A stretch of DNA of 64,000 nt, from the IMG/VR virus record IMGVR_UViG_3300047202_000291. The stretch is one strand, 5' to 3'. Within the stretch, counting starts at the first letter, position 1, and each line of letters opens with the position of its first letter. Below the pieces are notes generated by a model. The model was given only the letters and a program-made list of their open reading frames with translations, was not told the origin of the DNA and ran no database searches. The position numbers and the translations under genes were made by a program. The DNA comes from a virus (lineage: Duplodnaviria; Heunggongvirae; Uroviricota; Caudoviricetes). This document shows positions 1 to 64,000 of this stretch, in pieces.

Positions 1-3000
1 ATTAGTCCAGCCGGTATTTCTCAGGTCTTTGCTCTAGGTGATGAAGTAGCATATTCAGCACAAGTTCCAATAATATCAAATATTACTGAATATGGTGAAA
101 CCGCAAATAGCATAAATATAAGTTGGTTTGTTGATCAGCCAGTAGATAATAGAATGCAGATTGCTAAGAATCCTTGGATACTTGATGCTGCTTGGGCTAG
201 CAGAATTATTAATTATACTGAAACTTTTGAGCACATATATGCTGACACAGATACTTCGGTTCGCCTTTATGTTAGGCCCCCGTATTATGGTGGGATAGTT
301 AGTGTTGTTTGCTCAAATCCAGCATATAGCGCAAATTATTTAATTAATGATAGCGCGAGTCCTGTCGAAATTACTTTCGGGGATGTTAATGAGACAGATT
401 ACTATGATTGGACTATAACTTATATTTTGAATGATACTATACAATGGAATACGGGTAGACCGGCTTTCATGGTAGATAATTTAGATGCGGACACAACTTA
501 TTATTATAGGCTTTGGGCATACGGCCTCGGTGGGCTCAATACAACTCAGGACGGAAGCTTCACTTTAGGAACTCCTCCGGCGACACCTTTATCTGAGATT
601 CACAACTATACTGAGAATAGGCCCGATGAGCAGGTTATAGTCTGTGGTGAACTTACAGATATGAATAGCGAATCTTCAATAGATTGTTCAATTCAATATT
701 GGAACGAGGAATCAACTACCTTCGGGGAAACAACCGCAGATACCATGACCTCAACAGGAACATTCTGTAAGACAATTGATGTTAACTATGGTCACACTTA
801 TGGCTATAGAGCTAAATGTGCTGCCTCAACCACCGGTTATAGTGACGCATACTTTAACGAATTCATGGCAATTCAACCATTCTTTGCCGGCAATCCGATA
901 GAGGATGATCAGGATTATGAAGATAGGCAATATTGTCCTGCGGGTCCTGGAATAGAGCCTTGTTATGAACAGAGAGGATACCGCGAAGGTTCATTGCAGG
1001 AGGAAGATTGGATATGGATAGAGACAAATATTACTGATCAAGGTACTTTAACAGTTCATTGGTGGGATGATGGTTGGTCAACCTATGATATGACAAATGA
1101 CACCGATTCAGATATGAGATATTTGGAATTAACAGGTCTAGATTCTGATTGGCAGACATTTTATATAACGGGATCAGCAGATAATTTGGTTTTGAATTGG
1201 ACAAAGCCATCTATGATTCATTTGGTAAATCAGAATAGGACCGACGAATCAAAATATGTTGCATTCGGAGGAACTCCAACTGCCATTGATTATCAATTAC
1301 TCTATATGGATTCTCAAATATATGATATAAGCGCATATAGGTGGTGCATTGCAGCCGGTGGTTCTCTGTATGATTGCATGGGAGTTCAGTATTGGGGTGG
1401 TGGCTACGAAACTGGGATTCCTCCGTCTTTAAGCGGAACTTCTTATGATAGAGGTCAGCTTTTCAGAGGCGGTGTGATTAATGGTGAAATGTACGACACC
1501 GGGATTCTTACAGAAATTAGGGACACCGGCAAATCTCTTGGGGATGATGTTTATAATCAAAGGTACTGCTTCGCATTCACAGATTACTGGTGGGATTATT
1601 CAATTGTTCCAAGTAACAATATAACTAATTATTATTATCATTATTGGACTGAGAATGAGAAATATTCAGATTATCTTGGTCATAATCAAGATAGGTTATT
1701 TGATTATATATATTTGATGAGATTTGAATATGATGAGTTTAGCATGACGAGGGACTGGAAAGCCATAACTGGAACCACCCAATATGATGAAAATGTGGTT
1801 AAGACTGCGAGTGGTTCTAATTGGGGTACCTCAGCAGATCAAAGTTTGCTTGTTGGCTATGTGGGTGGATTCAATGTAGCAACCGATAAGGATCAGATTT
1901 ACAACTTTGGATTCTATACTGATGGAAGGTGGACAAATCAACAGTTCGGTAAGTATCAGCAGGCCTTCGTTATATTCAACCTGCCGGATAATGCGACTCT
2001 TCAGAGCATGGACAGCGATTCTGATAATTTGACAGATTATGATGAGTTGTATATATATTATACTAACCCGAAGAGCAATGACACTGATGAAGATGGTAGA
2101 GTGGATACATATGAGATTTTATATGATTATGACCCTAATTTGCCAGATTCTTGTGGCGTTGATGATAATGCTTGTGATTATTGTCAGAAATGTGTTTTAG
2201 GAACGTGTACTTTTGAGGCCGCCGATGAGGATGTGAAAGATGATTGTGACTTATATTTTGATGATTGTACAAATGCTTATACCTTGTTAGGGTCTAGTGG
2301 ATTCTGTGATGGTGCCGGAGATTGCGCTTACCATGATTTCGAAGCCAATGTTTCTATAGGAAAGATTTGTGTTGCTGGGCAGAATGTTAGTCCTTCGAAC
2401 AGCGTAAATTGCGGAATTTGGGCTGATTGTGTTGCCGGAACTACAAATACTAGCAGTACATATTTTGTTGGTTATGCCGGCGATGGTACAGCTACTTGTG
2501 ATGATACTGGTTGGGTTTATAGGGGTTGGTCTAATTTCACTATGCCTGCAGGACCAAGAGAATCCTTTGCATCAGCAGTCTTCGATGGAAAAATGTGGCT
2601 TTTTGGTGGAATTGATGCTAATCCGTCATGGAACGCTTATAATGATGTTTGGTCTTCTACTGATGGGATTAATTGGACTCTCGTAACTGATAATGCTAGT
2701 TGGTCTAAGAGAGATAATATGGTGGCAATTGTTTATGACAATAAGATGTGGATCATGGGCGGTTACACTATAACCGGTGTTGAAAATGATGTTTGGTATT
2801 CGACAGATGGTGCTAATTGGATTCTTGCGACCGAACATGCAAATTGGTCTGATAGATATGCTTTTGGGTTAGTTGTATTTAATGGTGCAATGTGGCTCAT
2901 AAGCGGAACTCCAACTGGCTATGCGTGGGATACTGATATTTGGAATTCTACCGATGGAATAAGTTGGAATCACGTAACTGATCAAGCTTGGCCTTATTAT

Positions 3001-4140
3001 GGAAGAGAGTATTTTGAAGTTGTTGTATTTAATAATACAATGTGGTTAATCGGAGGTCATCGGTTAGCTGGTAGTAATTGGTATTCTACGGATGGGGTTT
3101 CTTGGGCCTCTTATGATCCGCCAACAAATTATTGGGGTCAGGGAACTGTGGTGCTTGATGATAAAATATGGGTCACTGGAGGATATGTGTGGGGTGTGGG
3201 AACAAGATCAGATATGTGGTATTCTTCAAATGGATTAAATTGGATTGAATCTGAGTCTAATGCTCCTTGGGGCCCGAGAGTTTATCATGAATCATTAGCA
3301 TATGATGATAAAATATGGCTTTTTGGAGGATCGCCAGACGGTGGGGATTGGGCATATGATGACCTTTGGACTAATGAGCCACCGACATTAGATGTTACTT
3401 CAGGGTATGTCATAAATGTTACCGAGCATGCCGAAGTGTGTCAGGAGATCCTTATTACGGTAAATGTTACTGGGGTTACAACAGATCAGTCAAGCGTAAG
3501 TCCACTAGAAGGATCAACAGTTGATGTATTTTTTAATGTATTTTTAGAGAAGGTTCTTGGGGGGATAACTTCTTACAATATATCCGCAGTGTCTCCTTCA
3601 GGTGCAAGATACGCAGCAACCTGTAACTATACTTTATTTAACATGTCTTGTGTAGTGCCGATGCAGTATTATTATGAGCCGGGATTATGTGATGTGGATG
3701 TATTTGTTAGCGATAATAATGGAAGCGGTGCCCTTTATAAGGATGATTTATTTGATTATGGGTCACTCTTGGCGATGAGAAAAGATAGAGATTATATGGC
3801 TTTGACCGGATCATTTATTGGATTGAATAATGTGTCATTTGATATGCCTATTGATATGACTAATTCTGGGAATGAGAATATTACGGCCATAAAGCTGACG
3901 GCATATGACATTCCTGGGGCCGTTGTTCCTTCAAAGAAGATATTGGCATCTTATTTTAGGGCGGGAATAAGCCTGTCTGATTCAGTGCAGCTTGAGAATA
4001 GTGTCGAGAAGAACATACCCTTTGCATTAACTCCAGGTCCAAATGCAACTGCTGCCTTCGGGATGTGGGTCTCAGTTCCAGCAGATGCTTATCCGCAGGC
4101 TTATGTTTCGGTTATTCCCTGGCAAATAATATTTGAATAA
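1..4140 (+). CDS. Large surface/adhesin-like protein, 5'-partial (frame open from nt 1). Repeated ~47-aa beta-propeller (Kelch/BNR-like) units, Cys-rich module, DxDxDG Ca-binding-like motif, many N-x-S/T sequons
   Basis: No stop in frame from nt 1. About 9 repeats of W.STDG.NW...W..R...VF...MW..GG (nt ~2560-3400). Cys-rich CGVDDNACDYCQKC...; NPKSNDTDEDGRVD. Confidence 0.8.
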   Translation: MSPAGISQVFALGDEVAYSAQVPIISNITEYGETANSINISWFVDQPVDNRMQIAKNPWILDAAWASRIINYTETFEHIYADTDTSVRLYVRPPYYGGIVSVVCSNPAYSANYLINDSASPVEITFGDVNETDYYDWTITYILNDTIQWNTGRPAFMVDNLDADTTYYYRLWAYGLGGLNTTQDGSFTLGTPPATPLSEIHNYTENRPDEQVIVCGELTDMNSESSIDCSIQYWNEESTTFGETTADTMTSTGTFCKTIDVNYGHTYGYRAKCAASTTGYSDAYFNEFMAIQPFFAGNPIEDDQDYEDRQYCPAGPGIEPCYEQRGYREGSLQEEDWIWIETNITDQGTLTVHWWDDGWSTYDMTNDTDSDMRYLELTGLDSDWQTFYITGSADNLVLNWTKPSMIHLVNQNRTDESKYVAFGGTPTAIDYQLLYMDSQIYDISAYRWCIAAGGSLYDCMGVQYWGGGYETGIPPSLSGTSYDRGQLFRGGVINGEMYDTGILTEIRDTGKSLGDDVYNQRYCFAFTDYWWDYSIVPSNNITNYYYHYWTENEKYSDYLGHNQDRLFDYIYLMRFEYDEFSMTRDWKAITGTTQYDENVVKTASGSNWGTSADQSLLVGYVGGFNVATDKDQIYNFGFYTDGRWTNQQFGKYQQAFVIFNLPDNATLQSMDSDSDNLTDYDELYIYYTNPKSNDTDEDGRVDTYEILYDYDPNLPDSCGVDDNACDYCQKCVLGTCTFEAADEDVKDDCDLYFDDCTNAYTLLGSSGFCDGAGDCAYHDFEANVSIGKICVAGQNVSPSNSVNCGIWADCVAGTTNTSSTYFVGYAGDGTATCDDTGWVYRGWSNFTMPAGPRESFASAVFDGKMWLFGGIDANPSWNAYNDVWSSTDGINWTLVTDNASWSKRDNMVAIVYDNKMWIMGGYTITGVENDVWYSTDGANWILATEHANWSDRYAFGLVVFNGAMWLISGTPTGYAWDTDIWNSTDGISWNHVTDQAWPYYGREYFEVVVFNNTMWLIGGHRLAGSNWYSTDGVSWASYDPPTNYWGQGTVVLDDKIWVTGGYVWGVGTRSDMWYSSNGLNWIESESNAPWGPRVYHESLAYDDKIWLFGGSPDGGDWAYDDLWTNEPPTLDVTSGYVINVTEHAEVCQEILITVNVTGVTTDQSSVSPLEGSTVDVFFNVFLEKVLGGITSYNISAVSPSGARYAATCNYTLFNMSCVVPMQYYYEPGLCDVDVFVSDNNGSGALYKDDLFDYGSLLAMRKDRDYMALTGSFIGLNNVSFDMPIDMTNSGNENITAIKLTAYDIPGAVVPSKKILASYFRAGISLSDSVQLENSVEKNIPFALTPGPNATAAFGMWVSVPADAYPQAYVSVIPWQIIFE

Positions 4141-4158
4141 AATTGAATGGGGTGTAAA

Positions 4159-4326
4159 ATGGCAAAATACATTAGGCATACTGTTATGTCTAAGGCGAAG
4201 TTTCAGCCAAAAAGCTTTAAGACCATAGATCCTGGTAGGCCCGGGCATACTAAGCTCGTCATTGGCAGGTTGAAATCAGGTATCCATAAAGGCAAAACTC
4301 GAGTGCATCAGATACTTTGGAAATAA
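4159..4326 (+). CDS. Small basic hypothetical protein (55 aa)
   Basis: ATG with upstream GGGGTG; below the ORF-track length cutoff. Confidence 0.3.
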   Translation: MAKYIRHTVMSKAKFQPKSFKTIDPGRPGHTKLVIGRLKSGIHKGKTRVHQILWK

Positions 4327-4339
4327 AGGGTGAGTTTTT

Positions 4340-5254
4340 ATGAGGGGTTGGCATTATGAATCTCATAGGCATAGTCTTGCAGCCAAAGGCATAAAGACTT
4401 CTCAGCCAAAGCTTGCCAAGGTTCTCAGATCAGAAAATATCATCTTTGAGCCAAAATACGATGGCACGCGCATGATTCTTGAGAAGAAGGGTTCTGAGCT
4501 TACATTCATCAATAGGCGCGGTGTCGTAAAGAATGATACTTATCCTGAATTATATAATATTAATAAGAGCATCAAGGGCGATGTAATTCTCGATGGTGAA
4601 GTTGTCGTTCTAGATAAGGAGCATCCCTTTGGCAATTTTGAAAAGCTCGCAATGAGAGATAGGCTAAAAGATAAAGAGGAAATAGAGAAAAGATCCAAAA
4701 CCCTTCCATTGACTTATGTTGTTTTTGATATTCTGGAAAAAGACAGGCAAAAGGTGGCAGATTTGCCATTGTCCGAGCGGAAGAAGATTCTTGATAATGT
4801 GATTGCACAAGGAAAGAACATCAGAGAAATAGAGTTCTCAAATAAATCAAGCGAGATGTTGTCTAAAGTTAAGCAGGCAAAAGGAGAAGGAATTGTGCAA
4901 AAAGACATCAATTCTAAATATGCACCAGGTTCCACGAGGTCCTGGGAAAAATACAAGCTTCTTAAGACAAATGATGTGGCAATAATTGGTATCACTTTAG
5001 GGACGGGAAGAAGAAAAGGTTATTTTGGTGCATTAAAGATTGCAGTTAATACTCCAAAAGGTTTAAAACCTGTTGGAAAAGTCGGCACCGGATTCTCAGA
5101 CGCTGATTTAAAGGAGATAAAAAGTAGATTGGATCAAGGTGAAAAACTCGTTGCTCGAATTCAATATAGAAAAATAGGTAGTGCTGATCATTATATTGAA
5201 CCTCGTTTTCAGGCAATTCGAACAGATATTTCTCAAAGTGATACGCACGAATGA
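4340..5254 (+). CDS. ATP-dependent DNA ligase (small, viral-type) carrying the shared N-terminal GW.YESYRHSLAAKGIKT module
   Basis: Motif I EPKYDGTRM (KxDGxR), motif III VILDGEVVV, motifs V/VI GIVQKD...WEKYKLLK. SD AGGGTGAG upstream. Confidence 0.85.
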   Translation: MRGWHYESHRHSLAAKGIKTSQPKLAKVLRSENIIFEPKYDGTRMILEKKGSELTFINRRGVVKNDTYPELYNINKSIKGDVILDGEVVVLDKEHPFGNFEKLAMRDRLKDKEEIEKRSKTLPLTYVVFDILEKDRQKVADLPLSERKKILDNVIAQGKNIREIEFSNKSSEMLSKVKQAKGEGIVQKDINSKYAPGSTRSWEKYKLLKTNDVAIIGITLGTGRRKGYFGALKIAVNTPKGLKPVGKVGTGFSDADLKEIKSRLDQGEKLVARIQYRKIGSADHYIEPRFQAIRTDISQSDTHE

Positions 5255-5268
5255 AGGAGGAGATAAAA

Positions 5269-5382
5269 ATGGGAAAATTGGAAAAAGCATTGAATAAATT
5301 TGCAAAATTCACTTTTGTGAAGGCACCAAAGGCAGGTGTTAAGGCAGGGAATGTAGTCAGGAAAGGCTGGAAAAAGAAGTGA
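5269..5382 (+). CDS. Small Lys-rich hypothetical protein (37 aa)
   Basis: Strong SD GAAGGAGG 8 nt upstream of the ATG. Confidence 0.3.
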   Translation: MGKLEKALNKFAKFTFVKAPKAGVKAGNVVRKGWKKK

Positions 5383-5522
5383 TTCAAAAGTAGATTTATG
5401 GCTAAAAAAAAGGAGAAGCCGATACTTGAGGAATGGATTGAAATGATTGAGGATGATATAAAAAATACAGTTAAGGAGATTAAATATTTTATTGAGCATC
5501 CAAAAAACGAGAGGAGATTAAA

Positions 5523-6359
5523 ATGAAGGGTTGGTATTACGAATCTTATCGTCATAGTCTTGCAGCCAAAGGTATAAGGACAAATTGGGTGTTAATCAAT
5601 GAGAATCCGAGCTATAAGCGCATAAGAATCAATCGCGGATATAAAGATGTCGTCCAGGTAGATGCAAAGACTCTTAAAGAGCGTTTTGAGAAGGATAATA
5701 ATACTCCTCTTGCTTGGAAGCAATTAAGATTCGATCTTCTGAAAAACTGTGAGGAGTTTGATCAATATCCTGAGGTTGATATTCTTTCTTCTGGCAAAAT
5801 AGATTTTAATGATGGTCGTCATAGGGTTGCTGTGGCCGCAGCTCGTGGCGAGACAATCGAAATAGCAGTTAAAAATAAAGATAAATTTCTTGAGGCTTTC
5901 AGTAAGCATTCTTTTGCTGCAAAGCAGGATCCTTATGAATTTCAGGATAGCAATCAGGAGAAGATAGTTCATGCTGATTGGTGGGGTGAGCAACAATATG
6001 ATGCGAATCATAGGCCTCTTCCTTTGCTCTGGAAAGATAATGAGCTCAGATTTGTTCTTGAGGGCTCTGGCGATATTTTCAGGGAGTTCTCAATACATAA
6101 AGCGGATAACTGGTGGTTTGCTCAGAATTATATTGATGAGAAGGCAGCCCGCATTAAGAAATATCTGACTGATCCTTCTTTGGCGAATCATTCCGTCGGA
6201 GAGATAAATAAAGCAAAGCTTGCAGAGATTAGAAGGCTTTGGACAATTCAGCCTTACGAAACAGAGTTGCAGAAGAAAGCTATTGATCTGAACCTTGCGA
6301 TAATTGATAAGGACAATGAGAAGGCACTTTCAATCTTAAAGGAGGTTTCGAAAGTATGA
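5523..6359 (+). CDS. ParB-like nuclease domain protein with the shared N-terminal module
   Basis: ParB/Srx motif FNDGRHRVAVAAARGE. N-terminus MKGWYYESYRHSLAAKGIRT. Confidence 0.7.
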   Translation: MKGWYYESYRHSLAAKGIRTNWVLINENPSYKRIRINRGYKDVVQVDAKTLKERFEKDNNTPLAWKQLRFDLLKNCEEFDQYPEVDILSSGKIDFNDGRHRVAVAAARGETIEIAVKNKDKFLEAFSKHSFAAKQDPYEFQDSNQEKIVHADWWGEQQYDANHRPLPLLWKDNELRFVLEGSGDIFREFSIHKADNWWFAQNYIDEKAARIKKYLTDPSLANHSVGEINKAKLAEIRRLWTIQPYETELQKKAIDLNLAIIDKDNEKALSILKEVSKV

Positions 6360-7105
6360 ATCGTTACAAACCCCTTGGTTGGCGTTATGAATCATACAGG
6401 CATTCCTTAGCAGCCAAAGGCATCAAAACAAGGTATAAGGTGCCTCCGGCATGGAGAAATGTTAAGTATTATAAGGATAAGCCGTATGTTGTAACTGGTG
6501 TTGATAAGAAAGGTAGGGTTCAATATATTTATCCTGAATCTTTTTCTTCTGCAAGCAGTGAAAAGAAGTTTAATAGGATTGAGCGCTTTGAGAAGCAAGC
6601 ACCGGCTATAATCGATTCTGTAATGAAGGATGTTAAAAAAGGAGATAATCCCGAGGCCGAAGTTGTTTATACGATGTACAAAACTGGATTTAGGCCAGGT
6701 TCGGAGAATGATACAATGGCGGAGAAGAAGGCGTTTGGTGCATCAACTTTGCTTAAGGATCACGTTTCTGTGCGAAAAGATGATGTTAAGTTTAAATTCA
6801 TTGCTAAGAAAGGCGTTCCTGTTGAAAAAGACGTTAAGGATAAGCTTCTTGCAGATATAATTAAGAGGCGCATGCAAAGTAGACGGCTCTTTGATACCTC
6901 TGAAGGTCGTTTAAGGGCTTATTTTGATAAAAAGACCCAAGGTAGGTTCCAATTAAAGGACCTGAGGACTTTGAAGGCCTATGAGGTCGCTAAGGAGGCT
7001 GGTGGCGATAAGAAGGAGATAGCTGAACGCGTTTCAGAGGAGCTCAGCAATACGCCCGCAGTCGCGATAAGTTCTTATGTTCATCCGAGGCTGATTAATG
7101 AATAG
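6356..7105 (+). CDS. Type IB topoisomerase-like catalytic-domain protein (compact) with the shared N-terminal module
   Basis: YKTGFRPGSENDTMAEKKAFGASTLLKDHVSVRKDDVKFKFIAKKGV resembles the poxvirus-type TopoIB core (GccsLr.eHv...v.F.F.GK). C-terminal LRTLKAY is a possible catalytic Tyr. N-terminus GWRYESYRHSLAAKGIKT. Confidence 0.5.
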   Translation: MNRYKPLGWRYESYRHSLAAKGIKTRYKVPPAWRNVKYYKDKPYVVTGVDKKGRVQYIYPESFSSASSEKKFNRIERFEKQAPAIIDSVMKDVKKGDNPEAEVVYTMYKTGFRPGSENDTMAEKKAFGASTLLKDHVSVRKDDVKFKFIAKKGVPVEKDVKDKLLADIIKRRMQSRRLFDTSEGRLRAYFDKKTQGRFQLKDLRTLKAYEVAKEAGGDKKEIAERVSEELSNTPAVAISSYVHPRLINE

Positions 7106-7760
7106 ATTAAAGCCAATCGGTTGGAAATACGAAGGATATAGGCATAGTTTAGCAGCTCGAGGTATCAAAACTTCTTTTAAATTAAAATATGGAAAAGACA
7201 TTCCCGCGCAGCTTCATACTGGTTCAAAGGAATTTAAGGATATTAGCGAAGTGAAACAGCACCTCCCTTTTAAGCCAAGGGGCGGTTTTTGGACTTCGAG
7301 CTATAGGCATGATGCAGAGCCTGGATCTAAAAGTGATTGGCTTGATTGGGCATCCTCAGAAATGCCTGGGAAAGCCAGTAGTGAACACATGATTCTTAGG
7401 CCAATTCCAAATGCAAAGATATTTGAGATCGATGATGAAGAAGATATGAGATATTTGTTTGATAAATATGGAACACTTGTGAGCGGTATGCCCGATATTG
7501 ACTGGCAGAAACTCTCGCAGGATTATGATGGATTGCGTGTGACTGAGAATGCTGCACGCAAGTTTCATTTGAATTACGTTTCTATGGAGGATTTGATTAA
7601 AAAGAAGGGATTGAAAAGTCCTTTTGGAAAAGATCATTTTTTATCAGGAGTTACCTTAAATGCTTGGGACTCTGAAAGTACAATTTGGTTTAGGGATGTT
7701 TTCAAGAAGAAAACTCCCGTTGATATGAAAATAAATGCTGAAATGGATACCGGATATTGA
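7098..7760 (+). CDS. Hypothetical protein with the shared N-terminal module
   Basis: N-terminus MNRLKPIGWKYEGYRHSLAARGIKT; no other recognisable domain. Confidence 0.65.
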   Translation: MNRLKPIGWKYEGYRHSLAARGIKTSFKLKYGKDIPAQLHTGSKEFKDISEVKQHLPFKPRGGFWTSSYRHDAEPGSKSDWLDWASSEMPGKASSEHMILRPIPNAKIFEIDDEEDMRYLFDKYGTLVSGMPDIDWQKLSQDYDGLRVTENAARKFHLNYVSMEDLIKKKGLKSPFGKDHFLSGVTLNAWDSESTIWFRDVFKKKTPVDMKINAEMDTGY

Positions 7761-8809
7761 TTGTCAATACTGTCATCGACTTACTTGGGCAAGCTGGGAG
7801 AAACTAAATCACCCTCAACCTCTTTTCCTCTAATTCTTTCTCCCAGCTGTTTGATATATAGTTTCCACTTCAACAAATTATATAAACTCCAAAATCAGAT
7901 TGATTCTTATGTCGTGGACCACTAAGCAGGGCGGTCTTCTCGTCGAAGAGGACGATGAGGAGCTCTGAGCAGTAATACCGTGTGCTTAGTGCCGTGAGGC
8001 TCCCAATTTATGGATGAAGAAAAAGTTATGCAAAGGATTGAGCATCTTGTTCTTGATATTTGCGGGTGCACAAGATCCGAAGCAATTCACATACTTAAAA
8101 AAACAAGCAAAAGGTTGAAAAATATGCAGAATAAGAATGGAACCTAAGCCCCATTGTTGATTTTTATAATCAACCGTGGGAGCTATGTTAAAAAACATAA
8201 AAGTCCAATGTGACTCTAAACCCAAATTGTTTATGATTGATGCGTTTTGCATCGATTTTTCAACGACAGTGACGGTATATGTGTTTGATTGCAAGAAAAG
8301 CATCAAGCAGTATTGCCGTGATGTAGAACTTCCTTTCGAAGAGGTATTTGAAAGATGGCTTTTATTTCAATAAGTAAGTGCATAGTTTCACTCAGTCGTT
8401 AAGCCCTAAAGGGCTTCTGTGCTTTGCTTGACAAGTGAAGTGCAGTTTGGACTGAGGTGGAACCTGTGAAGCATAAGGAGAGAAATAAGGGTGCTGGCAA
8501 GGCTGGCAAGTTTTTTCTGGACAGGATTGAATCCGGGAGGATTCGAACTCCTGAAAAATGGCAGAAGTATCAGCGAAAGCATATTAAGAAGGGGAAAAAG
8601 GGCAGGCGTCCTTATCCCTGGAGAAAAAAGAAAAAGAAAACATTTAAATAAGTAAACATCCACATCGATATATTGACGGGTGCGACGGAACACTATCTAT
8701 TGTATCCTCGGGTTGTATTAGTTGTTTTATAGCATATGGATTTATAAACTGGCTATGAAGTGCAGCGAGCTGGGGCGGGGGATAGGGGATTAATGGTTAT
8801 ACATTATGT

Positions 8810-9346
8810 TTGGTTAAGACATTCGGGGTGGTTACCATCGTAACCATCTCGGAAATAGCGACTGATTTTGGTTTCAAGGGCTCGAAATTTCATAAATACG
8901 CTGAAATTACTGGTTCTAGGCAGGTTACAATTGATGAGTCGACAGCTTCTGAAAACAACGTCGATACTTCTGTGGATTGCTATGTTGCAGGTACTTATAT
9001 TGGTCGAGATGGTGCAACCATAGAGGTTCGTCAAAGATATACGATCTATGTTTCTTACAGTCGTTCTACACAGAGGATTGCGATGACTAAAGTGCGTGCA
9101 GCAATTATCAATGACTTTGAGCATAATTTTCCAAATTTTCATATCATAGATGTTTTCCTTCCAGAGGAGAAGTTCATTATTCCTTTGGGTAAAGAAGGTC
9201 TGCGTGAATCAGAGGAGTTTTATTATGGGTCTGAGCTGTTTAAAGTGCTTTCACGTCGTGATGTTGGTCGATTCAGGGTCGGAACCGAAAAGGATATATT
9301 TAAGTCCCGTATTAGCCAGATAAAAAGAAGATTTAATTTGAGGTGA
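8810..9346 (+). CDS. Hypothetical protein (non-ATG start, TTG/GTG)
   Basis: 178-aa ORF. Start uncertain; overlaps a shorter minus-strand ORF. Confidence 0.4.
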   Translation: MVKTFGVVTIVTISEIATDFGFKGSKFHKYAEITGSRQVTIDESTASENNVDTSVDCYVAGTYIGRDGATIEVRQRYTIYVSYSRSTQRIAMTKVRAAIINDFEHNFPNFHIIDVFLPEEKFIIPLGKEGLRESEEFYYGSELFKVLSRRDVGRFRVGTEKDIFKSRISQIKRRFNLR

Positions 9347-9350
9347 TTAT

Positions 9351-9578
9351 ATGGTAAATAATATAAATGAAGATTTGAAGCAAAATCTTGAGACCTTGGC
9401 AAATTCCTACGTGTCTGCAAAAAGCGATCTCGAGCGTAAGACAGTTAAATTTAAGGCGAAGAAATATATTTGGGAAGCAATTATTCAGGTTTATGATTTT
9501 TATTCAGCTTATTTTAATCAAAAAGTTGAGCAAACAAGAAATCAGCATAAGCTGGACTTTAGAGACGGATCAAAGTAG
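9351..9578 (+). CDS. Hypothetical protein
   Basis: SD GAGGTG upstream. Confidence 0.55.
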   Translation: MVNNINEDLKQNLETLANSYVSAKSDLERKTVKFKAKKYIWEAIIQVYDFYSAYFNQKVEQTRNQHKLDFRDGSK

Positions 9579-9635
9579 TGGCACCTCAAGTTTGCTGCTT
9601 GTCCCCTGCTTAATCTGCTAAAAGGGTGATGTATT

Positions 9636-9743
9636 ATGAGAATCGGGTTGCTGTTATTGGCCATCGCTTGCATTGCAGGTTGGGCTTTATATAAAGCATA
9701 TCAAAAAGGATATAGGATTGATTGGTCGTTCTTTAGGAGGTAG
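9636..9743 (+). CDS. Small membrane protein (35 aa)
   Basis: SD AGGGTGATG. Hydrophobic MRIGLLLLAIACIAGWALY. Confidence 0.35.
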   Translation: MRIGLLLLAIACIAGWALYKAYQKGYRIDWSFFRR

Positions 9744-9748
9744 TTGAA

Positions 9749-10042
9749 ATGATGAAATATTATGATAGATGGACATTCATGCGCATTCTTCTTCATCTAT
9801 GGTCCACTGTTAACGGCGTCACTTTATCAGATTTGCGTAGGAAGATTGGTCTTAGGGTGACGATTGAGCACATTGATTGGCTTGAGAAGCACAAGTATGT
9901 GCGCAGAGTTCAGGATATTGATGATTTTCGAAAGCTCAATATTTATTTAACAGCGAAAGCAAAGCCAGTGTGCAAGGCATTAATGGATTTGAAATATTCC
10001 TTGCCAGAGGATTTGGGAAATGAATTTTTTAGGTCGCATTAA
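9749..10042 (+). CDS. Winged-helix DNA-binding protein (MarR/ArsR-like)
   Basis: GVTLSDLRRKIGL...HIDWLEKHKYVRR helix-turn-helix/wing pattern. SD TAGGAGG. Confidence 0.55.
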   Translation: MMKYYDRWTFMRILLHLWSTVNGVTLSDLRRKIGLRVTIEHIDWLEKHKYVRRVQDIDDFRKLNIYLTAKAKPVCKALMDLKYSLPEDLGNEFFRSH

Positions 10043-10547
10043 GCTTCTTTTTGAATATTTTAAAAAGAATGATATGACTCTACGCGAGTTTGCAATAGGT
10101 ATGAACTCAGAGGTCAGCATCAAGAAGGACCTTCATATTCTTTTCTTCGATTATGATGAAGTCTCCCAAGAAGATGTCGAGGAATCTGTATTGGAATGCC
10201 AGGTTTTTTGGAATCTTTCAGACTGTTTTCTCTATAAGACTGGGAATGGGTTTCATGCATATTTTTATTATGATATAATGCCCTACACAAGAGTGCGCAT
10301 GATTATCGACTTTGCTAAATATGTTGATCCAATGTTTAAGTTCATTGGCAGATTTTATGATTATAAAACCATACGCCAGGCAGGAAAATACAAAGTGCAG
10401 GACATTTCTTTCTTGAAAATGATCCCGGGCAAGAGAACGCCCACTCTGGGAGAGGCTGAATTAGGTGATCTGAAGCGCAGGGAACGTGAATATTTATCCC
10501 AGATGCACGGCATTTTGAAGCCAGAAGTATTAAAAGACAAGAAATAA
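10020..10547 (+). CDS. Archaeo-eukaryotic primase (AEP)/primase-polymerase-like small protein
   Basis: AEP motif I ILFFDYDE (hhhDxD) and motif II TGNGFHAYF (sGxGxHxY). Lies directly upstream of the iteron-rich ORF-free region. Confidence 0.55.
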   Translation: MNFLGRIKLLFEYFKKNDMTLREFAIGMNSEVSIKKDLHILFFDYDEVSQEDVEESVLECQVFWNLSDCFLYKTGNGFHAYFYYDIMPYTRVRMIIDFAKYVDPMFKFIGRFYDYKTIRQAGKYKVQDISFLKMIPGKRTPTLGEAELGDLKRREREYLSQMHGILKPEVLKDKK

Positions 10548-10759
10548 TTACTACTAAAAAGTGGGCATAAACATAAGCATTAACATAAACATCGACGATA
10601 ATGCATATGTCTCGTGCTTATGCCAAGAACATATGCTTGTGCTGGCTTAATGCTATATTTCTTGTTTTTGGGTGTCTTGAATTAGTTGATATTTTACTAC
10701 TTTTTAGTTATAAAATATTAAATTAACTACTGATTAGGAATTAAGAAAGGTTTAATAAT

Positions 10760-11035
10760 AGGGGTTGTTTTCTACTCTTGAAATAAGAGAAGGGGGGTTT
10801 TTAGCTATGAGTATTAAAGGGGGTTTATTTTTGTATGAAAGGGGGTTTAATAGGGCGATAAATAAAGGGCTATTTCTTGCGGTAATAAGGGCGATTAATA
10901 AGGGCGATATAAGGCGATATAAAAAGGCGATTTCTTGCGACTATTTAGGGCGACTAATAAGGGCGACTATTAAAGGGTTTTCTAAAAGGTTTTCTCTTGC
11001 GATTAAAGGGGTTTCTCATTATCTAATTTTTTAAT
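10760..11035. repeat. Iteron array (GGGGGTTT, TAATAAGGGCGA[TC], TTCTTGCG families)
   Basis: Direct repeats visible in sequence. The 89-aa ORF the track calls here has a translation that simply mirrors the repeats. Confidence 0.6.
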
Positions 11036-11234
11036 CACCTTTCGGTAATAACCACCACCACCAAAAAGTTTATATACTGAATATGCTTTTCTCCTTCTCA
11101 TATCGCCTATAACGGCGGTTTTGGTATTTAACCAAAAATAAGGTTTTAACCAATTAAAAGGGCAAAACGCAACCTTTAAGGCGAAAGTTTTAAAGGTTTA
11201 GGTTAAAGTTTAGTATCCTACCTTTTTGAATACT

Positions 11235-11256
11235 GCTCACTTACAGGGCTATTCGC
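11235..11256 (+). promoter_or_regulatory. 22-nt element GCTCACTTACAGGGCTATTCGC; reverse complement of the element at 52926-52948
   Basis: Near-exact (single 1-nt indel) inverted copy 41.7 kb away; sits ~120 nt upstream of the gene starting at 11373. Confidence 0.5.
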
Positions 11257-11372
11257 ACAGGAAAAACTACCTTTTCTTTTAAGGACTACGAGCATTAACA
11301 TTAAGTTCTTTTGTTAATTAAAAGGGCTTAATTTCGTTCTCCATTATTAAAACCAAATCGGAGGCGATAATA

Positions 11373-11834
11373 ATGGAAACAATAGAGAAAACAAAAATAG
11401 TAGTTCCAGAGAAAATACCTGCCCAAATCTCTAAAAAATTAGAGATGTTTGGAGAGGTTGTAGATGTAGATTTCGTTTTTGCTGGAGTAGGCAAAAATGG
11501 AACAAGGCATATATCTACAAAGTCATTTGTTCCTTCTAATGAGAAGGAAGCAAAGGCTTTTGTCATAAAGCCGTGTTTGAAGGGCTTTAAGACAGCAGAG
11601 GGATATAGAAATCCTTGGGTATGGTATTTAAACCACAAGGGTATTGTCTTTAATGACGACGGCACAATAGCCATAGTCTTAAAAGACCAAACAGAGCCAA
11701 CTATTTATAAGGTTGAGCATAAGATGATTCTCTATAATGGGGAATTATCGAATAGGAGTGGTATCACCACTTTTAGAAGGGCGGACAACGACAGCGAAAC
11801 CAGCGAACTACCATATTCGCTGGTAGAGGAATAA
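11373..11834 (+). CDS. Hypothetical protein
   Basis: Start context GGAGGCGATAATAATGG (shared with the genes at 18671 and 53187). Confidence 0.65.
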   Translation: METIEKTKIVVPEKIPAQISKKLEMFGEVVDVDFVFAGVGKNGTRHISTKSFVPSNEKEAKAFVIKPCLKGFKTAEGYRNPWVWYLNHKGIVFNDDGTIAIVLKDQTEPTIYKVEHKMILYNGELSNRSGITTFRRADNDSETSELPYSLVEE

Positions 11835-11913
11835 ATTTTTTGATGGAGAACGATTTTAAGCTTTCTATATTTTTTTGAGCAACGACAGATAGGACTTTCT
11901 GCGAGGTGTTTCT

Positions 11914-12099
11914 ATGAATGACACGCATATAGAAGAAGAAACCACAATAGGAGATTTTTTGCGTTCTCCTGATGTGATGTCCAAAGACGCATATTTGAAA
12001 CTGCGTAATTCGGGCAAATTAGACGGTAAGGTTAGTTTCCCATATGGGATAATTAAAGCCAGTAAAAAAGAGGGTGAGATGTATGGAAGAGGACTTTGA
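11914..12099 (+). CDS. Hypothetical protein
   Basis: ATG ORF on the + strand. Confidence 0.4.
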   Translation: MNDTHIEEETTIGDFLRSPDVMSKDAYLKLRNSGKLDGKVSFPYGIIKASKKEGEMYGRGL

Positions 12100-12290
12100 T
12101 GTTAAGTCTCCATTCTGTAATATCCTTTCTCCAAAGGCAGAGCATTTTGATAGATTAGAGGCGAGTTAAAATGCTTTTGCTCGATATAGAGGAGGATATT
12201 AATCAGGACTTACTTGATGGAGATGTTAAACTCATTAAGATAAATAAAAGAAAGGAATTAATCCCATTCCCAGAAGAATAGAGGTGTTCT

Positions 12291-12473
12291 ATGAAGCGAG
12301 GAACAGGATATGTAAATAACGCCAGAGGATTTACCAATACATTTCCCGACGGCGTTAAACTCGGGGCAGAAGATGTCAAAGCCAGATTGGTTTGCTATAA
12401 TTCGGCAAAGATAACTCCTGCGAAAAAAGAGAGTAGTATCGGTAGAATAATTGCCGATAGTCAAGAGCAATAA
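12291..12473 (+). CDS. Hypothetical protein
   Basis: ATG ORF on the + strand. Confidence 0.45.
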   Translation: MKRGTGYVNNARGFTNTFPDGVKLGAEDVKARLVCYNSAKITPAKKESSIGRIIADSQEQ

Positions 12474-12545
12474 AGGAATGGAATAATGTCAGGCAGGCTT
12501 ATTTCATTCCAAACTTTTTTAAATAAGATAAGCGAGGTGATTTAA

Positions 12546-12674
12546 ATGGGAGAACCAGACCAGCAGATAATATGTTCCTGCTGTGGTGAGCCAATTGGAG
12601 ATGCAGGTTTGCACGCATTACAAACAGGACATACTGCTTTTAGGTTCAATAGTTCAGCAATATACGGGGTGTAA
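12546..12674 (+). CDS. Small Cys-rich/zinc-ribbon-like protein (42 aa)
   Basis: SD GAGGTG. CSCCGEP motif. Confidence 0.4.
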   Translation: MGEPDQQIICSCCGEPIGDAGLHALQTGHTAFRFNSSAIYGV

Positions 12675-12678
12675 TCCT

Positions 12679-12792
12679 ATGAGTGACAAATGTAGTATTA
12701 AGCATTGTCGAAAAGAGAAAGAGATTACATTACCAGATGGTAGAGGACTATGTTGGGAACACTGGGAAAAGCATTGTGAGGATAAGGAATGA
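12679..12792 (+). CDS. Small Cys/His-rich protein (37 aa)
   Basis: CSIKHC...CWEHWEKHC. The track's 12583 ORF looks like a composite of this and the preceding gene. Confidence 0.35.
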   Translation: MSDKCSIKHCRKEKEITLPDGRGLCWEHWEKHCEDKE

Positions 12793-13067
12793 ACCAAAGC
12801 GAAGCTTTTAAGGACTTGGAGAATTGGTGTGCTAAATTACAGCAGAACCGATTTAAAGAGGAATTAAGGAACGAGATGAGGCGGGATGTCCATAAGCTCG
12901 TATTTACTAAGATAAATCAAGGGCTTACAATAAGCCAATTATTTGATTGGGTTGTTGAGCATGAAATGTTATTTGCAGGTTCAACTATGCAAGGACCATA
13001 TTGGGCTTACCAAGAATATGTTTCTGTTAGGCAGAAGCTTTGGGGCTTGAAGCAAAAGGTGAAATGA
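12789..13067 (+). CDS. Hypothetical protein
   Basis: ATGA start/stop overlap with the upstream gene. Confidence 0.55.
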   Translation: MNQSEAFKDLENWCAKLQQNRFKEELRNEMRRDVHKLVFTKINQGLTISQLFDWVVEHEMLFAGSTMQGPYWAYQEYVSVRQKLWGLKQKVK

Positions 13068-13203
13068 TGAAATATCTTATTAACCCAACAGATAGAGGAT
13101 GTATCGGTGTCGTGGACGCTGATGATGACGATGAGGCTAAGGAGATAGCTACGAGAAGATTCGGGCTGAGTAAAGTATGGCTTAAACAAATAAGGTGATT
13201 AAT

Positions 13204-13359
13204 ATGGTTGTTCAAAAGAAAGTTAACGCAAGGCACGGCAAAAGCTTTGCTGTATGCTTAAAATGTGGAGCTCAATTTAAACTCCGAAGAAACACCAAGC
13301 ACAGCAAACAGAAAGTGATAAAAGCCATTTGTTCAAAATGTTCAGGTGAGAAAAAATGA
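13204..13359 (+). CDS. Zinc-ribbon mini-protein (51 aa)
   Basis: CLKCG...CSKCSG (2x CxxC). Confidence 0.45.
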   Translation: MVVQKKVNARHGKSFAVCLKCGAQFKLRRNTKHSKQKVIKAICSKCSGEKK

Positions 13360-13535
13360 CTGAATTAACACCAGAGCAGGAAAACTATTTGGAAGAGCAG
13401 GCTCGGGAGAAATATCTTGAGGAGAAGCACAAGAAGGGGCTTGTCGAGTGTAAGTTCTGTGGCTTCGAGCATTCCAAAGATATTTCTTGTCCAGAGTGCG
13501 AAAGGCAATTATTTGAATATAACAAGGAGAAATAA
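13356..13535 (+). CDS. Zinc-ribbon mini-protein (59 aa)
   Basis: CKFCG...CPEC; ATGA overlap with the previous gene. Confidence 0.45.
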   Translation: MTELTPEQENYLEEQAREKYLEEKHKKGLVECKFCGFEHSKDISCPECERQLFEYNKEK

Positions 13536-13632
13536 TTTTATGTTCGACTGCACAAAAGAAAGACGGAGTGAGCGGGTGCAATTCCCGATTAAGTATTAGA
13601 AAACTCTATCAATCTGTGCATGAGGTGAAATA

Positions 13633-13770
13633 ATGAGAAAATATAGGTGCTTTCCTTGCAATAAATACTTTCCGTTAAAGGAATTAATTAAGAGAAATGA
13701 CGGAAGGCATATCGACTATGTTTGTCCGATATGCGAAAAGGTTATCATTTGTAGTGAGGGAACAAAATGA
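13633..13770 (+). CDS. Zinc-ribbon mini-protein (45 aa)
   Basis: CFPC...CPIC. Confidence 0.4.
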   Translation: MRKYRCFPCNKYFPLKELIKRNDGRHIDYVCPICEKVIICSEGTK

Positions 13771-14042
13771 AGAAGCTTGGTTTTAAGATAGGCAAGCAGT
13801 TTCTTGAATCGACCAAGAATCTTGAAGAAGGGCAGATATGGGCTACATTTAGTCCCGTTGGTTATCAGCTTGTGAAGATACGCCACATTGACAATAAAAG
13901 CGTAACTGCGAGCAGTCCATATATTGATGCCAAATTGCTTAATAACAAGCTTGAGTTCGTTAAGGATGTAATCGTCGAAATGTATTCCTTGCGTGAAGTA
14001 AGGATATACACAAAACGAAAACGGAAGAAGGTGAAGAAATGA
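13767..14042 (+). CDS. Hypothetical protein
   Basis: ATGA overlap chain. Confidence 0.55.
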   Translation: MKKLGFKIGKQFLESTKNLEEGQIWATFSPVGYQLVKIRHIDNKSVTASSPYIDAKLLNNKLEFVKDVIVEMYSLREVRIYTKRKRKKVKK

Positions 14043-14263
14043 AACTATTTTTGGCTCTGTTGATATTGTCAGTCATTGTTTTGGCTGGATGTCAAGAGGC
14101 AGATAATGGTAGCCAAAGGGTCGGAACCCATAGTTTAGGCAATGATTTAGTTATTTACACTCTTTGTGTAGATAATGTTATCTGTTATTATCATCCTGGC
14201 GGTTACGCGGGCGGTATGGATTGCTTTAGGGATGATGATTTAGTGACAAAATATTGCGGGTGA
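14039..14263 (+). CDS. Putative lipoprotein/secreted small protein
   Basis: Signal peptide with lipobox-like LAGC. Confidence 0.5.
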   Translation: MKLFLALLILSVIVLAGCQEADNGSQRVGTHSLGNDLVIYTLCVDNVICYYHPGGYAGGMDCFRDDDLVTKYCG

Positions 14264-14481
14264 AAACAATGGAGATTAATGTGAGACAAGGTTTAAATTC
14301 CTTTCTAAGCGATAGAAAGGATAGATTTCCTAATGTGACTGAGAACCAGAAGAATGAATGGGTTAAGGAAATTGAAGAGGCTCTCGTAGAATGTGTGGAT
14401 GACAATGACATTTACTATGACCACAAGCCAGATAATGTAAAGGAGATAGATGAAGAAGTGGAAGACGAGGATGAGTTATAA
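14254..14481 (+). CDS. Acidic hypothetical protein
   Basis: ATG ORF on the + strand. Confidence 0.5.
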   Translation: MRVKTMEINVRQGLNSFLSDRKDRFPNVTENQKNEWVKEIEEALVECVDDNDIYYDHKPDNVKEIDEEVEDEDEL

Positions 14482-14684
14482 TGGAACTCCATGCTTGTTC
14501 TAATTGCGGAATTGTCTTGAGCATAGAGGAGTTTTCATTTAAGGAGATGCCAAAGGATGAATATGATTCTGAGAAAGTCTTGCTTCGTGATTGCAAAGGT
14601 AAATTCGGTGTCGGCGTTAAGACTCATTATGATAGGAGTTTCATTTGTCCAGTTTGTAAAAATATAATTCGATTGGACAATTAA
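14481..14684 (+). CDS. Zinc-ribbon protein
   Basis: CSNCG...CPVC. Confidence 0.5.
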   Translation: MELHACSNCGIVLSIEEFSFKEMPKDEYDSEKVLLRDCKGKFGVGVKTHYDRSFICPVCKNIIRLDN

Positions 14685-14735
14685 TGTTCTTTAGGGGTTG
14701 TTCCCGATTTTTAAGTTAGCTACGAGGTGTTAGCT

Positions 14736-14900
14736 ATGCGAAGAAAAAAATTCTATATTTCGCAAAGGCTACGCAATGGCAATGAGAATGTTCCGATTGT
14801 CATTGGACGTTTCCAGAGCAGAGAGGATAGGAACAGGGCATTTACTGACAATAGGCTCTGGGAAAAGAATTGTTTTTGTGGGATAAGCAAAGAGGAATAA
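14736..14900 (+). CDS. Small basic hypothetical protein (54 aa)
   Basis: SD GAGGTG upstream. Confidence 0.35.
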   Translation: MRRKKFYISQRLRNGNENVPIVIGRFQSREDRNRAFTDNRLWEKNCFCGISKEE

Positions 14901-14901
14901 G

Positions 14902-15129
14902 ATGTCGTATTTTCAGGTTGGGACTGGTAGAGCCACTTGTTGCGAGTGTTATAAAAGGATTTCAAAGGGTGAGCTCGATATAGTGTTTAATTTCTATCAT
15001 GGAGAAAGGCATACTCATTGGAGATGTCTTGTTATCAAGGCAAGGAAATTTATTGATTCAACGCCACTGAATAATTCAACAGCTTTGCACACGGCGGTAG
15101 TTCAGATTCATGGGGAAAAATATGTATGA
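14902..15129 (+). CDS. Cys/His-rich small protein
   Basis: CCECYKRISKGE...HTHWRC. Confidence 0.5.
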   Translation: MSYFQVGTGRATCCECYKRISKGELDIVFNFYHGERHTHWRCLVIKARKFIDSTPLNNSTALHTAVVQIHGEKYV

Positions 15130-15138
15130 GGTGAAAAT

Positions 15139-15507
15139 ATGGAACAAATAAGAGATGCAAAAGATTTGGAGCTTAAAGAGCTTAATCAGTTTATTGGAAC
15201 TGAATGCTATCATCAGGTATATTTCGATAAAAGTATATCTGGGACGGACGGCATAGTTTACATAATGGAAAGTGGTTATAGCTGGCTTGTGACCGATATG
15301 CTTGCGGTGGTTTGCACAAAGCCAGAAATCAGGAAGCAAGAGTTCCTTGCTATTAAGCTGAAGGTTAAAGATAAGGCGGCAATAGCGACCATAGAGGACG
15401 GAAACAATCATGTTCTTTATCAGCAGGATTATAAATATACGGATGCAAAGAAAGACCTGACTTTGTTTTTAACAAACGATGTGCTGATGTTGTCGGGTGA
15501 ATATTGA
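15139..15507 (+). CDS. Hypothetical protein
   Basis: ATG ORF on the + strand. Confidence 0.55.
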   Translation: MEQIRDAKDLELKELNQFIGTECYHQVYFDKSISGTDGIVYIMESGYSWLVTDMLAVVCTKPEIRKQEFLAIKLKVKDKAAIATIEDGNNHVLYQQDYKYTDAKKDLTLFLTNDVLMLSGEY

Positions 15508-15525
15508 AGTAAAGGAGGCGTAAAT

Positions 15526-15963
15526 ATGCCAGAAGATGAAAAGATAGACTTAACTAAATTGAAGAAAGGAGATAGAATTCTCCTGAAGAAAGCCTGTAAT
15601 GTGGCAATAATGAACGAGGGCAAGATGTTTGAAATAGTGAGTAGATGCTCAAATTATTATACTGCTAAATTAGCAGATAATAGTAGTTGTAGTATTATAA
15701 GCATTTACTTTGCCGGTAGCCCGAATGACGAGTTCTGTTTAGCAGACAGAAAAGAACAGGCAAAATATCTTCGCCAGAAGATAGCTGATTTGAAAGTAGA
15801 TATGGCTGAGATGGAGCAAGAGGCTTTCAGGCTTGAAAAGTTCGAGTCAGAAGAGGCTTATGTTGCCTATAAGCTCGATGAGATTATGAAGGCAAATAAG
15901 AAAGGTGGAGCAGAGGCTATGACTAAAGTGTTGAAAACACTTAAGGAAAGCCATATGTTGTAA
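15526..15963 (+). CDS. Hypothetical protein
   Basis: SD AGGAGG upstream. Confidence 0.6.
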   Translation: MPEDEKIDLTKLKKGDRILLKKACNVAIMNEGKMFEIVSRCSNYYTAKLADNSSCSIISIYFAGSPNDEFCLADRKEQAKYLRQKIADLKVDMAEMEQEAFRLEKFESEEAYVAYKLDEIMKANKKGGAEAMTKVLKTLKESHML

Positions 15964-15983
15964 GTAAAGGGTGATTAACCTTG

Positions 15984-16571
15984 ATGAAGAGAATAGAACT
16001 GGAAGGTTTTGGTTCTGTTGTTCTTTGTCCGATAAAGTTCAGAATGCCAGAAGCCCATTGGATTGATAACAAAGGCAAGGAAGCCAAATATACAATTCAA
16101 GGTAAGGGTAAAGGCGTTTATCTGGACTCTGAAGGCAAAGAAGTCAAGAGAGCGGAACTGAAGAGAAAATATTTGATTAACGGGAAGGAAATCCTTACCG
16201 AGAGGCTGAAGCAAACAGATGTTGTTCGTGCCAAGAAGATAAGTCTTATGGATGGGGCGAATGCACCGCTTGCTTTGATTGGCTCAATTGAAGCTGAGAA
16301 ATTTGGGCTTGTGACAGATAACACTAAGATAAAGGAAGCCTTTGATGGTGGCTCTGCAATTCTTGCTAAAGATGTTGTTCTTACAACTGGCGGGATGCCC
16401 TTTAATCTTATAATGTCTAAATTAACTACTCCTTCAGGTAAGGAGAAGTTAGTCGCATATGCAGTCCGTGGCGATTTCTTCGGGACATTAGAGAAATTCC
16501 AAGATGAGCCAATAGACATTCCATTTGAAGAGCAGAATGTTTCTGAACTGAGCGAAGCTCTTGGTGTTTAA
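15984..16571 (+). CDS. Hypothetical protein (immediately upstream of ligase 2)
   Basis: ATG at 15984; the track start at 15981 is TTG. Confidence 0.6.
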   Translation: MKRIELEGFGSVVLCPIKFRMPEAHWIDNKGKEAKYTIQGKGKGVYLDSEGKEVKRAELKRKYLINGKEILTERLKQTDVVRAKKISLMDGANAPLALIGSIEAEKFGLVTDNTKIKEAFDGGSAILAKDVVLTTGGMPFNLIMSKLTTPSGKEKLVAYAVRGDFFGTLEKFQDEPIDIPFEEQNVSELSEALGV

Positions 16572-16598
16572 ATTATTTAGAGCATTTGAGGTGATAAT

Positions 16599-17450
16599 AT
16601 GCCAGAACTAATGCCGATGCTCTTGCAGGAAGTGGAATTCTCAGAGGATGTCTTTGAGAAATATAAAGACTATGTTTGGCAAGAGAAGGAAAATGGCGTG
16701 CGGGTTATGGTTCATATAAAAGACGGGAAGATTTCTGCAGTAAGAAATAGGCGAAATAATCCTGTCTTGCATTTGTATCCAGAACTAACTGCACTTGATT
16801 TTGGGAAAATTAGTGCTATCTTGGACGGCGAACTTGTTGTCTTTAAAAATAACAAGAGTGTTTTCTATGGTGGTATTAATCAAAGGGATAAGCTTTATTC
16901 AAAGGATTCTGTGGAGAAATTTCCAGTTACATTTGTGGCTTTTGATATGATTTTTCTTAATAAGGAAATTCTATTAGGTAAGCCACATAATGAGAGGTAT
17001 GAACTTTTGAATACTGGATTTCTTTCATATACTGGAAAGCACTTTGTAATCTCTGATAATATTGCTGACCCAAAGAAATACTGGGCTGAGCACGTTATTC
17101 CGGAAGGAAGAGAAGGCTTGGTGCTTAAGGATCCCAAAAGCAAATATGAGCCAAGCCAAAGGTCTTGGTCTTGGCTGAAGCTTAAGAATTATAAGGTTGC
17201 TGAAGTGATTGTCGATAGCATTGATGTCAATGTTAAGGGCAATAAGATTACTGGAAAGGCAACTATTAATTCAGAAGTGTGTATTGTTGAGTGCCAATAC
17301 GGCGGCGTGTATAATATTCAGTTAGGCGATAAGCTTCCTGTCGAATATCTTGATATTGTCGGCGGGAAACTTATTCAGCCACATAAGCCAAGAAAATGGA
17401 AGCCAGAGGTGATTCAAAATGCCAGTGAAAATGAAAGTTCCAAAGATTGA
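16599..17450 (+). CDS. ATP-dependent DNA/RNA ligase (second copy; KxNG motif-I variant)
   Basis: Motif I KENGVR, motif III ILDGELVVF, motifs V/VI LVLKDPKSKY...WLKLK. Confidence 0.7.
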   Translation: MPELMPMLLQEVEFSEDVFEKYKDYVWQEKENGVRVMVHIKDGKISAVRNRRNNPVLHLYPELTALDFGKISAILDGELVVFKNNKSVFYGGINQRDKLYSKDSVEKFPVTFVAFDMIFLNKEILLGKPHNERYELLNTGFLSYTGKHFVISDNIADPKKYWAEHVIPEGREGLVLKDPKSKYEPSQRSWSWLKLKNYKVAEVIVDSIDVNVKGNKITGKATINSEVCIVECQYGGVYNIQLGDKLPVEYLDIVGGKLIQPHKPRKWKPEVIQNASENESSKD

Positions 17451-17628
17451 TTTAGAGGATATGCGTGAGTATTATGCAGAGCTCTGTAAGGAAAAACAGG
17501 AGCTTCTAAAGGAGCGGAACTATACAGCAATTCGTATGAATAGTCTTGAAGAGGAAATCGATAAGATTGAAATCCTGCTTGAAAATGAAGAACTCAAGCA
17601 AAATAATAAGGATATTGAGGTGAAATAA
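17419..17628 (+). CDS. Small coiled-coil protein
   Basis: ATG ORF on the + strand. Confidence 0.45.
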   Translation: MPVKMKVPKIDLEDMREYYAELCKEKQELLKERNYTAIRMNSLEEEIDKIEILLENEELKQNNKDIEVK

Positions 17629-17936
17629 TGGGTTTCTTAACTTGGTTTCATTATAGGACTGGAGAGGTGAGTTTTACAAGTTCATTTTGGCGAGCAATTC
17701 ATTTTAGGAAAACAAGGCGTGAGAGGCAGTGTTATATTTGCAAAGGTAAAATTAAGGTCGGCGATAAATATTCTAATACTACTTGGAGCCCTATTTGTTC
17801 CAAATGTTCTATGGTTCATTATGCTAATATTATAAGGTCGTTTTATACGACTATTCAAAGCATTAATGCTGAACGAATCAAATGTGAAGCTTCTAATTTG
17901 AAGCAAGTTGAGATAAGAAAAGAAGTGTATGTATGA
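17628..17936 (+). CDS. Zinc-finger protein
   Basis: CYICKG...CSKCS. Confidence 0.5.
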   Translation: MGFLTWFHYRTGEVSFTSSFWRAIHFRKTRRERQCYICKGKIKVGDKYSNTTWSPICSKCSMVHYANIIRSFYTTIQSINAERIKCEASNLKQVEIRKEVYV

Positions 17937-18583
17937 GGTGGTATCCTAAAATGGATAACGCACAACAGATAGCGCAAGCGCAAAGCAGCGAAAGCAGGAA
18001 GATTGCTCAGAATAGGGCAATCGATTTGCGTTTGAGAAAAGAGAATAGAGCTTTTCTCGAAAAGGCAACTGCGGTAAAGAAGCAAGCCGTGAAAGACCCT
18101 AGAACAAAGGCTCTTTCGAAGACTCTTGTGCAGAAGAAAGCCCTGAATAAAGAGCTTTCTAAAGCCAATGAGCTTCATCAGAAGGAGTATAACAAGCGTT
18201 CTGAGGAATTTCAGAAGAAGATAGCCAAGCTTGAAAAGGAGCATGGAAAGGTAATGGATAAAGTCAGCAAGGACTTTGCCAGGAAACAAGCTCCCAAGCA
18301 AAAGCTGTTTGAGCAGTTAGGGACTAAATGCCAAAAGTTCCAGGACGAGCTCAACAACAAGTATCAGGAATGCTTCATTACCTATAGTGCAGAGGTAAGG
18401 AGAATACTTACTCCATATGTCAGAGTTGACAAAGGGGTAGTATTAAAGGCCTTGCCTGTTGACAAGACAAAGCTTGTCTTGCAGGTGGAGAAGCTCCAGA
18501 ATAGTGTTGATGGGTTTATCATTAACACTGAGACTTTGAACGACGAGGAACTCTCTAAAGCCATAGAAGAGTTTATTGATTAA
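17933..18583 (+). CDS. Lys/Glu-rich coiled-coil protein
   Basis: ATG ORF on the + strand. Confidence 0.55.
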   Translation: MRWYPKMDNAQQIAQAQSSESRKIAQNRAIDLRLRKENRAFLEKATAVKKQAVKDPRTKALSKTLVQKKALNKELSKANELHQKEYNKRSEEFQKKIAKLEKEHGKVMDKVSKDFARKQAPKQKLFEQLGTKCQKFQDELNNKYQECFITYSAEVRRILTPYVRVDKGVVLKALPVDKTKLVLQVEKLQNSVDGFIINTETLNDEELSKAIEEFID

Positions 18584-18670
18584 GAAAAGATAGGGTTGGT
18601 AGCCTGCGGTGTCCCGTGTATGGTGGGCCAGCCCATTCTTTTCTTTTTAAAGAAAATTGGAGGCGATAAG

Positions 18671-19111
18671 ATGCCAGATGTTGAAATGCAACCAGCAGAG
18701 CAACAGACAAAGTTGAAGGAGATGGGAGTTCATCAGATAAAGCTTGAGAAATATCTTTCTGAGGACGGGGAAGAGCTCATATGCAAAATGAGCCTGAATG
18801 ATAGCTTGAAGAACTTGCTTTCTGCTTTTATTGTTAAGGGTCAATATTCGACTGAAGATTATGATGGGCAGAAAATCAAGAGGTTTAAGATAAAATCTGT
18901 CTTGAGGAACTCTCAGAATTGGAACGGCTCGTTTGTTTATTTCTTCACAAAAGAGTGTGTCGAAGACGGCGCATATGAGATGAAATTTACAAATGTAAGT
19001 GCATTCCAGAACTTTGTTTCGGGTCTTAAGTATTTTAAGGATTTGATTAGGATAATGGAAGAGCTCAAGCGAAAGGAAACTATGGTTGTTTCATATAAGC
19101 TTGAAAGGTGA
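18671..19111 (+). CDS. Hypothetical protein
   Basis: Internal ATG with GGAGGCGATAAGATG context; the track start at 18596 is non-ATG. Confidence 0.6.
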   Translation: MPDVEMQPAEQQTKLKEMGVHQIKLEKYLSEDGEELICKMSLNDSLKNLLSAFIVKGQYSTEDYDGQKIKRFKIKSVLRNSQNWNGSFVYFFTKECVEDGAYEMKFTNVSAFQNFVSGLKYFKDLIRIMEELKRKETMVVSYKLER

Positions 19112-20166
19112 TTAGATTGAAGCCATCAATTGTATGTGGGATTGAAATTGAGATGGAGTATGATGCTCACCTGATGAAAATCAAGAAATCCAATTATCAT
19201 GAGGAATATGATGATAAGGAGGATTATTTTTGGGTCGGTGATAGCGAGAAGTTTATTGCCGAACGGGATGGTTCGCTTGGAGTCTACAAGTTTGCTGAGG
19301 GGGATTGTGTTGAGTTGATTAGTATTCCGTTTCTTATTGAAGACGGAATGCATATCGTTAAGGATTTTGCCAAGCAATTTGGAGCAATGATTGGAAATAA
19401 ACTTGACGAGGTAATCTGCTTTAATGATAGCACAGGAGCTCACATTCATCTAAGTTTGCTTAATCCGGAGAAAGAAGGATATACGAATATTGATTTAAGA
19501 GACCACATTAGGCATAAGTTCAAGGGAAAGCCGATGTTCTTTAGGGATATTATTGGTATATCTATTCTTAACAAGATTAAGGAGAGGCTTATTGAACGTG
19601 CGAAAGCGATTCTTTCAGATGATGCATTTGCTAAATGGTCTTCTGCTTTGGTTAGAGGTTTTGCTGCAAAGATTGAGGAAGAAAATCAGATGTACGAGGA
19701 TAGGCGAAGCGAATGGAATTTGACTTTGCATAATAGGATCGAATATCGGGGATTCAATCTGCGTGGGATTACTACTTGGGGGGAATTCTTTAAAATATAT
19801 GAACTCTTATTTTTAATAATTAAGGAAGTCATATATGAAGAGTTCGAAAGCAAAAAACCTTTCTTTAATCAATCGGTATATGAGCTTTTACCAGATGATT
19901 GCGCTGGTTTGTTTCCAAATGCATTACTTAATTATACAATTGTAGGTGGAAAAATACTTTCAGAGAATGCTGCCGTCTTTGATGTAGGGTTGGAACAATC
20001 ACATAAGAGAAGAAGATATGAAATTGAACTTCCTAATGCTCTTGAACCAGAGGTGAATTTTGTGATTGATATGAATTCATCGCCAGAATGGAATGCAGAT
20101 TGGATTGATGACAGGCCATATTGGGATGAAGATAAGGAACCAGATGAGGACGAAGGAGGTAATTAA
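19108..20166 (+). CDS. Amidoligase-like enzyme (Amidoligase_2/GCS2-like)
   Basis: GIEIEMEY, RDGSLG, ELISIP, STGAHIHLSL. Same motif order as the paralog at 21407. Confidence 0.45.
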   Translation: MIRLKPSIVCGIEIEMEYDAHLMKIKKSNYHEEYDDKEDYFWVGDSEKFIAERDGSLGVYKFAEGDCVELISIPFLIEDGMHIVKDFAKQFGAMIGNKLDEVICFNDSTGAHIHLSLLNPEKEGYTNIDLRDHIRHKFKGKPMFFRDIIGISILNKIKERLIERAKAILSDDAFAKWSSALVRGFAAKIEEENQMYEDRRSEWNLTLHNRIEYRGFNLRGITTWGEFFKIYELLFLIIKEVIYEEFESKKPFFNQSVYELLPDDCAGLFPNALLNYTIVGGKILSENAAVFDVGLEQSHKRRRYEIELPNALEPEVNFVIDMNSSPEWNADWIDDRPYWDEDKEPDEDEGGN

Positions 20167-21042
20167 ATGTGTCATATAAATGTAATTTTTAAGAAAGATA
20201 AGGTGCCAGATAAGAAATTAAGTAGGTATATGAATGTAGTGAGTTATTATAGTTATTTGGCTAATGATGACGGCGAAGGGTATGTTGGTATCGACGCTGA
20301 GAAAGGAAAAGAGATTTCTTTTGGGAAGGGATTTAACAAGTTTTACTTTGTGAATCCATATTGGTTTCTTGCAACGCACCAAAGGATTGCTACTTCTGGA
20401 AAAGGGGTCGGTAACACCCATCCGCACGAAACAAAGGACTTTATTTTGATGCACAATGGGATCATAAGTTCTCTTGGTTCAGATGAGAAATCAGATTCAA
20501 AAGTCTTTGCCGATATGTTGCAGGAGGCTTTTGATAAGCAGGAAGAGGATAAGAAGGACTTGACTTTGGCAATAAGGGAAGTCACCAAGCAGGTAAATGG
20601 AACCTATTCTATTCTTATAGTTGAGAAGGCGACTATGCGTGTTCTTTACTTTAAGGAGCGCATTACAGATATGTATAAGATTGAGAACAAGGATTGGTTA
20701 GTCATGAGTACAGATGAGAAGAATGTCAAGTTTGCAAAATTCTGGTTAGGTATAAAAGGGAAAGTAAAATCAGTTGGGGAGCTTTATATTTATGATGTCT
20801 TGGATAATTTCAAAAAGATAAGGAAATTCGAGGAGCAGCCATATGTTTACGCAGAGTCGAAATCTTCCTCAATTTCAGGATATGGGCGAACTTATTATTA
20901 TGATGAGGATTATCATTATACTGGCAAAATCGTTAAGTCAGCATATGATGAGGAATGGATTAAGGACGATAGGGTAAGTGGCATAGAGAAATCTATTGAG
21001 GATGAGCGAAGGGAAAGATTTGAAAAGTATGACTTCTTTTAA
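20167..21042 (+). CDS. Class-II (Ntn) glutamine amidotransferase domain protein
   Basis: N-terminal MC (Cys nucleophile). RIATSGKGVGNTHPH...LMHNGIIS matches GlmS/PurF R.ATHG....N.HPH...HNGII. Confidence 0.7.
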   Translation: MCHINVIFKKDKVPDKKLSRYMNVVSYYSYLANDDGEGYVGIDAEKGKEISFGKGFNKFYFVNPYWFLATHQRIATSGKGVGNTHPHETKDFILMHNGIISSLGSDEKSDSKVFADMLQEAFDKQEEDKKDLTLAIREVTKQVNGTYSILIVEKATMRVLYFKERITDMYKIENKDWLVMSTDEKNVKFAKFWLGIKGKVKSVGELYIYDVLDNFKKIRKFEEQPYVYAESKSSSISGYGRTYYYDEDYHYTGKIVKSAYDEEWIKDDRVSGIEKSIEDERRERFEKYDFF

Positions 21043-21062
21043 GTAAGAGGTCGGGGTAGAAA

Positions 21063-21395
21063 ATGGAGCCGATAATCTTTGATGAGGGTGATGGTTATCG
21101 TACCAAGGCATACAGGCTTGAAGGTTCTTATGCAAAATTCTTTGGTAACGCTTTTGAATTTGTAGTTATCGAATGGTCACATCCAAATTATGGCTATTGG
21201 GCTGATGCTATGTTCTGGTGGCGTTCAATGCACACTGGTAAATGGCAGCCAGTGCCGATTGTTTCTTGGTGTGCTGGATACGATACACCAGAAGAATTTC
21301 TGGAGGATTTTCCTGTCTTTAAGAAACTCTTTAAGGGCATTGAGGAACGAGATTCGAGTGCAATAAAAAGGGCACTCGATAAGATAATTAAGTAA
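21063..21395 (+). CDS. Hypothetical protein within the amidoligase cluster
   Basis: ATG ORF on the + strand. Confidence 0.55.
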   Translation: MEPIIFDEGDGYRTKAYRLEGSYAKFFGNAFEFVVIEWSHPNYGYWADAMFWWRSMHTGKWQPVPIVSWCAGYDTPEEFLEDFPVFKKLFKGIEERDSSAIKRALDKIIK

Positions 21396-21406
21396 GAGGT
21401 TTTGTA

Positions 21407-22129
21407 ATGGATGTATCTGAAATGGCAATCGGGTATGAGCTTGAGGCTGGGTTAAAGGAGAATAGCAGCGTTAGGAATGTTGCGAGGCAACTTGGATTTC
21501 GTATCGGGGACGATGGTAGCGTATGTTGTGATGATATGGATACTTGGGAAGCTGAGCTTAATTCTCCCATTTATCAGGGGCAGAAAGGCAAAAAGCTGTT
21601 ATTTTTTGAGCTAAAGAAGCCAGATGTGGATAATAAGATTTTTTCAGACTTTGAGCAGTTGTCGCATTATGTGAAGGAGATAAATGATTCTATGGGTCTT
21701 CATATTCATGTTTCTTTCAAGAATAAAAAATATTATCAGTATTTATTCTCTTTCGCTTTCGTGAAATTCTTTCAGAAGGAATATATGAGGCATTTTAAGA
21801 AGCCTGTTGAACGAAATCGAGCAAATAATGAATATTGTGAGTTCTATGATGATGGGGATATTTATGAGTTCAAGGATATAAAGGATGAGGCTCTTGGTTC
21901 TCACGATAAATGTGATGCAAGAAATCACTCGGTTAATTTTAATTCTTATCCCGTTCATAAGACAATTGAGTTCAGGATTTTTCCAGCGACTAAGCGGTCG
22001 AAAGACTTTAAGAGATATGTTAATTTTGTGACTGGTTGTGTCACCAGTTTTATTTCTGAGGTCGAGAAGGAAAAAGTCTTTGAGCAGTTGATGGAACAAA
22101 GGATGAAGAAGATTAAAGTGAATATATAA
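21407..22129 (+). CDS. Amidoligase-like enzyme, paralog of the 19108 gene
   Basis: GYELEAG, GDDGSV, AELNSP, MGLHIHVS. Confidence 0.45.
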   Translation: MDVSEMAIGYELEAGLKENSSVRNVARQLGFRIGDDGSVCCDDMDTWEAELNSPIYQGQKGKKLLFFELKKPDVDNKIFSDFEQLSHYVKEINDSMGLHIHVSFKNKKYYQYLFSFAFVKFFQKEYMRHFKKPVERNRANNEYCEFYDDGDIYEFKDIKDEALGSHDKCDARNHSVNFNSYPVHKTIEFRIFPATKRSKDFKRYVNFVTGCVTSFISEVEKEKVFEQLMEQRMKKIKVNI

Positions 22130-22152
22130 GCACTGGACAAAAATAAAAAACT

Positions 22153-22161
22153 TTATAAATC
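22153..22161 (+). promoter_or_regulatory. TATA-box-like TTTATAAAT ~33 nt upstream of the ATG at 22194
   Basis: Spacing matches an archaeal-type promoter. Confidence 0.3.
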
Positions 22162-22193
22162 ACGCTCTTTTCTTTTAGATAGGGGGTTTGCTA

Positions 22194-22472
22194 ATGAAAC
22201 GTATAAAGATTGTTGCTCTGGCAAATGATTTTACAGATAAGAGTTCTGTTAAGCCTTTGTTTTTGGAACTTGAACACTATGAGGAGAAGCCAATCCCAAA
22301 AGAGCAGGATATATTTTCAGCACATTCTTTTGATACTTTACAGCAGTCAGCTAAGGACCTTGTGAATAGTATCTGGACTGCTTTTAATTCATTTCTTAAA
22401 ATGTCTATGTGGGCAATCATTGTTATTGCGGAAGCCTTAAAATGGCTATGGAATAAAGCGTTTAAAAAATAA
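22194..22472 (+). CDS. Hypothetical protein
   Basis: ATG at 22194. Confidence 0.5.
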   Translation: MKRIKIVALANDFTDKSSVKPLFLELEHYEEKPIPKEQDIFSAHSFDTLQQSAKDLVNSIWTAFNSFLKMSMWAIIVIAEALKWLWNKAFKK

Positions 22473-22485
22473 TAGGGGGTGTATT

Positions 22486-22740
22486 ATGGAAACTTGGGAA
22501 TGGATTATGGCTTGTTTGGTTGGATTTTGTTTTCTGTTGATTTTTGGTGTTATTATTGACCAATGTTGTTGTAGTCCAGTTGCAGCAGATAGAGCAAACG
22601 AACATTGCAAAGCTTCAGGTTTTGATCAGTATAAATCTTTTAGTAGGATTGGCTTTTTTTCAGAAACTCCAGTCGCTATTCAATGCGAATATGCTGAGAA
22701 ATATACTGATTTAGGTGTCAGGGCTTCGACAGGAGGCTGA
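22486..22740 (+). CDS. Small membrane protein with a CCC motif
   Basis: TM helix; SD GGGGGTG upstream. Confidence 0.5.
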   Translation: METWEWIMACLVGFCFLLIFGVIIDQCCCSPVAADRANEHCKASGFDQYKSFSRIGFFSETPVAIQCEYAEKYTDLGVRASTGG

Positions 22741-22744
22741 AAAG

Positions 22745-22918
22745 ATGGTATTTAAATGGAAGATGAACGATGCTATTGAAATTGAACTTTTGGAACCGAC
22801 TTTGGAGGCTCTTGAAAAATTGCTTTCTGATAGTGGATTTTCAATTTTCACTGACGAAGAGAGTAAGGAAATTATTAGGGCTAAGTTCAAAAAGGATGTG
22901 CTAAAAAATGGTAAGTGA
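22745..22918 (+). CDS. Hypothetical protein
   Basis: ATG at 22745. Confidence 0.45.
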   Translation: MVFKWKMNDAIEIELLEPTLEALEKLLSDSGFSIFTDEESKEIIRAKFKKDVLKNGK

Positions 22919-23228
22919 TGAGGAAAGGAAAGTCATAGATGCAGAAGCCAATAAATTCAAAGATGAAATTCCAAAAGAAATTGAGTTTGTTGTCTCAGGA
23001 ATGGTTACTGTTATCGGACCCGTATGTGGCTTGATTGCTAAGGCTAGGCAATTAGATCCGAAAATGGGTCGAGAATTGGCTCGCATGATTATGTGTGTCA
23101 TTGATTTGTTTGCTTGTTCTAATCTTGATGATGGCATTACTCTTCTAAAAGAAACCGAGGAGTTCATTCAGAAGACAGACAAGCACATTATGGAGCAACT
23201 GAGAAAGCAGTATGGGGTGGACAAATGA
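22908..23228 (+). CDS. Hypothetical protein
   Basis: ATG ORF on the + strand. Confidence 0.55.
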   Translation: MVSDEERKVIDAEANKFKDEIPKEIEFVVSGMVTVIGPVCGLIAKARQLDPKMGRELARMIMCVIDLFACSNLDDGITLLKETEEFIQKTDKHIMEQLRKQYGVDK

Positions 23229-23512
23229 AAGCAAAAGAAAATCGTGTAAAGATTTCAGATTTTTTTAATCTTGGGACGGTCGCATTGGTATTTGCTTCCG
23301 CCTATTTTGCCAGTAAAGGGAATAACCTTTGGGCATTTATATTTCTTGGAGTTCTTGTCTTTTTTGAGCTGTTGACATTCTTGATTTTGCTTCTTATTGG
23401 TATAGGTGCAAAGATGATTCTGAAAGAAGCTACAAAGGCACTTGTTAAGCTAAGTAAGCTTAGGAAAGGCATTGATGATTCTGAAGAGAAAGACGAGGGA
23501 ACATATTATTGA
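23225..23512 (+). CDS. Membrane protein
   Basis: Two TM helices. Confidence 0.55.
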   Translation: MKAKENRVKISDFFNLGTVALVFASAYFASKGNNLWAFIFLGVLVFFELLTFLILLLIGIGAKMILKEATKALVKLSKLRKGIDDSEEKDEGTYY

Positions 23513-23529
23513 ATTTAGGAGGTGTCTAT

Positions 23530-23640
23530 ATGGCAGAAAAAGCAAAGAAGAGAAATATCATTAAGGAATCAGCTGAAGATGTTATTGGTGCAGTGAAAGA
23601 TGCAGCCAGTATCTTTACGGAAGAAGAAAGCGAGGATTAA
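23530..23640 (+). CDS. Small acidic protein (36 aa)
   Basis: Strong SD TAGGAGGTG upstream. Confidence 0.45.
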   Translation: MAEKAKKRNIIKESAEDVIGAVKDAASIFTEEESED

Positions 23641-23644
23641 GATT

Positions 23645-23785
23645 ATGGATAAAATCCATGTGGAGAAGCTGACAGAGGACGCCTGGGACTGGTGGCTTTC
23701 AAGCGACATATATTTTATGGAGCAGATAATTGTCCGTGAGTATATGCACTTTAAGAGCCTCAAGCAAGAGGATGTGAGCTGGTGA
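23645..23785 (+). CDS. Small Trp-rich protein
   Basis: Internal ATG of the track ORF 23600. Confidence 0.4.
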   Translation: MDKIHVEKLTEDAWDWWLSSDIYFMEQIIVREYMHFKSLKQEDVSW

Positions 23786-23789
23786 TGAA

Positions 23790-24269
23790 ATGGTAATCTG
23801 GTTCATTGCGGACACTCATTTCTCTCACGAGAATATAATCCGTTATTGTAATCGTCCTTTTAAGGATGTCGATGAGATGAATGAGAAAATCATAAAAAAT
23901 TGGAACTCTATTGTTCAGCCAGAGGATACTGTATTTCATATCGGTGATTTTAGTATGCGAAACCTATTTAAGAAATTTAGGGATCGGCTGAGCGGCAATA
24001 TTATTTTAATTTCAGGGAATCACGATGGCGAGAGTCCGATACAAAGCATATTTATAGAGAATTATGGTAAAGTTTGGCACTTGGTTCATAATCCTGAGGA
24101 AGCTGAGCTTGATTTCAATATATGTGGGCACGTTCATGGATTATGGAAACTCAATAAAATAGATGATAAAATTATTTATAATTGTGGTGTGGATGTTAAT
24201 TCATTCACGCCAGTGTCTATGAAGCAGATTGTTAAGGCAATAAGAAAGGAATATGGAGTTATACTTTAA
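23790..24269 (+). CDS. Calcineurin-like metallophosphoesterase
   Basis: IADTHFSH, GDF, GNHD, GHVHG motifs. Confidence 0.8.
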   Translation: MVIWFIADTHFSHENIIRYCNRPFKDVDEMNEKIIKNWNSIVQPEDTVFHIGDFSMRNLFKKFRDRLSGNIILISGNHDGESPIQSIFIENYGKVWHLVHNPEEAELDFNICGHVHGLWKLNKIDDKIIYNCGVDVNSFTPVSMKQIVKAIRKEYGVIL

Positions 24270-24539
24270 ATGGCTAACTATGCTCGAGGCGCAAAGGTAG
24301 AGTATCATGTGCGTGATCTCTATAAATCAAAGGGCTATTTTGTTATGAGGAGTGCAGGATCACGAGGTGCCTTTGACCTCCTCGCCTACAATAGGCTTAA
24401 TATTATTTTTATTCAATGTAAGAATCATAAGCCCACGAAGGAAGAGCTGAATGATTTCCATAGTGCGATGATTCCAATTGGTTGTAAAAAGGAGCTTTGG
24501 TTTAAGCCATGTCGAGGAAAAGTTGAGGTGCATAAATGA
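24270..24539 (+). CDS. hjc: Holliday junction resolvase, archaeal Hjc-like
   Basis: GYFVMRSAGSRGAFDLLAY...IQCK parallels Hjc GFAVVRSAGSKKVDLVA...IEVK (E-D-K nuclease core). Confidence 0.7.
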   Translation: MANYARGAKVEYHVRDLYKSKGYFVMRSAGSRGAFDLLAYNRLNIIFIQCKNHKPTKEELNDFHSAMIPIGCKKELWFKPCRGKVEVHK

Positions 24540-24632
24540 AGAAGTTATTTTATTTTAAGAATCCGGAACTGATATTGGCGTGCTATAAGGAAGCACCATC
24601 TTCCTAATAGATGGCTGTTTTAGAGGGATAAA

Positions 24633-24899
24633 ATGAAAAAGATGAAAATAACTTTGAGTGTTCCTAAGGGCGAAGAGCTATTTTATTCCGAGGAAGTTGA
24701 GGATAGGCTTTCAATTATTCTCGGTATGCTTGGCTTTCATGGAAAAATCGAAAACGAGGTCACTGGAAACTCTACTGGTATTATGGATAAGTTCGATCCT
24801 AAACAGGAATGTTCGGAGTTCAGTTGGGTCGACGGTAATGTGAAAATCAAGCGACAGATTTTTTCAGGTTCGATAAGTCGACCAGTAAAATTACATTGA
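24633..24899 (+). CDS. Hypothetical protein
   Basis: ATG ORF on the + strand. Confidence 0.5.
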   Translation: MKKMKITLSVPKGEELFYSEEVEDRLSIILGMLGFHGKIENEVTGNSTGIMDKFDPKQECSEFSWVDGNVKIKRQIFSGSISRPVKLH

Positions 24900-25004
24900 G
24901 GTGTGGCATGATTTATGGGATGGAATACATTAATATAATTATTTTGGGAATATGTTTTATATTTATTATTTGTTTGATGCTTGATAAAAAGAAGGGTGGT
25001 GCAA

Positions 25005-25169
25005 ATGAGTAAGAAGACTTGCACAAGTTGGATAGTCAGGGCTGAGCTGTCAGATGGGAAAACCTACAATGTGGATGTTCCAGATGACATTGCTCAGCAC
25101 GTGGATGACTTTTTTGCTCTTGTCGAAAAGGAGCAGAATTGGGACGAATGGATTGTGGATGAGGTGTAA
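25005..25169 (+). CDS. Hypothetical protein
   Basis: ATG with GGGTGGTG SD upstream. Confidence 0.45.
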   Translation: MSKKTCTSWIVRAELSDGKTYNVDVPDDIAQHVDDFFALVEKEQNWDEWIVDEV

Positions 25170-25171
25170 AA

Positions 25172-25393
25172 ATGAAAATAAACAAATCGTTTTTTATATT
25201 GTTTTTGTTTGCTTGGTCGATAGGTGTTATAGCGATTAACTATTATAGTTGGATTTGGTTAGCGGATTTGTCTTTCATAGCCCTTTTATTTATTTATGTG
25301 GTTCGAGCAGAGTGTTCTGTTAATAGAGCACTTGATAAGCAAATAAAAAATACGGGAATTAAAAATGAAAAAGAAAAAAGGATTTACAGATAA
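25172..25393 (+). CDS. Membrane protein
   Basis: Two TM segments. Confidence 0.5.
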   Translation: MKINKSFFILFLFAWSIGVIAINYYSWIWLADLSFIALLFIYVVRAECSVNRALDKQIKNTGIKNEKEKRIYR

Positions 25394-25637
25394 GCAGATT
25401 AATCAGATGCGTGAAGAGCTTAGGCAATGGCTCATAAAATGGACTGGTTGCACTGTTCAGGGCGGTTATGATGAGAAAGGTAAGTATCGGGACTATGGCT
25501 GGCCTTGTGGAACTTGCACTTGTTATTTGATCGGTTGCCTCGGGGTGCATGAGAACAAACAACATAATAAGCCAATCGACAAGGTTAATGAGATGTGGCG
25601 TGCGATATTGCAAATTAGGGGAGAAGAAGATGCCTAA
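25365..25637 (+). CDS. Cys-rich hypothetical protein
   Basis: ATG ORF on the + strand. Confidence 0.5.
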   Translation: MKKKKGFTDKQINQMREELRQWLIKWTGCTVQGGYDEKGKYRDYGWPCGTCTCYLIGCLGVHENKQHNKPIDKVNEMWRAILQIRGEEDA

Positions 25638-25827
25638 GAAAAAGAAAATGGTGCTTGTGCCTGAAGAAGAAATCTCGGAGAATGTAGGGACTATGCTTGA
25701 GGCTTTGAATGACTATATTCTTTGGTGGGATCAGAAGAGCGCAAGCGATAAGGAGATAAGAAAAGCGATCGAGAAGGCCATTGTCTTCGCGCAGAGGCTT
25801 GAAGCAAATATATGGGGTGACGCATGA
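25630..25827 (+). CDS. Hypothetical protein
   Basis: ATG with GGGGAG SD upstream. Confidence 0.5.
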   Translation: MPKKKKMVLVPEEEISENVGTMLEALNDYILWWDQKSASDKEIRKAIEKAIVFAQRLEANIWGDA

Positions 25828-26069
25828 ATAATTTAGTTGGACGAAAGATAGTTAATATGAGGCAGTTGACCAAATGGGAGATGGATGATGAGGGTTGGGA
25901 TGAGCAATATGCTGCTGAAGTTGTAGCTCTTGTTTTAGATGATGGGTCTCTTGTTTATGCAAGCCAAGACGAGGAAGGTAATGGGCCTGGCGAGCTGTTT
26001 ACGAGGGAAAAGGACGGTAAGACAGGTATGTTGTTTATTCAGCATAAGAAAGATGGCAAAAGCAACTAA
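25824..26069 (+). CDS. Hypothetical protein
   Basis: ATGA overlap with the upstream gene. Confidence 0.5.
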   Translation: MNNLVGRKIVNMRQLTKWEMDDEGWDEQYAAEVVALVLDDGSLVYASQDEEGNGPGELFTREKDGKTGMLFIQHKKDGKSN

Positions 26070-26181
26070 GATAAAGGGAACTAATCGCTATGTTGATGAA
26101 CATGGCAATATATTTATCTATGTGGATGAATGTGGCTCTAAGAAGAAGAGAAGGCATATTTTAAATGGGAACGAGGTATGA
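26053..26181 (+). CDS. Small hypothetical protein (42 aa)
   Basis: ATG ORF on the + strand. Confidence 0.4.
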   Translation: MAKATKIKGTNRYVDEHGNIFIYVDECGSKKKRRHILNGNEV

Positions 26182-26182
26182 T

Positions 26183-26782
26183 ATGAAACCGAAACTCAGT
26201 ATAAAGTATTATCAGAACGCAGACAAGAATCATCAGGATTCTTTTTGGTATGATGGAGATATTGCATTGCTTAAATATAAGAATCGAGAAGTGCTTGTAG
26301 TCGCTGCAGGCGACATAAGGATTCACAATAAAAGAGGTGAGTTGGTCTATGATTGTAAGCCCCGCAATTCAGGATTTTCATTCAAGCTTGAGCAAGATAA
26401 AGATTTGTATAAGATAGGTAATAATTATGATGATGATTTCTATTGGGAAAATAACAACTGGTTCGAGCTCTTTTATAAGAACAAAGGAGATTCTAATTGG
26501 AATGATATTTTAGGTGATGTTTATTTTGACTATGGTGTTGTAATAAAAGCGGCGAAAGATGCAATTAAGGATGATAAATGGTGGAATGAAACCTGGAATA
26601 AAGCTACCTGTCTTGAGTGTAAGAAGGAGTTTATTCAGGAAAGGGACATTCAGCTTTGTGATGTTTGCATAAAGAAGTTCAATCTTGACAAGCTCTGGAA
26701 AGACCACGACAATAATAAAATTGATGCTCTTGATTTTAATGAGTCTAAAAAGATACGAGAAAAATATAGGGTGAAGAAATAA
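26183..26782 (+). CDS. Hypothetical protein with a C-terminal CxxC...CxxC motif
   Basis: ATG after GAGGT. Confidence 0.55.
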   Translation: MKPKLSIKYYQNADKNHQDSFWYDGDIALLKYKNREVLVVAAGDIRIHNKRGELVYDCKPRNSGFSFKLEQDKDLYKIGNNYDDDFYWENNNWFELFYKNKGDSNWNDILGDVYFDYGVVIKAAKDAIKDDKWWNETWNKATCLECKKEFIQERDIQLCDVCIKKFNLDKLWKDHDNNKIDALDFNESKKIREKYRVKK

Positions 26783-27933
26783 TGGAAGTAACACACGAAC
26801 AGTTGGCTATGCTTATTGAAGAGCACCGAAGGGCAGGGCTTCCTTTGTTTGTTGATGGTGCAACAGGCATCGGTAAATCTGAAGCTGGTATTAAGAGCAG
26901 TAAGATGTATGCTGATAGAATAAGTAGGCAATGGGTTGCTTGGGTTGATCTATCTAATTTAGATAGGCATAAGTTTCTTGATGACAAGGAGATTGTGAAG
27001 GTTCATTTATTCGTTGACATAAGGACGGCTCTTTTGGAACCGACTGACCTTCTTGGTTTGCCGTTTAAGGATGAGCGTGGTTATGTTGCTTGGTTGCCGA
27101 CTCTTCTTTTCAAGATTCTGAGTTTGCCTTCAGTTTCAGCTACTATATTCTTTGACGAATTCAATTTAGGCAGTTTGATGGTCATGAAATCCAGTTATCA
27201 GCTTATTCTTGATAAGGCCATAGGGGAAGTCAAGCTTGGTAAGGATGTTACAATTCTTGCAGCAGGAAACAGGATTGAGGATCGTGCTCACGTTACAGAG
27301 TCTCCAGCTCCATTAAACAATAGGTTTAGCCATTGCACTTTGCTTTGTCCAACTCCAGATGAGTGGATTATGTATAATCTTAAATCAGAATATCCTGAGC
27401 CAAGGCTCGTTTCTTTCATTAAGTTCAAGCCTAAATATATCTTTGACTTTAAGCCTAACCAAAAGGAGAAAGCATTTCCTACTCCGAGGGCGATTCAGCA
27501 GTTGGCTATGTTGCTTAAGGGAAAAGATGAGATGAATGAGCTCGATAATATGACCATGCTCGCCCAGGCGAAATGTGGTGATGCTTTCGGTGCAGAGTTT
27601 CAATCCTTCTTGCGTCTTACGAGGAAGGTTAATGTTGATGAGATTCTAGAGCATCCTGAAAAGGTGCATGAATTTGAAAAACAGCTTGACTTGAAATATT
27701 CATTAATCTCTGGGGTTGCCGTAAGGGTGAAGCAGGACTTCAATAAGATGGAACAGGCCCTCAAAGTTATAGCCGAGCTTGAAGATGAGTATGGTGTCTT
27801 TTTATTGAGAATGATTATTGATATTTGCGGTATGAAGGTGTTGTCCGTCCTTGAGCATAGTAAGACTTGGGAAACCAGGCTCTATGATAAGTTTAAGGAC
27901 ATATTAAGCACGAGATTTGCGCAGGTGAGTTAA
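26782..27933 (+). CDS. MoxR-family AAA+ ATPase
   Basis: Walker A DGATGIGKSE, Walker B IFFDEFN, sensor AAGNR, PLNNRF arginine-finger motif. Confidence 0.8.
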   Translation: MEVTHEQLAMLIEEHRRAGLPLFVDGATGIGKSEAGIKSSKMYADRISRQWVAWVDLSNLDRHKFLDDKEIVKVHLFVDIRTALLEPTDLLGLPFKDERGYVAWLPTLLFKILSLPSVSATIFFDEFNLGSLMVMKSSYQLILDKAIGEVKLGKDVTILAAGNRIEDRAHVTESPAPLNNRFSHCTLLCPTPDEWIMYNLKSEYPEPRLVSFIKFKPKYIFDFKPNQKEKAFPTPRAIQQLAMLLKGKDEMNELDNMTMLAQAKCGDAFGAEFQSFLRLTRKVNVDEILEHPEKVHEFEKQLDLKYSLISGVAVRVKQDFNKMEQALKVIAELEDEYGVFLLRMIIDICGMKVLSVLEHSKTWETRLYDKFKDILSTRFAQVS

Positions 27934-28174
27934 ATGGATAAAAATAAGCAGTATGCTTTGAAGATAAAACGGCGTTATGAAAACATATGTGAAAAGCTCG
28001 AGCAGTTGAATGCAGAAGCATTTGAGCTTGAGCAGGAGATGATGATGTGGTGAGATTAAAATGAAATTTTATAACTTTAAAGTTGAGGGAATAAGCGAAG
28101 AAATGGTGAAATTATTGATGAAACCATGTGATGAAGAAGGATTAGAATTTATAGTGGAGGAGGTGAAATAGAAA

Positions 28175-28906
28175 ATGTCGCACTTTGTAATGGGTGTAGT
28201 TGTGCCTGGAGATGAGCCATTGACTTTTGTTGATGATGCTCTTGCTCCTTTTGACGAGGCTCTTGTTGTAAAGCCTTATAAAAGGAAGTGTTGGTGTATT
28301 GGTAAGGAGGCAGAAGCGGCAATCGCAAAAGAAGGCACCGAAATATATGGATCTTGGGATGACCTGAGGACTAAGTTCCATGCACAGGAACAGATAAGGC
28401 AGGTAAAAAAAGAACAGGAAAAACTTTATAATAAGCCAAAAGAGGCCAAAAGATATTCTGAAATCGAGGCTTCAATTCAGAAGCAATGGGAAGCTTTCAT
28501 TAAGCCAAAATTAGATTTCGAAAAAAAGTGTTTGAGAGACCATCCTGGAAAAAATTCTCCGATGAAAAATTGTGAATCTTGCAAAGGGACAGGTAAGGAG
28601 ACCGTGACCTATAATCCGAAGTCAAAATGGGATTGGTATGAAGTCGGCGGTCGTTGGGATGGCTTCTTAAGTAAGACCAATGTGACGACTGTGAAGGAAC
28701 ACCTTAAGCAGTTGAAGAAAGCCTTTGACGCTAAAGTTTGTTTCGGCTATTTGGTTGATGGTGAATGGATTGAAAAAGGAGATATGGGTTACTGGGGTAT
28801 GGTTGCTAATGAAAAAAGTGAGCAGGTAATTCGTAAGAAATTCCTTTCATTGCTTGAGGGGTTAAATCCAGATGATAGGATAGTGGCAGTTGATTGTCAC
28901 ATATAG
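28175..28906 (+). CDS. Hypothetical protein
   Basis: SD GGAGGAGGTG upstream. Confidence 0.6.
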   Translation: MSHFVMGVVVPGDEPLTFVDDALAPFDEALVVKPYKRKCWCIGKEAEAAIAKEGTEIYGSWDDLRTKFHAQEQIRQVKKEQEKLYNKPKEAKRYSEIEASIQKQWEAFIKPKLDFEKKCLRDHPGKNSPMKNCESCKGTGKETVTYNPKSKWDWYEVGGRWDGFLSKTNVTTVKEHLKQLKKAFDAKVCFGYLVDGEWIEKGDMGYWGMVANEKSEQVIRKKFLSLLEGLNPDDRIVAVDCHI

Positions 28907-28916
28907 AGGTGAAGCT

Positions 28917-29123
28917 ATGCCTAAATTGTTGTTAGTTTTGGAAGCTCCGATAAAAATCTTTAAAGAACGAGATGTCTATCAGGTTTATAGGGTTTGGGCT
29001 AATGGCGTGCTTGCTCGATACGGATACGGTAAGACCAGAAAAGAAGCCATAGAAGTTGCTAAGAAGTTATTCATAGAATCGAAAAGAGGCAAAGCCGTCT
29101 CTTGTAAATATGTGGGTGATTGA
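28917..29123 (+). CDS. Hypothetical protein
   Basis: ATG at 28917. Confidence 0.5.
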   Translation: MPKLLLVLEAPIKIFKERDVYQVYRVWANGVLARYGYGKTRKEAIEVAKKLFIESKRGKAVSCKYVGD

Positions 29124-29276
29124 ATGATAAAGCCAAAGATAAACTATGCGAAGCTGATACTTGAGATACCGATATATTGGGGTATTGATGACGATGGCAA
29201 TATATTTGATGAAGAGGAGATGACAGAGGACTTTCAGCAGTTGCTGAAAAAGTTAAATCCAAAGAAGGTGAAATAG
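29124..29276 (+). CDS. Small acidic protein (50 aa)
   Basis: ATG ORF on the + strand. Confidence 0.35.
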   Translation: MIKPKINYAKLILEIPIYWGIDDDGNIFDEEEMTEDFQQLLKKLNPKKVK

Positions 29277-29419
29277 TGCCGACTTATGTGTATGTTGAGA
29301 AGAATGGAAATGCTTCATTAATACTTAGTGCAGATGCTGAAGAAGAAGCCGAAGCTTATCTTGGGGCTGTTGTTAAGCTTCCTGTTGAGTGGCGGCTCGA
29401 ATCAGTTGAGGTGGAATAG

Positions 29420-29650
29420 ATGTGCAATCGATACGAGACAAATCTTGAATCTTGGGAATCGAGTTTGAGCGATAGGCTCGATAAGCTTCTGGATGAAGAG
29501 ACTTTGGCTTTCATCAAGGCTTGTAAAGCTGACGGTGGAGAATCTGAGCCAGATGCTTTTGTTAATCCAGATATGGAGGCGGCTCAAAAAGATACTCTTG
29601 TAGCCATACAGCGATGGTTCGACGATAAAAAGGATGTCTTGCAAGTGTGA
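29420..29650 (+). CDS. Hypothetical protein
   Basis: ATG ORF on the + strand. Confidence 0.5.
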   Translation: MCNRYETNLESWESSLSDRLDKLLDEETLAFIKACKADGGESEPDAFVNPDMEAAQKDTLVAIQRWFDDKKDVLQV

Positions 29651-29659
29651 GGTGGAAAT

Positions 29660-29932
29660 ATGAACTTTATGAATATAAATGGCTTGGCAATTAAGTTCGA
29701 TGGAGATAGGCTTACTATTGAGGGCTTAAAGAAAGGCTCAGGTAAATCTATTAAGATTGATAAGGATGGGATAATCACTGGTGATGTCACTGGCGATGTT
29801 CAGGTCATAGGTAATAATGTTATTTTGAATATCGAAGGAGATGTGACTGGGAATATTGTCGGAGCGCGTGAAGTGAAGGTTCACGGTGACGTGACTGGGA
29901 ATATCTCTGCTGGAAAAGTTAGCAAATGGTGA
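29660..29932 (+). CDS. Bactofilin-like beta-helix repeat protein
   Basis: Repeated GDVTGDV / GDVTGNI / GDVTGNIS units. Confidence 0.55.
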   Translation: MNFMNINGLAIKFDGDRLTIEGLKKGSGKSIKIDKDGIITGDVTGDVQVIGNNVILNIEGDVTGNIVGAREVKVHGDVTGNISAGKVSKW

Positions 29933-29941
29933 GGCGAAATA

Positions 29942-30208
29942 ATGTGTAAAAGAAGTTCTTGGAAAGAAGTTCGCGGCGTATTAGTAAAGAAAGTAAAGGT
30001 TGCAGGATATGGAATGGTGTTGGTAAAACTTCCTTCCAGATATATGAGCCTCCACATACCTATGGGCGATGGAGAAGACAAAAAGATGTTCGATGAATTA
30101 GTATATTATAATCAAAGACTATATAATGGAAAAGATGAACAAACAATAAAAGGAAATGTTACAAAATTCATAAAAGAATACAAAGCAAGAAAGTGTGAGG
30201 TGGTATGA
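29942..30208 (+). CDS. Hypothetical protein
   Basis: ATG ORF on the + strand. Confidence 0.5.
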   Translation: MCKRSSWKEVRGVLVKKVKVAGYGMVLVKLPSRYMSLHIPMGDGEDKKMFDELVYYNQRLYNGKDEQTIKGNVTKFIKEYKARKCEVV

Positions 30209-30444
30209 TGAGGGAAATAAAATCAAAAGGCGAATTGGCCGTGTTCATTAACACGTCGAACTGCACTCAGCCTACAAGGCTGTTTTGTTGCGATAGGGTT
30301 GAGCTTGCAGGTAACCACTTGTTCTTTTATAGCAAGGAAACTTTATTGATGAAAGTCTGGTTAAAGGATGAGCTTGTTAGGATAGATGATGCTCTTGTGC
30401 GTGTTGGAATATTTGTAAATGATTTTGGTGAGAAGCTTGGATGA
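30205..30444 (+). CDS. Hypothetical protein
   Basis: ATGA overlap with the upstream gene. Confidence 0.5.
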   Translation: MMREIKSKGELAVFINTSNCTQPTRLFCCDRVELAGNHLFFYSKETLLMKVWLKDELVRIDDALVRVGIFVNDFGEKLG

Positions 30445-30610
30445 AGAAAAATATGTCGCAGTTTTGTGGCTGTTTGAGCAAGGAGAACTTAGTGATATAA
30501 AAAAGCATATGGGTAAAACTCCTTCAAGAGAAGATTTAATTACTCTTGTTGAGGATATACTTGAGCGGTATGGTAATATGGAATATTACGATTTAGAGGT
30601 GTTAGATTGA
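30419..30610 (+). CDS. Hypothetical protein
   Basis: ATG ORF on the + strand. Confidence 0.4.
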   Translation: MILVRSLDEEKYVAVLWLFEQGELSDIKKHMGKTPSREDLITLVEDILERYGNMEYYDLEVLD

Positions 30611-30795
30611 ATTGTCCAAAATGCAGAAAGAAGTTGTCTCGGGTTAATGTCATTTCCCAATGCTGGCAGAAGGCTTGGGTTGATGATAAAGGGAAGATAA
30701 CAGAGTATGGTTCTGTCGAGGAAATTACAGACACTCTTTTTATAGAGTGTCCAGATTGCTTTGCAAAACTTGATAAGGTGGTCAAGGAAGATTGA
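30607..30795 (+). CDS. Zinc-ribbon protein
   Basis: CPKC...CPDC; TTG start. Confidence 0.5.
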   Translation: MNCPKCRKKLSRVNVISQCWQKAWVDDKGKITEYGSVEEITDTLFIECPDCFAKLDKVVKED

Positions 30796-30805
30796 GGTGG
30801 TTTTG

Positions 30806-30964
30806 ATGAAAGGAAGGCTGACTTTTGATGATGTTGTTAATAATATTCGTGAAGCATTAACCGGGATGGATGGTGATGAAGTGGCTGATGCGAATAACTA
30901 TATTTCTTCAGAGATTGAGTATGTTGAAGATAATGTTTGGAGATATAAAGTGAGAGAGGAATAA
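30806..30964 (+). CDS. Hypothetical protein
   Basis: ATG after GAGGTGG. Confidence 0.45.
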   Translation: MKGRLTFDDVVNNIREALTGMDGDEVADANNYISSEIEYVEDNVWRYKVREE

Positions 30965-30967
30965 GAA

Positions 30968-32218
30968 ATGGTTGACGAAAATCTCCTTAAAAGCATCAAG
31001 CGTTGTAAGATTGCTTTGCAAAGAGACTATCCTTTTTTCTCAGATCTGCTTTTCTTTATTACTGTGAAAGAGGGTAATGATGAAGTTCCGACAGCTAAGA
31101 TTGATATTCATGGTAACTTGACTTATAATTCGAAGTTTATGGCAGGTCTGAATGATGATGAGAAGAAAGTAGTGATTTGTCATGAAACACTTCATTCGGG
31201 TCTTTTGCATCTCGCAAGGGGTCACAGTATTGTGCAGTCCCCAGAATATTGGGAAATATATAATATTGCCGCAGATGCCGTGACTAATTATATTCTTGCC
31301 GAGAATGGCTTTATGTTTTCTAAGAAGATAACTTCAATCATTCCAGATGTATATGGGAATAATGTTCAGCTCAAGACAGAAAGTGGGACTCTACTCTATA
31401 CTGTTGAAAAGATTAAGGAGAAGACCGTTGAGAAGGTATTTCATGAATTGTGTAAGAATCTCCCGATTACTTATATTAAGGTTCATATAGTCGGTGCTAA
31501 AGGAGATGGATCCGGCATAAAGAGATTCGATATTCATGGCTTTGGCGAAGGCAAAGAGGCTTCTCAAAAAGCAGAAAAGGAATGGAAGCAAAGGCTCATA
31601 AATGCAGTTGCCCGTGCAAAAAGTATAGGTAAGCTTCCTTCAGGAATAGATCGATATGTCGATAAGATTCTTGAGCCGAAAGTTAGATGGCAGGATATTC
31701 TTTATAGGTTCATTACAGAGCAGATGCCTCATGATTATACATATAGGCGCCCTCATAAGCGTTCAGAAGTTCTTGGCTATTATGTTCCGAGTTATGTCAA
31801 GGAGATGCTCAGGGTTGCTTCATTTATAGATACCTCAGGCTCTATTTCACAGCAAGCTATTGCTGAGTTTAAGGCAGAGAATGTCGGCATAGCTCGTGCC
31901 TTTGAGTCCGTCCAGATTCACCTTGGCTATATTGATGTTCAAGTTCACGATGTTCTTGAGGTCACCAATGGCAATACAGATAAGATTGTTGATTTTGTGC
32001 CAAAAGGTGGCGGTGGAACAGACATGCGTAATGTATTTACCTGGCTCGATAGGAATCTTCCAGATGCCGAGCTTGTTGTTATTTTCACAGATGGTTACAC
32101 GCCTTGGCCTAAGCCAGAGCAAATCTGTCAAAGAAAAGTCCTTTGGCTAGTTAATACTAATGAAAAAGTTCCTTCGGGAATCGGTGAGGTGATTCGATAT
32201 GACAGTGAACAGCTTTGA
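30968..32218 (+). CDS. VWA-domain protein with an N-terminal HExxH putative metallopeptidase domain (DUF2201-like); MoxR partner
   Basis: HETLHSGLLH (HExxH). MIDAS DTSGS...GGGTD...TDGY. Confidence 0.75.
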   Translation: MVDENLLKSIKRCKIALQRDYPFFSDLLFFITVKEGNDEVPTAKIDIHGNLTYNSKFMAGLNDDEKKVVICHETLHSGLLHLARGHSIVQSPEYWEIYNIAADAVTNYILAENGFMFSKKITSIIPDVYGNNVQLKTESGTLLYTVEKIKEKTVEKVFHELCKNLPITYIKVHIVGAKGDGSGIKRFDIHGFGEGKEASQKAEKEWKQRLINAVARAKSIGKLPSGIDRYVDKILEPKVRWQDILYRFITEQMPHDYTYRRPHKRSEVLGYYVPSYVKEMLRVASFIDTSGSISQQAIAEFKAENVGIARAFESVQIHLGYIDVQVHDVLEVTNGNTDKIVDFVPKGGGGTDMRNVFTWLDRNLPDAELVVIFTDGYTPWPKPEQICQRKVLWLVNTNEKVPSGIGEVIRYDSEQL

Positions 32219-32348
32219 TGAATTGAAGAAGCATATAGGCCATGCAGTTTGCATTGTCGGTTACGGAAAGAAGGGCAAGCAGCCTTGGCAAAGCGTGTGT
32301 GTTGAATGCGAGACTTGCCAGGAAGTTTTAATGGAGATGAAGAAATGA
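32199..32348 (+). CDS. Small Cys-rich protein (49 aa)
   Basis: SD GAGGTGA upstream. CVEC..C. Confidence 0.45.
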   Translation: MTVNSFDELKKHIGHAVCIVGYGKKGKQPWQSVCVECETCQEVLMEMKK

Positions 32349-32587
32349 AAATACACTTTTTAAGACCAGAAGTTAAAATTGTTAAACGTAAAATCGTTAA
32401 ACTCGACACATATATAAATATGTGTGGACAACCAGTTTCTTATCCCGGAACTAAGAATGAAATGGAAGTGACTTGTAAAATGTGTTTGAAAATGATAGCA
32501 CATAGAGCACGATATAAACCAATTTTTGATTGGGCTATTGTAGAATATGGGTCTATTGAAAATGCTCTTGATGCAGTTATGAGGTGA
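32345..32587 (+). CDS. Zinc-ribbon-like protein
   Basis: ATG at 32345. CGQP...CKMC. Confidence 0.5.
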   Translation: MKIHFLRPEVKIVKRKIVKLDTYINMCGQPVSYPGTKNEMEVTCKMCLKMIAHRARYKPIFDWAIVEYGSIENALDAVMR

Positions 32588-32861
32588 CGAAGATGAGGGT
32601 CTGTGAGATTTGCGGAAAGACACCAGCTCTTATTTATTACAAGAAGAGTGTGTCTCTGGTTCCTTTAAAGCAAGTGTATCGTTGTTGAGGAGCATAATGG
32701 TGGTGATGATTTATGAGTTGTGATGATTGCGAGGAGTTTCAGAAAACGGGCGATGTCTATTACTTTCGTTGGGGTGTTGCTAATATAGGTATAATTTGTT
32801 GCGACAAACATTTTAGGGAAATAAGGGATGTGTTAATTAAAGCACAAAAGAGGGATGGAAG

Positions 32862-33173
32862 ATGCCATTGAAATTATCAGATGAGGATAAGAAGTCAATT
32901 AGGGCTGAGTTTTTGAAGAGTGATTATGCAGTTCGCAAGACCTTTATAGGTAGCGAAGCGACCAAGCTTTATTCATTGGAGCATCAAAGAAACGAGATTA
33001 TTCATGCGTGTGCTAACGAATGGTTGCGTGTGTGTAAGATAGATAAGGCTTTCTTCTGGAAGGTCGGCATTAGCACAGCCTTGTATGACTTGCTTGGTGG
33101 TTATGATCATAATGCAAGTTTGGCTGCGGCAAAGGCTTTCCTTGAGGAATATGGCTTCGAGGTGAAAGGATGA
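32862..33173 (+). CDS. Hypothetical protein
   Basis: ATG ORF on the + strand. Confidence 0.55.
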   Translation: MPLKLSDEDKKSIRAEFLKSDYAVRKTFIGSEATKLYSLEHQRNEIIHACANEWLRVCKIDKAFFWKVGISTALYDLLGGYDHNASLAAAKAFLEEYGFEVKG

Positions 33174-33340
33174 GGCAAGATAAAAAAGGAAATTTTATTA
33201 CTTTGGAAGAAGATATTCAAAGGATATGGGGTTTGCATGCATGGTCTGGTCGTGAAGCAATGGGAAGTTTCGAGCCATAGATTGCTTAGTTCTGATGAAA
33301 CGACTTGGATAATTAAAGCAAAACCAGCAAAGGTGAAGAA

Positions 33341-33670
33341 ATGAGCAAGTTCAATCCGGGGGATGTGCTCGTTGGGCTTCCATCTTCGGACTTTGAGTAT
33401 CAGAAAACCAATAGCCATACGCTTTTGAAAGTGGAGTTTATTCCTTTAATTGTTGATCGTGATAAGGAGATAATAAAGAATAAGATGTTTGTTTCAATCA
33501 TTATGTTTGAGGATCGTGAGCCATCTGGCGAAGAAAAGAAGACTCACTATCCTGTGGACGATTCATTTTTCCGTTTTGCAACTAAATCAGATAGGGCGAG
33601 ATTCTTGATCAGTCAGCTTGTGAGTTCAGAAAGAAGACAGAGTAGCAGGTTCGCTGCTTTATTTGGGTGA
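33341..33670 (+). CDS. Hypothetical protein
   Basis: ATG ORF on the + strand. Confidence 0.55.
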   Translation: MSKFNPGDVLVGLPSSDFEYQKTNSHTLLKVEFIPLIVDRDKEIIKNKMFVSIIMFEDREPSGEEKKTHYPVDDSFFRFATKSDRARFLISQLVSSERRQSSRFAALFG

Positions 33671-33674
33671 TTAA

Positions 33675-34070
33675 ATGAAAGTCGGAAAGCTTGAAAATGT
33701 CAGCAAAGGTGATTTCCTGAAAATAACTTGGCTCGGCCTTGATGAGAAAGTCGGTCCCGGAAAGAAGTCCAGAAAAATGAGCACCTTTTATATTATAGGG
33801 CAAGTCCGCGATATTGGGATTAAAACTGTGCATAGGGCTACGAGTTTTGCAGCCGTGCCGATGCTTTCTTTTGAGATTCTTTTTTCAAGCTACGGATATG
33901 TTAAGAAAGGTGATGAAGTTGAGATGAATATCCTTAAGATAAATCGTGACCTTTTATTGAGGCCACTTCAAAGGCTTCAAAATCTTGTCGGTAGATTTCC
34001 AGATTGGAGGTTTTATTATGTTGATGTTGAGTTAATCTCGAAAAAGCAGGCTCTGATTTATGAATTATAA
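33675..34070 (+). CDS. Hypothetical protein
   Basis: ATG ORF on the + strand. Confidence 0.6.
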   Translation: MKVGKLENVSKGDFLKITWLGLDEKVGPGKKSRKMSTFYIIGQVRDIGIKTVHRATSFAAVPMLSFEILFSSYGYVKKGDEVEMNILKINRDLLLRPLQRLQNLVGRFPDWRFYYVDVELISKKQALIYEL

Positions 34071-34088
34071 AAAAGATAAAAAGCAAAA

Positions 34089-34107
34089 AGCGAAACATTT
34101 ATATATG
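34089..34107 (+). promoter_or_regulatory. Archaeal-type BRE/TATA promoter AGCGAAACATTTATATATG; near-leaderless start at ATG 34132
   Basis: BRE-like GCGAAA plus TATA TTTATATA sit 27 nt before the ATG. The same 17-mer recurs at 52879. Confidence 0.5.
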
Positions 34108-34131
34108 TTATAGCATTTAGTGAGGTTTAAG

Positions 34132-34500
34132 ATGACAAAGATTTTTGAATTTAAAAAAAAGAAGAAGCTGTCGGGAGAAGAAATGAAGACACTCGTTCAA
34201 GAAAATTTGGATAAGATGTCTCGGGACGAAATTGAAAAGATTCTCGTCGAGGATTTTAATTCTATATTTTCAAATTTCAAGGAATTTACCTGCGTTTGGT
34301 CTTTCTTTAATTTCTTGATCGACAAGCGTAAGGAAAAAGTATTTGCTACGACAAGAGATTCTCTTGTCGGAAAGCATAAGGCTAATTTTGAGAAGCAGTA
34401 TGGTATTAAGATTATTTTCATAGAGGTGGATAAAAATGGAAATAAAAAAGAAAATAACTCTAAGCTTGACGAAAAGGAAAGGCCGTTTTATTGCTCATAG
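34132..34500 (+). CDS. Lys-rich hypothetical protein
   Basis: ATG at 34132 downstream of the TATA element. Confidence 0.55.
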   Translation: MTKIFEFKKKKKLSGEEMKTLVQENLDKMSRDEIEKILVEDFNSIFSNFKEFTCVWSFFNFLIDKRKEKVFATTRDSLVGKHKANFEKQYGIKIIFIEVDKNGNKKENNSKLDEKERPFYCS

Positions 34501-34696
34501 TGCGATGGCTTTGTCAATGATGCTTGGTACTTCGGCCGCAGGTGGTAATCAGCATTTATATAAGGTTGAGAAAGTCAAGGGCGGTTGGGCTGTTCCAAAA
34601 GAAATTGTTCAGGACAGGTTGCGTGAGCTTAGGCAAAGGCGTGTGGAAATCAATGATAAAATTGACATCATTGAGCAGATATTGAAAGGTGAATAA
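34436..34696 (+). CDS. Hypothetical protein
   Basis: SD GAGGTGG upstream; overlaps the upstream gene by 65 nt. Confidence 0.5.
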   Translation: MEIKKKITLSLTKRKGRFIAHSAMALSMMLGTSAAGGNQHLYKVEKVKGGWAVPKEIVQDRLRELRQRRVEINDKIDIIEQILKGE

Positions 34697-34705
34697 GGTG
34701 AAATT

Positions 34706-35098
34706 ATGAAAGGGGCTGTTGTTTTGGCGTTGATTGCATTGGTTGTTGCATTATTGGCTTTATGTAATCCTCATTTTGAAAAGCAAAGGCTTTCAGTCAC
34801 AAAGACTTTAGAAGCAGGAGAATATTTGTGTGTATCTGACTGGTGTTCAAGAATAGCTTACAGATATGAAATAGAGTCTTTTGATTGCGTTCAAAATTCA
34901 GTGGTTGGGTATTATTATGATCCCTTGGGTCCTTTAATCCCTAAACATTGTTCTTCTTATTGGGAGAAACAGCATAGTGGTTATTCTCCTCGATACGATC
35001 CAATGATAGCTTGTAATTATGGGAAGCAGTTTAGAGTAGAGTTTGGCGTATGTGTTGTTAAGGCTTATAGAAACTCATATGTGTTAAGGTGGTTCTAA
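34706..35098 (+). CDS. Secreted Cys-rich protein
   Basis: Signal peptide; six Cys. Confidence 0.55.
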   Translation: MKGAVVLALIALVVALLALCNPHFEKQRLSVTKTLEAGEYLCVSDWCSRIAYRYEIESFDCVQNSVVGYYYDPLGPLIPKHCSSYWEKQHSGYSPRYDPMIACNYGKQFRVEFGVCVVKAYRNSYVLRWF

Positions 35099-35296
35099 AA
35101 GTGATACGAGGAAATTTTATAGGGGTCGCAATTGTGGCGGCAGTGAATGTTATTATAATAGATTTGGGCGGATTCAGGAACTTATCTCGAGTGCATTTAA
35201 TAATATTGAATGTAGTCTTGGATTTTTTGATAATCCTATTTATGGCATTAGCATTTAAGTAAAAAAATAATGGGGGTGAACTGAGAGATGGGATTG

Positions 35297-35446
35297 ATGA
35301 AACAGCTTGATGAGCTAAATAAAATCAAGAAAGATATTGGGGATAAATGGTTAACTAACGTCAAGGAAGATTCTGAGAAGCTGAAAAAGCTGAAAGAGAA
35401 GACTAGCGATAAGGCAACAGAAGTAATCATTAAGGTGATAAAATGA
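35297..35446 (+). CDS. Small Lys-rich coiled-coil protein (49 aa)
   Basis: ATGA overlap with the next gene. Confidence 0.45.
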   Translation: MKQLDELNKIKKDIGDKWLTNVKEDSEKLKKLKEKTSDKATEVIIKVIK

Positions 35447-36120
35447 ATAAATTGACTTTGCAGAAAGTCGAACAGATGGCAGTCGAGTGCCTTGAGAAAA
35501 CAGGGAAGCATTCACCGCAGATTATGGTGGAAACTCCGCAGGGCGTGGTGATGGTTGTTCTTTGTTTTCGGACTATTGGCGAGAAAAAGCAGATACACGA
35601 ATCAATTAGGACTTTGGTTCAGAGAAGTGGAGTAAATAACTATTTTTATGTGACGGAGGCCTGGATGACGAAACAGACAAAGGACAATCCCGTAATGAGC
35701 CCATCAAGATCCGTTGATAGAAAAGAAGTCCTTATGATTGCTGAATTCAAACGGGATGGTTTCGGTAAGAGTATAATGCGTGAATTCAAGCGAAAGGACG
35801 ATAAAATAATCTGGCAAGAGCGTGCAGTTCAAAAGAATAATGAGGCATCATCCTTCGTGGATTTCTTTTCAGATCCGGATGCAGTCCGTAGCAAGATGAA
35901 CGAAGGTGCGTTTCAGCATAATAAGGAATATATGGAGAATTTCTCTAAGCAGCTTTTCAAGAAATATGGTGCTGAATTTGAGAAATGTGTAAATAAGGAA
36001 GATGAAGCTGGATTCAAAGAATTAATGAAAAAGATTATGAGTGAAATGGATAAGGAAGTAACGAGAATAAATTTAATGAAATTAGAAGATCCGGAGGTTA
36101 ATCAAGATGATGAGAACTAA
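35443..36120 (+). CDS. Hypothetical protein
   Basis: ATG ORF on the + strand. Confidence 0.6.
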   Translation: MNKLTLQKVEQMAVECLEKTGKHSPQIMVETPQGVVMVVLCFRTIGEKKQIHESIRTLVQRSGVNNYFYVTEAWMTKQTKDNPVMSPSRSVDRKEVLMIAEFKRDGFGKSIMREFKRKDDKIIWQERAVQKNNEASSFVDFFSDPDAVRSKMNEGAFQHNKEYMENFSKQLFKKYGAEFEKCVNKEDEAGFKELMKKIMSEMDKEVTRINLMKLEDPEVNQDDEN

Positions 36121-36331
36121 GATAGAGGTTGATGGAATTATCATCACCAATCGAAAAGATATTCGAAAAGTCTTTAAAGCAATCGAGCAAACAGGAATGG
36201 ATTTTAATTATTCTGCCATCGCCAAGAAGCTTGATAAGTCAGTTAGCACAATTTATGATGTCTTGAAAAAATTCAAAGAAAGAAATGACATTGAGCTCTT
36301 AATAAAAGTCAAGGGCGCATTTGTGAGGTAA
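36107..36331 (+). CDS. HTH DNA-binding protein
   Basis: YSAIAKKLDKSVSTIYDVLKKF helix-turn-helix. Confidence 0.55.
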   Translation: MMRTKIEVDGIIITNRKDIRKVFKAIEQTGMDFNYSAIAKKLDKSVSTIYDVLKKFKERNDIELLIKVKGAFVR

Positions 36332-36335
36332 AACT

Positions 36336-36659
36336 ATGGAAAAGTGCCAAATTTGTGCAGATCGAAGGCATCTTGTAAAAGAGCTTATTAGTCAGGGGAA
36401 GAAGCAATCATATGAAAGGCGCAATGCTGGTAAGGATGCTTTTGATTCGCAAAGGGGTTGTCCGATTCCAGGATCCGGGGTAAGGAGCCAGCTCAAGGAA
36501 TGTTGTGATGGTGTGGTCGGCAGTTTTTCAGATCATTTCCTTGGAGACAGAGTAAAGAAGCACCATCATGTTTGTGTCAAGTGCGGGAAGCGTTTTCCTA
36601 TTCAAGGAAGCTACGATGGTGATTTCGTGAACGATGATTTAACAGGTGAGGCCCAATGA
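36336..36659 (+). CDS. Cys/His-rich zinc-binding protein
   Basis: CQIC...C...CVKCG. Confidence 0.5.
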   Translation: MEKCQICADRRHLVKELISQGKKQSYERRNAGKDAFDSQRGCPIPGSGVRSQLKECCDGVVGSFSDHFLGDRVKKHHHVCVKCGKRFPIQGSYDGDFVNDDLTGEAQ

Positions 36660-36829
36660 AGACAGATTTCAATAAACAGGACTTTGTAGACTGGCTCAGC
36701 AACGAGTGTGACTATTATAAAGATAAGGCAGATGATAGTGAAGAGAGTTTTGAAGAAAGAAAATTTGCGAAGAATGTTCTCTATGGGATAAATAAAGTTC
36801 TTGGTCTAATAGCCAAAGGGAGATTTTGA
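36656..36829 (+). CDS. Small acidic protein (57 aa)
   Basis: ATGA overlap with the upstream gene. Confidence 0.45.
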   Translation: MKTDFNKQDFVDWLSNECDYYKDKADDSEESFEERKFAKNVLYGINKVLGLIAKGRF

Positions 36830-36830
36830 A

Positions 36831-37067
36831 ATGATACCGTTTAAATTGCCAAAGTTGCCAAGGGGCGTTCAGATAATAGAAGTCGAGAGCATGAATCTCA
36901 TTGAGAAGGATGTTATCTTCGTGAAGAATATAGATGACTTTCTTTTCCTGTTAGGGGATAGTATGACCGTGTTTAGGCTCAATAATCTGCTTTATGCTAT
37001 GAGCGCTCATGTCGCATATGTGTATGATGCGGCCGGTAATAAAAAAAATGATAAAAATATGTCCTGA
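36831..37067 (+). CDS. Hypothetical protein
   Basis: ATG ORF on the + strand. Confidence 0.5.
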   Translation: MIPFKLPKLPRGVQIIEVESMNLIEKDVIFVKNIDDFLFLLGDSMTVFRLNNLLYAMSAHVAYVYDAAGNKKNDKNMS

Positions 37068-37075
37068 GGTAGAAG

Positions 37076-37633
37076 ATGACGAAGAGGAAAAATAAAGAAG
37101 ATTGGATCGACCTGAGTTATAAAATAGCAAAGATAGTTGATAGAAAAACAGGCAGAATGTATAATGAATATCAGTTTGCCTTGAAGATGTATAAAGGGGG
37201 TGCGATTCTTTATGCTGATTTGGAGGGAATTTCTCTTTGTACTAATGGGGAATATTATCTCATAGATAAGTGTGGTAATTCAGTTTATATAGATAGGGCC
37301 AAATATAAGCTTTGGATTAATTATGGTGAATGTGCCGAGATGAGTAGGGATGACCTGGCTTTTAGATGTAGGTGTCTTTCTGTTAATGTTGGTGCTCTTG
37401 GAAGTATTAATTTTGATCTGAAAAGTCAGATAAGACTTCTTCAGCGAAAGGTAACTAAATTGGAAGCTAGGAATAATTATCTCGTTCAGCAGTCTGGCCA
37501 TAAGGAGAAACAGGGCTATGAGAAAATGAAGATTCCCGGGAGATTTTCTGCTTCAAAGTCAAGAAGAGATTATGGTGTTAGGAAATATAATGAGCGGGAA
37601 AAAGAAAGAAAAGTAAAGGAAATGGTGGAATGA
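37076..37633 (+). CDS. Hypothetical protein
   Basis: ATG ORF on the + strand. Confidence 0.6.
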   Translation: MTKRKNKEDWIDLSYKIAKIVDRKTGRMYNEYQFALKMYKGGAILYADLEGISLCTNGEYYLIDKCGNSVYIDRAKYKLWINYGECAEMSRDDLAFRCRCLSVNVGALGSINFDLKSQIRLLQRKVTKLEARNNYLVQQSGHKEKQGYEKMKIPGRFSASKSRRDYGVRKYNEREKERKVKEMVE

Positions 37634-37634
37634 T

Positions 37635-38225
37635 ATGGGAACTAGAGGCTTAATTGGATTTAGATCAAAAGATAAAGACTATTTGACCTATAATCACTTT
37701 GATAGCTATCCGGAATCTCTTGGTGTTGCTATCCTCGAAGAGCTTGAAACCATGGATTTTAACAAGCTGAAAAAGGCAATCGAAAAGCTCGTATTAGTTA
37801 ATGAGGATACAAAACCGACTTTTGAGCAGAGGCTTGATGTAGCTAAGGAGTTTTGGGATCTATCTGTTGGCAATCAAACACCAGAGAGTTGGTATTGTCT
37901 ATTGCGTAATGCCCAGGGAAAATTGTATCCTTATTACTCTGGCGAACTGAAATATATGATAGATAGCCATAATTTTATTACAGATAGTTTGTTCTGTGAA
38001 TGGGTATATATAGTTAATCTTGATACGATGAAGCTCGAGGTATGGCGTGGCTTCCAGAAAGCACCGCAGAAGGATAATCGTTACATTAAGGATGTGCCGT
38101 TGATTAAGGGAGAATATAAAAAACCCGAATATTATCCTTGCGCTCTTGTGAAAGAATATTCTTTGAAGAAGTTGCCTTCTAAGGATAAGTTTCTAAAGGA
38201 TTTGGAGGAAAAAGACGATGAATAA
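37635..38225 (+). CDS. Hypothetical protein
   Basis: ATG ORF on the + strand. Confidence 0.6.
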   Translation: MGTRGLIGFRSKDKDYLTYNHFDSYPESLGVAILEELETMDFNKLKKAIEKLVLVNEDTKPTFEQRLDVAKEFWDLSVGNQTPESWYCLLRNAQGKLYPYYSGELKYMIDSHNFITDSLFCEWVYIVNLDTMKLEVWRGFQKAPQKDNRYIKDVPLIKGEYKKPEYYPCALVKEYSLKKLPSKDKFLKDLEEKDDE

Positions 38226-38601
38226 GCAACAGCAAGCACAAAAGAAGAGATCTTATCAGCAAAGTGACCGTGATTTGAGGATTCTTATTAAGCGCGGGGT
38301 TCTTGTTAAGTCAAAGACCTCAAAAGGCTTTCTTCATTTGAGCGACAAGTTTATCCAAAAGCGAGCGAGGGCTATGATTAAGCTTTCCAGAGACAATAAG
38401 TTTAATCTTAATACTTTCAAAGGTTTCAAGGAATGGATTTGCGCAGCAAATTATCTAACTATTTTATCTATATTTGAGAAAGGTCTTCGAGAGGATATTC
38501 TTGATAGGTATTCTGATGTGGTCGAGGTCTTTGATAAGCCGATGATAAAGGAAGCAAAATTGCGTTTATATAAAAGAAAGGTGAACAAAAATGATAAGTG
38601 A
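38218..38601 (+). CDS. Basic hypothetical protein
   Basis: ATG ORF on the + strand. Confidence 0.55.
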   Translation: MNKQQQAQKKRSYQQSDRDLRILIKRGVLVKSKTSKGFLHLSDKFIQKRARAMIKLSRDNKFNLNTFKGFKEWICAANYLTILSIFEKGLREDILDRYSDVVEVFDKPMIKEAKLRLYKRKVNKNDK

Positions 38602-38776
38602 ATTTTTAACCACGGATAATATGGTTAAATTTACTCTCGCCCCTTATGGAGAATTTGGGAGTGTAACTTGGAATATAGCAATGAGTGTTGTGTTGATTAT
38701 AGCGATTATCCTATTGATTTCTGTGATCAAGGACGCGAAATTAAAAAAGAAGAAAGAAAAATTAGGGGTGATGTAA
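38591..38776 (+). CDS. Small membrane protein
   Basis: TM helix. Confidence 0.45.
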   Translation: MISEFLTTDNMVKFTLAPYGEFGSVTWNIAMSVVLIIAIILLISVIKDAKLKKKKEKLGVM

Positions 38777-38778
38777 AA

Positions 38779-38973
38779 ATGACAGATGCAGTATATGTCG
38801 GGCAGGGAGCTTGCAAGAAAGTCTATAGCGTGACTATAAGGGAACGCCAGGTTAATGAGAAAGGTAGGGTTACACAGAAGAGCCTTAACTCCATGAGTTT
38901 CCAGATTAAGGACGTTCTTGGCACAACTTCTCTTGGGGAAATCAAAGAGAAGCTGATGAGGTGCGTGAAGTGA
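38779..38973 (+). CDS. Hypothetical protein
   Basis: ATG with GGGGTGA SD upstream. Confidence 0.5.
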   Translation: MTDAVYVGQGACKKVYSVTIRERQVNEKGRVTQKSLNSMSFQIKDVLGTTSLGEIKEKLMRCVK

Positions 38974-38999
38974 GGCCAATAAAGAAAACTGTGAATCTT

Positions 39000-39113
39000 A
39001 TGCCTGAACTTTTAAAGGAGATTGAAACCTTCTGTCAAAAGGAAGATAGAAATTTCAGTCAATTGGTGCGGTGTGCCATTAGGGAATATTTAGATAAGCG
39101 GGGTGTCAAATGA
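39000..39113 (+). CDS. Ribbon-helix-helix (CopG/Arc-like) mini-protein (37 aa)
   Basis: RNFSQLVRCAIREYL. Confidence 0.45.
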   Translation: MPELLKEIETFCQKEDRNFSQLVRCAIREYLDKRGVK

Positions 39114-39230
39114 GCAATTGGAGTTGTTTTAAATGTGGCTTTGAGGCACAAGAAAACAGGTTGAAGATCACAAATGCCCCGGTCTTATTTTGGTGAAGGA
39201 TAAGCAAGGGAAATTACACAAGGTGATAAG

Positions 39231-39569
39231 ATGAAAATAGTCGAAGAAGATAGCTGGAAGAGAAGCGTATCATTAGATAAGGATTATGATTATTTCACAA
39301 AACATAGGAAGATTATTCGTGATATTGCTTTAAATCATAATTTGAGGTTTAGATGGTTTTGTTCATTTGAGAAGAAGCTGAAGCAAGGAAATAGTGTTTT
39401 TATAGACGAGGCCGTGATTAATTTCACAGATAACCAATTTAAAATATTTGTTCATTATGATATGGTAATATATGATACACCTCGTTTCAAAAGAAGTATT
39501 CTTGGTTTTGCAAAGGATCTTGAGTTAAGGACAAAACGAAAAGTGAATGTAATATTTAGTAATATTTAG
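39231..39569 (+). CDS. Hypothetical protein
   Basis: ATG ORF on the + strand. Confidence 0.55.
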   Translation: MKIVEEDSWKRSVSLDKDYDYFTKHRKIIRDIALNHNLRFRWFCSFEKKLKQGNSVFIDEAVINFTDNQFKIFVHYDMVIYDTPRFKRSILGFAKDLELRTKRKVNVIFSNI

Positions 39570-39581
39570 AAGGTGACTATA

Positions 39582-40100
39582 ATGGCACTTTCAAACTCAA
39601 AAAATAAATCGAGCGAATTTGGTCGTGGTTTATGTATTTGTTTGGTAAAATTCGCAGAGCATTGTGAGAGGGATCAATCTCTTGGTGTTATTTACAAATG
39701 GATGAAGGAAACTCCGGAGAATCAGAAGGCTATGCTCTTAGAAAATCCCCCGGATAAGCTTAATTTTGGATCAATTTTGCATAATCTTAAGTCTTTTGTA
39801 GATATTGCCAATAAGATTTATGAGGGCGATTTCAAAAAAGCCATGTCTCATAGGATTGAGATGGTGATGAATGGCGCATCAGATCATTTATATGAGATTC
39901 AAGTTCCTGGTGAGCCTTTCTGGGATGATATTAGGATTGCAGTTGACTTGTTAAGGACTAAGGCTCTTGCAATGGGTCACGGGTTTACTGGTCAGATTTG
40001 GACAATTGAGGATTTAATTGAAGTGAGGCAGGCAACGAGGGATGTTGCGATGATGATAGATAAGAGGCTTTATTTAGAGCCGGAGGAAGGTGAGTGGTAA
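39582..40100 (+). CDS. Hypothetical protein
   Basis: ATG after AGGTGA. Confidence 0.55.
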   Translation: MALSNSKNKSSEFGRGLCICLVKFAEHCERDQSLGVIYKWMKETPENQKAMLLENPPDKLNFGSILHNLKSFVDIANKIYEGDFKKAMSHRIEMVMNGASDHLYEIQVPGEPFWDDIRIAVDLLRTKALAMGHGFTGQIWTIEDLIEVRQATRDVAMMIDKRLYLEPEEGEW

Positions 40101-40813
40101 TGGCAAATGTGAGGCGAATATTGGCGTGGCTTTATTGGCTGGCTCTTTTTATAGCTGTGTTTAAGGGCATCTGGTGGGCTTTTGGCTTTGCAGTTGGTCT
40201 AAGCTTGGTAATTACAGCTCTGTCCTTATTCTATGAGAGAAAGCCTTTGAAGCATCCTTCTTTTGTTGAGAAGGTTCAGCGTAGGCTTGGTCTTTCATTT
40301 GTTAAGGTGTCTATTGCCCAGGCAAAGCCAAAGAGAATCATAGCTGGGTTTGTTATCCCTATTTTTCCTGCTTTTGTCAAGATTCGTTACCAAAATGAAA
40401 AGATAAAGCTTGAGGCAATCATTCATGAGCTTTGTCATCTGCATTACTTTATTTATGGTTTCCAGATCGCTGGTTTCCTGTTGCTTGTTCAATTAGGTAT
40501 CGGCATTAACCCATTGATCAAATGGTCTATCTTTGTTCTGTTCTTGTTGTTCCAGGAATTTCTTGCATTTAATCATGCTCATAAAATCGGCAAGGAGTTT
40601 GGTATCGATACGAGGAAATTCAATAATAAGATTCTCTTTAAGTATGTTTTAGTTTATTCGACAGTTGCTGCACTCGCCTATATAACTATGTATGTCTTGC
40701 GGTCATCGGTTGGCTTTCTATTTGGGGTTCTATTGTTCTTTATCGCAGTTAAGATTATTGATATGAGTTTTTGGTATTTATTTAAATTCATAGATGGAGT
40801 AATTGGAAAATGA
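40100..40813 (+). CDS. Polytopic membrane protein with an HExxH motif (putative intramembrane metalloprotease)
   Basis: IIHELCHLHY embedded among TM helices. Confidence 0.55.
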   Translation: MANVRRILAWLYWLALFIAVFKGIWWAFGFAVGLSLVITALSLFYERKPLKHPSFVEKVQRRLGLSFVKVSIAQAKPKRIIAGFVIPIFPAFVKIRYQNEKIKLEAIIHELCHLHYFIYGFQIAGFLLLVQLGIGINPLIKWSIFVLFLLFQEFLAFNHAHKIGKEFGIDTRKFNNKILFKYVLVYSTVAALAYITMYVLRSSVGFLFGVLLFFIAVKIIDMSFWYLFKFIDGVIGK

Positions 40814-40983
40814 TGAAGGGGATATGTTACTGTAATGTGAGCGGTTGTCGAAACCTCGTCTTGATTAGAATATTTAGTCAGACTGGGAAAACAATTGTAG
40901 CTCAATATTGTGAGGAGCACACCCTTTGGGCATTGGAGCAAATTGCCCACTCATATCATATAATAAGGAAGGTGAAACCATGA
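40810..40983 (+). CDS. Cys/His small protein (57 aa)
   Basis: CYC..C...CEEH. Confidence 0.4.
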   Translation: MMKGICYCNVSGCRNLVLIRIFSQTGKTIVAQYCEEHTLWALEQIAHSYHIIRKVKP

Positions 40984-41198
40984 AGAGTGAAATGAAGCCA
41001 GGGGATTTTGAGCCGAGAATCGTAAAAAAGGGCATTGAGGAAACTTCTCTTAAAGTTAAGGAAGGCGGGACTTATTGGTATGTTGCGGCAGCAGAGGGCG
41101 GTGGTTATGATGTTAAGGAAGAGATCGATGCTATTATTTTATCTCATCTTATCAGGATAGAGATCATATTGAAGAAGAATTTCAGGAGGCTTTCTTAA
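40980..41198 (+). CDS. Hypothetical protein
   Basis: ATG at 40980. Confidence 0.5.
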   Translation: MKSEMKPGDFEPRIVKKGIEETSLKVKEGGTYWYVAAAEGGGYDVKEEIDAIILSHLIRIEIILKKNFRRLS

Positions 41199-41590
41199 TG
41201 AACATAGATATAGATAAGGTATTTTTGACATTGAAGCTGGAGTTCAGTAATCTTGAAGAAGCTTTATTGGCTAAGCAAAGGCTTGGTGAATACTTTAGAA
41301 ATATCCGGCTTAATGTTGAAAAAGTAAATTATAAGAGGAAGCTTGTAAGGCAAAAGCTAATTTTGGAAAGGCTTAATGCGCATCATGAGCCTGTTTTGAT
41401 AGGCTATCTTTGGAGGCTTGTTCGTCCAGGTATGAATATATCATATAAGCAATTCTCAAGGGACATCAGCGAGCTTCTATTGAAAGGGGATATTTGTGGA
41501 AAGAGGCAGAAAGGCTACGGTGGAAATACAACAATATTGTGGGTGAAAGGCTATGAAAGTGCTACGGATAAATATAAACGGAAATTTTAA
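41198..41590 (+). CDS. Hypothetical protein
   Basis: ATG ORF on the + strand. Confidence 0.55.
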   Translation: MNIDIDKVFLTLKLEFSNLEEALLAKQRLGEYFRNIRLNVEKVNYKRKLVRQKLILERLNAHHEPVLIGYLWRLVRPGMNISYKQFSRDISELLLKGDICGKRQKGYGGNTTILWVKGYESATDKYKRKF

Positions 41591-41674
41591 GTTTGCGCGC
41601 GAAATTGTAGGAGATATCGAAGAATTGGAGATTGCAATTCTTCCGGGTAAGCTGACGAAAAGAGGAGTTAAAAA

Positions 41675-42001
41675 ATGAGATATGAAAATTTATTTGTTAA
41701 ATCAATCGAAGGGGGAAAAAATCACATGGAGCATTTTGGTAAATCTAGGAAAATTAGGACAGATGAGTTTTTGGATTCTGCGGGATATATAAGGAGGCTT
41801 CGGCACGATCCCGGACCATCTTTTTTGTCGATTTTATTCATGGTCTTGGTTGTTGCTTTAGTGTTCCTTATTGTTTCCTTTTGGAAAATTATTCTTATGG
41901 TGCTTATGGGCATTATACTTTTAATCGGTGCAATTTTCCTGCTTGTTCGTTTAGTTAAAAAGAACAAGGAAAAGCGAAGGCAAGTATTGATATGGAGATA
42001 A
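41675..42001 (+). CDS. Membrane protein
   Basis: Two TM helices. Confidence 0.5.
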   Translation: MRYENLFVKSIEGGKNHMEHFGKSRKIRTDEFLDSAGYIRRLRHDPGPSFLSILFMVLVVALVFLIVSFWKIILMVLMGIILLIGAIFLLVRLVKKNKEKRRQVLIWR

Positions 42002-42002
42002 G

Positions 42003-42443
42003 ATGAAGAAAGGAGCTCATCATTCAGAGAAGACAAAAGCCAGATTGGCTGAGGCAACTCATTTGGCTTATAAACGAGGAAAATTAAAGGCCGGTAAGAA
42101 ATATCAGTTTAAGAAAGGCGAAATTCCTTGGAATAAAGGTCTCGAGGGATTCAATCCAAGTCCGGAAACCTGCTTTAAGGAAGGTCAGTTTGTTGGCAAA
42201 GAGCATCCAAGCTGGAAAGGTGGTATTCAGCATATAACTAACGATTGTGTGCATCTCTGGGCTGGTTGCAATAAGCGTGTCCGTCGTCCAAGGATAATTT
42301 ATAAAAAATACTTCGGTAAGATACCGAAAGGTTTTATTGTCTTCCATAAGGATGGCGATAAGGAAAATGATGATCCTAATAATCTCATAGCGATAAGTCG
42401 CGCTGAGCTTTTGGAAATAAATAACAAAAAACGGAGGAAATAA
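42003..42443 (+). CDS. HNH endonuclease with a NUMOD3-like motif
   Basis: HHSEKTKARLAEA (NUMOD3-like). FHKDGDKENDDPNNL (HNH). Confidence 0.65.
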   Translation: MKKGAHHSEKTKARLAEATHLAYKRGKLKAGKKYQFKKGEIPWNKGLEGFNPSPETCFKEGQFVGKEHPSWKGGIQHITNDCVHLWAGCNKRVRRPRIIYKKYFGKIPKGFIVFHKDGDKENDDPNNLIAISRAELLEINNKKRRK

Positions 42444-42445
42444 AA

Positions 42446-42646
42446 ATGGTTGAAGAAACAATATATGTAGAAAGATATCAAGGACAGAACATCGTGGATA
42501 AAGGAACTTTTAAGACGATGGATGAAGTAAAGACAAAAGTTCTTGCTTGGATTATGGCCGGAGCACAGCCAGCAGAGATTGTTTGCTATGCAGTTAGGGA
42601 TATTAAGTTCAATATAGTCCGAAAAGTAGATATTGAATTTATTTGA
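42446..42646 (+). CDS. Hypothetical protein
   Basis: ATG ORF on the + strand. Confidence 0.45.
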   Translation: MVEETIYVERYQGQNIVDKGTFKTMDEVKTKVLAWIMAGAQPAEIVCYAVRDIKFNIVRKVDIEFI

Positions 42647-42654
42647 GGCGCAAT

Positions 42655-42915
42655 ATGCAGTTTAAGACGAAAGCCTGCTTAAGGATAGAGAAATTTTTGA
42701 GGAAGGAATGTGTTGGCTGTTTCTTTTCTACTTGGCGGCCTTATGAGCCTTTTAGTGCTGTGCTTTGTGATATTTCTGGGAAGCAAAAGAAGCCAACCGA
42801 TTCCTGTAAAAAATTTAAGTGTTCTGAGTTTAGGAAAAAGGAGATGCATAGGCTCCTTTTGCAGTGTTCTCCGAGGGAGAAAAAAGAGCTTTCAAAATTC
42901 ATTGGACAAAAATAA
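42655..42915 (+). CDS. Cys-rich hypothetical protein
   Basis: ATG at 42655. Confidence 0.45.
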   Translation: MQFKTKACLRIEKFLRKECVGCFFSTWRPYEPFSAVLCDISGKQKKPTDSCKKFKCSEFRKKEMHRLLLQCSPREKKELSKFIGQK

Positions 42916-42965
42916 CGAAACATTTATAAACTTAATAACTTTAGTGGGTTTGATAAGGTGATAAA

Positions 42966-43292
42966 ATGGCAGCAACTTTGTTTTGGATGGATATGATTCG
43001 GGACAGGTTGATTTCTTATCCTTATAAAAATAAGGAAGAAAAGAAACTTATCAGTAATTTTATGGCTCCGGTTATTTTAATGGGGGTCGAAGCAGAGCGC
43101 GATCTTAACAAAAGCCTCAAACAGTCTTTACGTGAAACCAAGCATGATTGTGGGGCAGCCTCAAAGATTCTGATTAAGGAATTAATGCATGTTGATAAAT
43201 CTATAATTGCTAAAAAGCCTAATTGTATTTTCTGTGGAAAGCCTCTTGATAAGCATAGTGGAAATTGCAAGGTGAAGCCTAGTGACTTATAA
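42966..43292 (+). CDS. Hypothetical protein with a CxxC...C motif
   Basis: ATG ORF on the + strand. Confidence 0.5.
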   Translation: MAATLFWMDMIRDRLISYPYKNKEEKKLISNFMAPVILMGVEAERDLNKSLKQSLRETKHDCGAASKILIKELMHVDKSIIAKKPNCIFCGKPLDKHSGNCKVKPSDL

Positions 43293-43596
43293 ATCTGATT
43301 TGAACTGGGAAGTTATGTTGGCAGCATTTATGTTAGGTTCAGCTTTTATCCAAGGAATTGTAAATGGCTCTTTGACAATATTTATTTTCTTTTTTATGCC
43401 TTCTTTGGCGTTGGTGATTTTACAATATCGAAGAACTGTCATTCTTCCTTCAAGGCAAGCACATCTGGAGTTAAAATCAGCCTTAGATGAAATCGATAAG
43501 ATTAAAAGAAGCCAAAGCGATGCGCCAAAGCATAGCTTAGCCGATATGAAGAAAATAACCAAAAGAGCAAAATCAAAAAGGGTGAAGTCAAAATGA
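43282..43596 (+). CDS. Membrane protein
   Basis: TM helices. Confidence 0.5.
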   Translation: MTYKSDLNWEVMLAAFMLGSAFIQGIVNGSLTIFIFFFMPSLALVILQYRRTVILPSRQAHLELKSALDEIDKIKRSQSDAPKHSLADMKKITKRAKSKRVKSK

Positions 43597-43931
43597 ACAT
43601 CTTATTTTTGGTGGCATTGGCTGTTGTTATAATTGTCTATGTTCTCATTAGTCGAAAGGAGACAAAGGAAGCCATTAAAAAGACAACCCCAAAGGAAGAC
43701 GCCGGAAAATTCTTCCATCATTTTTCTCAAACTTTAATTTATCTATTTATATTAATGATATGGGGTTTGCGTTGGATCTTCGGCATTTTCAAGGTCTTCA
43801 TTAATTGGTATAAGTCTAAACCAAAAAAAGAAGAGGAGAAAAAGCCAAATAAGCAGCCAAAAGGAACTTTATGGTGTCCTCGATGCCAGAAGTTTTTCAA
43901 AAAAGATCATGCTTGTTTCAAAGGGGGATAA
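43593..43931 (+). CDS. Membrane protein with a C-terminal CxxC
   Basis: TM helices. Confidence 0.5.
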   Translation: MNILFLVALAVVIIVYVLISRKETKEAIKKTTPKEDAGKFFHHFSQTLIYLFILMIWGLRWIFGIFKVFINWYKSKPKKEEEKKPNKQPKGTLWCPRCQKFFKKDHACFKGG

Positions 43932-43932
43932 A

Positions 43933-44358
43933 ATGGAAAAAACAAATATTAAGAAAAAAAGAAAAGAACTTGTTGTTCCAAAGCCTCCAGTCATACATTC
44001 AGGGACAACTCCTCTGAGCGTAGCAAATTCTTCGCAAATAAAATCATCTAATCGATTAACCGTGGGTCAATGGGCTTTTGTGTTTTTGATTGCAGCTTGT
44101 ATTCTATTGTTATATTTAGTGGTTACTGGCGGGTTCATTCATATGAAAGAAGCTTCGGCTAATAAGAGGGTGTCTGTTTATGGCGAGAATGGGGCGCTCA
44201 ATGAAATTTCATGTGCAGATATTTGCGATAGCCATAATTATGTTACTATTGGAGTTGCACACGGTGTCGAGACTAATCGTAATCCAGTATGCTTTTGTGT
44301 TGAGAGTATAGCATATGAAAAGAAAACAGAAAATAAAATATGGACATTTACCATATAA
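43933..44358 (+). CDS. Membrane-anchored Cys-containing protein
   Basis: ATG at 43933. Confidence 0.5.
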   Translation: MEKTNIKKKRKELVVPKPPVIHSGTTPLSVANSSQIKSSNRLTVGQWAFVFLIAACILLLYLVVTGGFIHMKEASANKRVSVYGENGALNEISCADICDSHNYVTIGVAHGVETNRNPVCFCVESIAYEKKTENKIWTFTI

Positions 44359-44371
44359 GCGAGGTGGAAAA

Positions 44372-44965
44372 ATGGAAGTAAGCAAAGGTTGGGTTGTTGG
44401 AATAACTATAACGGCCATATTGTTGTTTCTTATATTTACATCAATAGGCTGGGTCGTCGGCTTCTATAATAAGATGGTTGTAGCAAGGCAGGACATTGAT
44501 ACGCAGTTCAGCAACATAAAGACAGAGTATCAGAGAAGGGCAGATCTCTTTGTCAATCTTGTTGAAGTCGCGAAAGGTTATGCAAATTTCGAGCAGGATA
44601 CATTAGTTGAAGTTACCAAGATGCGTAATCTTAATTTCGCAGGGCTTCAAGGAACAAAGGAAGAGCAGATGGCTCAGCTTAATGGCATAGAAGGCACTTT
44701 GTCAAGGTTGTTGGTTGTGCTTGAGAAATATCCCGAATTGAAGACGGTTGAGCTTTATACTAAGCTCCACGACCAAATTCGTTCAACAGAGGATAGGATA
44801 CAGATTGCTCGTTCGGACTACAACGGCATTGTTAGGAGCTATAACATTCAGAGACAAAGATTCCCGAATGTTCTGCTTGCAAATATAATGGGCTTTGCTC
44901 AGGAGAAATACTTTGAGAACCAGCCCGGAACAGAGCAGGCACCCGTAATAAATGCAACAATTTAG
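44372..44965 (+). CDS. lemA: LemA-family protein
   Basis: N-terminal TM then YQRRADLFVNLVEVAKGYANFEQ...R. SD GAGGTGG upstream. Confidence 0.7.
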   Translation: MEVSKGWVVGITITAILLFLIFTSIGWVVGFYNKMVVARQDIDTQFSNIKTEYQRRADLFVNLVEVAKGYANFEQDTLVEVTKMRNLNFAGLQGTKEEQMAQLNGIEGTLSRLLVVLEKYPELKTVELYTKLHDQIRSTEDRIQIARSDYNGIVRSYNIQRQRFPNVLLANIMGFAQEKYFENQPGTEQAPVINATI

Positions 44966-44972
44966 GATTAAA

Positions 44973-45365
44973 ATGAAAGGAACTTACTTTGCAGTTTATT
45001 GTGCAGTATTGGGTTTCATCCTATTTTTAAGCCTGATGTATATGATTTCGAGTTTTAGCGCAACAGGCTATTATGTGGTTGAAACCCATACAACTCCTTT
45101 CGCATTGCCGACAACACAGGTTGTTTCCCAGGTTCCAGAAAAGCCGCAGGAAATCCAGCATTATGAGCAGATGCGTGATGACATTGTGAAGCAAGAGGAA
45201 GGGATTTCTGCAAATATCAGCCAGGAATTTAATGTGACACAGAACATTATTGAGTTTTATAATCAGATGGCTGGGAAATTTTCTGGTTGGATTACTGTAA
45301 CCACGATAATATTATTCATATTGGTCTTTTTCAAAGGTTTTGCGAAAGGAATATGGCGTTGGTGA
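44973..45365 (+). CDS. Small membrane protein, paralog A
   Basis: Shares PEKPQEIQHYEQMRDDIVKQEEGIS with the next gene. Confidence 0.55.
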   Translation: MKGTYFAVYCAVLGFILFLSLMYMISSFSATGYYVVETHTTPFALPTTQVVSQVPEKPQEIQHYEQMRDDIVKQEEGISANISQEFNVTQNIIEFYNQMAGKFSGWITVTTIILFILVFFKGFAKGIWRW

Positions 45366-45369
45366 AATT

Positions 45370-45750
45370 ATGAAAAAGAAAAACTTCATTTTATATTGCA
45401 GTGGCCTTGGAGTCCTTGTTTTAATAGGTTTCATAATGATGTTAGTCGGCCTTAACTCCACTTATTATGTTAAGGGAACTTACACGACAGTTAAATATGT
45501 TCCAGATAAGCCTCAGGACATGCAGCATTATGAGGCTGCGCGTGACAGCATCGTTAAACAGGAAGAGGGCATTAATCAAGATATAAATAATTGGAATACT
45601 TCAAGCGTCACTTCTATGAGTGAGATGTTTAGTGTGACTATGGCGACGGTAGTAACCGGAGTTGGTTCTTTTGCAAGCTTGATAGTCTTGCTGATTGTCC
45701 TTGGATTTATAGTTGGATTATTCATAAAATTATCAACATTGTTTAAATAA
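45370..45750 (+). CDS. Small membrane protein, paralog B
   Basis: PDKPQDMQHYEAARDSIVKQEEGIN. Confidence 0.55.
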   Translation: MKKKNFILYCSGLGVLVLIGFIMMLVGLNSTYYVKGTYTTVKYVPDKPQDMQHYEAARDSIVKQEEGINQDINNWNTSSVTSMSEMFSVTMATVVTGVGSFASLIVLLIVLGFIVGLFIKLSTLFK

Positions 45751-45765
45751 AACGGAGGGTGTAAA

Positions 45766-46734
45766 ATGGAAGAAGATTTAAGGAAAGTAATGAAGATTGT
45801 CCTTACGGGAGGAGTGATTTTGATATTTATAATCCTGTTTTTTGGGACATTCTATACAATACAGTCGGGTCAGGAGGGTATTCTTTTGACTTTCAATAAG
45901 GCAGCGCCAGCAGGTATTCAGCCAGGGCTTCATCTGAAGTTTCCATTGATCCAGAGAATTGTGAAATTCAATGTCAGGACGCAGGCTTACGGCGCTAGCG
46001 GAACTGAAAACACATTGGAAAGTGCAGCATCATCAGATCTTCAGCAAGTGAAGATGCAGTTGGTTGTGAATTACCATTTAACTGCGGGTAGAGTTCCCGA
46101 GTTGTTCACAAACGTAGGGCCTGCTTATGAAGATACTGTTATTAGGCCAACAGTTCATGAAGCAACAAAGGCTTGTACAGCGAAATTTGCGGCAGTGGAG
46201 CTAATTAATAAGAGAGAGGACGTAAGTGTTTGTATGAGCGATTTGTTGAAGGGGAAACTAGGTATATATAATATAGTGGTTGAGCAGGTATCAATCACGG
46301 CCTTTGATTTCAGTGAGCAATTCAACAACGCTATCGAACAAAAAGTAACAGCAGAGCAGGATGCATTGAAAGCAAGGAATAAGCTTGAGCAGATTAAGAT
46401 GGAAGCTGAGCAAGTTCGTGCGGCTGCAGCAGGGCAAAGGGACGCTAAGATAGCTACTGCTGAGGGAGAGGCTCAATATATCAAGCTCATTCAGGAGCAG
46501 CTTATAAGGAGTCCTCAATACATTGAGTATGTGAAAGCAAAGCAGTGGAATGGTGTGTTGCCTCAATTTTATATGAGTGGCAGCAGTAATCCGTTGATCA
46601 TGCAGTTGCCTAGCTTGACATCGAGTAGCTTGACTGCTTCGAGCAGCGGGTATGTGCCGGTGGAGGTTCCATTGACTATGCCTGGTGAGATTATTGCACA
46701 TGGTACGAATGCGACAAATTCAACCAAAGCTTGA
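45766..46734 (+). CDS. SPFH/band-7 (prohibitin/HflK-like) membrane protein
   Basis: N-terminal TM; GQEGILLTFNK...PGLHLKFPLIQ...VQLVVNYHL; C-terminal coiled coil. Confidence 0.75.
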   Translation: MEEDLRKVMKIVLTGGVILIFIILFFGTFYTIQSGQEGILLTFNKAAPAGIQPGLHLKFPLIQRIVKFNVRTQAYGASGTENTLESAASSDLQQVKMQLVVNYHLTAGRVPELFTNVGPAYEDTVIRPTVHEATKACTAKFAAVELINKREDVSVCMSDLLKGKLGIYNIVVEQVSITAFDFSEQFNNAIEQKVTAEQDALKARNKLEQIKMEAEQVRAAAAGQRDAKIATAEGEAQYIKLIQEQLIRSPQYIEYVKAKQWNGVLPQFYMSGSSNPLIMQLPSLTSSSLTASSSGYVPVEVPLTMPGEIIAHGTNATNSTKA

Positions 46735-46819
46735 ACTTAATCAAGAGCAGTCAATATTTGAAACTTTTTTTTCAATTTTTCCAGTTTTTCTTTTATCTGG
46801 GTTGATCGGGGTGATAATT

Positions 46820-47011
46820 ATGGTAGCTGAGCGAGTTAAGAGGAAAGTCAGTCAAGCGACAAATGTAGCTGGGAAAATCTTGGCTGATTGGAAAATTGGA
46901 GAGCCAAAGCAACAGGAGGATTTTGTTGCCTATTTGTTTAAGCAATGGCAATTTTGGGTAATCCTCATAGTCTTGCTTTTGGTATTTGTCCTGGCAATAT
47001 TAAACAGTTAA
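46820..47011 (+). CDS. Small membrane protein
   Basis: ATG after GGGGTGATAATT; the start could lie upstream (TTG/GTG). Confidence 0.4.
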   Translation: MVAERVKRKVSQATNVAGKILADWKIGEPKQQEDFVAYLFKQWQFWVILIVLLLVFVLAILNS

Positions 47012-47024
47012 ACGAGGTGTTTAA

Positions 47025-47570
47025 ATGAAAGCTAGAATAGGAAATGTGGAATTTGAAGTATATAGTGAAGAAGATTTGAAGCTTCTTTCTAAATTTACTG
47101 AAGACAAAAAATTATTCGAAAAGATAGAGAAAACAAAAGAGACAGAAAAAGCAAGAAAAACGCATATCGTCCCTCACTTAATAACAGGAAAGTTGCTTAG
47201 TAGGGATAATAGAATTGCTCAAGCAGTAAAACTTTCAGAGAAAGAAGGCATTGCGCTTGGTCCAGCTTGCCAAAAGCTTGGTTTCTATGCTTGCGGGATA
47301 GACTATAAACGAGCAGTAGAAAAGTTTGGTTATAAAAAAGGACATTATAGGAAAAGGAAACCTAAGCTGGTTATTCTCGATAGTTTGCCTAATATAAAAG
47401 GCAGGCGAAAGAGTAAATGGTGGACTAAAAAGGAAAAGGCTTTTCTTGATAAGGCAAGGCACGATTTGCCCGTAGGTAAGATTGCCAAGCTCTTGAAAAG
47501 GTCTTCAGCAGCAGTAAGGTGTCAGATATGGCTTTTGCAGCATCCAGAAATGCCAAAGAGTAGAAAATGA
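47025..47570 (+). CDS. Basic hypothetical protein
   Basis: ATG ORF on the + strand. Confidence 0.6.
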   Translation: MKARIGNVEFEVYSEEDLKLLSKFTEDKKLFEKIEKTKETEKARKTHIVPHLITGKLLSRDNRIAQAVKLSEKEGIALGPACQKLGFYACGIDYKRAVEKFGYKKGHYRKRKPKLVILDSLPNIKGRRKSKWWTKKEKAFLDKARHDLPVGKIAKLLKRSSAAVRCQIWLLQHPEMPKSRK

Positions 47571-47851
47571 AACAAGGACAGGTAGTTGTTGATTTTTTAG
47601 TTACCTATGGTTGGGCTATTTTAGTGATCCTTATAGCGATAGGGGCCCTGGTTTATTTCGGAGTTTTAGGTCCGCATCCAAAACAACCAGAAAAAACAGG
47701 TTTATTTGACACAAAATTCGGAGTGCTTAACTGCAGTGATTCGTATTACGTTCAGGATTGTGGTGTGTTCCTGAGTAGATGTAGGAACAATGATTCAACC
47801 ATAGATAATTCGACCCATGTGTGTTTGGTTGATGTAAAGATAATCAAATAG
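47567..47851 (+). CDS. Type-IV pilin-like protein with an archaeal class-III signal peptide
   Basis: MKQG|QVVVDFLVTYGWAILVILIAIGALVYF follows the KG|Q...(E/D)FL hydrophobic-stretch pattern. Confidence 0.5.
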   Translation: MKQGQVVVDFLVTYGWAILVILIAIGALVYFGVLGPHPKQPEKTGLFDTKFGVLNCSDSYYVQDCGVFLSRCRNNDSTIDNSTHVCLVDVKIIK

Positions 47852-47888
47852 ATGGTGGTGACTTTATGCAGAGTCTTATGAGGTAAAT

Positions 47889-48134
47889 ATGGCTAAAAAA
47901 AAACAGCAGAGCATCTGGAGATTTTGGTGGGTGGCTTTAATTGTCATTCTGATTCTTGCCGGAATCTCTGAAATATCGAATCGTATGTCTAGGCATACTC
48001 GGTGTGTGCAGGAAGAGAATGTATGCTATAAAACTGAATGCTCTTTTTGGGGCTGTGGAAAAATCAAGGTAGATATTAACTCTTCGGCCTGTGAGATAAA
48101 GGCAAAAGAATGCACACTTTTTGAGGTGAAATAA
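47889..48134 (+). CDS. Membrane-anchored Cys-rich protein
   Basis: TM helix plus six Cys. Confidence 0.5.
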   Translation: MAKKKQQSIWRFWWVALIVILILAGISEISNRMSRHTRCVQEENVCYKTECSFWGCGKIKVDINSSACEIKAKECTLFEVK

Positions 48135-48355
48135 TGGCTATGAAATGCAAAAAATGTAATGGAATAATTCCAGACATTATGCCGCTTGGCGAGGATAGGG
48201 GCGATTGTAAGAATCATAGAAAGCGAAAGCCAGATATTAATTTTTTTAAACCAACTAAGATTGAAAGAGAATGTATTTGGATAGGAACTGGTTTGAGTGC
48301 TTTTATAATATTTTTGTCAATAATTTGTATGATTATATTGACTTCGGGAGGTTGA
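48134..48355 (+). CDS. Small protein with a CxxC and a C-terminal TM
   Basis: ATG ORF on the + strand. Confidence 0.45.
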   Translation: MAMKCKKCNGIIPDIMPLGEDRGDCKNHRKRKPDINFFKPTKIERECIWIGTGLSAFIIFLSIICMIILTSGG

Positions 48356-48359
48356 TTTT

Positions 48360-48719
48360 ATGATAAGGTGGGAAATAATAATATTATTGGGGCTTGTAGT
48401 TATAGATGTTGCGATGACCTATATTTTGATGTATTTCCTTAAGGAAAAGCTTCATGTTAAGGACTATTATAAGTATGAGCGTAACCCGATTGTGAAGAGG
48501 TTTGTCGCAAAACATGGGCTGCATAAAGGCATCAGGCTTTCCTTTGTCTGGTCTATTGTAATGTGGTTTATCGTTATAATATATCTTAGTATTAGGGTCA
48601 ACTGGTTTGACTTTTCGAGGATGATCTTTCTTGCTATTGGTATTTATGTGATGATGAACACAATACATTTTTATACTTTGCAGGAAGTCCTTGCTCAAGT
48701 TAAGAAGAAAAAAAGGTGA
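48360..48719 (+). CDS. Membrane protein
   Basis: Three TM helices. Confidence 0.55.
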   Translation: MIRWEIIILLGLVVIDVAMTYILMYFLKEKLHVKDYYKYERNPIVKRFVAKHGLHKGIRLSFVWSIVMWFIVIIYLSIRVNWFDFSRMIFLAIGIYVMMNTIHFYTLQEVLAQVKKKKR

Positions 48720-48723
48720 ACTT

Positions 48724-48945
48724 ATGTGGGCCTATTGCTTTAAGCATAAGAACATCTCGGTCACTTGTCATTGTCCTCCGGAGGACTTTGAGCTTGAGTG
48801 TGGCTGTAGGATCAAGGCAAAGGACATAGACAAGCATAGGGTAAAGAGAGTTATGATGGTTGGCAATTTTCTTCTAATTAAGAAGAAGTTTCAGCCTCAG
48901 TATGATTTGGTGGAGGTTGACAAAGATGACATCGGAAAGCGTTAA
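48724..48945 (+). CDS. Cys-rich small protein
   Basis: ATG after AGGTGA. Confidence 0.45.
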   Translation: MWAYCFKHKNISVTCHCPPEDFELECGCRIKAKDIDKHRVKRVMMVGNFLLIKKKFQPQYDLVEVDKDDIGKR

Positions 48946-49255
48946 GAGGGCAATGCATCGTTATCTCCAGACGGAAAAGGGAAAGGTAACTAGGAAGAAA
49001 TGGCTTGATGCTAATAAGGAGAAGATGTCTAGTTATTACAGTAAATATAACAAGAGGCTTCGGGAAAGATGCCGTTTTCATGGGCTGTGCATTCGTTGTC
49101 ATAATAATAAGGTTAAGAAAGGCTATGCTCAGTGCGATGAGTGCCTTGTTAGATTTAAGACAAAGCCGAAAGAGACATGCGAGAAGTGTGGTAATCCTTC
49201 TCGGTCTTTGTTCGATGTAGATGGCGTTTGGCTTTGTGGAGCATGCAAAAAATGA
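48926..49255 (+). CDS. Multi-CxxC zinc-finger protein
   Basis: SD GGAGGT upstream. CRFHGLCIRC...CDEC...CEKCG...CGAC. Confidence 0.55.
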   Translation: MTSESVKRAMHRYLQTEKGKVTRKKWLDANKEKMSSYYSKYNKRLRERCRFHGLCIRCHNNKVKKGYAQCDECLVRFKTKPKETCEKCGNPSRSLFDVDGVWLCGACKK

Positions 49256-49524
49256 TCTCGGCTAAAAAGGCAGAAGAAATCTGGAATAGGGTCCTTAACC
49301 ATTGGAAGGATAAATTTAAGCAGGAAGATTCTCTTGATCCCATAACACTCGCAGCAGTAAGATTGTTGATATTCATGTTCCCTCACGAGGACGGCAACCA
49401 AAGAGTTGTCGATATGCGCACTGGATTTACCCATCTTGTTCCTTTAGAGGAGATAATTCTCAATGGTTTGCATGGCACAGACCTCCATAAATTTCCGATA
49501 GAATATAAACCAAAAAAAAGGTGA
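49252..49524 (+). CDS. Hypothetical protein
   Basis: ATG at 49252. Confidence 0.5.
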   Translation: MISAKKAEEIWNRVLNHWKDKFKQEDSLDPITLAAVRLLIFMFPHEDGNQRVVDMRTGFTHLVPLEEIILNGLHGTDLHKFPIEYKPKKR

Positions 49525-49545
49525 ATCAAATGACCTCAGTAGAAG

Positions 49546-49746
49546 GTGATTAAATTGTATTGTGTTGAATGTGAGAAAAGAATTAAAAAAGGGTATAAAT
49601 TTATGGCAGATGTATTCTGTTCAAAAAGGTGTCTGATTAAATCAGTCATGGAAAATATGGATGTGGAATTTGGTAAACAAACTGAAAAAGAACTTTTTGA
49701 GGATGAAGCAATCAGAGATTCCCAAAAAGAATTATTTGGAAAATGA
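49546..49746 (+). CDS. Zinc-ribbon-like small protein (non-ATG start)
   Basis: CVECEK...C..C. Confidence 0.4.
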   Translation: MIKLYCVECEKRIKKGYKFMADVFCSKRCLIKSVMENMDVEFGKQTEKELFEDEAIRDSQKELFGK

Positions 49747-49755
49747 GGCGATTTT

Positions 49756-49989
49756 ATGAGAAAGACAATAACTGTAATTAAAAGGGAGTTTTGGATCGTT
49801 TCAGCAATTCTCGGTGCAATTGCTTTTTTGACTGCTCTTTATTCTGAGCGGTTTTGGCTTAAGCTTTGTCTTATTCCATTGAGCTTACTCCTTATATTTA
49901 TCGGCGCAATGAAACTTAAGGAAAATGAGCATACAATTATAGTGAGATTTTTAGAGGTTAAAAAGCTCCATGGTAGAAAAGATTTATGA
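49756..49989 (+). CDS. Membrane protein
   Basis: Two TM helices. Confidence 0.5.
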   Translation: MRKTITVIKREFWIVSAILGAIAFLTALYSERFWLKLCLIPLSLLLIFIGAMKLKENEHTIIVRFLEVKKLHGRKDL

Positions 49990-50362
49990 ATGGAATCAGA
50001 TACAAGAAGGCGATTTTATCAGAGTCTCTTGGGAAGAGGCAAAATATGTCGAGAACCACTGGACAATCAAGCCACAGTTCCTTGTTGCTAAAATCATTGA
50101 GAAGACGTTTCGTCACTTGGATTGTGAGGTTTATTTCCCAAGTGATAAGGAGTTTTACCGTGACGTCATAGATTTGATGGTTAAAAAAGGCAATGTTGAG
50201 CTTAATATTCGGAATAAGATTGTCATCCCGAGATCAGCTTTTACTCATTTAACGTGGTCAAAGAAGAAGCGCATGGACGCCTTGATCAGGGATAAGGAGC
50301 CCTTGGTCTATACCAAGGTTCAGAAGCTCAAGCCATCAGATGTGCTTATTTATGAAATATAG
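49970..50362 (+). CDS. Hypothetical protein
   Basis: ATG ORF on the + strand. Confidence 0.55.
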   Translation: MVEKIYEWNQIQEGDFIRVSWEEAKYVENHWTIKPQFLVAKIIEKTFRHLDCEVYFPSDKEFYRDVIDLMVKKGNVELNIRNKIVIPRSAFTHLTWSKKKRMDALIRDKEPLVYTKVQKLKPSDVLIYEI

Positions 50363-50370
50363 GTGGGTGA

Positions 50371-50664
50371 ATGATTAATTGTCCGGTTTGTAAAAATCAG
50401 ATTCCAGAAATAATTGTCAATTGTCATTTTTGTGGAAAGGAATTAAATGCTACAGCAAAGATAAGAAAGCTCGTTGCTGAATTAGAAGATTCAAAAGCAA
50501 AAGGTAAGATTTTTCATAAGCGGCTGAATGAGATGAATTTGTTGTTCAGCAAGGTTGTGAAATGGAATTATAATCAGAGATTTCGCTTTAGGAGAAAATC
50601 ATTTAAAGAGCTGAATGATTTGATTCATGAATGGCAGAAGGAGAAGCAACATGGCAAAACATAA
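50371..50664 (+). CDS. Zinc-ribbon protein
   Basis: CPVC...CHFCG. Confidence 0.5.
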   Translation: MINCPVCKNQIPEIIVNCHFCGKELNATAKIRKLVAELEDSKAKGKIFHKRLNEMNLLFSKVVKWNYNQRFRFRRKSFKELNDLIHEWQKEKQHGKT

Positions 50665-50968
50665 ATGTGAAATCTGTGGAAAAGACCACGGAAAGAATGC
50701 GAAGAAAAAACATCTGAAATATTGCGTGAAGCATGATTTCTGGCATGAAGGAGATAAGTGCCCTCGGCACGTTTTGGCTGCTAAACGGGCTTATAATTAT
50801 GATCGAAAGATTGATAAAACGAGGAGGATAATAATGGTGGAAGACAAGAATAAAACAAGTGAGTATGATTTAAGGCAGACGAAAGTAATATGCGCATGGC
50901 TTTTTGGGACAGCAATCTTGATAGCCTTGCTTGTATTTATTTATCAAATTGTTTGTAGATGTCATTAA
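50651..50968 (+). CDS. Zinc-ribbon protein with a C-terminal TM
   Basis: CEICGK...C..H...C. Confidence 0.5.
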   Translation: MAKHKCEICGKDHGKNAKKKHLKYCVKHDFWHEGDKCPRHVLAAKRAYNYDRKIDKTRRIIMVEDKNKTSEYDLRQTKVICAWLFGTAILIALLVFIYQIVCRCH

Positions 50969-50985
50969 ACTATAAAGGTGAAAAA

Positions 50986-51462
50986 ATGAAACTGAATGAA
51001 GTTTTAGGGGAGTTGAAGAAGCTCGATGGGGATTTGAATAAGCTGTATTCGAAGAGAGAGCGTACCTTGAAATCAAATCCTGTGACGCATGTTGATAAGA
51101 TGACCTTGCAGGAAATTAAGGATGCTGAGGCAAAGTTCTCCGCAGAAAGGGCTAAGAAATATATTGAGATTGATGCAGAGATAGAGCGCGTTAAGCAGAG
51201 GATAATTGGTCTTAAGGTCTTGCTTATGGCGCGTAATCATGAGCTTGGCCTGAATGAGAAAATCATCAGGCTCAAGATGATCAGGATTGAGCTCTCTAAA
51301 TTGATGGGCTTAGTTGATACTGATAGGTATTTCCTGTCTTCATCTGCTCTCGATTCGGCTGTTGATGACCTTCAGATCAATGAGAAGATAAAGAATCTTG
51401 AAGCAGAGAAAAGAAAGATTGATGCTGAAATCCAGGCAATTAACTGGAATAATTCAGCTTGA
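50986..51462 (+). CDS. Coiled-coil protein
   Basis: ATG after AGGTGA. Confidence 0.55.
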   Translation: MKLNEVLGELKKLDGDLNKLYSKRERTLKSNPVTHVDKMTLQEIKDAEAKFSAERAKKYIEIDAEIERVKQRIIGLKVLLMARNHELGLNEKIIRLKMIRIELSKLMGLVDTDRYFLSSSALDSAVDDLQINEKIKNLEAEKRKIDAEIQAINWNNSA

Positions 51463-51709
51463 TGCTCCTTACTTGTTGTGACTAACCAGTTAGGAGATTG
51501 TGGATTGTTGAATGAAGCTGTCTCGTAATTAATTATGGACACCACTTCCCTTCGCGGGGAGGACGCGGCTTTTCAATTCGGTGCATCGTTTGCCTCAAGA
51601 ATCAAGCACCTGCGAACTTTCAACTTATCAAGAATCATTATGCTGACTATGCTAATGTTGGCAGCTAATTTAGCAATCCACAATTTTTTAATAATAGGAG
51701 GTAATAAAA

Positions 51710-51901
51710 ATGCCATATGAATATGAGCTTATAATAGATGGAAAAATTAGAAGAAGGGACAACAGCGAGTTTAGGCCGAATGTCATCGCCATTATGGTCG
51801 AGGATATGGTGAAACTATCTAGTAAGAATAGATCATTCGAGATGAAAATAAAGATGGTTGAGCATTGGCAAGACCTGCAGAAGAAAATGCCTTTTAGGTG
51901 A
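51710..51901 (+). CDS. Hypothetical protein
   Basis: SD AGGAGGT upstream. Confidence 0.5.
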   Translation: MPYEYELIIDGKIRRRDNSEFRPNVIAIMVEDMVKLSSKNRSFEMKIKMVEHWQDLQKKMPFR

Positions 51902-51905
51902 GCCG

Positions 51906-52235
51906 ATGAATTTTATTGAATACCAGCATTATAGCAGAAAAACTGCCATATATCCCGAACTCGGTAAAAATTTCTTATATCCGACAATAGGCTTATTCGG
52001 TGAATGTGGCGAAATCGCTGAAAAGATAAAGAAAATAATCAGGGATAAGCATAATAAGGTTTCTAAAGCTGATAAGATGGAAATAAAGAAAGAGCTTGGC
52101 GATGTCCTTTGGTACATCTCAGCATTATGCTCAGAATTAAAATTATCATTGAATGATGTTGCGGAATCAAATATAAGTAAGCTTCAATCAAGAAAGAATA
52201 GAAGTCTTCTGCACGGAGATGGCGATAACAGATGA
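51906..52235 (+). CDS. mazG: MazG-like nucleotide pyrophosphohydrolase
   Basis: FGECGEIAEK...ELGDVLWYISALC...NISKLQSR (EExxE/D metal-binding helices). Confidence 0.7.
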   Translation: MNFIEYQHYSRKTAIYPELGKNFLYPTIGLFGECGEIAEKIKKIIRDKHNKVSKADKMEIKKELGDVLWYISALCSELKLSLNDVAESNISKLQSRKNRSLLHGDGDNR

Positions 52236-52408
52236 TTCCAAATTGTATTGGTTGTAGATGGGAGCTTGACGAAGCTTATCGTGCGCAGGAGCAGGATGGC
52301 TTGTACTTGGCTACTTGCAAAGATTGGCCAAGTTCAGAGAATATTGGTCATCGTGGTCATTTCGCACTTGTGCTTGTAAATGATGATGGCAAAGTGATTA
52401 TGAGGTAA
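52232..52408 (+). CDS. Small Cys-containing protein (58 aa)
   Basis: ATGA overlap with the upstream gene. Confidence 0.45.
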   Translation: MIPNCIGCRWELDEAYRAQEQDGLYLATCKDWPSSENIGHRGHFALVLVNDDGKVIMR

Positions 52409-52410
52409 GC

Positions 52411-52674
52411 ATGGATATTGAAAAATTAAGTGCTAAGCACAAGCTCGAGGAACTTGGGCTTAAGGCTTGGGACGAAAACGGATTGATGCTTTTACCGGAG
52501 AAGCTGTTGAAATTTATTCCCGATAATATGATTATGACATCCATAAATAAACATCGTCGGTACAAGAAACAAATCGATACGGATACGAGGGGCGGAATCC
52601 TAGCTTATGGATTTATAGAAGATCAATATGAGAAGATAGCTAGTTTATTAATGAGGAAAGCGAAGAATGAATGA
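52411..52674 (+). CDS. Hypothetical protein
   Basis: ATG ORF on the + strand. Confidence 0.5.
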   Translation: MDIEKLSAKHKLEELGLKAWDENGLMLLPEKLLKFIPDNMIMTSINKHRRYKKQIDTDTRGGILAYGFIEDQYEKIASLLMRKAKNE

Positions 52675-52879
52675 TTTTAAATTCAAAGTGGATAATGGGG
52701 ACGATCTTATTTTTTTTATTTCCGGTTTATTGATGGCAGGAATGTTCCTTTATAAGAATAATTTTAACTTGTCGTGGCCATTAGGATTTCCACTTATCTT
52801 CCTCTTGATCGTCTCGATTATAATTTTTTATGCCTCTTTTATATCTCTTAAATTGTTGAGGGCTAACAAAATTCTTTAA
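52667..52879 (+). CDS. Small membrane protein
   Basis: Two TM helices. Confidence 0.45.
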   Translation: MNDFKFKVDNGDDLIFFISGLLMAGMFLYKNNFNLSWPLGFPLIFLLIVSIIIFYASFISLKLLRANKIL

Positions 52880-52900
52880 AGCGAAACATTTAAATATATT
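52879..52900 (+). promoter_or_regulatory. BRE/TATA-like promoter AAAGCGAAACATTTAAATATAT
   Basis: Shares AAGCGAAACATTTA.ATAT with the 34087 promoter. Nothing but a 4-codon ORF follows before the terminator. Confidence 0.45.
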
Positions 52901-52911
52901 AAACTTACTTG

Positions 52912-52990
52912 ATTGATTATGTTTGCGAAATAGCCCTGTAAGTGAGCTGTGGCGGGATAATTAAACTTGTCCCGCCTTCATTTTTATAGG
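52912..52990 (+). ncRNA. Candidate ~80-nt small RNA (promoter, 23-nt element, intrinsic terminator), antisense-complementary to 11235-11256
   Basis: TATA at 52889-98. GCGAAATAGCCCTGTAAGTGAGC at 52926-48. Hairpin GGCGGGA-N12-TCCCGCC at 52952-77 followed by TTCATTTTT. Confidence 0.35.
52952..52990 (+). terminator. Hairpin plus T-tract terminator-like element
   Basis: GGCGGGATAATTAAACTTGTCCCGCC then TTCATTTTTA. Confidence 0.5.
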
Positions 52991-53007
52991 TCGGAGGAGG
53001 TTGGGTG

Positions 53008-53166
53008 ATGATGATGGACAAAGACTATCCTATTATGGTTAAGGCGGACACTAAAAAAGCTCTTTCTGATTTCAAGACGAGGAACGAAGTAAAGATCCTT
53101 ATGCATAAGAAGAGGCGGTATGCTTCTTGGGATGATGTCATTAAATTTTTGTTGAGGGATAAATAA
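53008..53166 (+). CDS. Small DNA-binding-like protein (52 aa; RHH/CopG-like?)
   Basis: Strong SD GGAGGAGGTTGGGTG upstream. Confidence 0.5.
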   Translation: MMMDKDYPIMVKADTKKALSDFKTRNEVKILMHKKRRYASWDDVIKFLLRDK

Positions 53167-53186
53167 AGGTTAAGGAGGCGATAGCT

Positions 53187-53648
53187 ATGGCAATTCCGCC
53201 AGTTATGATTTTAGGGATTAGGGCAAAGACAATAGTCTGGTTTTTTATAGCAGTTGTCCTCGGTCTGATCTTTTCAATGGTTATGTGGCCCCAATGGTGG
53301 AGGAAGTATTATCAGAAGAAGAAAGAAGAAGCTTTAAAGAAAGAAGCCCTGAAGAAAGGTACTAAGATAGAGCTTCCGAAGAAGAAATTTAACATATGGT
53401 TTTTAATTGCTATAATTTTGATTTTGTTATGTGGAATTATCATCGGTTCGATGTTGGGCTTTAAGCAGGCAGTTGATCATATACCTCAGCCAGTTTTGGC
53501 AACGAGTTGCATTGAGTATAATCAATGCTCTCAGATTAACTGTTCGGAACTGATGACTGCGGGATGCCCCGGGTGTGTGTGTTCTTATTGCGGTGATCCG
53601 AGCTATAATGGTGCCGTAAGGATCGAAATACCCTATCCGAGGCGATAA
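53187..53648 (+). CDS. Membrane protein with an extracellular Cys-rich domain
   Basis: GGAGGCGATAGCTATGG start context. CIEYNQCSQINCSELMTAGCPGCVCSYCGD. Confidence 0.55.
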   Translation: MAIPPVMILGIRAKTIVWFFIAVVLGLIFSMVMWPQWWRKYYQKKKEEALKKEALKKGTKIELPKKKFNIWFLIAIILILLCGIIIGSMLGFKQAVDHIPQPVLATSCIEYNQCSQINCSELMTAGCPGCVCSYCGDPSYNGAVRIEIPYPRR

Positions 53649-53656
53649 TCATTGTT

Positions 53657-53839
53657 ATGATAGTTGCAATAATCATCACCGTGATGGCTTTTTTAACGCT
53701 GTTCGGTTTTATGTATTGGTTAGCAGATAAGGTGGATAAGGAGCAGGAGCAAATTAACCAATACAACGAATGGTTGCGGCAGCAACAGCAGTATTATTTT
53801 GAAGGACAGGGGCAACATGGATATGGCAGTTGGCTTTAA
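53657..53839 (+). CDS. Small membrane protein
   Basis: TM helix. Confidence 0.45.
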   Translation: MIVAIIITVMAFLTLFGFMYWLADKVDKEQEQINQYNEWLRQQQQYYFEGQGQHGYGSWL

Positions 53840-54065
53840 GCTATCGAATGTCTTGGAAATCGAGATTGATCCTGAGGAGGATAATGCCCTCATTTTCACG
53901 ACAAAGGCAATCAGGTATAGGATTATTTTTGATGATGTTAAAAAAAGGGATAAGATGGTTCAGATGATTGCTGCCTTTAGGGAACCTAAGCAGGGATCAG
54001 TTCCAGAGAAGCCAAAGAAAACTTTTTATATAGAAGAGAGTAAGATGCATGAGAACAAACCTTAG
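53817..54065 (+). CDS. Hypothetical protein
   Basis: ATG at 53817. Confidence 0.45.
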   Translation: MDMAVGFKLSNVLEIEIDPEEDNALIFTTKAIRYRIIFDDVKKRDKMVQMIAAFREPKQGSVPEKPKKTFYIEESKMHENKP

Positions 54066-54142
54066 CAAAGCAGAATATGCTGAAAGACTGCATAAGATGA
54101 AAAAAGATTTATCTGTTCTCGGTTCAGTTATTCTCCAAGAAT

Positions 54143-54817
54143 ATGAGCAGTGGGGTGATGTATTTGAAGAAAAGAGAACCTGTAAGGGTGATAAAGCAAG
54201 AGAACATTAAATATATTTGTACCGAATGTGGCCATATTGAGAAAAGGACTTTATTCGACAGGGTTGTTTTCACAATTTGCCGTTTTGCTGGGATAACCGG
54301 ATTCCTATTCCTTATTTTTCTTATTATTTTTTCACATGGCGAGATTGGTGGGCTTTTGCCAATCTATGTGCAGACTTTAAAATACAATACGGCTTATGAG
54401 AAGAATTTTGATCTTAAGATCGCTGTTGCGCCCCCGGTTAAGTCCTGCATAACTAATGAGGATTGTATCATCATAAAGATGGCTGAGTTTTTGAAGAATG
54501 AAACAACATATGTTCTTCAAGGGGACAACATGGAGCAGGATCCGATGACCACTTTGCAAATCGGTGGAGGTAATTGTGAAGATCTGAGTATCTTGACCGC
54601 GGGAGCTCTCCGTCAATTTGGAATCATGGCCTTCGTGAACTGTAAGATAAAATATCGGCATTGTTTTGCAACAGCTTATCCTGCGGGAAAGGATTATTTT
54701 TATATTATTGATCTGACAAAAGATATTTCCTTTATCGAGAAATTAGATATTGGTGTTGATCCTTGGAGTGTTTATGATAAGCATATAGAATATGAATACA
54801 TCGAGCTTGAGGACTGA
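54143..54817 (+). CDS. Transglutaminase-like Cys-protease-fold protein with an N-terminal zinc ribbon and TM
   Basis: CTECGH; TM helix; GGGNCEDLSILTAGALRQFGI...H...D (Cys-His-Asp core). Confidence 0.55.
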   Translation: MSSGVMYLKKREPVRVIKQENIKYICTECGHIEKRTLFDRVVFTICRFAGITGFLFLIFLIIFSHGEIGGLLPIYVQTLKYNTAYEKNFDLKIAVAPPVKSCITNEDCIIIKMAEFLKNETTYVLQGDNMEQDPMTTLQIGGGNCEDLSILTAGALRQFGIMAFVNCKIKYRHCFATAYPAGKDYFYIIDLTKDISFIEKLDIGVDPWSVYDKHIEYEYIELED

Positions 54818-54920
54818 TGGGTGAATGATGACTTTCCTTTATTATTTAATTCCAATTTGTATGCTTATATTTGTTATTTGGCTGATTGTTAAAGTGCAGG
54901 GTTGGGATCCGGCGGGATAA

Positions 54921-55157
54921 ATGGTATCACTCTTCGCGTCCTTTTCAGGAATTGGAAAAATTATTTTTTATGGGCTGATGCTGTTCGCAGTCTTTTATGT
55001 TTACCTGTTGTTCACCCAGCCGCAGAATGCCTTGCACTATGCTGAGGTTATGTTCACGGCAATCTTTAAAATCATATCCGGAATATTTTATGTGGTTTAT
55101 AAGGTCTTAGAGGCCTTAGTTAAGCTCATAGCAAGATTGTTCAAAAGAAGACGATGA
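54921..55157 (+). CDS. Membrane protein
   Basis: Two TM helices. Confidence 0.5.
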   Translation: MVSLFASFSGIGKIIFYGLMLFAVFYVYLLFTQPQNALHYAEVMFTAIFKIISGIFYVVYKVLEALVKLIARLFKRRR

Positions 55158-55444
55158 TCAAAGCACCTAAGCAAAAAAGAATATCCTCATTGCGGTTCTG
55201 CACAGTCTGTAAGAAGAACACCATTTTTGTTTTCAACAATGTAATTGGTCACAGTGAATGCCAGGGGTGTGGCTTCAGATTTTCAGCCCCAGTCAGGGAT
55301 AATGTAATCGAAGTAATTAATAACAGGATTGTTGAATTGAAAAGGCATCTGGAAACAAATAGCTCGATCGAGAAGCGTCCTGTTGAAGCGAGGATTGATG
55401 AGCTATGTTGGTTAAGAAAAAAGATCACCGAGGTGAAAAAATGA
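55154..55444 (+). CDS. Zinc-ribbon protein
   Basis: CTVC...CQGCG. Confidence 0.55.
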   Translation: MIKAPKQKRISSLRFCTVCKKNTIFVFNNVIGHSECQGCGFRFSAPVRDNVIEVINNRIVELKRHLETNSSIEKRPVEARIDELCWLRKKITEVKK

Positions 55445-55593
55445 TAGATAAAGTTCAGATTACAATCAGCGCATGGAATTTTCAGAGGCTTTGCGAATTG
55501 CACGATAGGTTGCTAAAAGCCAAGGGCTCTGTTATGGTTGAGCAGGATATAAATTACATGATTGGTAGGTTATTAGATGGGGTGAAAAAATGA
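55441..55593 (+). CDS. Small hypothetical protein
   Basis: ATG after GAGGTGA. Confidence 0.5.
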   Translation: MIDKVQITISAWNFQRLCELHDRLLKAKGSVMVEQDINYMIGRLLDGVKK

Positions 55594-55883
55594 GATATAT
55601 CATTCAGACTGAAGACAGTGAAGGTATCATAGGGATGGCTTTGGCAAAATGGAATAAGGAGAAGAAGCTCGAGCTGATTGAGAAAGGAGAGCCAATAATT
55701 GAGCTTCAGGCTCATCTTGAGCGCGTTGCAAAAGCATTAGAGATATTAAAGAAAGCAGGGTACAATAGCGCAGTGATGAAGAACTGGATATATCAGCAGA
55801 CTAAGCTTCCGAAGTCAAAAGTCGATGCTGTGCTGTCAAGCCAGGAAGAGTTTTTCAAGCAAATTGGTATTATGAAAAGATAA
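55590..55883 (+). CDS. Hypothetical protein
   Basis: ATGA overlap with the upstream gene. Confidence 0.55.
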   Translation: MRYIIQTEDSEGIIGMALAKWNKEKKLELIEKGEPIIELQAHLERVAKALEILKKAGYNSAVMKNWIYQQTKLPKSKVDAVLSSQEEFFKQIGIMKR

Positions 55884-55893
55884 GGGTGTCAAA

Positions 55894-56136
55894 ATGGGCT
55901 TAGCATCTATAAATATGAATAGTAGTCCTTGGGGCTTGCCAAAAAGTTGGGATATGAAATTGTGGCTGGCATTTAAGAAACATCATTTAGATGCTGACTT
56001 CAATGAAACTGAAATAGAGGCTAATCTCAAAAAGGAACTTTTAATAATAGATAAATATGGAATAAAAGCAGTAAAGAAAAATTTAGAAAAATCTATTTTG
56101 GGGGAAGATAAAAATGCCAACTATGGAAGAGCTTAA
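55894..56136 (+). CDS. Hypothetical protein
   Basis: ATG ORF on the + strand. Confidence 0.5.
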   Translation: MGLASINMNSSPWGLPKSWDMKLWLAFKKHHLDADFNETEIEANLKKELLIIDKYGIKAVKKNLEKSILGEDKNANYGRA

Positions 56137-56458
56137 TGCGAAATTCAAGAACAATGCCTTTTTCTCTAAGATTAAGGGAGTCACTCAGGGTAATCGGCAG
56201 CAAAATCTTAAGGGTCTGCAGAAGGCCCAGAAGCTTTATCCTAAATTCGAGGACGACAATCCCGTGGATCCAAATGCCATAAAGCTTTTTGCAGATGAAA
56301 CGATGCTTATAGACCTTGGTTACATATCGAGAGATTTGGTTGCTGATCTTAGGGAGTTTAAGAAGCTCGGCATCGATTTTGAGATTCGGGTGACCGATGT
56401 GACTGGCCTCAACAAGCAGACTCAAGGCTGCAATATCCTTATTATGTTGAAAAGGTGA
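56114..56458 (+). CDS. Hypothetical protein
   Basis: ATG ORF on the + strand. Confidence 0.55.
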   Translation: MPTMEELNAKFKNNAFFSKIKGVTQGNRQQNLKGLQKAQKLYPKFEDDNPVDPNAIKLFADETMLIDLGYISRDLVADLREFKKLGIDFEIRVTDVTGLNKQTQGCNILIMLKR

Positions 56459-56462
56459 ACTG

Positions 56463-56951
56463 ATGAATGAAGAGAATGTGTTCCAAATCGTGTTTATGGT
56501 ATGCATAATATTTCTTTTTGGATTTGGGATTTTATATAGGGAGCCGGTAGCATATAGCATCGCAAAGGGCGAATTGCTTTCGGCATCAAAACAATATGAC
56601 GAGCTTGTGGTGCCTTATCTTTCCAATTGTAACCAGTTACAGGATGACGCGCAGGTGAGATGTATGATAGACGAACTTAGGCCGATCATAAAATATAATG
56701 GGACTGAAAAATCCTTAACAATTTTATCTCCGGAAAAATATCTTGAGCGTGGCGGAACCTGCAAAGAGATTGCAGCAATTTATGCTTCTGCATTTAGGCA
56801 GTTGAATTGGACGAGGGTTGATTTTAGGTCTCCGGTTCCAAGGCACATGTCAATTACCATAGCTAAAGCGATTGATAATAGTACCTGGATTTATTGTGAT
56901 GTGGAGATGAACAGAGCAAATTGTATCAACGTCCAAAATACACTATGGTAA
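56463..56951 (+). CDS. Transglutaminase-like protein (second copy) with an N-terminal TM
   Basis: ERGGTCKEIAAIYASAFRQLNW...H...D. Confidence 0.5.
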   Translation: MNEENVFQIVFMVCIIFLFGFGILYREPVAYSIAKGELLSASKQYDELVVPYLSNCNQLQDDAQVRCMIDELRPIIKYNGTEKSLTILSPEKYLERGGTCKEIAAIYASAFRQLNWTRVDFRSPVPRHMSITIAKAIDNSTWIYCDVEMNRANCINVQNTLW

Positions 56952-57832
56952 ATTTATCAAGTATTTCGAAGGTTATCCGTATATTTACTTATCCTATAAT
57001 ACTTTTGTTACTATTCCCTATATTGATTTCGGCGAATTGGGGTTTTTGTGAATTGCCGGATTATATTAATTGTGTTGAGAATAATTTTACTTATCAAGAT
57101 GAAATTATTCATAGCAAGATTGCGTGGACAATGATTGATGATCGTGGCTTGACTTACGAGCAATTTGCTCCGAGCTCTTTTGCAGTCGGCAATGTTTATG
57201 TCCACATATATTATGAAGGTGACGAGCTCTGGTATCTTTATAATCTCACTGATTGGAGCAATGAAACAATAGATAAATATACGACCCTTAGCGGTCCAGG
57301 AATTTTGCTTGATGGCTCTGGTTATTATAAGCTTGCTTCCCTTTTAGATGAATATGTTGGTTGTCCGGTTTTTGTAGCCTTGGCTTATAGCGATCAAACA
57401 TGGCTTGATGAAAATAATACAGAATGGATAACCTATGGCTGGGCCGGAGCAGGTTATTTGAAGCCAAAAAATAATACTTGTAGCCACATAAGAGTTGCGG
57501 AATGCTTGGCCGATGCGGATTGTCTTGAAAATGAATATTGCAATAGACCAGATAATCAGCTCTGGAAAAATTGGTCTTGTCAGCCAATTCCAGATGGCAT
57601 GAAAGTGGATAAGACTCCGATTGTCAAAAATTCTTTCATAGGAACAAATTATTTATCTAGAGCAGGTGGTGGATCTGGTTATACTCCGACCTACGAGAAA
57701 TCAGATGTTCGGAACATATTTATTGATATTGTGGCAACTCCCCTCGTATCTTTTATACAATGGATTGATTTGCTTGCACTCGCTATAATTATTGGAATTA
57801 TCGGGATATTTATTTTGAGGTTCAAAAAATGA
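56921..57832 (+). CDS. Secreted/membrane-anchored protein with N-x-S/T sequons and a C-terminal TM
   Basis: Signal peptide; C-terminal hydrophobic helix. Confidence 0.55.
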   Translation: MYQRPKYTMVNLSSISKVIRIFTYPIILLLLFPILISANWGFCELPDYINCVENNFTYQDEIIHSKIAWTMIDDRGLTYEQFAPSSFAVGNVYVHIYYEGDELWYLYNLTDWSNETIDKYTTLSGPGILLDGSGYYKLASLLDEYVGCPVFVALAYSDQTWLDENNTEWITYGWAGAGYLKPKNNTCSHIRVAECLADADCLENEYCNRPDNQLWKNWSCQPIPDGMKVDKTPIVKNSFIGTNYLSRAGGGSGYTPTYEKSDVRNIFIDIVATPLVSFIQWIDLLALAIIIGIIGIFILRFKK

Positions 57833-58032
57833 GCGCAGAGGATATTTTAGAAGTGCTGAAAAAACATAAGAGAAAATGGTTTACATCAAAGCAGCTTGCC
57901 GAAGAAACCGGATTGAGCCATCAAAGTATAATTAACAGCCTAAGGGGATTGCGGAAAGCCAACAGGCTTTATTATAAGGAGGATAATAGTGGGTATTTTA
58001 AATATCAGCACAAGCCTAACGGACTTTATTAG
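57829..58032 (+). CDS. Winged-helix DNA-binding protein
   Basis: FTSKQLAEETGLSHQSIINSLRGLRKANRLY. Confidence 0.55.
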   Translation: MSAEDILEVLKKHKRKWFTSKQLAEETGLSHQSIINSLRGLRKANRLYYKEDNSGYFKYQHKPNGLY

Positions 58033-58408
58033 GCAAGGAATTTGGTTCTTTGCAATCGGCGTAATTTCAACTTTATTCGATTGGGCTTTTTTTGCAATTG
58101 GCTACAAATGGGTTTATTTGCCATATTGGGTCGCCCTAATCATTTCGTTTTCAATAGGTGCTTTCATCAACTTTAATTTGAATAAGCATCTGACTTTCGG
58201 GAACAAATCAAAGAGCGTCCTTCAGCCAATTACATTTATTATCATTGCTGGCACGATGCTTGCTATAAGCCTCGCTTTGATGGCTTATTTTATAAAGGGC
58301 ATGGATGCGATCATCGCTAGGATGATTACCACCGGAATAGTTTTTATCTGCAATTTCTTTTTGCATAAGATAATTACATTCGGGAGGCTTTTTAAAGATG
58401 GGGGATAG
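57989..58408 (+). CDS. GtrA-like membrane protein (GTG start)
   Basis: Four TM helices; INFNLNKHLTFG motif. Confidence 0.6.
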   Translation: MGILNISTSLTDFIRQGIWFFAIGVISTLFDWAFFAIGYKWVYLPYWVALIISFSIGAFINFNLNKHLTFGNKSKSVLQPITFIIIAGTMLAISLALMAYFIKGMDAIIARMITTGIVFICNFFLHKIITFGRLFKDGG

Positions 58409-58730
58409 ATGTGATTGTAATGAATATAAGCTTTATCATAAGGCTAGTGTGATATGCTTAGTTGCATTGCTCCTTCTTTTAGCCGGATTAGGTGTATTTG
58501 CACACCATGAATTTAGTCAAAAAAAAGCAGATGAGAGTTATGATATTTGTAACGCCACGATGACCGAGCGGCCCGAAATCACCGGGTTGTGGTTTGCAGA
58601 AGGATATTATTGTGTTTGGGCTGCAGGCAGGAACATTAAAAAAATAAATAAAACAGATGTGCACGAGAGTTGTCATGCTTTGATTCATGACGATCCGCAG
58701 CATTTTTGCAAGAGCTATTGTGAAAAATAA
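58398..58730 (+). CDS. Membrane-anchored Cys/His-rich protein
   Basis: TM helix; C..C...C..H..C..C. Confidence 0.5.
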   Translation: MGDRCDCNEYKLYHKASVICLVALLLLLAGLGVFAHHEFSQKKADESYDICNATMTERPEITGLWFAEGYYCVWAAGRNIKKINKTDVHESCHALIHDDPQHFCKSYCEK

Positions 58731-58931
58731 AAATGGAAAATAGAAAAATTTATAAACGTCATTGCATCACTGGTGCTTTATGGTAAGAATTAAGGGACTC
58801 ATACTGTGGTTGAAATCCACGACATCGGCTACCTTAAATAGTTCAGCGACCAGTTGCTGATCCATTTGCCATAGTTTTCTTCAATCATTATTTGCTATGG
58901 ACTTAAGATTTCTATGGCAATTTTTCACATT

Positions 58932-59089
58932 GGTTCCGTAGCTTAGCAGTTAAAGCATCTGGCCGTTAGTGCGTCCGTCACAGACCCCAAATCTGTGCAG
59001 CATCGTGACCTGCGAATAATTGTTTTGACGCGGGACAACGCAAGACAACGGTGACCAGGCGAGCCTCGGTGCAAATCCGAGCGGAACCG
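58932..59089 (+). tRNA. tRNA with an ~85-nt intervening sequence (anticodon possibly GTT/Asn)
   Basis: Acceptor GGTTCCG/CGGAACC; D-arm GCTT-AGCAGTTA-AAGC; T-arm CTCGG-TGCAAAT-CCGAG. Anticodon stem TCTGG/CCAGG flanks an insertion at 37/38. Confidence 0.5.
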
Positions 59090-59109
59090 TTTTGGGTGCG
59101 TAGGTGCGT

Positions 59110-59198
59110 AGGTGCGTAGCTCAACAAAAGAGCACCAGGCCTTTTATCAATGAAAGAAACCTGCGAGGTTGCGAGTGAGAATCTCGTCGCGCCCACCA
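59110..59198 (+). tRNA. tRNA-like element with encoded 3' CCA, preceded by GGTGCGTA x3 (identity unresolved)
   Basis: 3' CGCGCCC-A-CCA; D-arm GCTC-AACAAAA-GAGC; T-arm GCGAG-TGAGAAT-CTCGT. Anticodon region irregular. Confidence 0.3.
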
Positions 59199-59200
59199 TT

Positions 59201-59274
59201 GGGGTTGTGGGGTCTTAACAGAAACCTGTCGGTCTCCAGAACCGAAGATCCGTGTGCGAATCACGGCAATCCCA
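59201..59274 (+). tRNA. tRNA-Trp (CCA)
   Basis: Acceptor GGGGTTG/CAATCCC; anticodon arm TCGGT-CTCCAGA-ACCGA; T-arm CCGTG-TGCGAAT-CACGG. Confidence 0.7.
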
Positions 59275-59284
59275 TTTTTTTAAA

Positions 59285-59356
59285 GGGCTCTGGGTAGGGA
59301 AGCGACACGCCTCGCTTGCAACGAGGAAACAGCGCGAGCATTACGCGCAGAGTCCA
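59285..59356 (+). tRNA. tRNA-Ala (TGC)-like
   Basis: Acceptor GGGCTCT/AGAGTCC; anticodon arm CCTCG-CTTGCAA-CGAGG; T-arm GCGCG-AGCATTA-CGCGC (atypical loop). Confidence 0.35.
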
Positions 59357-59416
59357 TTATTTGTAATCATTACAAAAAATAATGATTAATAATCATATCG
59401 CGAAAAAAAGTTATAT

Positions 59417-59499
59417 GCGCAGTTGGGGAAGCGGTCAAACCCGCTCCGCTTAGGACGGAGTGCCTAGCGCTACCACAGGTTCGAATCCTGTACTGCGCA
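59417..59499 (+). tRNA. tRNA-Leu (TAG), type II
   Basis: Acceptor GCGCAGT/ACTGCGC; anticodon arm CTCCG-CTTAGGA-CGGAG; 14-nt variable arm; T-arm ACAGG-TTCGAAT-CCTGT. Confidence 0.8.
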
Positions 59500-59501
59500 T
59501 C

Positions 59502-59617
59502 GCGGACGTGTCCGAGCGGCCGAAGGAGCCAGATTCAAATAAAGGCTAAACTTAAAGCCATCGGAGAAATCTGGTGCTAAGTGCATAACAACAGCGGTTC
59601 AACTCCGCTCGTCCGCA
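59502..59617 (+). tRNA. tRNA-Leu (CAA) with an ~30-nt intron at 37/38
   Basis: Acceptor GCGGACG/CGTCCGC; anticodon stem CCAGA...TCTGG flanks TTCAAA plus a hairpin-containing insert; long variable arm; T-arm AGCGG-TTCAACT-CCGCT. Confidence 0.7.
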
Positions 59618-59621
59618 GTTT

Positions 59622-59706
59622 GCTGTGGTAGGACAACAGTAGTCCAGCTGGCCTGTAAAAAAAATCAAGTAACCAGCCAATCCCGATGCAACTTCGGGCC
59701 GCAGCT
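59622..59706 (+). tRNA. tRNA with a ~14-nt intron (anticodon probably TGT/Thr)
   Basis: Acceptor GCTGTGG/CCGCAGC; D-arm GGAC-AACAGTA-GTCC; anticodon stem GCTGG/CCAGC flanks 21 nt; T-arm CCCGA-TGCAACT-TCGGG. Confidence 0.5.
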
Positions 59707-59764
59707 TATTAATATTTCAGGCTTAAAATGTTAATCAGAAATTCCTTATTAATATTAGTGATAT

Positions 59765-59836
59765 GGAACAGTGGCCAAGCAGTAAGGCGCGAAGCTGCAA
59801 TCTTCGTATGCGAGAGTGCAATCCTCTCCTGTTCCT
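59765..59836 (+). tRNA. tRNA-Cys (GCA)
   Basis: Acceptor GGAACAG/CTGTTCC; anticodon arm CGAAG-CTGCAAT-CTTCG; T-arm GAGAG-TGCAATC-CTCTC. Confidence 0.7.
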
Positions 59837-59838
59837 TT

Positions 59839-59983
59839 GCCCGGATGATTGGGGAATCTGGTAATCCCGCTGGTCCGCTAATGCCCAGAATCGAATGGCT
59901 TAGCCCAGAATTGAATTTTGGACTTGCCCAGAATGGAACACCAGGATCGAAAGGTCATCTCGGTTCGAATCCGAGTCCGGGCG
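59839..59983 (+). tRNA. tRNA with a ~65-nt intervening sequence containing 3x GCCCAGAAT (identity unresolved)
   Basis: Perfect acceptor GCCCGGA/TCCGGGC; canonical T-arm CTCGG-TTCGAAT-CCGAG; D-arm region with GG. Confidence 0.45.
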
Positions 59984-60506
59984 TATGATTCAGAGTAAAC
60001 CATATGTGAAGACAGTGAATTATCATTGCCTTAGATGTAAATCTTAATAAATCGCATTTTAAGAGAGACTCGACGGTGATCTGTAAGACCTGTGGTTCAG
60101 AGCGTCGATGGAACCAAAAAATTTAAATATAAGTGTATGCTACAACATAAAGGATACTTGGTTTCCTTCATGCTTTCGATGCAAGGCCCGGGGAGAGCCT
60201 CAATCTCCTCATTTATATTCATTGAATAGCGGCTTCGGAAAAGGGGCTGATAACAACAGGCGAGGCTGTTGATAACCCAGTCGCTCAAAAATTCAGGTGA
60301 TTTACTTTCAATGTTAAACATGGAACAGAACGGACTGAGCATCGGAAGAACCGGGCGAACTCAAAGGAGATATATCGCCGGTTGCTTTGGGCATCAAGTA
60401 GACCAGCCCATAGTCCAATAGGCCTCTTCTGTTCCATAACAGCTTCTAAAAATTTGTGGACATTCCATTGGTTGTTTTGGAACAGCCAGAGTTCTATTCG
60501 GATTAT

Positions 60507-60578
60507 ACGGACTTAGTAGAATAGCTAGCACGCAGGGCTCATAACCCTGAGAAGGTGGCGCAATTCCACCAGTCCGTA
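60507..60578 (+). tRNA. tRNA-Met/Ile2 (CAT)
   Basis: Acceptor ACGGACT/AGTCCGT; anticodon arm CAGGG-CTCATAA-CCCTG; T-arm GGTGG-CGCAATT-CCACC; weak D-stem. Confidence 0.55.
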
Positions 60579-60606
60579 GTTATTCACACTTAACTATGAT
60601 ATGTTC

Positions 60607-60679
60607 CTGCGCTTGGTGTAACAGCTTAGCACAATTGGCCGTAGCCCAATTAGAACCGGTGCAATTCCGGTAGCGCAGA
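60607..60679 (+). tRNA. tRNA-Tyr (GTA), short variable arm (archaeal/eukaryal type)
   Basis: Acceptor CTGCGCT/AGCGCAG; anticodon arm ATTGG-CCGTAGC-CCAAT; 4-nt variable region; T-arm ACCGG-TGCAATT-CCGGT. Confidence 0.65.
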
Positions 60680-60681
60680 TT

Positions 60682-60754
60682 GGCCTCATGGTGTAACAAG
60701 TCAACATGTAAGCCTGTCAAGCTTACGCTTCGGATGCAAGATCCGATGAGGCCG
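60682..60754 (+). tRNA. tRNA-Asp (GTC)
   Basis: Acceptor GGCCTCA/TGAGGCC; anticodon arm TAAGC-CTGTCAA-GCTTA; T-arm TCGGA-TGCAAGA-TCCGA. Confidence 0.75.
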
Positions 60755-60823
60755 TTGCAGGCGTAGCTAAGCAGTCACAGCACGCAGATATGCAAAATTA
60801 TTTAAATAAGCATCATATCACAT

Positions 60824-61285
60824 ATGAATATGATGTGGAAAACATGGAAAAGAATTAGTAGGGGAGAATATTGGTTTGCAAAGATTCCAGAGCATCCTAA
60901 TGCAGATAAGAATGGATATGTGCTCGAGCATAGGATTATTATGGAAAATTTGCTAAATAGAGTATTGCAATCATCAGAAATTGTTCATCATGAAAATAAA
61001 AATACAAAAGATAATCGACCTGAAAATTTAAAATTGATGAATAAAGGAATCCATGCTAGAGAACACAATTTAGAAAGGGGGAGGATTTTTGTAAAATTAA
61101 GATGTCCTAATTGTGGAAAACAATTTATAAAGGCAAAAAATCAAACCCATCTAACAGCAAAAAGAAATTCAGCCACTTTTTGTTCATTAAAGTGTTCTGG
61201 AAAGCACAAGCACAATTACGAGCCCAATATTATTGAAGTATTCAAAACAAAAAATTCCGGAACACGAGATAAAGCAAAAATATGA
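60824..61285 (+). CDS. HNH homing endonuclease (HNH_3 family), AT-rich insert within the tRNA array
   Basis: GYVLEHRIIMENLLNR...EIVHHENKNTKDNRPENLKLM...HAREH. Confidence 0.8.
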   Translation: MNMMWKTWKRISRGEYWFAKIPEHPNADKNGYVLEHRIIMENLLNRVLQSSEIVHHENKNTKDNRPENLKLMNKGIHAREHNLERGRIFVKLRCPNCGKQFIKAKNQTHLTAKRNSATFCSLKCSGKHKHNYEPNIIEVFKTKNSGTRDKAKI

Positions 61286-61294
61286 TTCTTTTCT

Positions 61295-61407
61295 GCAGGT
61301 GTGTCCAAGCGGTCAAGGAGCCCGACTGATACGTCAAGTGTCCGGGAATTATATGTCCCCTTGACTAAGAGTTCGGGAAAGCGCAGGTTCGATTCCTGCC
61401 ACCTGCA
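61295..61407 (+). tRNA. tRNA-Ile (GAT) with a 40-nt intron at 37/38
   Basis: Acceptor GCAGGTG/CACCTGC; CCCGA-CTGATA|intron|T-TCGGG; T-arm GCAGG-TTCGATT-CCTGC. Confidence 0.65.
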
Positions 61408-61411
61408 TTTT

Positions 61412-61484
61412 GCTCCTGTAGTTAGCCTGGTTAATCACACCGGACTTTCAATCCGGAGCTCGAGTCCAAATCTCGACAGGAGTA
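61412..61484 (+). tRNA. tRNA-Glu (TTC)
   Basis: Acceptor GCTCCTG/CAGGAGT; anticodon arm CCGGA-CTTTCAA-TCCGG; T-arm TCGAG-TCCAAAT-CTCGA. Confidence 0.6.
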
Positions 61485-61485
61485 T

Positions 61486-61559
61486 GGGGTCGTAGTGTAG
61501 TTTGGTATCATCCTTCGCTTGGGACGAAGTGATCCTGCGTTCGAATCGCAGCGACCCCA
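61486..61559 (+). tRNA. tRNA-Pro (TGG)
   Basis: Acceptor GGGGTCG/CGACCCC; anticodon arm CTTCG-CTTGGGA-CGAAG; T-arm CTGCG-TTCGAAT-CGCAG. Confidence 0.75.
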
Positions 61560-61611
61560 TTCAGTTGATTATAACAACAAATATGATGATTTCGGTTGAG
61601 AATAGAAATGC

Positions 61612-61683
61612 GCGGAGGTAATTTAGTAGTAAAATGCTTCGTTGCCAACGAAGATAGCGTGGGTGCGATCCCCACCTTCCGCA
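61612..61683 (+). tRNA. tRNA-Gly (GCC)
   Basis: Acceptor GCGGAGG/CTTCCGC; D-arm ATTT/AAAT; anticodon arm CTTCG-TTGCCAA-CGAAG; T-arm GTGGG-TGCGATC-CCCAC. Confidence 0.7.
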
Positions 61684-61728
61684 TTAGATAAAAAATATAT
61701 GAAGTATGGAAAAATCTCCATACATTAT

Positions 61729-61801
61729 TGGCGCGTAGTGAAACAGACGATCACGGCAGCCTTCTAAGCTGCAGTTCCGGATGCAACTTCCGGCGTGCCA
61801 A
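61729..61801 (+). tRNA. tRNA-Arg (TCT)
   Basis: D-arm GTGA/TCAC; anticodon arm GCAGC-CTTCTAA-GCTGC; T-arm CCGGA-TGCAACT-TCCGG; acceptor TGGCGCG/CGTGCCA (one GU pair). Confidence 0.65.
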
Positions 61802-61803
61802 TT

Positions 61804-61877
61804 GCGCGCATCGGCTAATCAGGATATGTCGTCCAGCTACGGACTGGAAGGTGTGGATTCAAATTCCACTGCGCGCT
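61804..61877 (+). tRNA. tRNA-Arg (ACG)-like
   Basis: Acceptor GCGCGCA/TGCGCGC; anticodon arm TCCAG-CTACGGA-CTGGA; T-arm GTGGA-TTCAAAT-TCCAC; D-arm irregular. Confidence 0.5.
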
Positions 61878-61878
61878 T

Positions 61879-62121
61879 ATGAAATTTGAACAGCATTGCA
61901 AAAAAAGTAAGAGGCTCTTCAACGAAGATGGAGCTCTCTTTCATAGATGGATTGATATGTTCGCAGCAGAGGAAGGATATGCGCACAGGCATATCTTGCA
62001 TACATTCAAAGGAATGATACTTGGAATAGAGATATTTGGAGAAGCTGCAGGAAAGCACCTTGAGCAGCACATAAGGGATGACTTGCAATTAAAGAAGAAA
62101 GATGAGCTTCCAATATTTTAA
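61879..62121 (+). CDS. Hypothetical protein (His-rich), abutting the tRNA 3' end
   Basis: ATG 2 nt after the tRNA; 80 aa. Confidence 0.4.
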   Translation: MKFEQHCKKSKRLFNEDGALFHRWIDMFAAEEGYAHRHILHTFKGMILGIEIFGEAAGKHLEQHIRDDLQLKKKDELPIF

Positions 62122-62168
62122 ACACCTCTGAACCTGGAAACACCAGCGCGCATCTGGTCGGCGGAATT

Positions 62169-62240
62169 GAGGTCTTAGCTTAGCTAGGAGAGCACATGAC
62201 TGAAGCTCATGCTACCTGGGTGCAATTCCCAGAGACCTCA
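62169..62240 (+). tRNA. tRNA-Phe (GAA)
   Basis: Acceptor GAGGTCT/AGACCTC; D-arm GCTT/GAGC; anticodon arm CATGA-CTGAAGC-TCATG; T-arm CTGGG-TGCAATT-CCCAG. Confidence 0.75.
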
Positions 62241-62244
62241 TCCA

Positions 62245-62736
62245 ATGTACGACAAATATAAAATAATAGCGACCAAGGAAGAGTATTATGCAACTTGGGA
62301 TCGGGAGAACGTAGATATGCTTAGCGAGAGCCTCAAGGAGATGATCTATCAAAAATATTTCCTTAAGTGCATCGTCTTCCAGCGTGACAATTTTAAATGC
62401 CAGAATGAGCATTGCAAGCACGCAGATAACAGATTAACTTTACATCATATCAAGTTCAAGAAGAATAATGGTAAGGATAAGCCAAAAAATGCAGTTACTC
62501 TTTGCAAGTCATGCCATAATGCATATCACCAAGGCAAGACCATGTTGACCTTTTGGGGAATGACTTATCGGATTCAGAAGCAGGAAGGAGAAATAAATTG
62601 GAAGGCCCAGAAGGCAAAAGGCAAAACCATCAGGACTGAAAACAGAGAACATTGTGGCTTCAAAATAAGTTGGAAGCTTTTAGCTATATTGATGAGATTC
62701 CTTGAAAGAGAATATACGGAGTTGGATGATGACTGA
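62245..62736 (+). CDS. HNH endonuclease (start trimmed to the first ATG after the tRNA)
   Basis: CQNEHCKHADNRLTLHHIKFKKNNGKDKPKNAVTLCKSCHNAYH. The track start at 62209 lies inside tRNA-Phe. Confidence 0.65.
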   Translation: MYDKYKIIATKEEYYATWDRENVDMLSESLKEMIYQKYFLKCIVFQRDNFKCQNEHCKHADNRLTLHHIKFKKNNGKDKPKNAVTLCKSCHNAYHQGKTMLTFWGMTYRIQKQEGEINWKAQKAKGKTIRTENREHCGFKISWKLLAILMRFLEREYTELDDD

Positions 62737-62832
62737 GACAATCAATGAGCTGTATGATAGGCTAGGCTTACATAAATGGTGGCAAGAGCCTTTGCCAGAA
62801 AATAGCATCATAAATGATTTACCACTATAGAC

Positions 62833-62903
62833 GCGCTGCAGATGTTGAAGTAGCATACCTGCCTTCCAAGCAGGGTGGATGGGTGCGATTCCCATGCGGC
62901 GCA
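62833..62903 (+). tRNA. tRNA-Gly (TCC)
   Basis: Acceptor GCGCTGC/GCGGCGC; D-arm ATGT/GCAT; anticodon arm CCTGC-CTTCCAA-GCAGG; T-arm ATGGG-TGCGATT-CCCAT. Confidence 0.7.
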
Positions 62904-62904
62904 T

Positions 62905-62978
62905 ATGCGAGTAGTGTAACAGTTTATGCACGACAGACTGTGACTCTGTAAGATTGGGTGCAACTCCCAGCTCGCATA
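62905..62978 (+). tRNA. tRNA-His (GTG)
   Basis: Anticodon arm ACAGA-CTGTGAC-TCTGT; T-arm TTGGG-TGCAACT-CCCAG; acceptor ATGCGAG/CTCGCAT. Confidence 0.55.
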
Positions 62979-62980
62979 TT

Positions 62981-63069
62981 GGGCGAATGGTCCAATCCGG
63001 AACACGACGCCTGGCTAACAAATATTTTTAGAATCCAGGAAGCTCAAGGTTCAAATCCTTGTTCGCCCA
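62981..63069 (+). tRNA. tRNA with a ~13-nt intron (anticodon unresolved, possibly AAC)
   Basis: Acceptor GGGCGAA/TTCGCCC; anticodon stem CCTGG/CCAGG flanks 20 nt; T-arm CAAGG-TTCAAAT-CCTTG. Confidence 0.45.
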
Positions 63070-63202
63070 TAAATAAAAGCAAAGCTTTATATATATGTTC
63101 CAACATACACCCTTTATCCGATAGGCGGTATAAAGCCAAATTCGGAATAAGCGGTAAGCAAAGCTTCGTGCGACGCTAAATCCGCAACAAGGAGAGAGAA
63201 AC

Positions 63203-64000
63203 ATGGATGTGAAATATAAATACCGTGTTGAGAAAAAGATAATTAAAGCAGCAGATCTCAACAACGGCTTCTTTCAGCAGCTGCAAAACAGAAGAAAAAT
63301 AAGGTCAGCGACAGTAAAGGCAATTCTTGAGCGCCTCAATGACGGCAAGCATTTTGGAACGCCATTGCACGTGAACAAGATAGAGCGGAATGCCTATATA
63401 ATAGACGGCAACCATCGTTGGGAAGCCATTAAGAGATTCTTGGCAGAAGACCCAAATAACACAGTAGAGGTTACCTTATTTATTTATGACAACCTCACTG
63501 GAGATGAAGAGAAGGACGTCTATACGACAGTGAACAAAGCCAACAAGCAAAACACCAATGATGTGGTGAAGCAGTATGAGGATGAGATCAACATCCTTAA
63601 GTTCTTCGCCAACGGCTGGCAAGAAGGTGGCACCTTGAAGCAATTCCCTGTGGATGTGACAATATACCCTCAGCCGAACACAGTGTCGTTCTACAGGCTT
63701 GTAGGGGCTTACCTTGCATGCAAGGCACAGAATTGGTACGGAGGCTATATGGGCACGCCTTGGGAGTTTGTTGATGAGGCAAAGGGCCTTAGGCTGCAGG
63801 ATGTAAAGGAGATGTCTGCATTTATGGCTGACTTTATGCAGGCATTCGGTGGCGTAGTGAAGAACAATAACTGGCTCAGAGGCACAGCTCTTACAGCAGT
63901 GATGAAGCTCTGGATTGACAACAGGGCAAACATACCTCCTAATAGGATGGTGTGGCTCTTCGAGAAAAGGCTTTATAACGATGCTAAGGCAGTTGACTTG
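63203..64000 (+). CDS. ParB/DUF262 (DGQHR-like) domain protein, 3'-partial; higher GC than the rest of the window
   Basis: SD AAGGAGAG upstream. TPLHVNKIERNAYIIDGNHRWEAIKRF. No stop before the window end. Confidence 0.6.
   Translation, partial: MDVKYKYRVEKKIIKAADLNNGFFQQLQNRRKIRSATVKAILERLNDGKHFGTPLHVNKIERNAYIIDGNHRWEAIKRFLAEDPNNTVEVTLFIYDNLTGDEEKDVYTTVNKANKQNTNDVVKQYEDEINILKFFANGWQEGGTLKQFPVDVTIYPQPNTVSFYRLVGAYLACKAQNWYGGYMGTPWEFVDEAKGLRLQDVKEMSAFMADFMQAFGGVVKNNNWLRGTALTAVMKLWIDNRANIPPNRMVWLFEKRLYNDAKAVDL

Follow-up and report, generated by a model that had tools for sequence, protein, structure and literature searches.

The start codon at position 34132 of a 64,000-nucleotide viral contig (the whole stretch is hereafter called the window) is preceded by an AT-rich octamer that adjoins a purine-rich element. 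The question raised by this locus is whether the two elements together form a promoter and, if so, which transcription machinery would read it. An earlier note on this DNA had proposed that this motif and several similar ones are archaeal promoters composed of a BRE and a TATA box. Based on the analyses described below, we conclude that the motif sites are probably strong archaeal core promoters and that the large virus-like element carrying them would replicate in an archaeon.

Identity and Locations of the Motif Sites

The sequence CGAAACATTTAWAWA is present in three exact copies in the window, at 34091, 42916, and 52882, and looser copies of this type are found at 22143, 58740, and 11060, among others. 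Exact and looser copies reside on the coding strand throughout, and very few of them fall within genes. An 8-bp AT-rich TATA box (TTTAWAWA or TWTATATA) is found at 34098, 42923, 52889, 22152, and 58749, and the BRE variants AGCGAAACA, AACGAAACA, and ACCGAAACA each lie immediately 5′ of the TATA box.

The sites named by the earlier note are all present. [quoted passage not shown] In addition, TTTATAAAT at 22152–22160 is located 33 nt from the ATG at 22194, and AAAAATTTATAAAC at 58744/5–58758 lies about 175 nt before the first tRNA gene (58932). One exact copy had been overlooked, namely AACGAAACATTTATAAA at 42914–42930, upstream of the ATG at 42966.

The predicted promoters, the genes and leaders behind them, and the tRNA genes described in this report are all on the plus strand. 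Promoter S1 (34089–34105) is predicted to consist of the BRE AGCGAAACA (34089–34097) and the TATA box TTTATATA (34098–34105). It precedes a gene (34132–34500) for a 122-aa protein that matches no family, and whose N terminus is homologous to that of its ortholog in the related contig L002, which confirms ATG 34132 as the start codon. A look-up of this gene product returned only the source contig, and it yielded no transcript-like contigs ending at the start site. Promoter S2 (52880–52896) carries the same BRE, AGCGAAACA, followed by the TATA box TTTAAATA (52889–52896). Promoter S3 (42914–42930) combines the BRE AACGAAACA with the TATA box TTTATAAA (42923–42930), and a Shine–Dalgarno (SD) sequence, AAGGTGAT (42956–42963), follows before ATG 42966. 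Because TTTATAAA is palindromic, the direction of such a site would be set by its BRE.

Other candidates depart further from these three. The site at 22143–22159 has an A-rich BRE, ATAAAAAAC, and the TATA box TTTATAAA (22152–22159), whereas that at 58740–58756, which precedes a tRNA array, joins the BRE ATAGAAAAA to the same TATA box (58749–58756). A candidate at 11060–11076 (ACCAAAAAG plus TTTATATA) lies within a noncoding, iteron-rich region of about 800 nt, and the 270 nt that follow it contain no open reading frame (ORF). A weaker candidate at 8634–8650 (AAGAAAACA plus TTTAAATA) is located at the end of a small ORF, and one at 60113–60129 (ACCAAAAAA plus TTTAAATA) lies in the tRNA region, upstream of a Met/Tyr/Asp tRNA cluster. 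These last three, at 11060, 8634, and 60113, are good matches with no obvious gene behind them. Overall, about ten strong sites are present for about 150 genes.

The Motif Is Enriched in Intergenic DNA and Oriented with the Genes

The frequency of the motif was compared with that in 300 dinucleotide-preserving shuffles. The pattern put forward in the earlier note, [AC]GAAA-N2-4-TTTA[TA]ATA, occurs four times on the plus strand and never on the minus strand (shuffle mean 0.09). The related pattern GAAA-N1-4-TTTAWAWA occurs seven times, again exclusively on the plus strand (shuffle mean 0.86), and CGAAACATTTA is found three times on the plus strand and is absent from the minus strand (shuffle mean 0.02). 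For each of these patterns, none of the 300 shuffles reaches the observed count, and the excess over chance persists when shuffling is confined to intergenic DNA. Thus, the motif occurs far above chance, and a chance origin is ruled out.

The matches are also concentrated between genes. Intergenic DNA makes up 14% of the window, but it holds five of the seven matches to GAAA-N1-4-TTTAWAWA. A weighted match to ACCGAAANNTTTATATA at a score of at least 11.5 identifies 11 sites in the window, all on the plus strand, and seven of them are intergenic by our own ORF calls, compared to about 14% expected. When the same search is extended to six nonredundant loci of the family, 24 sites are found on the plus strand and one on the minus strand, with the BRE on the upstream side.

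Searches that used no prior pattern give a similar picture. Among 8-mers ranked by their intergenic versus coding frequency in the window plus five relatives, AACATTTA (24×), GAAACATT (17×), and CGAAACAT (13×) are among those at the top, as are SD words such as TGAGGTGA. An unguided repeat search recovered a 33-nt family at 34085, 42910, and 58736, of which the site before the tRNA array is a member. The motif is real, repeated, and conserved, and no other intergenic word is as strongly enriched across the window and five related metagenomic contigs. The possibility raised in the earlier note that it might not be enriched upstream of genes does not agree with these counts.

Repeated intergenic words can also serve replication, packaging, or recombination, and might lie between genes by coincidence. 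The copy at 11060 provides some reason to consider this, given that its iteron-rich, noncoding surroundings could be an origin. However, it is highly improbable that the motif as a whole is a nonpromoter repeat of this kind. Its orientation follows the coding strand strictly (24:1), and a fixed distance of 25 to 38 nt separates it from start codons at most sites. Moreover, the copies match the BRE/TATA consensus base for base and are dispersed rather than clustered.

The Motif Is Retained While Its Surroundings Diverge

Relatives of the window include L002, L006, L007, and L009, with 80%, 65%, 47%, and 42% identity in the DUF2201 protein, respectively, and L012, with 65% identity in an SPFH protein. 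All five have a layout like that of the window, with small ORFs on one strand, and identical or related contigs derive from sediment and freshwater metagenomes. The window itself corresponds to a Logan contig of run SRR35914825 and to a JGI contig of 117 kb. Orthologous copies of S1 are present in L002 (12659) and L006 (8639), where CGAAA(C/G)ATTTATATAT is kept. Between these orthologs, the distance from the upstream stop codon to the motif differs by an 18-nt indel. Similarly, the S3 copy is kept in L012 (8771) and L006 (15834), and the S2 copy is kept in L012 (17489), where the motif is identical throughout. Thus, in orthologous intergenic regions of L002, L006, and L012, the motif is retained even though its flanks have diverged or carry indels. 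When 15 sites are aligned, the columns that show no variation are AAA and TTTA.A, corresponding to the BRE core and the TATA box.

Some copies are more alike than basal promoters need to be. Identity extends over 15 to 19 nt among copies, and likeness over as much as 15 to 33 nt. S1 and S3 resemble each other up to the predicted start (TTAWAAC.TTTAGTGRG), and L009 carries three exact copies of ACCGAAACATTTATATA ahead of genes, which share an additional block, CTTRGTTTATCG, after the TATA box. These likenesses are what would be expected of a virus-specific cassette of 17 to 33 nt, in which a basal promoter is combined with an operator for a virus-encoded factor so as to define one temporal class of genes. 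We nevertheless consider such a cassette rather unlikely. The part common to all copies is exactly the BRE plus the TATA box, the blocks downstream of it differ among paralogs (S2 versus S1 and S3 versus L009), and a regulator was not found. Furthermore, a scan of IMG/VR revealed two to three copies each in other low-GC viral contigs (L114, L151, L144, L165/167, and L109). Two of these contigs have one or two genes in common with the window, and the 15-mer recurs in contigs that share no more than one or two genes with it (L114, L151, L144, and L165). This distribution indicates that the sequence is not private to the lineage of the window.

Fit to Archaeal Core Promoters

[quoted passage not shown] In haloarchaea, the BRE consensus is CGAAA (PMC2151090, PMC4983044). 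The family consensus found in the relatives, ACCGAAACA-TTTATATA, matches the preferences stated for M. jannaschii position by position. Thus, sequence, orientation, placement, and conservation all support the proposal that these are archaeal BRE/TATA promoters.

By analogy with established archaeal transcription, the TBP of the host would bind the 8-bp TATA box TTTAWAWA, and its TFB would read the purine-rich BRE, (A/C)(C/G)CGAAACA, directly upstream and thereby set the direction of transcription. [quoted passage not shown] If so, the approximately ten sites would punctuate an array of about 150 same-strand genes that extends over about 60 kb, where they may head or boost multigene transcripts.

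Predicted Start Sites and Leaders

Start sites were predicted by combining the 23 ± 2 nt rule, which was measured in one methanogen, with the presence of a T-purine step. Such a step occurs within the window of 21 to 25 nt at every site, although this is weak evidence in AT-rich DNA. For S1, the predicted start is A34129 (T/A step, 23 nt past the TATA edge), which would leave a leader of about 3 nt before ATG 34132 and thus an essentially leaderless mRNA. The S1 ortholog in L002 is likewise predicted to have a leader of 0 to 2 nt before an ATG.

The remaining sites are predicted to behave differently. For S3, a start at 42952–42955 would give a leader of 11 to 14 nt that opens with AAGGTGAT, and for the TATA box at 22152, a start near 22181 would give a leader of about 13 nt that opens with the SD sequence GGGGGT. 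S2 is predicted to start at 52919–52921, which would produce a structured leader of about 85 nt. From the TATA box at 58749, transcription would begin at A58780, about 150 nt before the gene for tRNA-Asn, and would drive the first tRNA cluster as a precursor of the tRNA array. Among the relatives, start codons usually lie 34 to 38 nt past the TATA edge, a spacing that predicts short, SD-bearing leaders and to which S1 is an exception. If a leaderless mRNA is taken to be one that lacks an SD and has fewer than about 10 nt before its start codon, near-leaderless starts, as described in the earlier note, are expected for the promoter at 34098, but most of the others are predicted to have SD-bearing leaders of 11 to 15 nt, and those of S2 and 58749 would be far longer.

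The sequence GTGAGGT, located just 5′ of ATG 34132, might be taken for an SD. However, it aligns with GTGGGTT of S3, which is separate from the SD of S3 and lies upstream of the predicted S3 start. Given this alignment, GTGAGGT looks like a conserved promoter-proximal sequence rather than a ribosome-binding site that is used.

The common occurrence of SD sequences was regarded in the earlier note as being at odds with archaeal promoters. Among 150 ORFs in the window, 45% have a match of at least 5 nt to GGAGGTGATC at −21 to −3, compared to 9% of random positions. There is no conflict between the two features, because M. jannaschii pairs BRE/TATA promoters with SD leaders: 130 of its 134 mapped mRNAs have a leader of at least 10 nt, and 86 of the 134 have a ribosome-binding site (PMC2699501). 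Many Euryarchaeota use such promoters together with short, SD-led leaders, and a pattern already known in archaea, in which first genes are leaderless and those inside operons are SD-led, is reported for Sulfolobus (PMC2699501).

A Conserved, Predicted Leader Behind S2

The predicted leader of S2 (52919–53007) is conserved, and it contains a hairpin formed by GGCGGGAUAA and UUGUCCCGCC (52951–52976), followed by TTCATTTTT, the SD GGAGGAGG, and a start codon that is either GTG 53005 or ATG 53008. Two differences within the stem of the corresponding L012 leader keep the pairing. Folding of the leader gives a minimum free energy of −28.8 kcal/mol with a z-score of −1.98, and a search of Rfam with this leader matched no family. 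In addition, a 22-nt segment of the leader (52929–52950) is complementary to the noncoding region at 11232–11253, which is located 41 kb away.

We speculate, with low confidence, that these features belong to a larger scheme. The element, whose four tRNA introns would be spliced by the host, might represent an undescribed lineage of large archaeal viruses (with a contig of at least 117 kb and without close relatives among INPHARED and IMG/VR records) in which copy-pasted, near-perfect BRE/TATA cassettes constitute a virus-specific expression program, and in which the complementarity between the S2 leader and 11232–11253 serves as an RNA–RNA control circuit.

The tRNA Array and the Domain of the Host

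Promoter geometry alone is also compatible with a bacterial reading, and so the archaeal assignment depends on the features of the tRNA genes. An array of about 20 tRNAs occupies 58.9 to 63.1 kb, and four of its members carry predicted introns, each located between positions 37 and 38. The gene for tRNA-Asn(GTT) (58932–59089) contains an intron of 85 nt (58969–59053), with the helix CCGU/ACGG between the bulges UA^G and UG^A. In the gene for tRNA-Leu(CAA) (59502–59617), the intron has 29 nt (59540–59568) and the central helix is UUCA/GGAG. The gene for tRNA-Ile(GAT) (61295–61407) has an intron of 40 nt (61332–61371) and the helix CUGA/UAAG between the bulges UA^C and AG^U, and an inner helix, GUCAAG/CUUGAC, stacks directly on CUGA/UAAG. 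The smallest intron, of 13 nt (63021–63033), is found in the gene for tRNA-Val(AAC) (62981–63069), where the helix CUAA/UUAG lies between the bulges CA^A and AA^U.

In each of these genes, a helix of 4 bp arises between nucleotides 32 to 35 and the 3′-terminal bases of the intron, and all four pairs form for Asn and Val and three of four for Ile and Leu. Bulges of 3 nt flank the helix, and both splice sites follow the second base of a bulge in four of four introns. The 5′ splice site of tRNA-Asn falls within an internal loop, as in the relaxed form of this arrangement. Matches to the Rfam tRNA model extend across the interruptions in the Asn, Ile, and Val genes. The four predicted introns match the bulge-helix-bulge structure that is cut by the archaeal splicing endonuclease, whereas tRNA introns in bacteria belong to group I, splice themselves, and measure about 200 nt or more.

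Two other tRNAs provide similar information. The tRNA-Tyr(GTA) gene (60607–60679) is 73 nt in length, with a short variable arm, C1:G72, and A73. A short arm with C1:G72 is characteristic of archaea and eukaryotes, whereas bacterial tRNA-Tyr has a long arm and G1:C72. An initiator-type tRNA-Met(CAT) (60507–60578) combines A1:U72 and A73 with an anticodon stem that is closed by three G:C pairs. Again, A1:U72 with three G:C pairs is the archaeal and eukaryotic form, and bacterial initiators have a C1xA72 mismatch. Judged from these predicted structures, the tRNA array indicates, independently of the promoters, that the host is archaeal. About half of the approximately 20 tRNAs also have an unusual A18/G55 elbow.

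An SPFH protein of the stomatin/prohibitin family (encoded at 45766–46734) has its nearest cellular homologs in archaea, including one on a contig from a Methanosarcinales metagenome-assembled genome (54% identity) and others from Nano-/Woesearchaeota (45 to 47%). The 503-kb contig that encodes a homolog with 47% identity carries archaeal marker genes. The contig binned as Methanosarcinales (L016) was rejected as evidence for that host, since the SPFH gene is the only one that it has in common with the window.

These characteristics weigh heavily against the idea that the motif is a promoter of a bacterial phage, in which an AT-rich, −10-like box with an upstream element would be read by a host or phage sigma factor, transcription would start about 7 nt downstream, and an SD leader would follow. 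The short-arm tRNA-Tyr, the A1:U72 pair of tRNA-Met, and four introns of 13 to 85 nt that would be unable to self-splice are not expected in such a phage, nor are archaeal proteins expected as the nearest cellular homologs of its SPFH protein. A megablast search with 33 to 36 kb of the window found no DNA-level match among 50,697 phage records. Sigma70-like usage had been named in the earlier note as the finding that would speak against archaeal promoters. In a sequence search of the region between 22 and 42 kb, however, sigma-70-type sites (TTGACA-N16-18-TATAAT) are not enriched, with 65 found compared to 57.3 ± 7.7 expected, and they show no strand preference and do not occur at motif sites. 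A bacterial phage promoter is thus very unlikely, despite a distance of 26 to 38 nt from box to ATG with an SD between them that suits bacterial geometry, the strong usage of SD sequences, and a phage-like gene content that includes the ATPase and DUF2201 families of PHROG. A promoter of the Bacteroidetes type (TTTG ... TAnnTTTG) was also considered by eye and rejected, because its spacing does not fit and this phylum does not use SD sequences.

The earlier note had pointed to low-GC archaea such as methanogens. The sequence of the motif does match the methanogen pattern base for base, and the TTTATATA box has been described as characteristic of methanogens, but the host may belong to another lineage. 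Introns in tRNA-Asn, tRNA-Leu, tRNA-Ile, and tRNA-Val, together with the relaxed motif of tRNA-Asn, are more typical of TACK, DPANN, and Asgard archaea than of methanogens, and these lineages are common in such sediments.

Nature of the Element

The window has a GC content of 39%, with a strong positive GC skew throughout. It encodes about 165 mostly small ORFs, nearly all on the plus strand, with an average length of about 130 aa and many overlapping stop and start codons. Recognizable products include a 1328-aa Kelch-repeat protein, two ATP-dependent DNA ligases, a type IB topoisomerase, a MoxR-like ATPase with a DUF2201 metallopeptidase/VWA partner, the SPFH protein, and an Ea47-like protein, and several of these match PHROG families. 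Given the small same-strand ORFs, the tRNA array, and the PHROG matches, the window looks like a virus-like element rather than an archaeal chromosome, where “virus” is used on the basis of gene content and architecture. A Borg-like element was considered as well and rejected, because the window is without pervasive perfect tandem repeats and has tiny, virus-like ORFs.

Close relatives of individual proteins are scarce. Scans of IMG/VR with the ligase and with the DUF2201 protein revealed no close relatives, and a profile scan of the same resource found relatives only at 33% identity or less. The best tblastn relatives of the MoxR-like ATPase are bacterial phages with no more than 27% identity, which is uninformative with regard to the host. 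Exact record look-ups with the Kelch protein and the ligase found nothing, and a metagenome scan with the Kelch protein recovered only distant relatives of the Kelch domain, which lack the motif. Searches of promoter-proximal and larger genes against Pfam and NCBIfam yielded nothing diagnostic for a domain of life.

Because the tRNA features described above, including introns at 37/38, are also compatible with eukaryotes, and because there are Pfam matches to Kelch, Topoisom_I, and DNA_ligase_A, the AT-rich early promoter of a eukaryotic giant virus (nucleocytoplasmic large DNA virus) must be weighed. The pervasive SD sites, far more frequent than at random positions, and the operon-like packing, with its overlapping stop and start codons and short products, exclude a eukaryotic virus. 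In addition, the PHROG matches are to families of prokaryotic viruses, and the BRE holds a constant position next to the TATA box, on its upstream side. We therefore regard the giant-virus reading as extremely improbable, and we favor an archaeal virus-like element whose genes are probably transcribed from BRE/TATA promoters.

Implications and Comparison with Known Systems

Together, the motif and the tRNA features would identify what had been an anonymous, “phage-like” contig as a virus-like element of archaea. This assignment alters how genes are called, because leaderless starts, archaeal promoters, and spliced tRNAs need to be taken into account. It also provides about ten concrete predictions of promoters and start sites for an uncultivated virus family, and the near-perfect ACCGAAACA-TTTATATA cassettes may be useful as portable promoters of high strength, or as queries with which to find related archaeal viruses in metagenomes.

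The promoter type itself is textbook, and the use of host-type BRE/TATA promoters by archaeal viruses is already known, such that nothing here is new in kind. The closest likeness is to the core promoters of methanogens, with which the sites share an 8-bp TATA box (TTTATATA or TWTATATA) and, at most sites, short leaders that are predicted to bear an SD. The methanogen BRE, with its nine positions and A, C, C, and G at the 5′ end, is also fitted by ACCGAAACA-TTTATATA of L002 and L009, and nearly so by AGCGAAACA of the window. However, the copies examined herein barely depart from the consensus or from one another, unlike most cellular promoters, which differ from it at several positions, and the host of the element may not be a methanogen.

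Compared to the basal promoter of haloarchaea (TATA element TTWT), the sites have an identical BRE core, CGAAA, and leaderless transcripts, which are predicted here for S1, are found in haloarchaea (PMC2151090, PMC4983044). In contrast, haloarchaeal TATA boxes are shorter and weaker, their genomes are GC-rich, and SD sequences are rare, whereas the element has a GC content of 39% and is rich in SD sequences.

Archaeal viruses such as SSV1, with its T5 and T6 promoters, use the TBP and TFB of the host. The element would similarly borrow the basal machinery of its host through consensus BRE/TATA sequences placed before blocks of genes. It differs from SSV1 in that it belongs to another virus lineage, has a much larger genome with a tRNA array, and is known here from sequence alone. 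Finally, the late promoter of phage T4, TATAAATA, is likewise an AT-rich octamer that precedes genes in a large, tRNA-bearing virus genome. However, the T4 box is located at −10 and has no BRE, and the tRNA evidence from the window argues against translation and RNA processing of the bacterial type.

Two Candidate Classes of Viral tRNAs

Within the tRNA array of this archaeal virus-like element (58931-63070), the nucleotides at the tRNA elbow covary perfectly over the 17 tRNAs compared. Position 55 is a near-universal U in tRNAs. In 9 of these 17, however, the T-loop reads TGC or CGC and thus places a G at this position (the tRNAs Asn, Cys, Met, Tyr, Asp, Gly, Arg-TCT, Phe, and His). All nine of these RNAs also carry AG in place of GG in the D-loop, and therefore have A18, whereas the eight tRNAs with a TTC or TCC T-loop all retain GG. 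This co-occurrence of A18 and G55 suggests that the viral tRNAs comprise two classes, one of which would have its 18-55 contact re-paired.

Four of the tRNA genes are interrupted by introns (58969-59053, 59540-59568, 61332-61371, and 63021-63033) whose splice sites adopt the bulge-helix-bulge form, which implies that the element depends on a splicing endonuclease and ligase supplied by the host. Rfam identifies additional tRNA-like genes at 59110-59195, 59203-59274, and 62835-62901. A perfect tandem repeat of 8 nt, GGTGCGTA, occurs three times at 59095-59119, right at the 5′ end of the first of these, which is a weak match.

A Conserved Predicted Leader and a Distant Complementary Region

The long predicted leader (52919-53007) downstream of the S2 promoter at 52889 forms a hairpin that is conserved in the related metagenomic contig L012 (17520-17620), where the nucleotide differences preserve pairing. 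The hairpin is followed by a run of T nucleotides just 5′ of the SD of a 52-aa ORF. An Rfam search with this leader matched no family. The leader could serve as an attenuator or as a protein-binding site.

A segment of 22 nt within the conserved leader (52929-52950) is 95% complementary to 11232-11253. If the + strand is transcribed at both locations, the two RNAs could pair. Conservation was compared for the leader copy of this segment, which is retained in L012. The partner segment resides in a stretch of about 800 nt without coding sequence (10550-11373) that carries clustered iterons, including approximately four to six copies of TAATAAGGGCGAT within 10850-10995, as well as AAGGGGGTTT-type repeats. 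Position 11060 in the same region marks a promoter-like site that scores high and is not followed by an ORF. This region could be a replication origin, a noncoding RNA locus, or both.

Protein-Coding Features of the Window and Its Relatives

Four successive genes open with a shared peptide of about 20 aa, GWxYE(S/G)xRHSLAA(K/R)GI(K/R)T (4340-4400, 5523-5583, 6371-6430, and 7113-7172). These genes encode DNA ligase, an unknown 278-aa protein, a type IB topoisomerase, and an unknown 220-aa protein. A search of five relatives did not detect the peptide, which may be a common targeting or interaction tag for DNA enzymes.

In the related contig L002 (80% identity in DUF2201), the S1 promoter and the gene orthologous to that starting at 34132 are separated by an ORF of 27 codons (12701-12784). 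Its start coincides exactly with the predicted transcription start, and it would be a leaderless micro-ORF; the window has no counterpart. LAGLIDADG domains are present in the MoxR-like ATPase gene of L002 (4760-7057, 765 aa) and in a DUF2201 homolog (P0002, 584 aa), which suggests intein or homing-endonuclease insertions. Such insertions are absent from the window.

The Predicted Promoter Motif in Other Viral Contigs

The 15-mer (A/C)CGAAACATTTATAWA is present in two or three copies before genes in low-GC (20-35%) viral contigs from IMG/VR, namely L114, L151, L144, L165/L167, and L109, among which L144 and L151 have one or two genes in common with the window. This 15-mer may serve as a useful search key for archaeal viruses.

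Follow-up and report, generated by a model that had tools for sequence, protein, structure and literature searches.

A membrane-protein gene island with LemA, prohibitin-type SPFH and pilin-like members in a large virus, most likely of an archaeon

What could a virus do with a run of membrane-protein genes that includes LemA, SPFH and pilin-like members? An earlier note on the window (the whole 64,000-nt stretch of DNA analysed here) proposed a membrane-remodelling module at 44372-47851. The five genes that it named begin where it placed them, and independent gene calls on the Logan contig (offset 35765) give the same starts. The membrane run is real but wider than claimed, reaching from 43282 to 48719. 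Twelve of 14 consecutive genes in this interval code for membrane proteins, against a background of 22%, and such clustering is far above chance (p = 2e-5, permutation test, any 14-gene window). We tentatively favor, at slightly less than even confidence, an accessory island of twelve host-membrane proteins that would scaffold or remodel the envelope and surface of the infected cell.

The island and its viral setting

The island genes all lie on one strand with intergenic gaps of -35 to +37 nt, and a GGAGGTG/GGTGA-type ribosome-binding site precedes each of them. Comparisons below are with a sister virus (L002) and with a related virus represented by two loci (L166 and L185).

43282..43596, + strand: small membrane protein, 104 aa, basic C-terminal tail; first gene of the island (hydropathy scan; orthologs 50-56% identical in L002 and L185)
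43593..43931, + strand: 2-TM protein, 112 aa, C-terminal CxxC...HxC motif (hydropathy scan; orthologs 62-71% identical in L002 and L185)
43933..44358, + strand: bitopic protein, 141 aa, with basic N-terminus, one TM segment and 4-Cys C-terminal domain (weak L002 match only; no family match)
44372..44965, + strand: LemA family protein, 197 aa, N-terminal TM anchor and helical-bundle domain (PF04011, PDB 2ETD)
44973..45365, + strand: HYE-RD paralog A, 130 aa, with TM1, disordered linker, short helix with H-Y-E-x-x-R-D, and TM2 (AF2 secondary structure, low confidence)
45370..45750, + strand: HYE-RD paralog B, 126 aa (paralog of A; one DUF285/PARCEL-like repeat)
45766..46734, + strand: prohibitin-type SPFH/Band_7 protein, 322 aa, with N-terminal TM segment, SPFH domain, coiled coil, and Ser/Thr-rich tail with N-x-S/T sequons (PF01145, PDB prohibitins)
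46700..47011, + strand: 2-TM protein, 103 aa ('FKQWQxW' TM module, reused in L002 proteins)
47025..47570, + strand: soluble basic protein, 181 aa, conserved C-terminal W-x-K-K-E...W helix-turn-helix-like region (no TM segment)
47567..47851, + strand: small pilin-like protein, 94 aa, with MKQG/QVVVDF leader, hydrophobic helix, and 4-Cys tail with 3 sequons (N-terminal homologs)
47889..48134, + strand: bitopic protein, 81 aa, N-terminal TM segment and 6-Cys ectodomain (hydropathy scan)
48134..48355, + strand: tail-anchored protein, 73 aa, N-terminal Cys-rich (CxxC) zinc-ribbon-like region and C-terminal TM segment (N-terminal part 81% identical in L002)
48360..48719, + strand: polytopic membrane protein, 119 aa, 2-4 TM segments depending on threshold (no family match)

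The 'several small TM proteins' that had been placed between the SPFH and pilin-like genes are in fact one 2-TM protein (46700-47011) and one soluble, HTH-like protein (47025-47570). The stop of the latter gene overlaps the start of the pilin-like gene. Its product weakly matches phrog_323 'transcriptional regulator' (E 6e-5), is 65-75% identical in its C-terminal part in L002 and L185, and probably serves as a regulator and not as part of the membrane set.

The window is most likely part of a large virus (at least 117 kb) of an archaeon of the DPANN Woese-/Nanoarchaeota type. Genome style and PHROG hits suggest its viral identity. It holds about 157 short co-directional ORFs, most without family matches, a single array of at least 16 tRNA genes, and matches to phrog_1297, 1314, 200 and 1383 as well as HNH, MazG and Ea47-like domains. 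Its relatives are contigs of 58-169 kb in a similar style, and no ribosomal or other housekeeping genes occur among about 50 window ORFs scanned against profile libraries. All of this argues against a nonviral origin, be it a plasmid or other extrachromosomal element or a variable stretch of a small archaeal genome, in which the module would be ordinary housekeeping. Although such an origin would fit the absence of a capsid or terminase gene from the 64 kb, and SPFH and LemA are common cellular genes, we regard it as very improbable.

The window has an archaeal affinity. In an NJ tree, the SPFH protein nests within archaeal sequences labelled as Woese-/Nanoarchaeota (DPANN), and a 503-kb archaeal contig that carries a 47%-identical homolog also points to a DPANN-like host. 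Two further features were counted for an archaeal host: a tRNA-Ile(GAU) gene with a 41-nt intron at the canonical 37/38 site, and an MCM helicase with an intein at locus L168, which has the LemA/HYE-RD cassette described below. The host probably belongs to the tiny symbiotic (DPANN) archaea. This assignment relies partly on MAG labels of incomplete reliability; among the closest contigs, some carry the label 'Methanosarcinales'.

The island sits amid replication and accessory genes, not structural ones. Its neighbors are HNH, ligase, topo IB, MazG and HIRAN genes, an AAA ATPase with a VWA protein, and the tRNA array. This setting bears on the idea that the island products belong to a lipid membrane of the virion itself, either an envelope or an internal one. 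Membrane-containing viruses do have such blocks, and here the genes of a dozen small TM proteins are contiguous, with Cys-rich ectodomains in several of the products. The LemA-like phrog_1383 is labelled 'virion structural protein', as is the LemA of Enterococcus phage EFDG1 in RefSeq. However, the same phage LemA is mostly annotated 'LemA family protein' and lies amid nucleotide-metabolism genes, and the window SPFH and LemA closely resemble cellular housekeeping forms. Capsid, portal and packaging genes are missing from the neighborhood, and the genome style (at least 117 kb, a tRNA array) is that of large tailed viruses. We consider a virion membrane quite improbable.

LemA and its HYE-RD partners

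The LemA assignment at 44372 passes the Pfam check (PF04011, 148 bits against a cutoff of 26.2, E 2e-43), and the protein also matches PDB 2ETD 'lemA protein' (E 1.5e-33). Its L166 ortholog is 93% identical. The genes at 44973 and 45370 had been read as paralogous TM proteins, and BLASTP bears this out (36% identity, E 3e-22); each product has an N-terminal and a C-terminal TM segment. Residues 62-88 of paralog B form the DUF285/PARCEL-like repeat, which is absent in the L166 ortholog. The H-Y-E-x-x-R-D motif is invariant across 15 sequences and, in a six-frame reading of 2.35 Mb of fetched loci, is restricted to ORFs adjoining LemA. The family comprises only 14 clusters in 5.8 billion proteins, and its members are seen in virus-like contigs only. 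HYE-RD is a previously undescribed partner family of LemA.

In seven virus lineages (the window, L166/L185, L168, L169, L170, L171 and L186), HYE-RD genes lie directly downstream of LemA, once one gene apart. Elsewhere the neighbors of the cassette are MCM/RusA, MT-A70/YopX/resolvase, or TrmB. LemA and its two paralogous partners form a conserved cassette, and their functional coupling is supported. Two HYE-RD subfamilies are predicted to carry the motif on opposite membrane sides, and the predicted orientation of LemA is ambiguous.

The cassette is laid out like the canonical LemA-TPM (YgcG/DUF477) operon, where a TM-anchored LemA is immediately followed by one or two small membrane-anchored partner genes. 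Of 13 IMG/VR LemA loci, 11 show this arrangement, as do a Gracilibacteria locus (L030) and an Acinetobacter record. A TPM_phosphatase protein holds the HYE-RD position in more distant viral LemA genes and in the cellular Gracilibacteria locus. In contrast, the window partners are proteins of 126-130 aa with two TM segments and the H-Y-E-x-x-R-D motif, and they lack a TPM domain, with no Pfam match even at E <= 10. LemA may act with these two proteins in the slot that the TPM-domain partner holds in the canonical operon.

The only LemA family member with a known role is MamQ, which is needed for magnetosome membrane formation (PMC4902198). The window protein shares the family with MamQ of magnetotactic bacteria. 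It is not a MamQ ortholog by the NCBIfam MamQ model (102 bits against a cutoff of 250), and no magnetosome genes lie alongside it. The label 'membrane-remodelling' is drawn by analogy with MamQ and with SPFH cages.

The SPFH protein and the coherence of the island

The SPFH assignment at 45766 is confirmed by PF01145 (107 bits against a cutoff of 23.6, E 1e-30). The description as prohibitin-like with a coiled coil also holds: the closest solved relatives are the prohibitin 1/2 cage complexes (E ~1e-22), with an alignment that runs through the coiled coil to about residue 262. An N-terminal TM segment, SPFH domain and coiled coil are shared with prohibitins and HflK-HflC. The window differs in having a single gene instead of a hetero-pair and no FtsH partner, and its protein falls short of the HflK/HflC equivalog cutoffs. 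To our knowledge, FtsH is generally absent from archaea. The window protein is probably extracytoplasmic. According to work cited in PMC10936438, SPFH proteins form 24-mer cages.

A related comparison is with pspA-ydjGHI of Bacillus subtilis. In Bacillus, the SPFH protein YdjI brings PspA to the membrane together with YdjH, a TPM protein, and YdjG, a zinc-ribbon protein (PMC8581546, PMC11237479). In both clusters, a helical membrane-associated protein is encoded together with an SPFH scaffold and small membrane partners. They differ in that the window has LemA in the place of PspA, with no known homology between the two, and a TM-anchored, prohibitin-type SPFH protein where YdjI is cytosolic. 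Interactions in the window are proposed by analogy.

SPFH and LemA genes had been called uncommon in viruses. They are uncommon, yet documented: of the 50,697 GenBank phage records, 257 carry SPFH, which also occurs in at least 178 IMG/VR stretches; LemA is present in 40 records and 13 IMG/VR loci. Each is already known in cultured phages. SPFH homologs (phrog_200) are found in Klebsiella, Escherichia, Halorubrum, Fusobacterium and Acinetobacter phages, and LemA homologs (phrog_1383) in Enterococcus Schiekvirus and Listeria phages, but they are no more than 26-38% identical to the window proteins. The single cultured phage inspected, Enterococcus vB_OCPT_Ben, has LemA on its own. SPFH and LemA were not seen together with HYE-RD or pilin-like partners in cultured phages. 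The component families of the island are already known; their combination has not been described before.

The coupling of these genes into one module holds only in part. It is upheld for the LemA/HYE-RD cassette, for LemA-SPFH proximity, and for SPFH with prepilins (see below). The LemA-SPFH distance stays within 6 kb in the window lineage, L169, L174, L176 and L179, and in the cellular L030, a CPR bacterium (Gracilibacteria). In the sister virus L002, SPFH, the pilin-like gene and most of the small TM genes are present, but LemA and HYE-RD genes are absent within 6 kb of its SPFH gene despite syntenic flanks. The island is therefore not inherited as a fixed unit. With genes densely packed and pointing the same way throughout the window, adjacency by itself says little about shared function. 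SPFH is absent in the fetched flanks of L168, L170, L171 and L186, where the cassette is present. The L166 SPFH is a different, more divergent copy (45% identity; tblastn on L185) although the LemA there is 93% identical, which suggests replacement.

The L002 and L166 patterns, together with the very diverse contexts of viral SPFH genes and the shuffling of TM segments among the small island proteins (comparison with L002), would suit a loose set of independently acquired, 'moron'-like membrane genes in an insertion-tolerant region, where only LemA and HYE-RD cooperate. This reading is the less likely one. The clustering of TM proteins, the recurrence of LemA-SPFH proximity in unrelated viruses and a CPR genome, and the recurrent SPFH-prepilin adjacency speak against it.

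The pilin-like protein and the infected cell

The guess of a class III signal at 47567 fared well. The first ~45 residues share 55-65% identity with the N-termini of 2168 representative protein clusters, whose consensus start is M-K-K-G/Q-A-A-M-E-F-L-M-T-Y-G-W-A. A generic TM helix is ruled out by this match, which involves the extreme N-termini. In archaeal class III signals of the Epd/EppA type, the leader ends in Gly and is followed by Gln at +1 and Glu at +5 (PMC3875500). The consensus matches this type of signal, and the window protein shares its Gly-ended leader, Gln at +1 and an acidic residue at +5. It deviates in having Asp at +5, a leader of only 4 residues, and its basic residue at -3 instead of -2. 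The likeness to EppA-processed pilins, such as Methanococcus maripaludis MMP1685 and the minor pilins, extends to the very short basic leader, the hydrophobic helix and the small size (67-76 aa in M. maripaludis, 94 aa here; PMC3875500). In contrast to these pilins, the window protein is virus-encoded and is matched by no curated model, Pfam and NCBIfam pilin models included. Genes for an assembly ATPase, platform protein or peptidase are missing from its surroundings, and the window as a whole yielded no candidate prepilin peptidase. AF2, whose models of two small proteins (this one and HYE-RD paralog A) are of low confidence, places a helix at residues 3-30 with pLDDT about 90. Orthologs occur in L002 (MKKGQSAIIEF...) and L166.

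CPR-type phages repeatedly have a small prepilin gene after SPFH. A canonical bacterial prepilin (KKG/FTLIELL) starts 0-420 bp after SPFH in 10 of 80 IMG/VR virus SPFH loci. No such ORF lies elsewhere in those loci or in 0.84 Mb of cellular SPFH loci. In the tree, the prepilin-paired SPFH genes fall at 6 or more separate places within the CPR part.

This pairing, seen in viral SPFH loci but not in those cellular ones, would also suit an island that is chiefly a device for superinfection exclusion or receptor masking, in which the pilin-like protein poisons host type IV filaments, themselves likely receptors for viruses, while the remaining surface-exposed proteins modify the envelope. The ectodomains of island proteins carry Cys pairs and glycosylation sequons. 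The small proteins are shuffled and fast-evolving, with 50-65% identity between sister viruses, as expected of conflict genes, whereas the product of 48360..48719, the most conserved of the island, shows 87-90% across three related viruses. However, PADLOC gives no match to a defense system, SPFH and LemA have no known experimental precedent in exclusion, and processing of the pilin-like protein is hypothetical. Exclusion as the chief purpose is rather unlikely.

Under the accessory-island reading, the twelve proteins would be expressed in the infected cell and inserted in its cytoplasmic membrane. Like HflK/C and prohibitins, the SPFH protein, presumably acquired from the host lineage, would use its coiled coil to oligomerize, and the resulting rings or cages would serve as scaffolds that enclose patches of membrane. 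Together with LemA and the HYE-RD proteins, it would form a set resembling the PspA-YdjG/H-YdjI membrane-stress module of Bacillus. The pilin-like protein could be cut by the host class III signal peptidase and then enter or block the host type IV filament machinery. As a result, the host envelope and surface would be stabilized and remodelled during infection, and part of this effect may be to block further infection via pili.

The membrane-protein island

Transmembrane (TM) segments are predicted by a hydropathy scan in 12 of 14 consecutive genes at 43282-48719, compared with 22% across the window. A permutation test over any 14-gene window gives p = 2e-5 for this clustering. The genes are separated by gaps of only -35 to +37 nt, and each has a ribosome-binding site of the GGAGGTG/GGTGA type. 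An earlier note on this DNA had named five genes here, and its starts are all correct and agree with independent gene calls. The named genes stand, but the limits it claimed for the run do not, as the TM run is longer. The "several small TM proteins" that it placed between the SPFH and pilin-like genes proved to be one two-TM protein and one soluble basic protein. HYE-RD denotes a family of small two-TM proteins with an H-Y-E-x-x-R-D motif.

Features of the island
44372-44965: LemA
44973-45365: HYE-RD protein, first paralog
45370-45750: HYE-RD protein, second paralog
45553-45633: single DUF285/PARCEL-type repeat unit, residues 62-88 of the 45370 protein, NWNTSSVTSMSEMF
45766-46734: SPFH (band-7) protein
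47025-47570: soluble basic protein with an HTH-like C-terminus; its stop overlaps the pilin-like start (ATGA)
47567-47851: pilin-like protein
48360-48719: polytopic membrane protein of 119 aa with a Y-E-R-N-P motif, without a family match

Two groups of related contigs have 18-28 genes in common with this part of the window. In the first (L166/L167/L185), LemA (93% identical) and the two paralogs come first, then an 89-aa insert and an SPFH protein that has diverged more (45% identity), and after these the HTH-like and pilin-like proteins and the 48360 homolog. The second (L002/L003, a sister virus on a 116-kb contig) has the upstream TM genes, SPFH (65% identity), related small TM proteins, the HTH-like and pilin-like proteins and the 48360 homolog, with no LemA or HYE-RD gene within 6 kb of SPFH. 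The gene content of L166 and L002 thus indicates that the island is conserved as a region and that LemA and its partners are gained or lost as a block. Shuffling of small TM modules from one protein to another might be expected if the island were a loose collection of unrelated accessory genes, and such shuffling is seen; set beside the clustering of TM proteins and the recurring neighbourhoods described below, this explanation is possible but doubtful.

The 47025 gene and the pilin-like gene are retained as a pair in L002 and L166. The conserved C-terminal part of the 47025 protein, KWWTKKE-AFLDKARH-LP---IAKLLKRS---VRCQIWLLQHPE, resembles a Myb/SANT-type helix-turn-helix. The window, L002 and L166 versions of the 48360 protein share 87-90% identity, compared with 50-65% for neighbouring genes, and this gene is the most constrained and the least understood of the island.

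The virus and its probable host

The window contains about 157 short ORFs, all on the + strand, with a GC content of 0.38 and a strongly positive GC skew. Two contigs also contain the sequence, one from JGI (117 kb) and one from Logan (34 kb).

Other features of the window
within 154-7105: 1328-aa Kelch-repeat protein
4340: ATP-dependent DNA ligase
6356: topoisomerase IB, eukaryotic-type
16599-17450: second, separate ATP-dependent DNA ligase
26782-27933: MoxR-like AAA ATPase (phrog_1297, E 5e-59)
30968-32218: DUF2201 metallopeptidase/VWA protein (phrog_1314, E 9e-74)
59110-63069 (59.1-63.1 kb), + strand: dense run of tRNA genes, at least 16 by Rfam, with small ORFs and one HNH gene among them
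61295-61407: tRNA-Ile(GAU) with a 41-nt intron, inserted exactly after position 37 of the anticodon loop (37/38 site)
62209-62736: HNH endonuclease inside the tRNA array

The two ligases and topoisomerase IB form a replication and repair set unusual for a prokaryotic virus. The AAA ATPase and DUF2201/VWA genes, 3 kb apart, look like a MoxR/VWA-type pair, and each has phage-family relatives. HNH, MazG and HIRAN domains are also encoded, and the majority of the remaining ORFs have no family match. In the tRNA-array region GC rises to 0.42-0.44 and the GC skew falls. The 64-kb window carries no capsid or packaging gene; Pfam and PHROG scans of 30 further large ORFs, most of them without any match, gave no capsid or terminase, and blastn gave zero nucleotide matches between the region and GenBank phages. 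We treat the window as part of a large virus whose hallmark genes are absent from these 64 kb. A lack of capsid and terminase genes is what a non-viral element would show, but alongside the phage-family relatives and the related viruses we consider that origin very improbable.

Several observations favour an archaeal, DPANN-like host. Nanoarchaeota, Woesearchaeota and Aenigmatarchaeota are the labels of the contigs that hold the closest cellular SPFH genes, CPR bacteria being more distant, and the SPFH proteins of the window and L002 nest within the archaeal part of the tree. A 47%-identical homolog lies on a 503-kb contig bearing archaeal markers. The tRNA-Ile(GAU) precursor folds with an extended, bulged anticodon arm, and a virus-encoded tRNA with an intron at the canonical archaeal/eukaryal 37/38 site suggests that the host is an archaeon possessing a splicing endonuclease. 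Some close contigs are labelled Methanosarcinales, and this candidate was rejected: several contigs so labelled group tightly with Woesearchaeota, so the labels were not relied on, and reports of Epd-type filament systems come chiefly from Methanococcales, Methanobacteriales, Thermococcales and DPANN. A DPANN archaeal host, though not proven, is the best reading of these sequence data. An island of twelve membrane-protein genes in a large virus that probably infects DPANN archaea is new.

LemA and the HYE-RD proteins

The Pfam check upholds the earlier LemA call. The protein scores 148.1 bits against PF04011 (cutoff 26.2) over profile positions 1-147 of 149. It has a single N-terminal TM segment (residues 2-33), whose orientation in the membrane is predicted ambiguously, and residues 32-193 align to the helical bundle of PDB 2ETD (E 1.5e-33). 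The sole functionally characterised LemA member is MamQ, which is required for magnetosome membrane formation (PMC4902198); against the MamQ equivalog NF040966 (NCBIfam) the window protein scores 102.2 bits, below the cutoff of 250. Among 50,697 GenBank phage records, LemA occurs in 40 and SPFH in 257, with Halorubrum viruses among the SPFH carriers. As both are already recorded in cultured phages, the core finding of the earlier note is correct and not surprising in itself. One record (L187; CAKLQH020000003.1, "Acinetobacter phage MD-2021a"; 240 kb) carries gltB/gltD, lemA-ygcG-DUF477, ppdD and an O-antigen ligase. It resembles a bacterial chromosome rather than a phage, so LemA counts in phages are inflated. 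In the literature we found no description of a LemA-SPFH or LemA-TPM module.

The two small TM proteins downstream of LemA are paralogs, as had been proposed (36% identity, E 3e-22), with a TM segment at each end of both. They have an invariant H-Y-E-x-x-R-D in common with proteins directly downstream of distant LemA genes, which lie on other virus-like contigs and are 45-53% identical to the window LemA.

HYE-RD genes near LemA
Window: two copies
L166/L185 (one related virus): two copies
L168 (virus-like contig): second gene downstream
L169 (169-kb virus-like contig)
L170, L171 and L186 (virus-like contigs)

Among 5.8 billion proteins a profile search recovered only 14 clusters of this family, and all members with readable context adjoin LemA. 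The motif was absent elsewhere in 2.35 Mb of fetched loci in six frames, and a scan of IMG/VR found no member of the family. Scanning metagenomes yielded one further lineage (L186) plus a duplicate. Curated Pfam and NCBIfam models gave nothing useful at E <= 10 for the HYE-RD or pilin-like proteins. Both the HYE-RD family itself and the strictness with which it accompanies LemA in putative archaeal viruses are new. The 51-kb L168 contig, which carries the LemA-HYE-RD cassette and RusA, also has an MCM helicase split by an intein with a LAGLIDADG domain (1-1820).

The family comprises two subtypes whose predicted topologies disagree. For the 44973 protein AlphaFold2 puts the motif, with low confidence, in a short helix that follows a disordered linker and precedes the second TM helix; mean pLDDT is 62 for this model and 63 for that of the 47567 protein, both confident in helices only. 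The 27-residue DUF285 unit of the 45370 protein scores 29.6 bits, just above the Pfam cutoff of 25 (TIGR02167, E 3.5e-5), and the JGI name "surface protein" stems from it. DUF285/PARCEL proteins are recognised by tandem W-x-T-S-x-V-T-x-M-x-x-M-F units, of which this protein has one copy and no array. The unit is missing from the paralog and from the L166 ortholog, and a BspA-like surface protein was rejected since the repeat is single and not conserved.

In the canonical LemA-TPM operon a TPM protein lies directly 3' of LemA, whereas the window has none there. The canonical arrangement prevails among more distant viral LemA genes (34-40% identity, 13 IMG/VR loci) and is also seen in a cellular Gracilibacteria locus (L030). 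In the clearest loci LemA is followed by a TPM_phosphatase protein, then by a zinc-ribbon-like protein rich in Cys and a TM protein rich in glycine. TPM directly follows LemA in L030 and in the viral loci L172-L174, L179 and L182, and the Cys-rich and Gly-rich proteins follow TPM in L172 and L174-L176. The TPM protein occupies the same position in the distant loci, so the HYE-RD proteins hold the place of the TPM partner. That they are degenerate TPM proteins was rejected: neither paralog matches TPM_phosphatase (PF04536) even at E <= 10, and the loop is only about 55-65 residues long. In five viral loci, on contigs of up to 364 kb, the TPM protein after LemA starts with a prepilin-type leader.

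TPM proteins with a prepilin-type leader
L172: 6591-7154
L175: 6663-7217
L182: 6533-7321
L183: 6559-7335
L184: 6541-7332

Pfam confirmed the N_methyl motif in both leader-bearing proteins scanned (L172 and L182). Such leaders imply that these TPM proteins may be exported via a type IV or type II-like route.

Pilin-like and SPFH proteins and their possible role

[quoted passage not shown] An exhaustive phmmer search of 1.84 billion representatives matched 2168 proteins (E <= 1e-3). The alignments begin at query residue 1-2 and at the very N-terminus of the target, and identity over roughly 45 residues is 55-65%. The family consensus is M-(K/R)-(K/R)-G-Q-A-A-M-E-F-L-M-T-Y-G-W-A-I-L-V-V-L-x-A-I-G-A-L-A-Y-F-G-V-L-x-P, and an alignment of 28 homologs has an invariant Y-G-W-A, two conserved cysteines and Glu at +5 in nearly all. 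In Methanococcus pilins processed by EppA, Gly closes a short leader, Gln is at +1 and Glu at +5, and some subunits are 67-76 aa (PMC3875500); the family consensus fits this published rule. The window protein begins MKQG/QVVVDF (a slash marks the leader end), its L002 ortholog MKKG/QSAIIEF and its L166 ortholog SKG/SAMGEF. The short, positively charged leader ending in Gly, the +1 Gln and the helix (residues 3-30 in AlphaFold2, pLDDT 89-93 for residues 11-30, tail unreliable) agree with the class III proposal. At +5 the window protein has Asp, with a one-residue deletion relative to the consensus QAAMEF, and no Pfam or NCBIfam pilin or class III model, PF04021 and PF07790 included, matches the protein. 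Among 29 family members, curated models gave isolated matches only (TafC fimbrial protein, E 3e-9; UpsA, 0.02; Pilin_N, 0.04). A PDB profile search with the family returned insignificant matches only, and tblastn with a canonical member found none in plasmids and phages. An ordinary TM helix was rejected on the 2168 N-terminal homologs and the conserved leader motif. Judged by motif and homology, the 47567 product is a putative archaeal class III/Epd-type pilin-like protein. The window encodes no polytopic GxGD prepilin-peptidase-like protein.

The earlier call of a prohibitin-like SPFH/band-7 protein with a coiled-coil tail was confirmed. The protein scores 107.1 bits against PF01145 (cutoff 23.6), with a TM segment at residues 5-35. 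Among solved structures the prohibitin 1/2 cage complexes are its closest relatives, and the alignment with prohibitin chains reaches residue 262, through the C-terminal coiled coil. Scores against the HflK/HflC equivalogs (NCBIfam; 46 and 36-45 bits) lie below the cutoffs of 134-660, and none of ten neighbouring proteins scanned matched NfeD, the partner in stomatin-NfeD operons.

SPFH genes of viruses recur beside prepilins. In 10 of the 80 best IMG/VR SPFH loci (16 kb each), an ORF for a bacterial prepilin (KKG/FTLIELLVV; 42-105 aa; Cys-containing tail) follows the SPFH stop by 0-420 bp.

SPFH-prepilin loci
L100, L101, L115, L123, L125, L132, L145, L151, L152, L162: at about 8770-9220, or equivalent

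No canonical prepilin ORF lies elsewhere in those 16-kb viral loci, and none occurs in 80 cellular SPFH loci (0.84 Mb). In a neighbour-joining tree the ten paired SPFH genes are dispersed over six or more positions within the CPR-bacterial sequences, so the pairing does not stem from one recent lineage. In the window lineage SPFH and the pilin-like protein are paired in the archaeal dialect of the prepilin signal, one to five genes apart. This recurrent neighbourhood, in viral and not cellular SPFH loci here, and in bacterial and archaeal dialects, is new. LemA lies less than 6 kb from SPFH in L169, L174, L176 and L179, and SPFH is directly upstream of LemA-TPM in the Gracilibacteria locus. 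The gene kinds of these neighbourhoods parallel the Bacillus pspA-ydjGHI operon, which encodes PspA, zinc-ribbon, TPM and SPFH proteins and in which SPFH is needed for PspA to reach the membrane (PMC8581546, PMC11237479).

In general terms, we tentatively read the island as an accessory set acting on the membrane of the infected cell. The prohibitin-type SPFH protein would oligomerise into cages marking off membrane patches, LemA and the HYE-RD proteins could form a complex analogous to LemA-TPM, and the pilin-like protein, cut by a host peptidase, might enter or jam the host type IV filament system. Several members have ectodomains that are rich in Cys and bear sequons, which suggests that the predicted action is mostly at the outer face. 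The abundance of membrane proteins would also suit a virion membrane, but the island, and the cassette in other viruses, lie among replication and accessory genes, which favours action in the infected cell over a part in the virion; virion-membrane proteins are quite unlikely. The purpose of the accessory set may be envelope maintenance, surface remodelling or exclusion of further viruses. A dedicated exclusion device would likewise act at the surface; PADLOC defence-system models gave no match for ten island proteins at E <= 0.01, and we think it unlikely. A more specific and speculative scenario, which we would not expect to hold, is that viruses of DPANN archaea and CPR bacteria, both groups being ultra-small episymbionts, independently paired a host-derived SPFH scaffold with a tiny virus pilin in each host's prepilin dialect, and that the archaeal lineage added a LemA cassette with the virus-specific HYE-RD proteins. 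Together these would form a dedicated system seizing the type IV filament and surface apparatus that the hosts need for attachment to their own hosts.

The significance of these findings is not established by function, and their present value is that of a well-defined lead. LemA is very widespread and has one member, MamQ, with a known role, so a compact viral cassette in which a minimal motif-bearing protein stands in for TPM offers a small, tractable system for learning what LemA binds and does. The recurrent SPFH-prepilin and LemA-SPFH neighbourhoods in viruses suggest that SPFH scaffolds are connected, in a way not yet described, with the biology of type IV filaments or of the cell surface. 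To our knowledge, viruses of DPANN archaea are almost unknown. A large example (at least 117 kb) with tRNA genes, one bearing an archaeal-type intron, and host-like membrane genes would widen that picture.

What the first reader, a model, noticed from the sequence alone, without database searches (positions are those of the whole stretch)
52879..52990. Candidate small RNA whose core 23 nt is the reverse complement of a site upstream of gene 11373
At 52879-52990 a promoter-like AAAGCGAAACATTTAAATATAT is followed ~25 nt later by GCGAAATAGCCCTGTAAGTGAGC. Then come a GC hairpin (GGCGGGA-N12-TCCCGCC) and a T-tract. Only a 4-codon ORF fits in between.

The reverse complement of the 23-mer, GCTCACTTACAGGGCTATTCGC, occurs at 11235-11256, ~120 nt upstream of the ATG at 11373 and in the sense orientation of that transcript. 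This could be a trans-acting antisense regulator, or a pair of binding sites for one factor.
Basis: seen in the sequence. Interest (0 to 1): 0.6.

Follow-up and report, generated by a model that had tools for sequence, protein, structure and literature searches.

The report
Conserved viral antisense RNA and target
A short non-coding stretch in an uncultivated ~117-kb virus is an almost perfect mirror copy of the start of another gene's messenger 42 kb away, and because both copies stay unchanged in related viruses it is most likely a small regulatory RNA that switches that gene; no transcript data exist yet.

Summary
The 23-mer at 52925-52947 is the reverse complement of the 22-mer at 11235-11256 except for one extra A (19 nt exact). 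A GC hairpin and T-run follow at 52951-52987.

The match is not chance and not a dispersed repeat. There are two copies in the window, and no shuffle reached the match.

Both copies lie at syntenic positions in related metagenomic viruses. The regulator side was seen in four lineages and the target side in three. Flanking genes are only 61-88% identical in DNA.

The hairpin after the 23-mer keeps its structure while its sequence changes. In one lineage the complement is 22/22. The site at 11.2 kb is the only strong pairing partner in 64 kb (-42 kcal/mol; next best -27).

Best reading, confidence about 0.55: a small RNA, or the 5' leader of the 52-aa gene, pairs with the 5' end of the conserved, structured leader of gene 11373. 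That gene lies beside a probable replication origin. Pairing most likely turns it down.

Main rival: two operators for one DNA-binding protein.

No Rfam family matches. tRNA introns and TATA-like promoters suggest an archaeal host. No expression data exist.

The parts
52881..52896 (+). Promoter-like box GCGAAACATTTAAATA: a purine-rich element followed by TTTAAATA. Read as BRE + TATA if the host is archaeal.
   Evidence: The same motif class lies before genes at 22152, 34098 and 42923 and before the tRNA array at 58749. The 42.9-kb copy is unchanged over about 60 nt in lineage 3. The box is conserved upstream of the seed in lineages 1, 2 and 5, with a TATTTAAA variant in lineage 3.
52925..52947 (+). 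Seed: GCGAAATAGCCCTGTAAGTGAGC, complementary to 11235-11256.
   Evidence: It is invariant in lineages 1, 1b, 2, 3 and 5 apart from the A indel, and is the longest invariant block of the intergenic alignment.
52930..52950 (+). Predicted stem-loop 1: AUAGC / GCUGU stem with loop CCUGUAAGUGA, which presents the centre of the seed.
   Evidence: The U.G pair in lineages 1 and 2 becomes U-A in lineages 3 and 5.
52951..52976 (+). GC-rich stem-loop 2 (10 bp).
   Evidence: A hairpin is present at this place in all five lineages, with different sequence in lineages 3 and 4. Three pairs changed on both sides; 96% of cells are paired.
52977..52987 (+). T-run TTCATTTTTAT, the likely 3' end of the small RNA in this lineage.
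   Evidence: It is T-rich in lineages 1, 2 and 5, and weak or absent in lineages 3 and 4.
52904..52911 (+). Possible anti-seed CUUACUUG, which could pair with 52939-52946 if transcription starts upstream of it.
   Evidence: Three one-sided changes in lineages 2 and 5 keep pairing; lineage 3 breaks it. This is weak evidence.
53008..53166 (+). Downstream 52-aa gene (MMMDKDYPIMVKAD...). It would carry the seed in its 5' leader if the hairpin does not terminate transcription.
   Evidence: The protein is 88-96% identical in lineages 1-3 and 5 and 46% in lineage 4. It has no Pfam hit. The AF2 model is low-confidence: a disordered N-terminus and two helices.
11235..11256 (+). Target: GCTCACTTACAGGGCTATTCGC in the sense strand upstream of gene 11373.
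   Evidence: It is exact in lineages 1b and 5, and reads TCTTACTTACAGGGCTATTCGC in lineage 3. It is the best duplex partner of the seed in the window by 15 kcal/mol.
11227..11255 (+). Predicted 5' stem-loop of the leader (UGAAUA..GCUC / GGGC UAUUCG). Its loop ACUUACA is complementary to the loop of stem-loop 1.
   Evidence: It is kept in lineage 3 with a shifted inner stem.
11257..11372 (+). Conserved structured leader. It includes a hairpin (11336-11380) that pairs UCCAUUAUU with AAUAAUGGA and so buries the start codon.
   Evidence: The leader is nearly identical between lineages 1 and 3. In lineage 5 the first ~40 nt are identical and the rest has diverged, with the start-codon hairpin kept.
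11373..11834 (+). Target gene, 153 aa, function unknown.
   Evidence: It has no Pfam, PHROG or PDB match. Only two other 50%-identity clusters exist among 1.84 billion representatives. AF2 pLDDT is 35. The lineage-5 homologue is 50% identical by MAFFT alignment (about 45% by tblastn).
11069..11125 (+). Conserved TTTATATA box followed about 25 nt later by hairpin ATCGCCTATAACGGCGGT and TTTTGG. It marks the upstream boundary of the target transcription unit and could be a terminator, an attenuator or another start.
   Evidence: In lineage 5 the hairpin has a different sequence but is still a hairpin.
10020..11034 (+). Context: an AEP-like Rep gene (10020-10547) followed by iteron-like repeats (about 10750-11010). 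This is a probable replication origin.
   Evidence: The sequence shows the motifs ILFFDYD and GNGFHAYF. The Pfam AEP-like hit is weak (E 0.08). Repeats: (D6). Short-read assemblies break here.

Best explanation
The region 52.88-52.99 kb encodes a regulatory RNA that acts by base-pairing.

How the RNA is made. Transcription starts a few nucleotides before the 23-mer, from a virus-specific promoter box at 52881-52896. The RNA carries the seed GCGAAAUAGCCCUGUAAGUGAGC at its 5' end, partly displayed in a small stem-loop. A GC-rich hairpin follows. In this lineage a U-run then ends a ~65-85-nt RNA. Where the U-run is weak, the same element is the 5' leader of the 52-aa gene's mRNA.

What it pairs with. 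The seed pairs over 18-22 nt with the 5'-proximal part of the mRNA of gene 11373. Pairing probably starts by loop-loop contact between UGUAAGU and ACUUACA. Gene 11373 encodes a 153-aa protein of unknown function and is the first gene after a probable replication origin.

Likely outcome. Pairing opens the 5' stem-loop of that leader and replaces it with an intermolecular duplex. I take the most likely result to be down-regulation, through cleavage or faster decay of the target mRNA. This would work as a timing or feedback switch during infection.

Shown here:
- the sequences and their complementarity;
- conservation of both partners;
- the structure-conserving hairpin;
- the uniqueness of the site within the window.

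Inferred:
- that both strands are transcribed as drawn, and the transcription start sites;
- the size of the RNA;
- the direction of the effect and the nuclease involved.
For: 1. Complementarity. The exact match is 19 nt, then GCG after a 1-nt bulge. It is absent from shuffles.

2. Conservation of the seed-side element. It is present in lineages 1b, 2, 3 and 5 at the syntenic intergenic site. Flanking genes are 63-88% identical in DNA, and the rest of the spacer is 47-80% identical.

3. Conservation of the target. It is present in lineages 1b, 3 and 5, upstream of the homologous gene. In lineage 5 that gene's protein has diverged to about 45-50% amino-acid identity.

4. Lineage 5 has a perfect 22/22 complement, with both sites on one 116-kb contig about 48.5 kb apart.

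5. GCG(A)A is conserved on the far side of an indel. An RNA bulge tolerates this; a DNA-binding register would not.

6. The C-to-T change in the lineage-3 target keeps a G.U pair.

7. Hairpin 2 is kept by structure although its sequence is replaced. Three pairs changed on both sides, and 96% of cells are paired.

8. Energetics.
- Duplex energies are -43 to -47 kcal/mol.
- The net gain over the folded monomers is -29 to -35 kcal/mol in three lineages.
- The site at 11231 scores -42.4. The next best site in the window scores -27.2 (mean -12.5, sd 3.7).

9. Orientation. Both elements are in the sense orientation of an array of genes that all run the same way.

10. Promoter geometry. Every candidate promoter upstream of the target places the invariant ACTTACAGGGCTATTCGC inside the transcript.

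11. A promoter-like box of the class found before other genes of the element lies upstream of the seed in this window. It recurs in lineages 1b, 2 and 5 and as a variant in lineage 3.
Against: - There are no expression data. Transcription start sites and 3' ends are predictions.
- In lineages 3 and 4 the hairpin has no following T-run. A discrete small RNA is therefore not assured there.
- The whole first ~40 nt of the target leader and its promoter are invariant, not just the 22-mer. Target-side conservation is thus not specific to the pairing site.
- Only one informative substitution supports pairing, the G.U change in lineage 3. It may lie upstream of the real start site.
- In lineage 4 the seed is replaced, and no complementary partner was found in the 13 kb available.
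- The lineage-2 target could not be fetched.
- The target site is 117 nt from the start codon, so direct occlusion of the ribosome site is unlikely. The regulatory outcome is a guess.
Confidence: 0.55

Rival explanations
1. The two 22-bp sequences are DNA operators for one sequence-specific regulator. The obvious candidate is the conserved 52-aa protein encoded just downstream of the 52.9-kb copy. It would then repress its own promoter and the promoter of gene 11373.
For: - Both copies sit just downstream of promoter-like elements.
- The adjacent 52-aa protein is highly conserved where the 22-mer is conserved. It has diverged to 46% identity in lineage 4, where the upstream segment is also different.
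- Its pattern is compatible with a ribbon-helix-helix repressor: a short hydrophobic N-terminal stretch followed by two helices.
- The seed flanks form a short inverted repeat (AATAGC..GCTATT) in lineages 3 and 5.
Against: - The protein has no Pfam or PDB similarity to any DNA-binding family, and the AF2 model is low-confidence.
- Operators rarely need 22 of 22 identical bases in two copies and across lineages.
- The 11-bp asymmetric centre is exactly reverse-complemented between the sites. A symmetric dimer would not require this.
- A 1-bp insertion inside the site in lineages 1 and 2 leaves GCG conserved beyond it. This would shift the protein register.
- The palindromic arms are not kept at the target copy (GAATACTGC).
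- No further partial copies or half-site pairs occur in 64 kb.
Confidence: 0.22
2. Each copy works on its own as the same strand-specific signal rather than as a pairing partner. Examples are a single-strand priming or initiation signal on opposite strands, or an RNA element bound by a protein if the ori-side copy is transcribed leftward.
For: - One copy lies next to an AEP-like Rep gene and iterons.
- Minus-strand genes were called just left of the target region in some relatives.
- In phage lambda, nutL and nutR are likewise inverted on the DNA (established knowledge).
Against: - In the window no minus-strand gene or promoter-like box lies where leftward transcripts through 11256-11235 would start.
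- A plus-strand hairpin with a T-run precedes the region.
- The two gene calls in lineage 5 disagree between assemblies.
- The copies are 42-48 kb apart, unlike paired initiation signals at plasmid origins.
- The element forms only a weak 5-bp stem.
Confidence: 0.1
3. The copies are inverted recombination sites for a site-specific recombinase that flips the 42-kb segment between them.
For: They are inverted identical sequences of about 22 bp, both in intergenic DNA.
Against: - All four contigs that carry both sites show the same orientation, with all genes co-directional: the window, ERR12814450_6980, k141_2703226 and Ga0504916_0000036.
- The sequence lacks the layout of a recombinase core site, with binding arms around a spacer.
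- No recombinase was seen in the window.
Confidence: 0.04
4. The match is a chance or neutral leftover of a duplication and has no function.
For: The exact 19-mer alone is only moderately beyond the shuffles, which reach 18.
Against: Both copies stay unchanged in lineages whose flanking DNA has diverged by 12-39%.
Confidence: 0.02

Closest known systems
c4 antisense RNA of phages P1/P7 (immI operon) and CI RNA of satellite phage P4 (from my own knowledge, not tested here)
   Same: A virus-encoded small RNA that is not transcribed opposite its target. It pairs through extended complementarity with a site in the untranslated leader of a viral mRNA and controls that gene.
   Different: - c4 and CI are processed from the same operon that holds their targets, and act within an immunity region of temperate elements.
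- They use two short segments (c4) or cause premature termination (CI).
- Here the regulator has its own promoter-like box and lies 42-48 kb from the target.
- It has one continuous 18-22-nt match at the 5' end of the leader.
- It shares no sequence similarity with them.
- The host is probably archaeal.
Antisense RNA of Halobacterium virus phiH against the early lytic transcript (Stolt and Zillig 1993, cited in PMC6210493)
   Same: An archaeal tailed virus uses an RNA complementary to the 5' part of one of its own transcripts. According to the title of that paper, the antisense RNA mediates processing of the transcript.
   Different: By my recollection, phiH's RNA is a counter-transcript made from the opposite strand of the same locus. 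The present pair is encoded at two distant loci, with only about 22 nt of complementarity.
OOP RNA of phage lambda (PMC12197685)
   Same: A short phage RNA ending in a terminator hairpin. It pairs with a phage mRNA (cII) and promotes its degradation.
   Different: OOP is cis-encoded and overlaps the 3' end of cII. Its cleavage depends on bacterial RNase III, which most archaea lack.
Plasmid copy-control antisense RNAs (CopA/CopT of R1, RNA I/RNA II of ColE1; from my own knowledge)
   Same: Complementary stem-loops that can start pairing by loop-loop contact. The target lies next to replication functions.
   Different: Those RNAs are transcribed opposite their target, and their effect on replication is established. 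Here the link to the origin is only positional.
Trans-acting RNAs with extended complementarity in archaea (Sulfolobus RNA-257 family, PMC3674436)
   Same: An archaeal RNA encoded elsewhere has extended complementarity to an mRNA untranslated region. Per the abstract, it is linked to faster degradation.
   Different: Those RNAs are transposon-derived, and the target is a 3' UTR of a host gene. They are not viral.

Membership tests
Any curated RNA family (Rfam 15) | Covariance-model match at or above the gathering score. | tested here: not met
   Only tRNAs reach gathering score in the window. With E up to 10, nothing overlaps 52879-52990 or 11200-11260.
Trans-encoded base-pairing small RNA | Complementarity to a transcript encoded elsewhere that is stronger than to the rest of the genome. 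| tested here: met
   The site at 11231 scores -42.4 kcal/mol against -27.2 for the next best (mean -12.5, sd 3.7). The net cofold gain is -29 to -35 kcal/mol.
Trans-encoded base-pairing small RNA | Seed and target are co-conserved in relatives. | tested here: met
   The seed is present in lineages 1b, 2, 3 and 5; the target in 1b, 3 and 5. Lineage 5 is 22/22. True covariation, meaning a different seed with a matching different target, could not be tested.
Trans-encoded base-pairing small RNA | An own promoter and a defined 3' end that give a discrete short transcript. | tested here: inconclusive
   A promoter-like box is conserved. Hairpin plus T-run is present in lineages 1, 2 and 5 but not in 3 and 4. 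No RNA data exist.
Trans-encoded base-pairing small RNA | The transcript is detected and regulation is shown with compensatory mutations. | not testable with these tools
   The virus is uncultivated and its host unknown.
Kissing-loop antisense systems (CopA/CopT type) | Complementary loops are displayed on stem-loops in both RNAs. | tested here: inconclusive
   The predicted loops CCUGUAAGUGA and ACUUACA are complementary. However, any sequence and its complement share hairpin potential. The stems are short (5-6 bp) and depend on the unknown start sites.
Kissing-loop antisense systems (CopA/CopT type) | The regulator is transcribed from the strand opposite its target (cis-encoded). | tested here: not met
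   The two loci are 41.7 kb apart in the window and about 48.5 kb apart in lineage 5.
Ribbon-helix-helix repressor with operator (rival) | The adjacent small protein belongs to an RHH or other DNA-binding family. | tested here: inconclusive
   There is no Pfam hit at E up to 1. The PDB profile search gives only weak uL14 hits. The AF2 model (pLDDT 60) shows a disordered N-terminus and two helices, which is compatible but not diagnostic.
Ribbon-helix-helix repressor with operator (rival) | The operator is built of repeated or palindromic sub-sites. | tested here: not met
   The shared 22-mer is asymmetric. The short flanking arms are not kept at the target copy. No ATAGC-N9-13-GCTAT occurs in the window.
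Bacterial intrinsic terminator | A GC-rich stem directly followed by a U-run. | tested here: met
   In the window, a 10-bp stem with 6 GC pairs is followed by TTCATTTTTA. This does not hold in lineages 3 and 4. If the host is archaeal, the T-run alone is the relevant signal.

The most novel reading that the evidence does not exclude
The element is an archaeal virus, and this is a virus-encoded trans-acting regulatory RNA. Its 5' end pairs with the 5' end of the first transcript beside the replication origin. Pairing sets the timing or level of an origin-linked function from 42-48 kb away. As far as I know, that would be the first trans-encoded small-RNA and target pair described in an archaeal virus. 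The 5'-end-to-5'-end duplex would act through archaeal 5'-end-dependent decay rather than through the ribosome site.
Probability: 0.2. Interest if true: 0.75.

Novelty: new member of a known kind. Interest (0 to 1): 0.5.

Why it matters
Regulatory RNAs of viruses are known almost only from a few cultivated phages.

Here a regulator and target pair can be read directly from metagenomic sequence. Both partners are conserved across a family of ~116-kb viruses that has no cultivated member and no match in phage databases.

If confirmed, the pair would show that large environmental viruses, probably archaeal ones, use trans-acting antisense RNA to control a gene beside their replication origin.

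It would also give a compact, portable RNA switch: a 22-nt seed plus a hairpin.

The pair is a ready hypothesis for metatranscriptome mapping in the source samples.

Tried and rejected
- **Near-identity search of 50-56 kb against 50,697 phage records.** No match.
- **IMG/VR scans.** I scanned for the 18-mer, for four flanking or nearby proteins, for P0056 and for the lineage-4 seed. All were empty.
- **18-mer scans of metagenome and genome collections.**
  - One true relative was found (L003).
  - Hits fell in nine other loci (L004-L012). They lie in GC-richer contigs and read in frame as SPVSE. I rejected them as chance coding matches.
Cluster members from the listing of cluster members were accepted by the contig look-up and rescued the comparison.
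- **CRISPR-repeat or anti-CRISPR RNA idea.** Rejected, because the hairpin sequence is not conserved between lineages.
- **Group II intron 5' end (GTGCG on the minus strand).** Considered from memory only and dropped: I saw no further resemblance to a group II intron, and Rfam gives no match at the site.
- **Lineage-4 partner search.** The best hit was a 14-nt direct, same-sense repeat inside the HIRAN gene. It is not complementary and is probably chance.
- **Structure predictions.** The models of the 52-aa and 153-aa proteins were too poor for fold searches.
- **MoxR-like ATPase and VWA proteins.** They hit many bacterial phages at less than 30% identity, which says nothing about the host.
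- **Sigma-70 promoter scan.** It gave no more sites than shuffles.

Full report
**1. The observation**

The sequence is as described.
- A box AAAGCGAAACATTTAAATATAT lies at 52879-52900.
- GCGAAATAGCCCTGTAAGTGAGC lies at 52925-52947.
- A 10-bp GC-rich hairpin lies at 52951-52976, followed by TTCATTTTTAT. The terminator scan also finds it.
- Only a 4-codon ORF fits in the gap.
- GCTCACTTACAGGGCTATTCGC lies at 11235-11256, 117 nt before the ATG at 11373.

One correction is needed. The distal copy is a 22-mer, the reverse complement of the 23-mer minus one A. That gives 19 exact bases, then GCG after a 1-nt indel.

The match is beyond chance.
- No shuffle gave a match with up to 3 mismatches (0 of 100).
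- The longest exact inverted repeat in 40 shuffles was 18 nt, against 19 observed.

The sequence occurs exactly twice in the window, so it is not a dispersed repeat.

**2. What the window is**

- Nearly all plausible genes run on the plus strand.
- A tRNA array lies at 59-63 kb.
- Phage-type MoxR-like ATPase and VWA/DUF2201 genes are present.
- Nothing similar exists in 50,697 phage records or in IMG/VR.
- The same element occurs in public assemblies as contigs of up to 117 kb.

The 11.2-kb copy sits in an 826-nt non-coding region.
- The region follows a small protein with AEP-primase-like motifs. The motifs ILFFDYD and GNGFHAYF are visible in the sequence. The Pfam hit is weak.
- The region contains iteron-like repeats.
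- Short-read assemblies break there.
- I read it as a probable replication origin. This is an inference.

**3. Relatives**

Five lineages were recovered through cluster members of the flanking proteins.

*Regulator side*:
- Lineages 1, 1b and 2 carry GCGAAATAGCCCTGTAAGTGAGC. Lineages 3 and 5 carry GCGAATAGCCCTGTAAGTGAGC.
- In every case the element is at the syntenic spot, between a 68-72-aa gene and a 50-53-aa gene.
- This block is the longest invariant run of the intergenic alignment.
- By contrast, the flanking genes are 63-88% identical and the rest of the spacer 47-80%.
- A hairpin always follows. In lineage 3 its sequence is entirely different (GACGAGCGGCUC-UUCG-GAGCCGUUUCGUC). Between lineages 1 and 5 it changes by pair-preserving substitutions.
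- Lineage 4 is more distant (46% protein identity). It has the same layout with a different ~25-nt segment and another hairpin.

*Target side*:
- The 22-mer is exact in lineages 1b and 5.
- In lineage 3 it reads TCTTACTTACAGGGCTATTCGC. The C-to-T change would keep a G.U pair. The other change is at the end of the duplex.
- In lineage 5 both sites lie on one 116-kb contig, about 48.5 kb apart, and match 22/22.
- In lineage 5 the downstream protein has diverged to about 45-50% amino-acid identity and 61% nucleotide identity. Yet the promoter region, the 22-mer and the next ~19 nt are unchanged.

**4. RNA anatomy**

*The regulator.* The candidate RNA folds into two stem-loops.
- The first is small (AUAGC/GCUGU). 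It exposes CCUGUAAGUGA.
- The second is the GC-rich hairpin.

*The target leader*.
- It begins with a stem-loop whose loop, ACUUACA, is complementary to the first loop of the regulator.
- An A/U hairpin and a long hairpin follow.
- A final hairpin buries the start codon.

*Energetics.*
- Predicted duplexes are -43 to -47 kcal/mol.
- The net gain over the folded monomers is -29 to -35 kcal/mol in three lineages.
- Scanning both strands of the window, the 11.2-kb site scores -42.4 kcal/mol. The next best site scores -27.2 (mean -12.5, sd 3.7).

*A possible alternative fold.* If transcription starts further upstream, CUUACUUG at 52904-52911 could mask the seed. Three one-sided changes in other lineages keep that pairing, but lineage 3 does not. 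This is weak evidence.

**5. Host clue**

*tRNA evidence.*
- With introns allowed, ARAGORN finds tRNAs with short introns at or near the canonical position after the anticodon.
- The tRNA-Asn intron folds with two bulges on opposite strands, separated by a 5-bp helix.
- The tRNA-Met has A1:U72 and three G-C pairs in its anticodon stem.
- Short protein-spliced introns at that position are typical of archaea and eukaryotes (PMC4090602). The A1:U72 feature of archaeal initiator tRNAs is from my own knowledge.

*Promoter evidence.*
- The 'promoter-like' box is a purine-rich element followed by TTTAWAWA.
- It recurs before genes and before the tRNA array.
- One copy is unchanged over 60 nt in lineage 3.
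- It looks like an archaeal BRE/TATA promoter.

*What follows.* I therefore think the host is probably archaeal. This is an inference, with confidence of about two-thirds.
- With the usual spacing from TATA box to start site, the seed would lie 0-6 nt from the 5' end of its RNA in every lineage.
- The invariant box TTTAGTAT (11209-11216) would start the target mRNA at about 11240.
- That would make the invariant ACUUACAGGGCUAUUCGC the very 5' end of the mRNA.
- It would also leave the positions that vary in lineage 3 untranscribed.
- Two other candidate boxes (11069, 11188) also place that core inside the transcript.

**6. Mechanism and rivals**

*Best reading, confidence about 0.55.* An RNA carrying the seed pairs with the 5' end of the leader of gene 11373 and most likely lowers its expression by cleavage or decay.
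- In this lineage the carrier is a discrete small RNA.
- Where the T-run is weak, the carrier may be the 5' leader of the 52-aa gene.
- The outcome is a guess. The site is far from the ribosome site, and the nucleases depend on the host domain.

*Main rival, about 0.22.* The two sites are operators of one DNA-binding protein, perhaps the adjacent 52-aa protein.
- For it: that protein co-varies with the segment across lineages. It could be a ribbon-helix-helix protein.
- Against it:
  - the sites show full-length identity;
  - the asymmetric centre is exactly inverted between the sites;
  - conservation continues across an indel;
  - no similarity to any DNA-binding family was found.

*Minor rivals.*
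- Independent strand-specific signals, about 0.10.
- Inversion sites, about 0.04. No inverted isomer appears in four contigs.
- Chance, about 0.02.

**7. Comparison with known systems**

- No Rfam family matches.
- Functionally the closest are the c4 RNA of P1/P7 and the CI RNA of P4 (from my own knowledge).
- Also close are the antisense RNA of Halobacterium virus phiH (cited in PMC6210493) and lambda OOP (PMC12197685).
- The present pair differs from these in four ways:
  - it is encoded at two loci 42-48 kb apart;
  - it has its own promoter-like box;
  - it pairs near both 5' ends;
  - it belongs to an uncultivated, probably archaeal, virus family.
- I file it as a new member of a known kind: virus-encoded base-pairing regulatory RNA.

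**8. Limits**

- No expression data exist.
- The lineage-2 target could not be fetched.
- The functions of the target protein and of the 52-aa protein remain unknown.

Noticed in passing
window 58931-59090, 59502-59617, 61294-61408, 62980-63070; tRNA-Met 60507-60578: With introns allowed, ARAGORN tRNAs instead of 12. Several have short introns at or near the canonical position: Asn 85 nt, Leu(caa) 29 nt, Ile 40 nt, Val 13 nt. The Asn intron folds into a bulge-helix-bulge-like shape. The tRNA-Met has A1:U72 and GGG/CCC in its anticodon stem. Together these point to an archaeal host.
   Followed up: partly
window 22152, 34098, 42923, 52889, 58749 (also 11069): A recurring box made of an A/G-rich element plus TTTAWAWA. 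It lies about 35-45 nt before start codons and before the tRNA array, and looks like an archaeal BRE/TATA promoter. The 42.9-kb copy and its 60-nt surroundings are unchanged in lineage 3, although the upstream coding DNA differs.
   Followed up: partly
window 10020-11034: A small AEP-primase-like gene is followed by iteron-like repeats (AAGGGCGAT and GGGGGTTT units). This is a probable replication origin. Independent short-read assemblies of relatives end in these repeats. In lineage 3, gene calls place an 81-aa plus-strand gene and two minus-strand genes after the Rep gene, before the region upstream of the target gene (L026 4534-5763).
   Followed up: partly
window 4340-7760 and 16599-17450: Four consecutive genes (starts 4340, 5523, 6356, 7098) share a conserved ~20-aa N-terminal module (GWxYESxRHSLAAKGI; 59-nt repeat family D1). 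The first is an ATP-dependent DNA ligase. The homologue of the third carries a Topoisom_I Pfam hit in a relative (L030). Another ligase-like gene lies at 16599-17450.
   Followed up: no
window 11336-11380: The start codon of gene 11373 is predicted to be buried in a hairpin (UCCAUUAUU pairs with AAUAAUGGA). In lineage 5 the hairpin is kept with a different inner sequence. Translation of the target may therefore need activation.
   Followed up: partly
window 11069-11125: A conserved TTTATATA box is followed about 25 nt later by a hairpin and TTTTGG. In lineage 5 the hairpin has a different sequence but still pairs. It could be a very short transcript, an attenuator or the terminator of the upstream unit.
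   Followed up: no
window 154-4140: A 1328-aa protein with Kelch repeats, which is unusual for a prokaryotic virus.
   Followed up: no
L003 12810-13098 versus window 26385-30699: The lineage-3 contig carries short, ~80-90% identical pieces of window regions 26.4, 28.0 and 30.7 kb next to each other. This indicates a rearrangement or deletion relative to the window.
   Followed up: no
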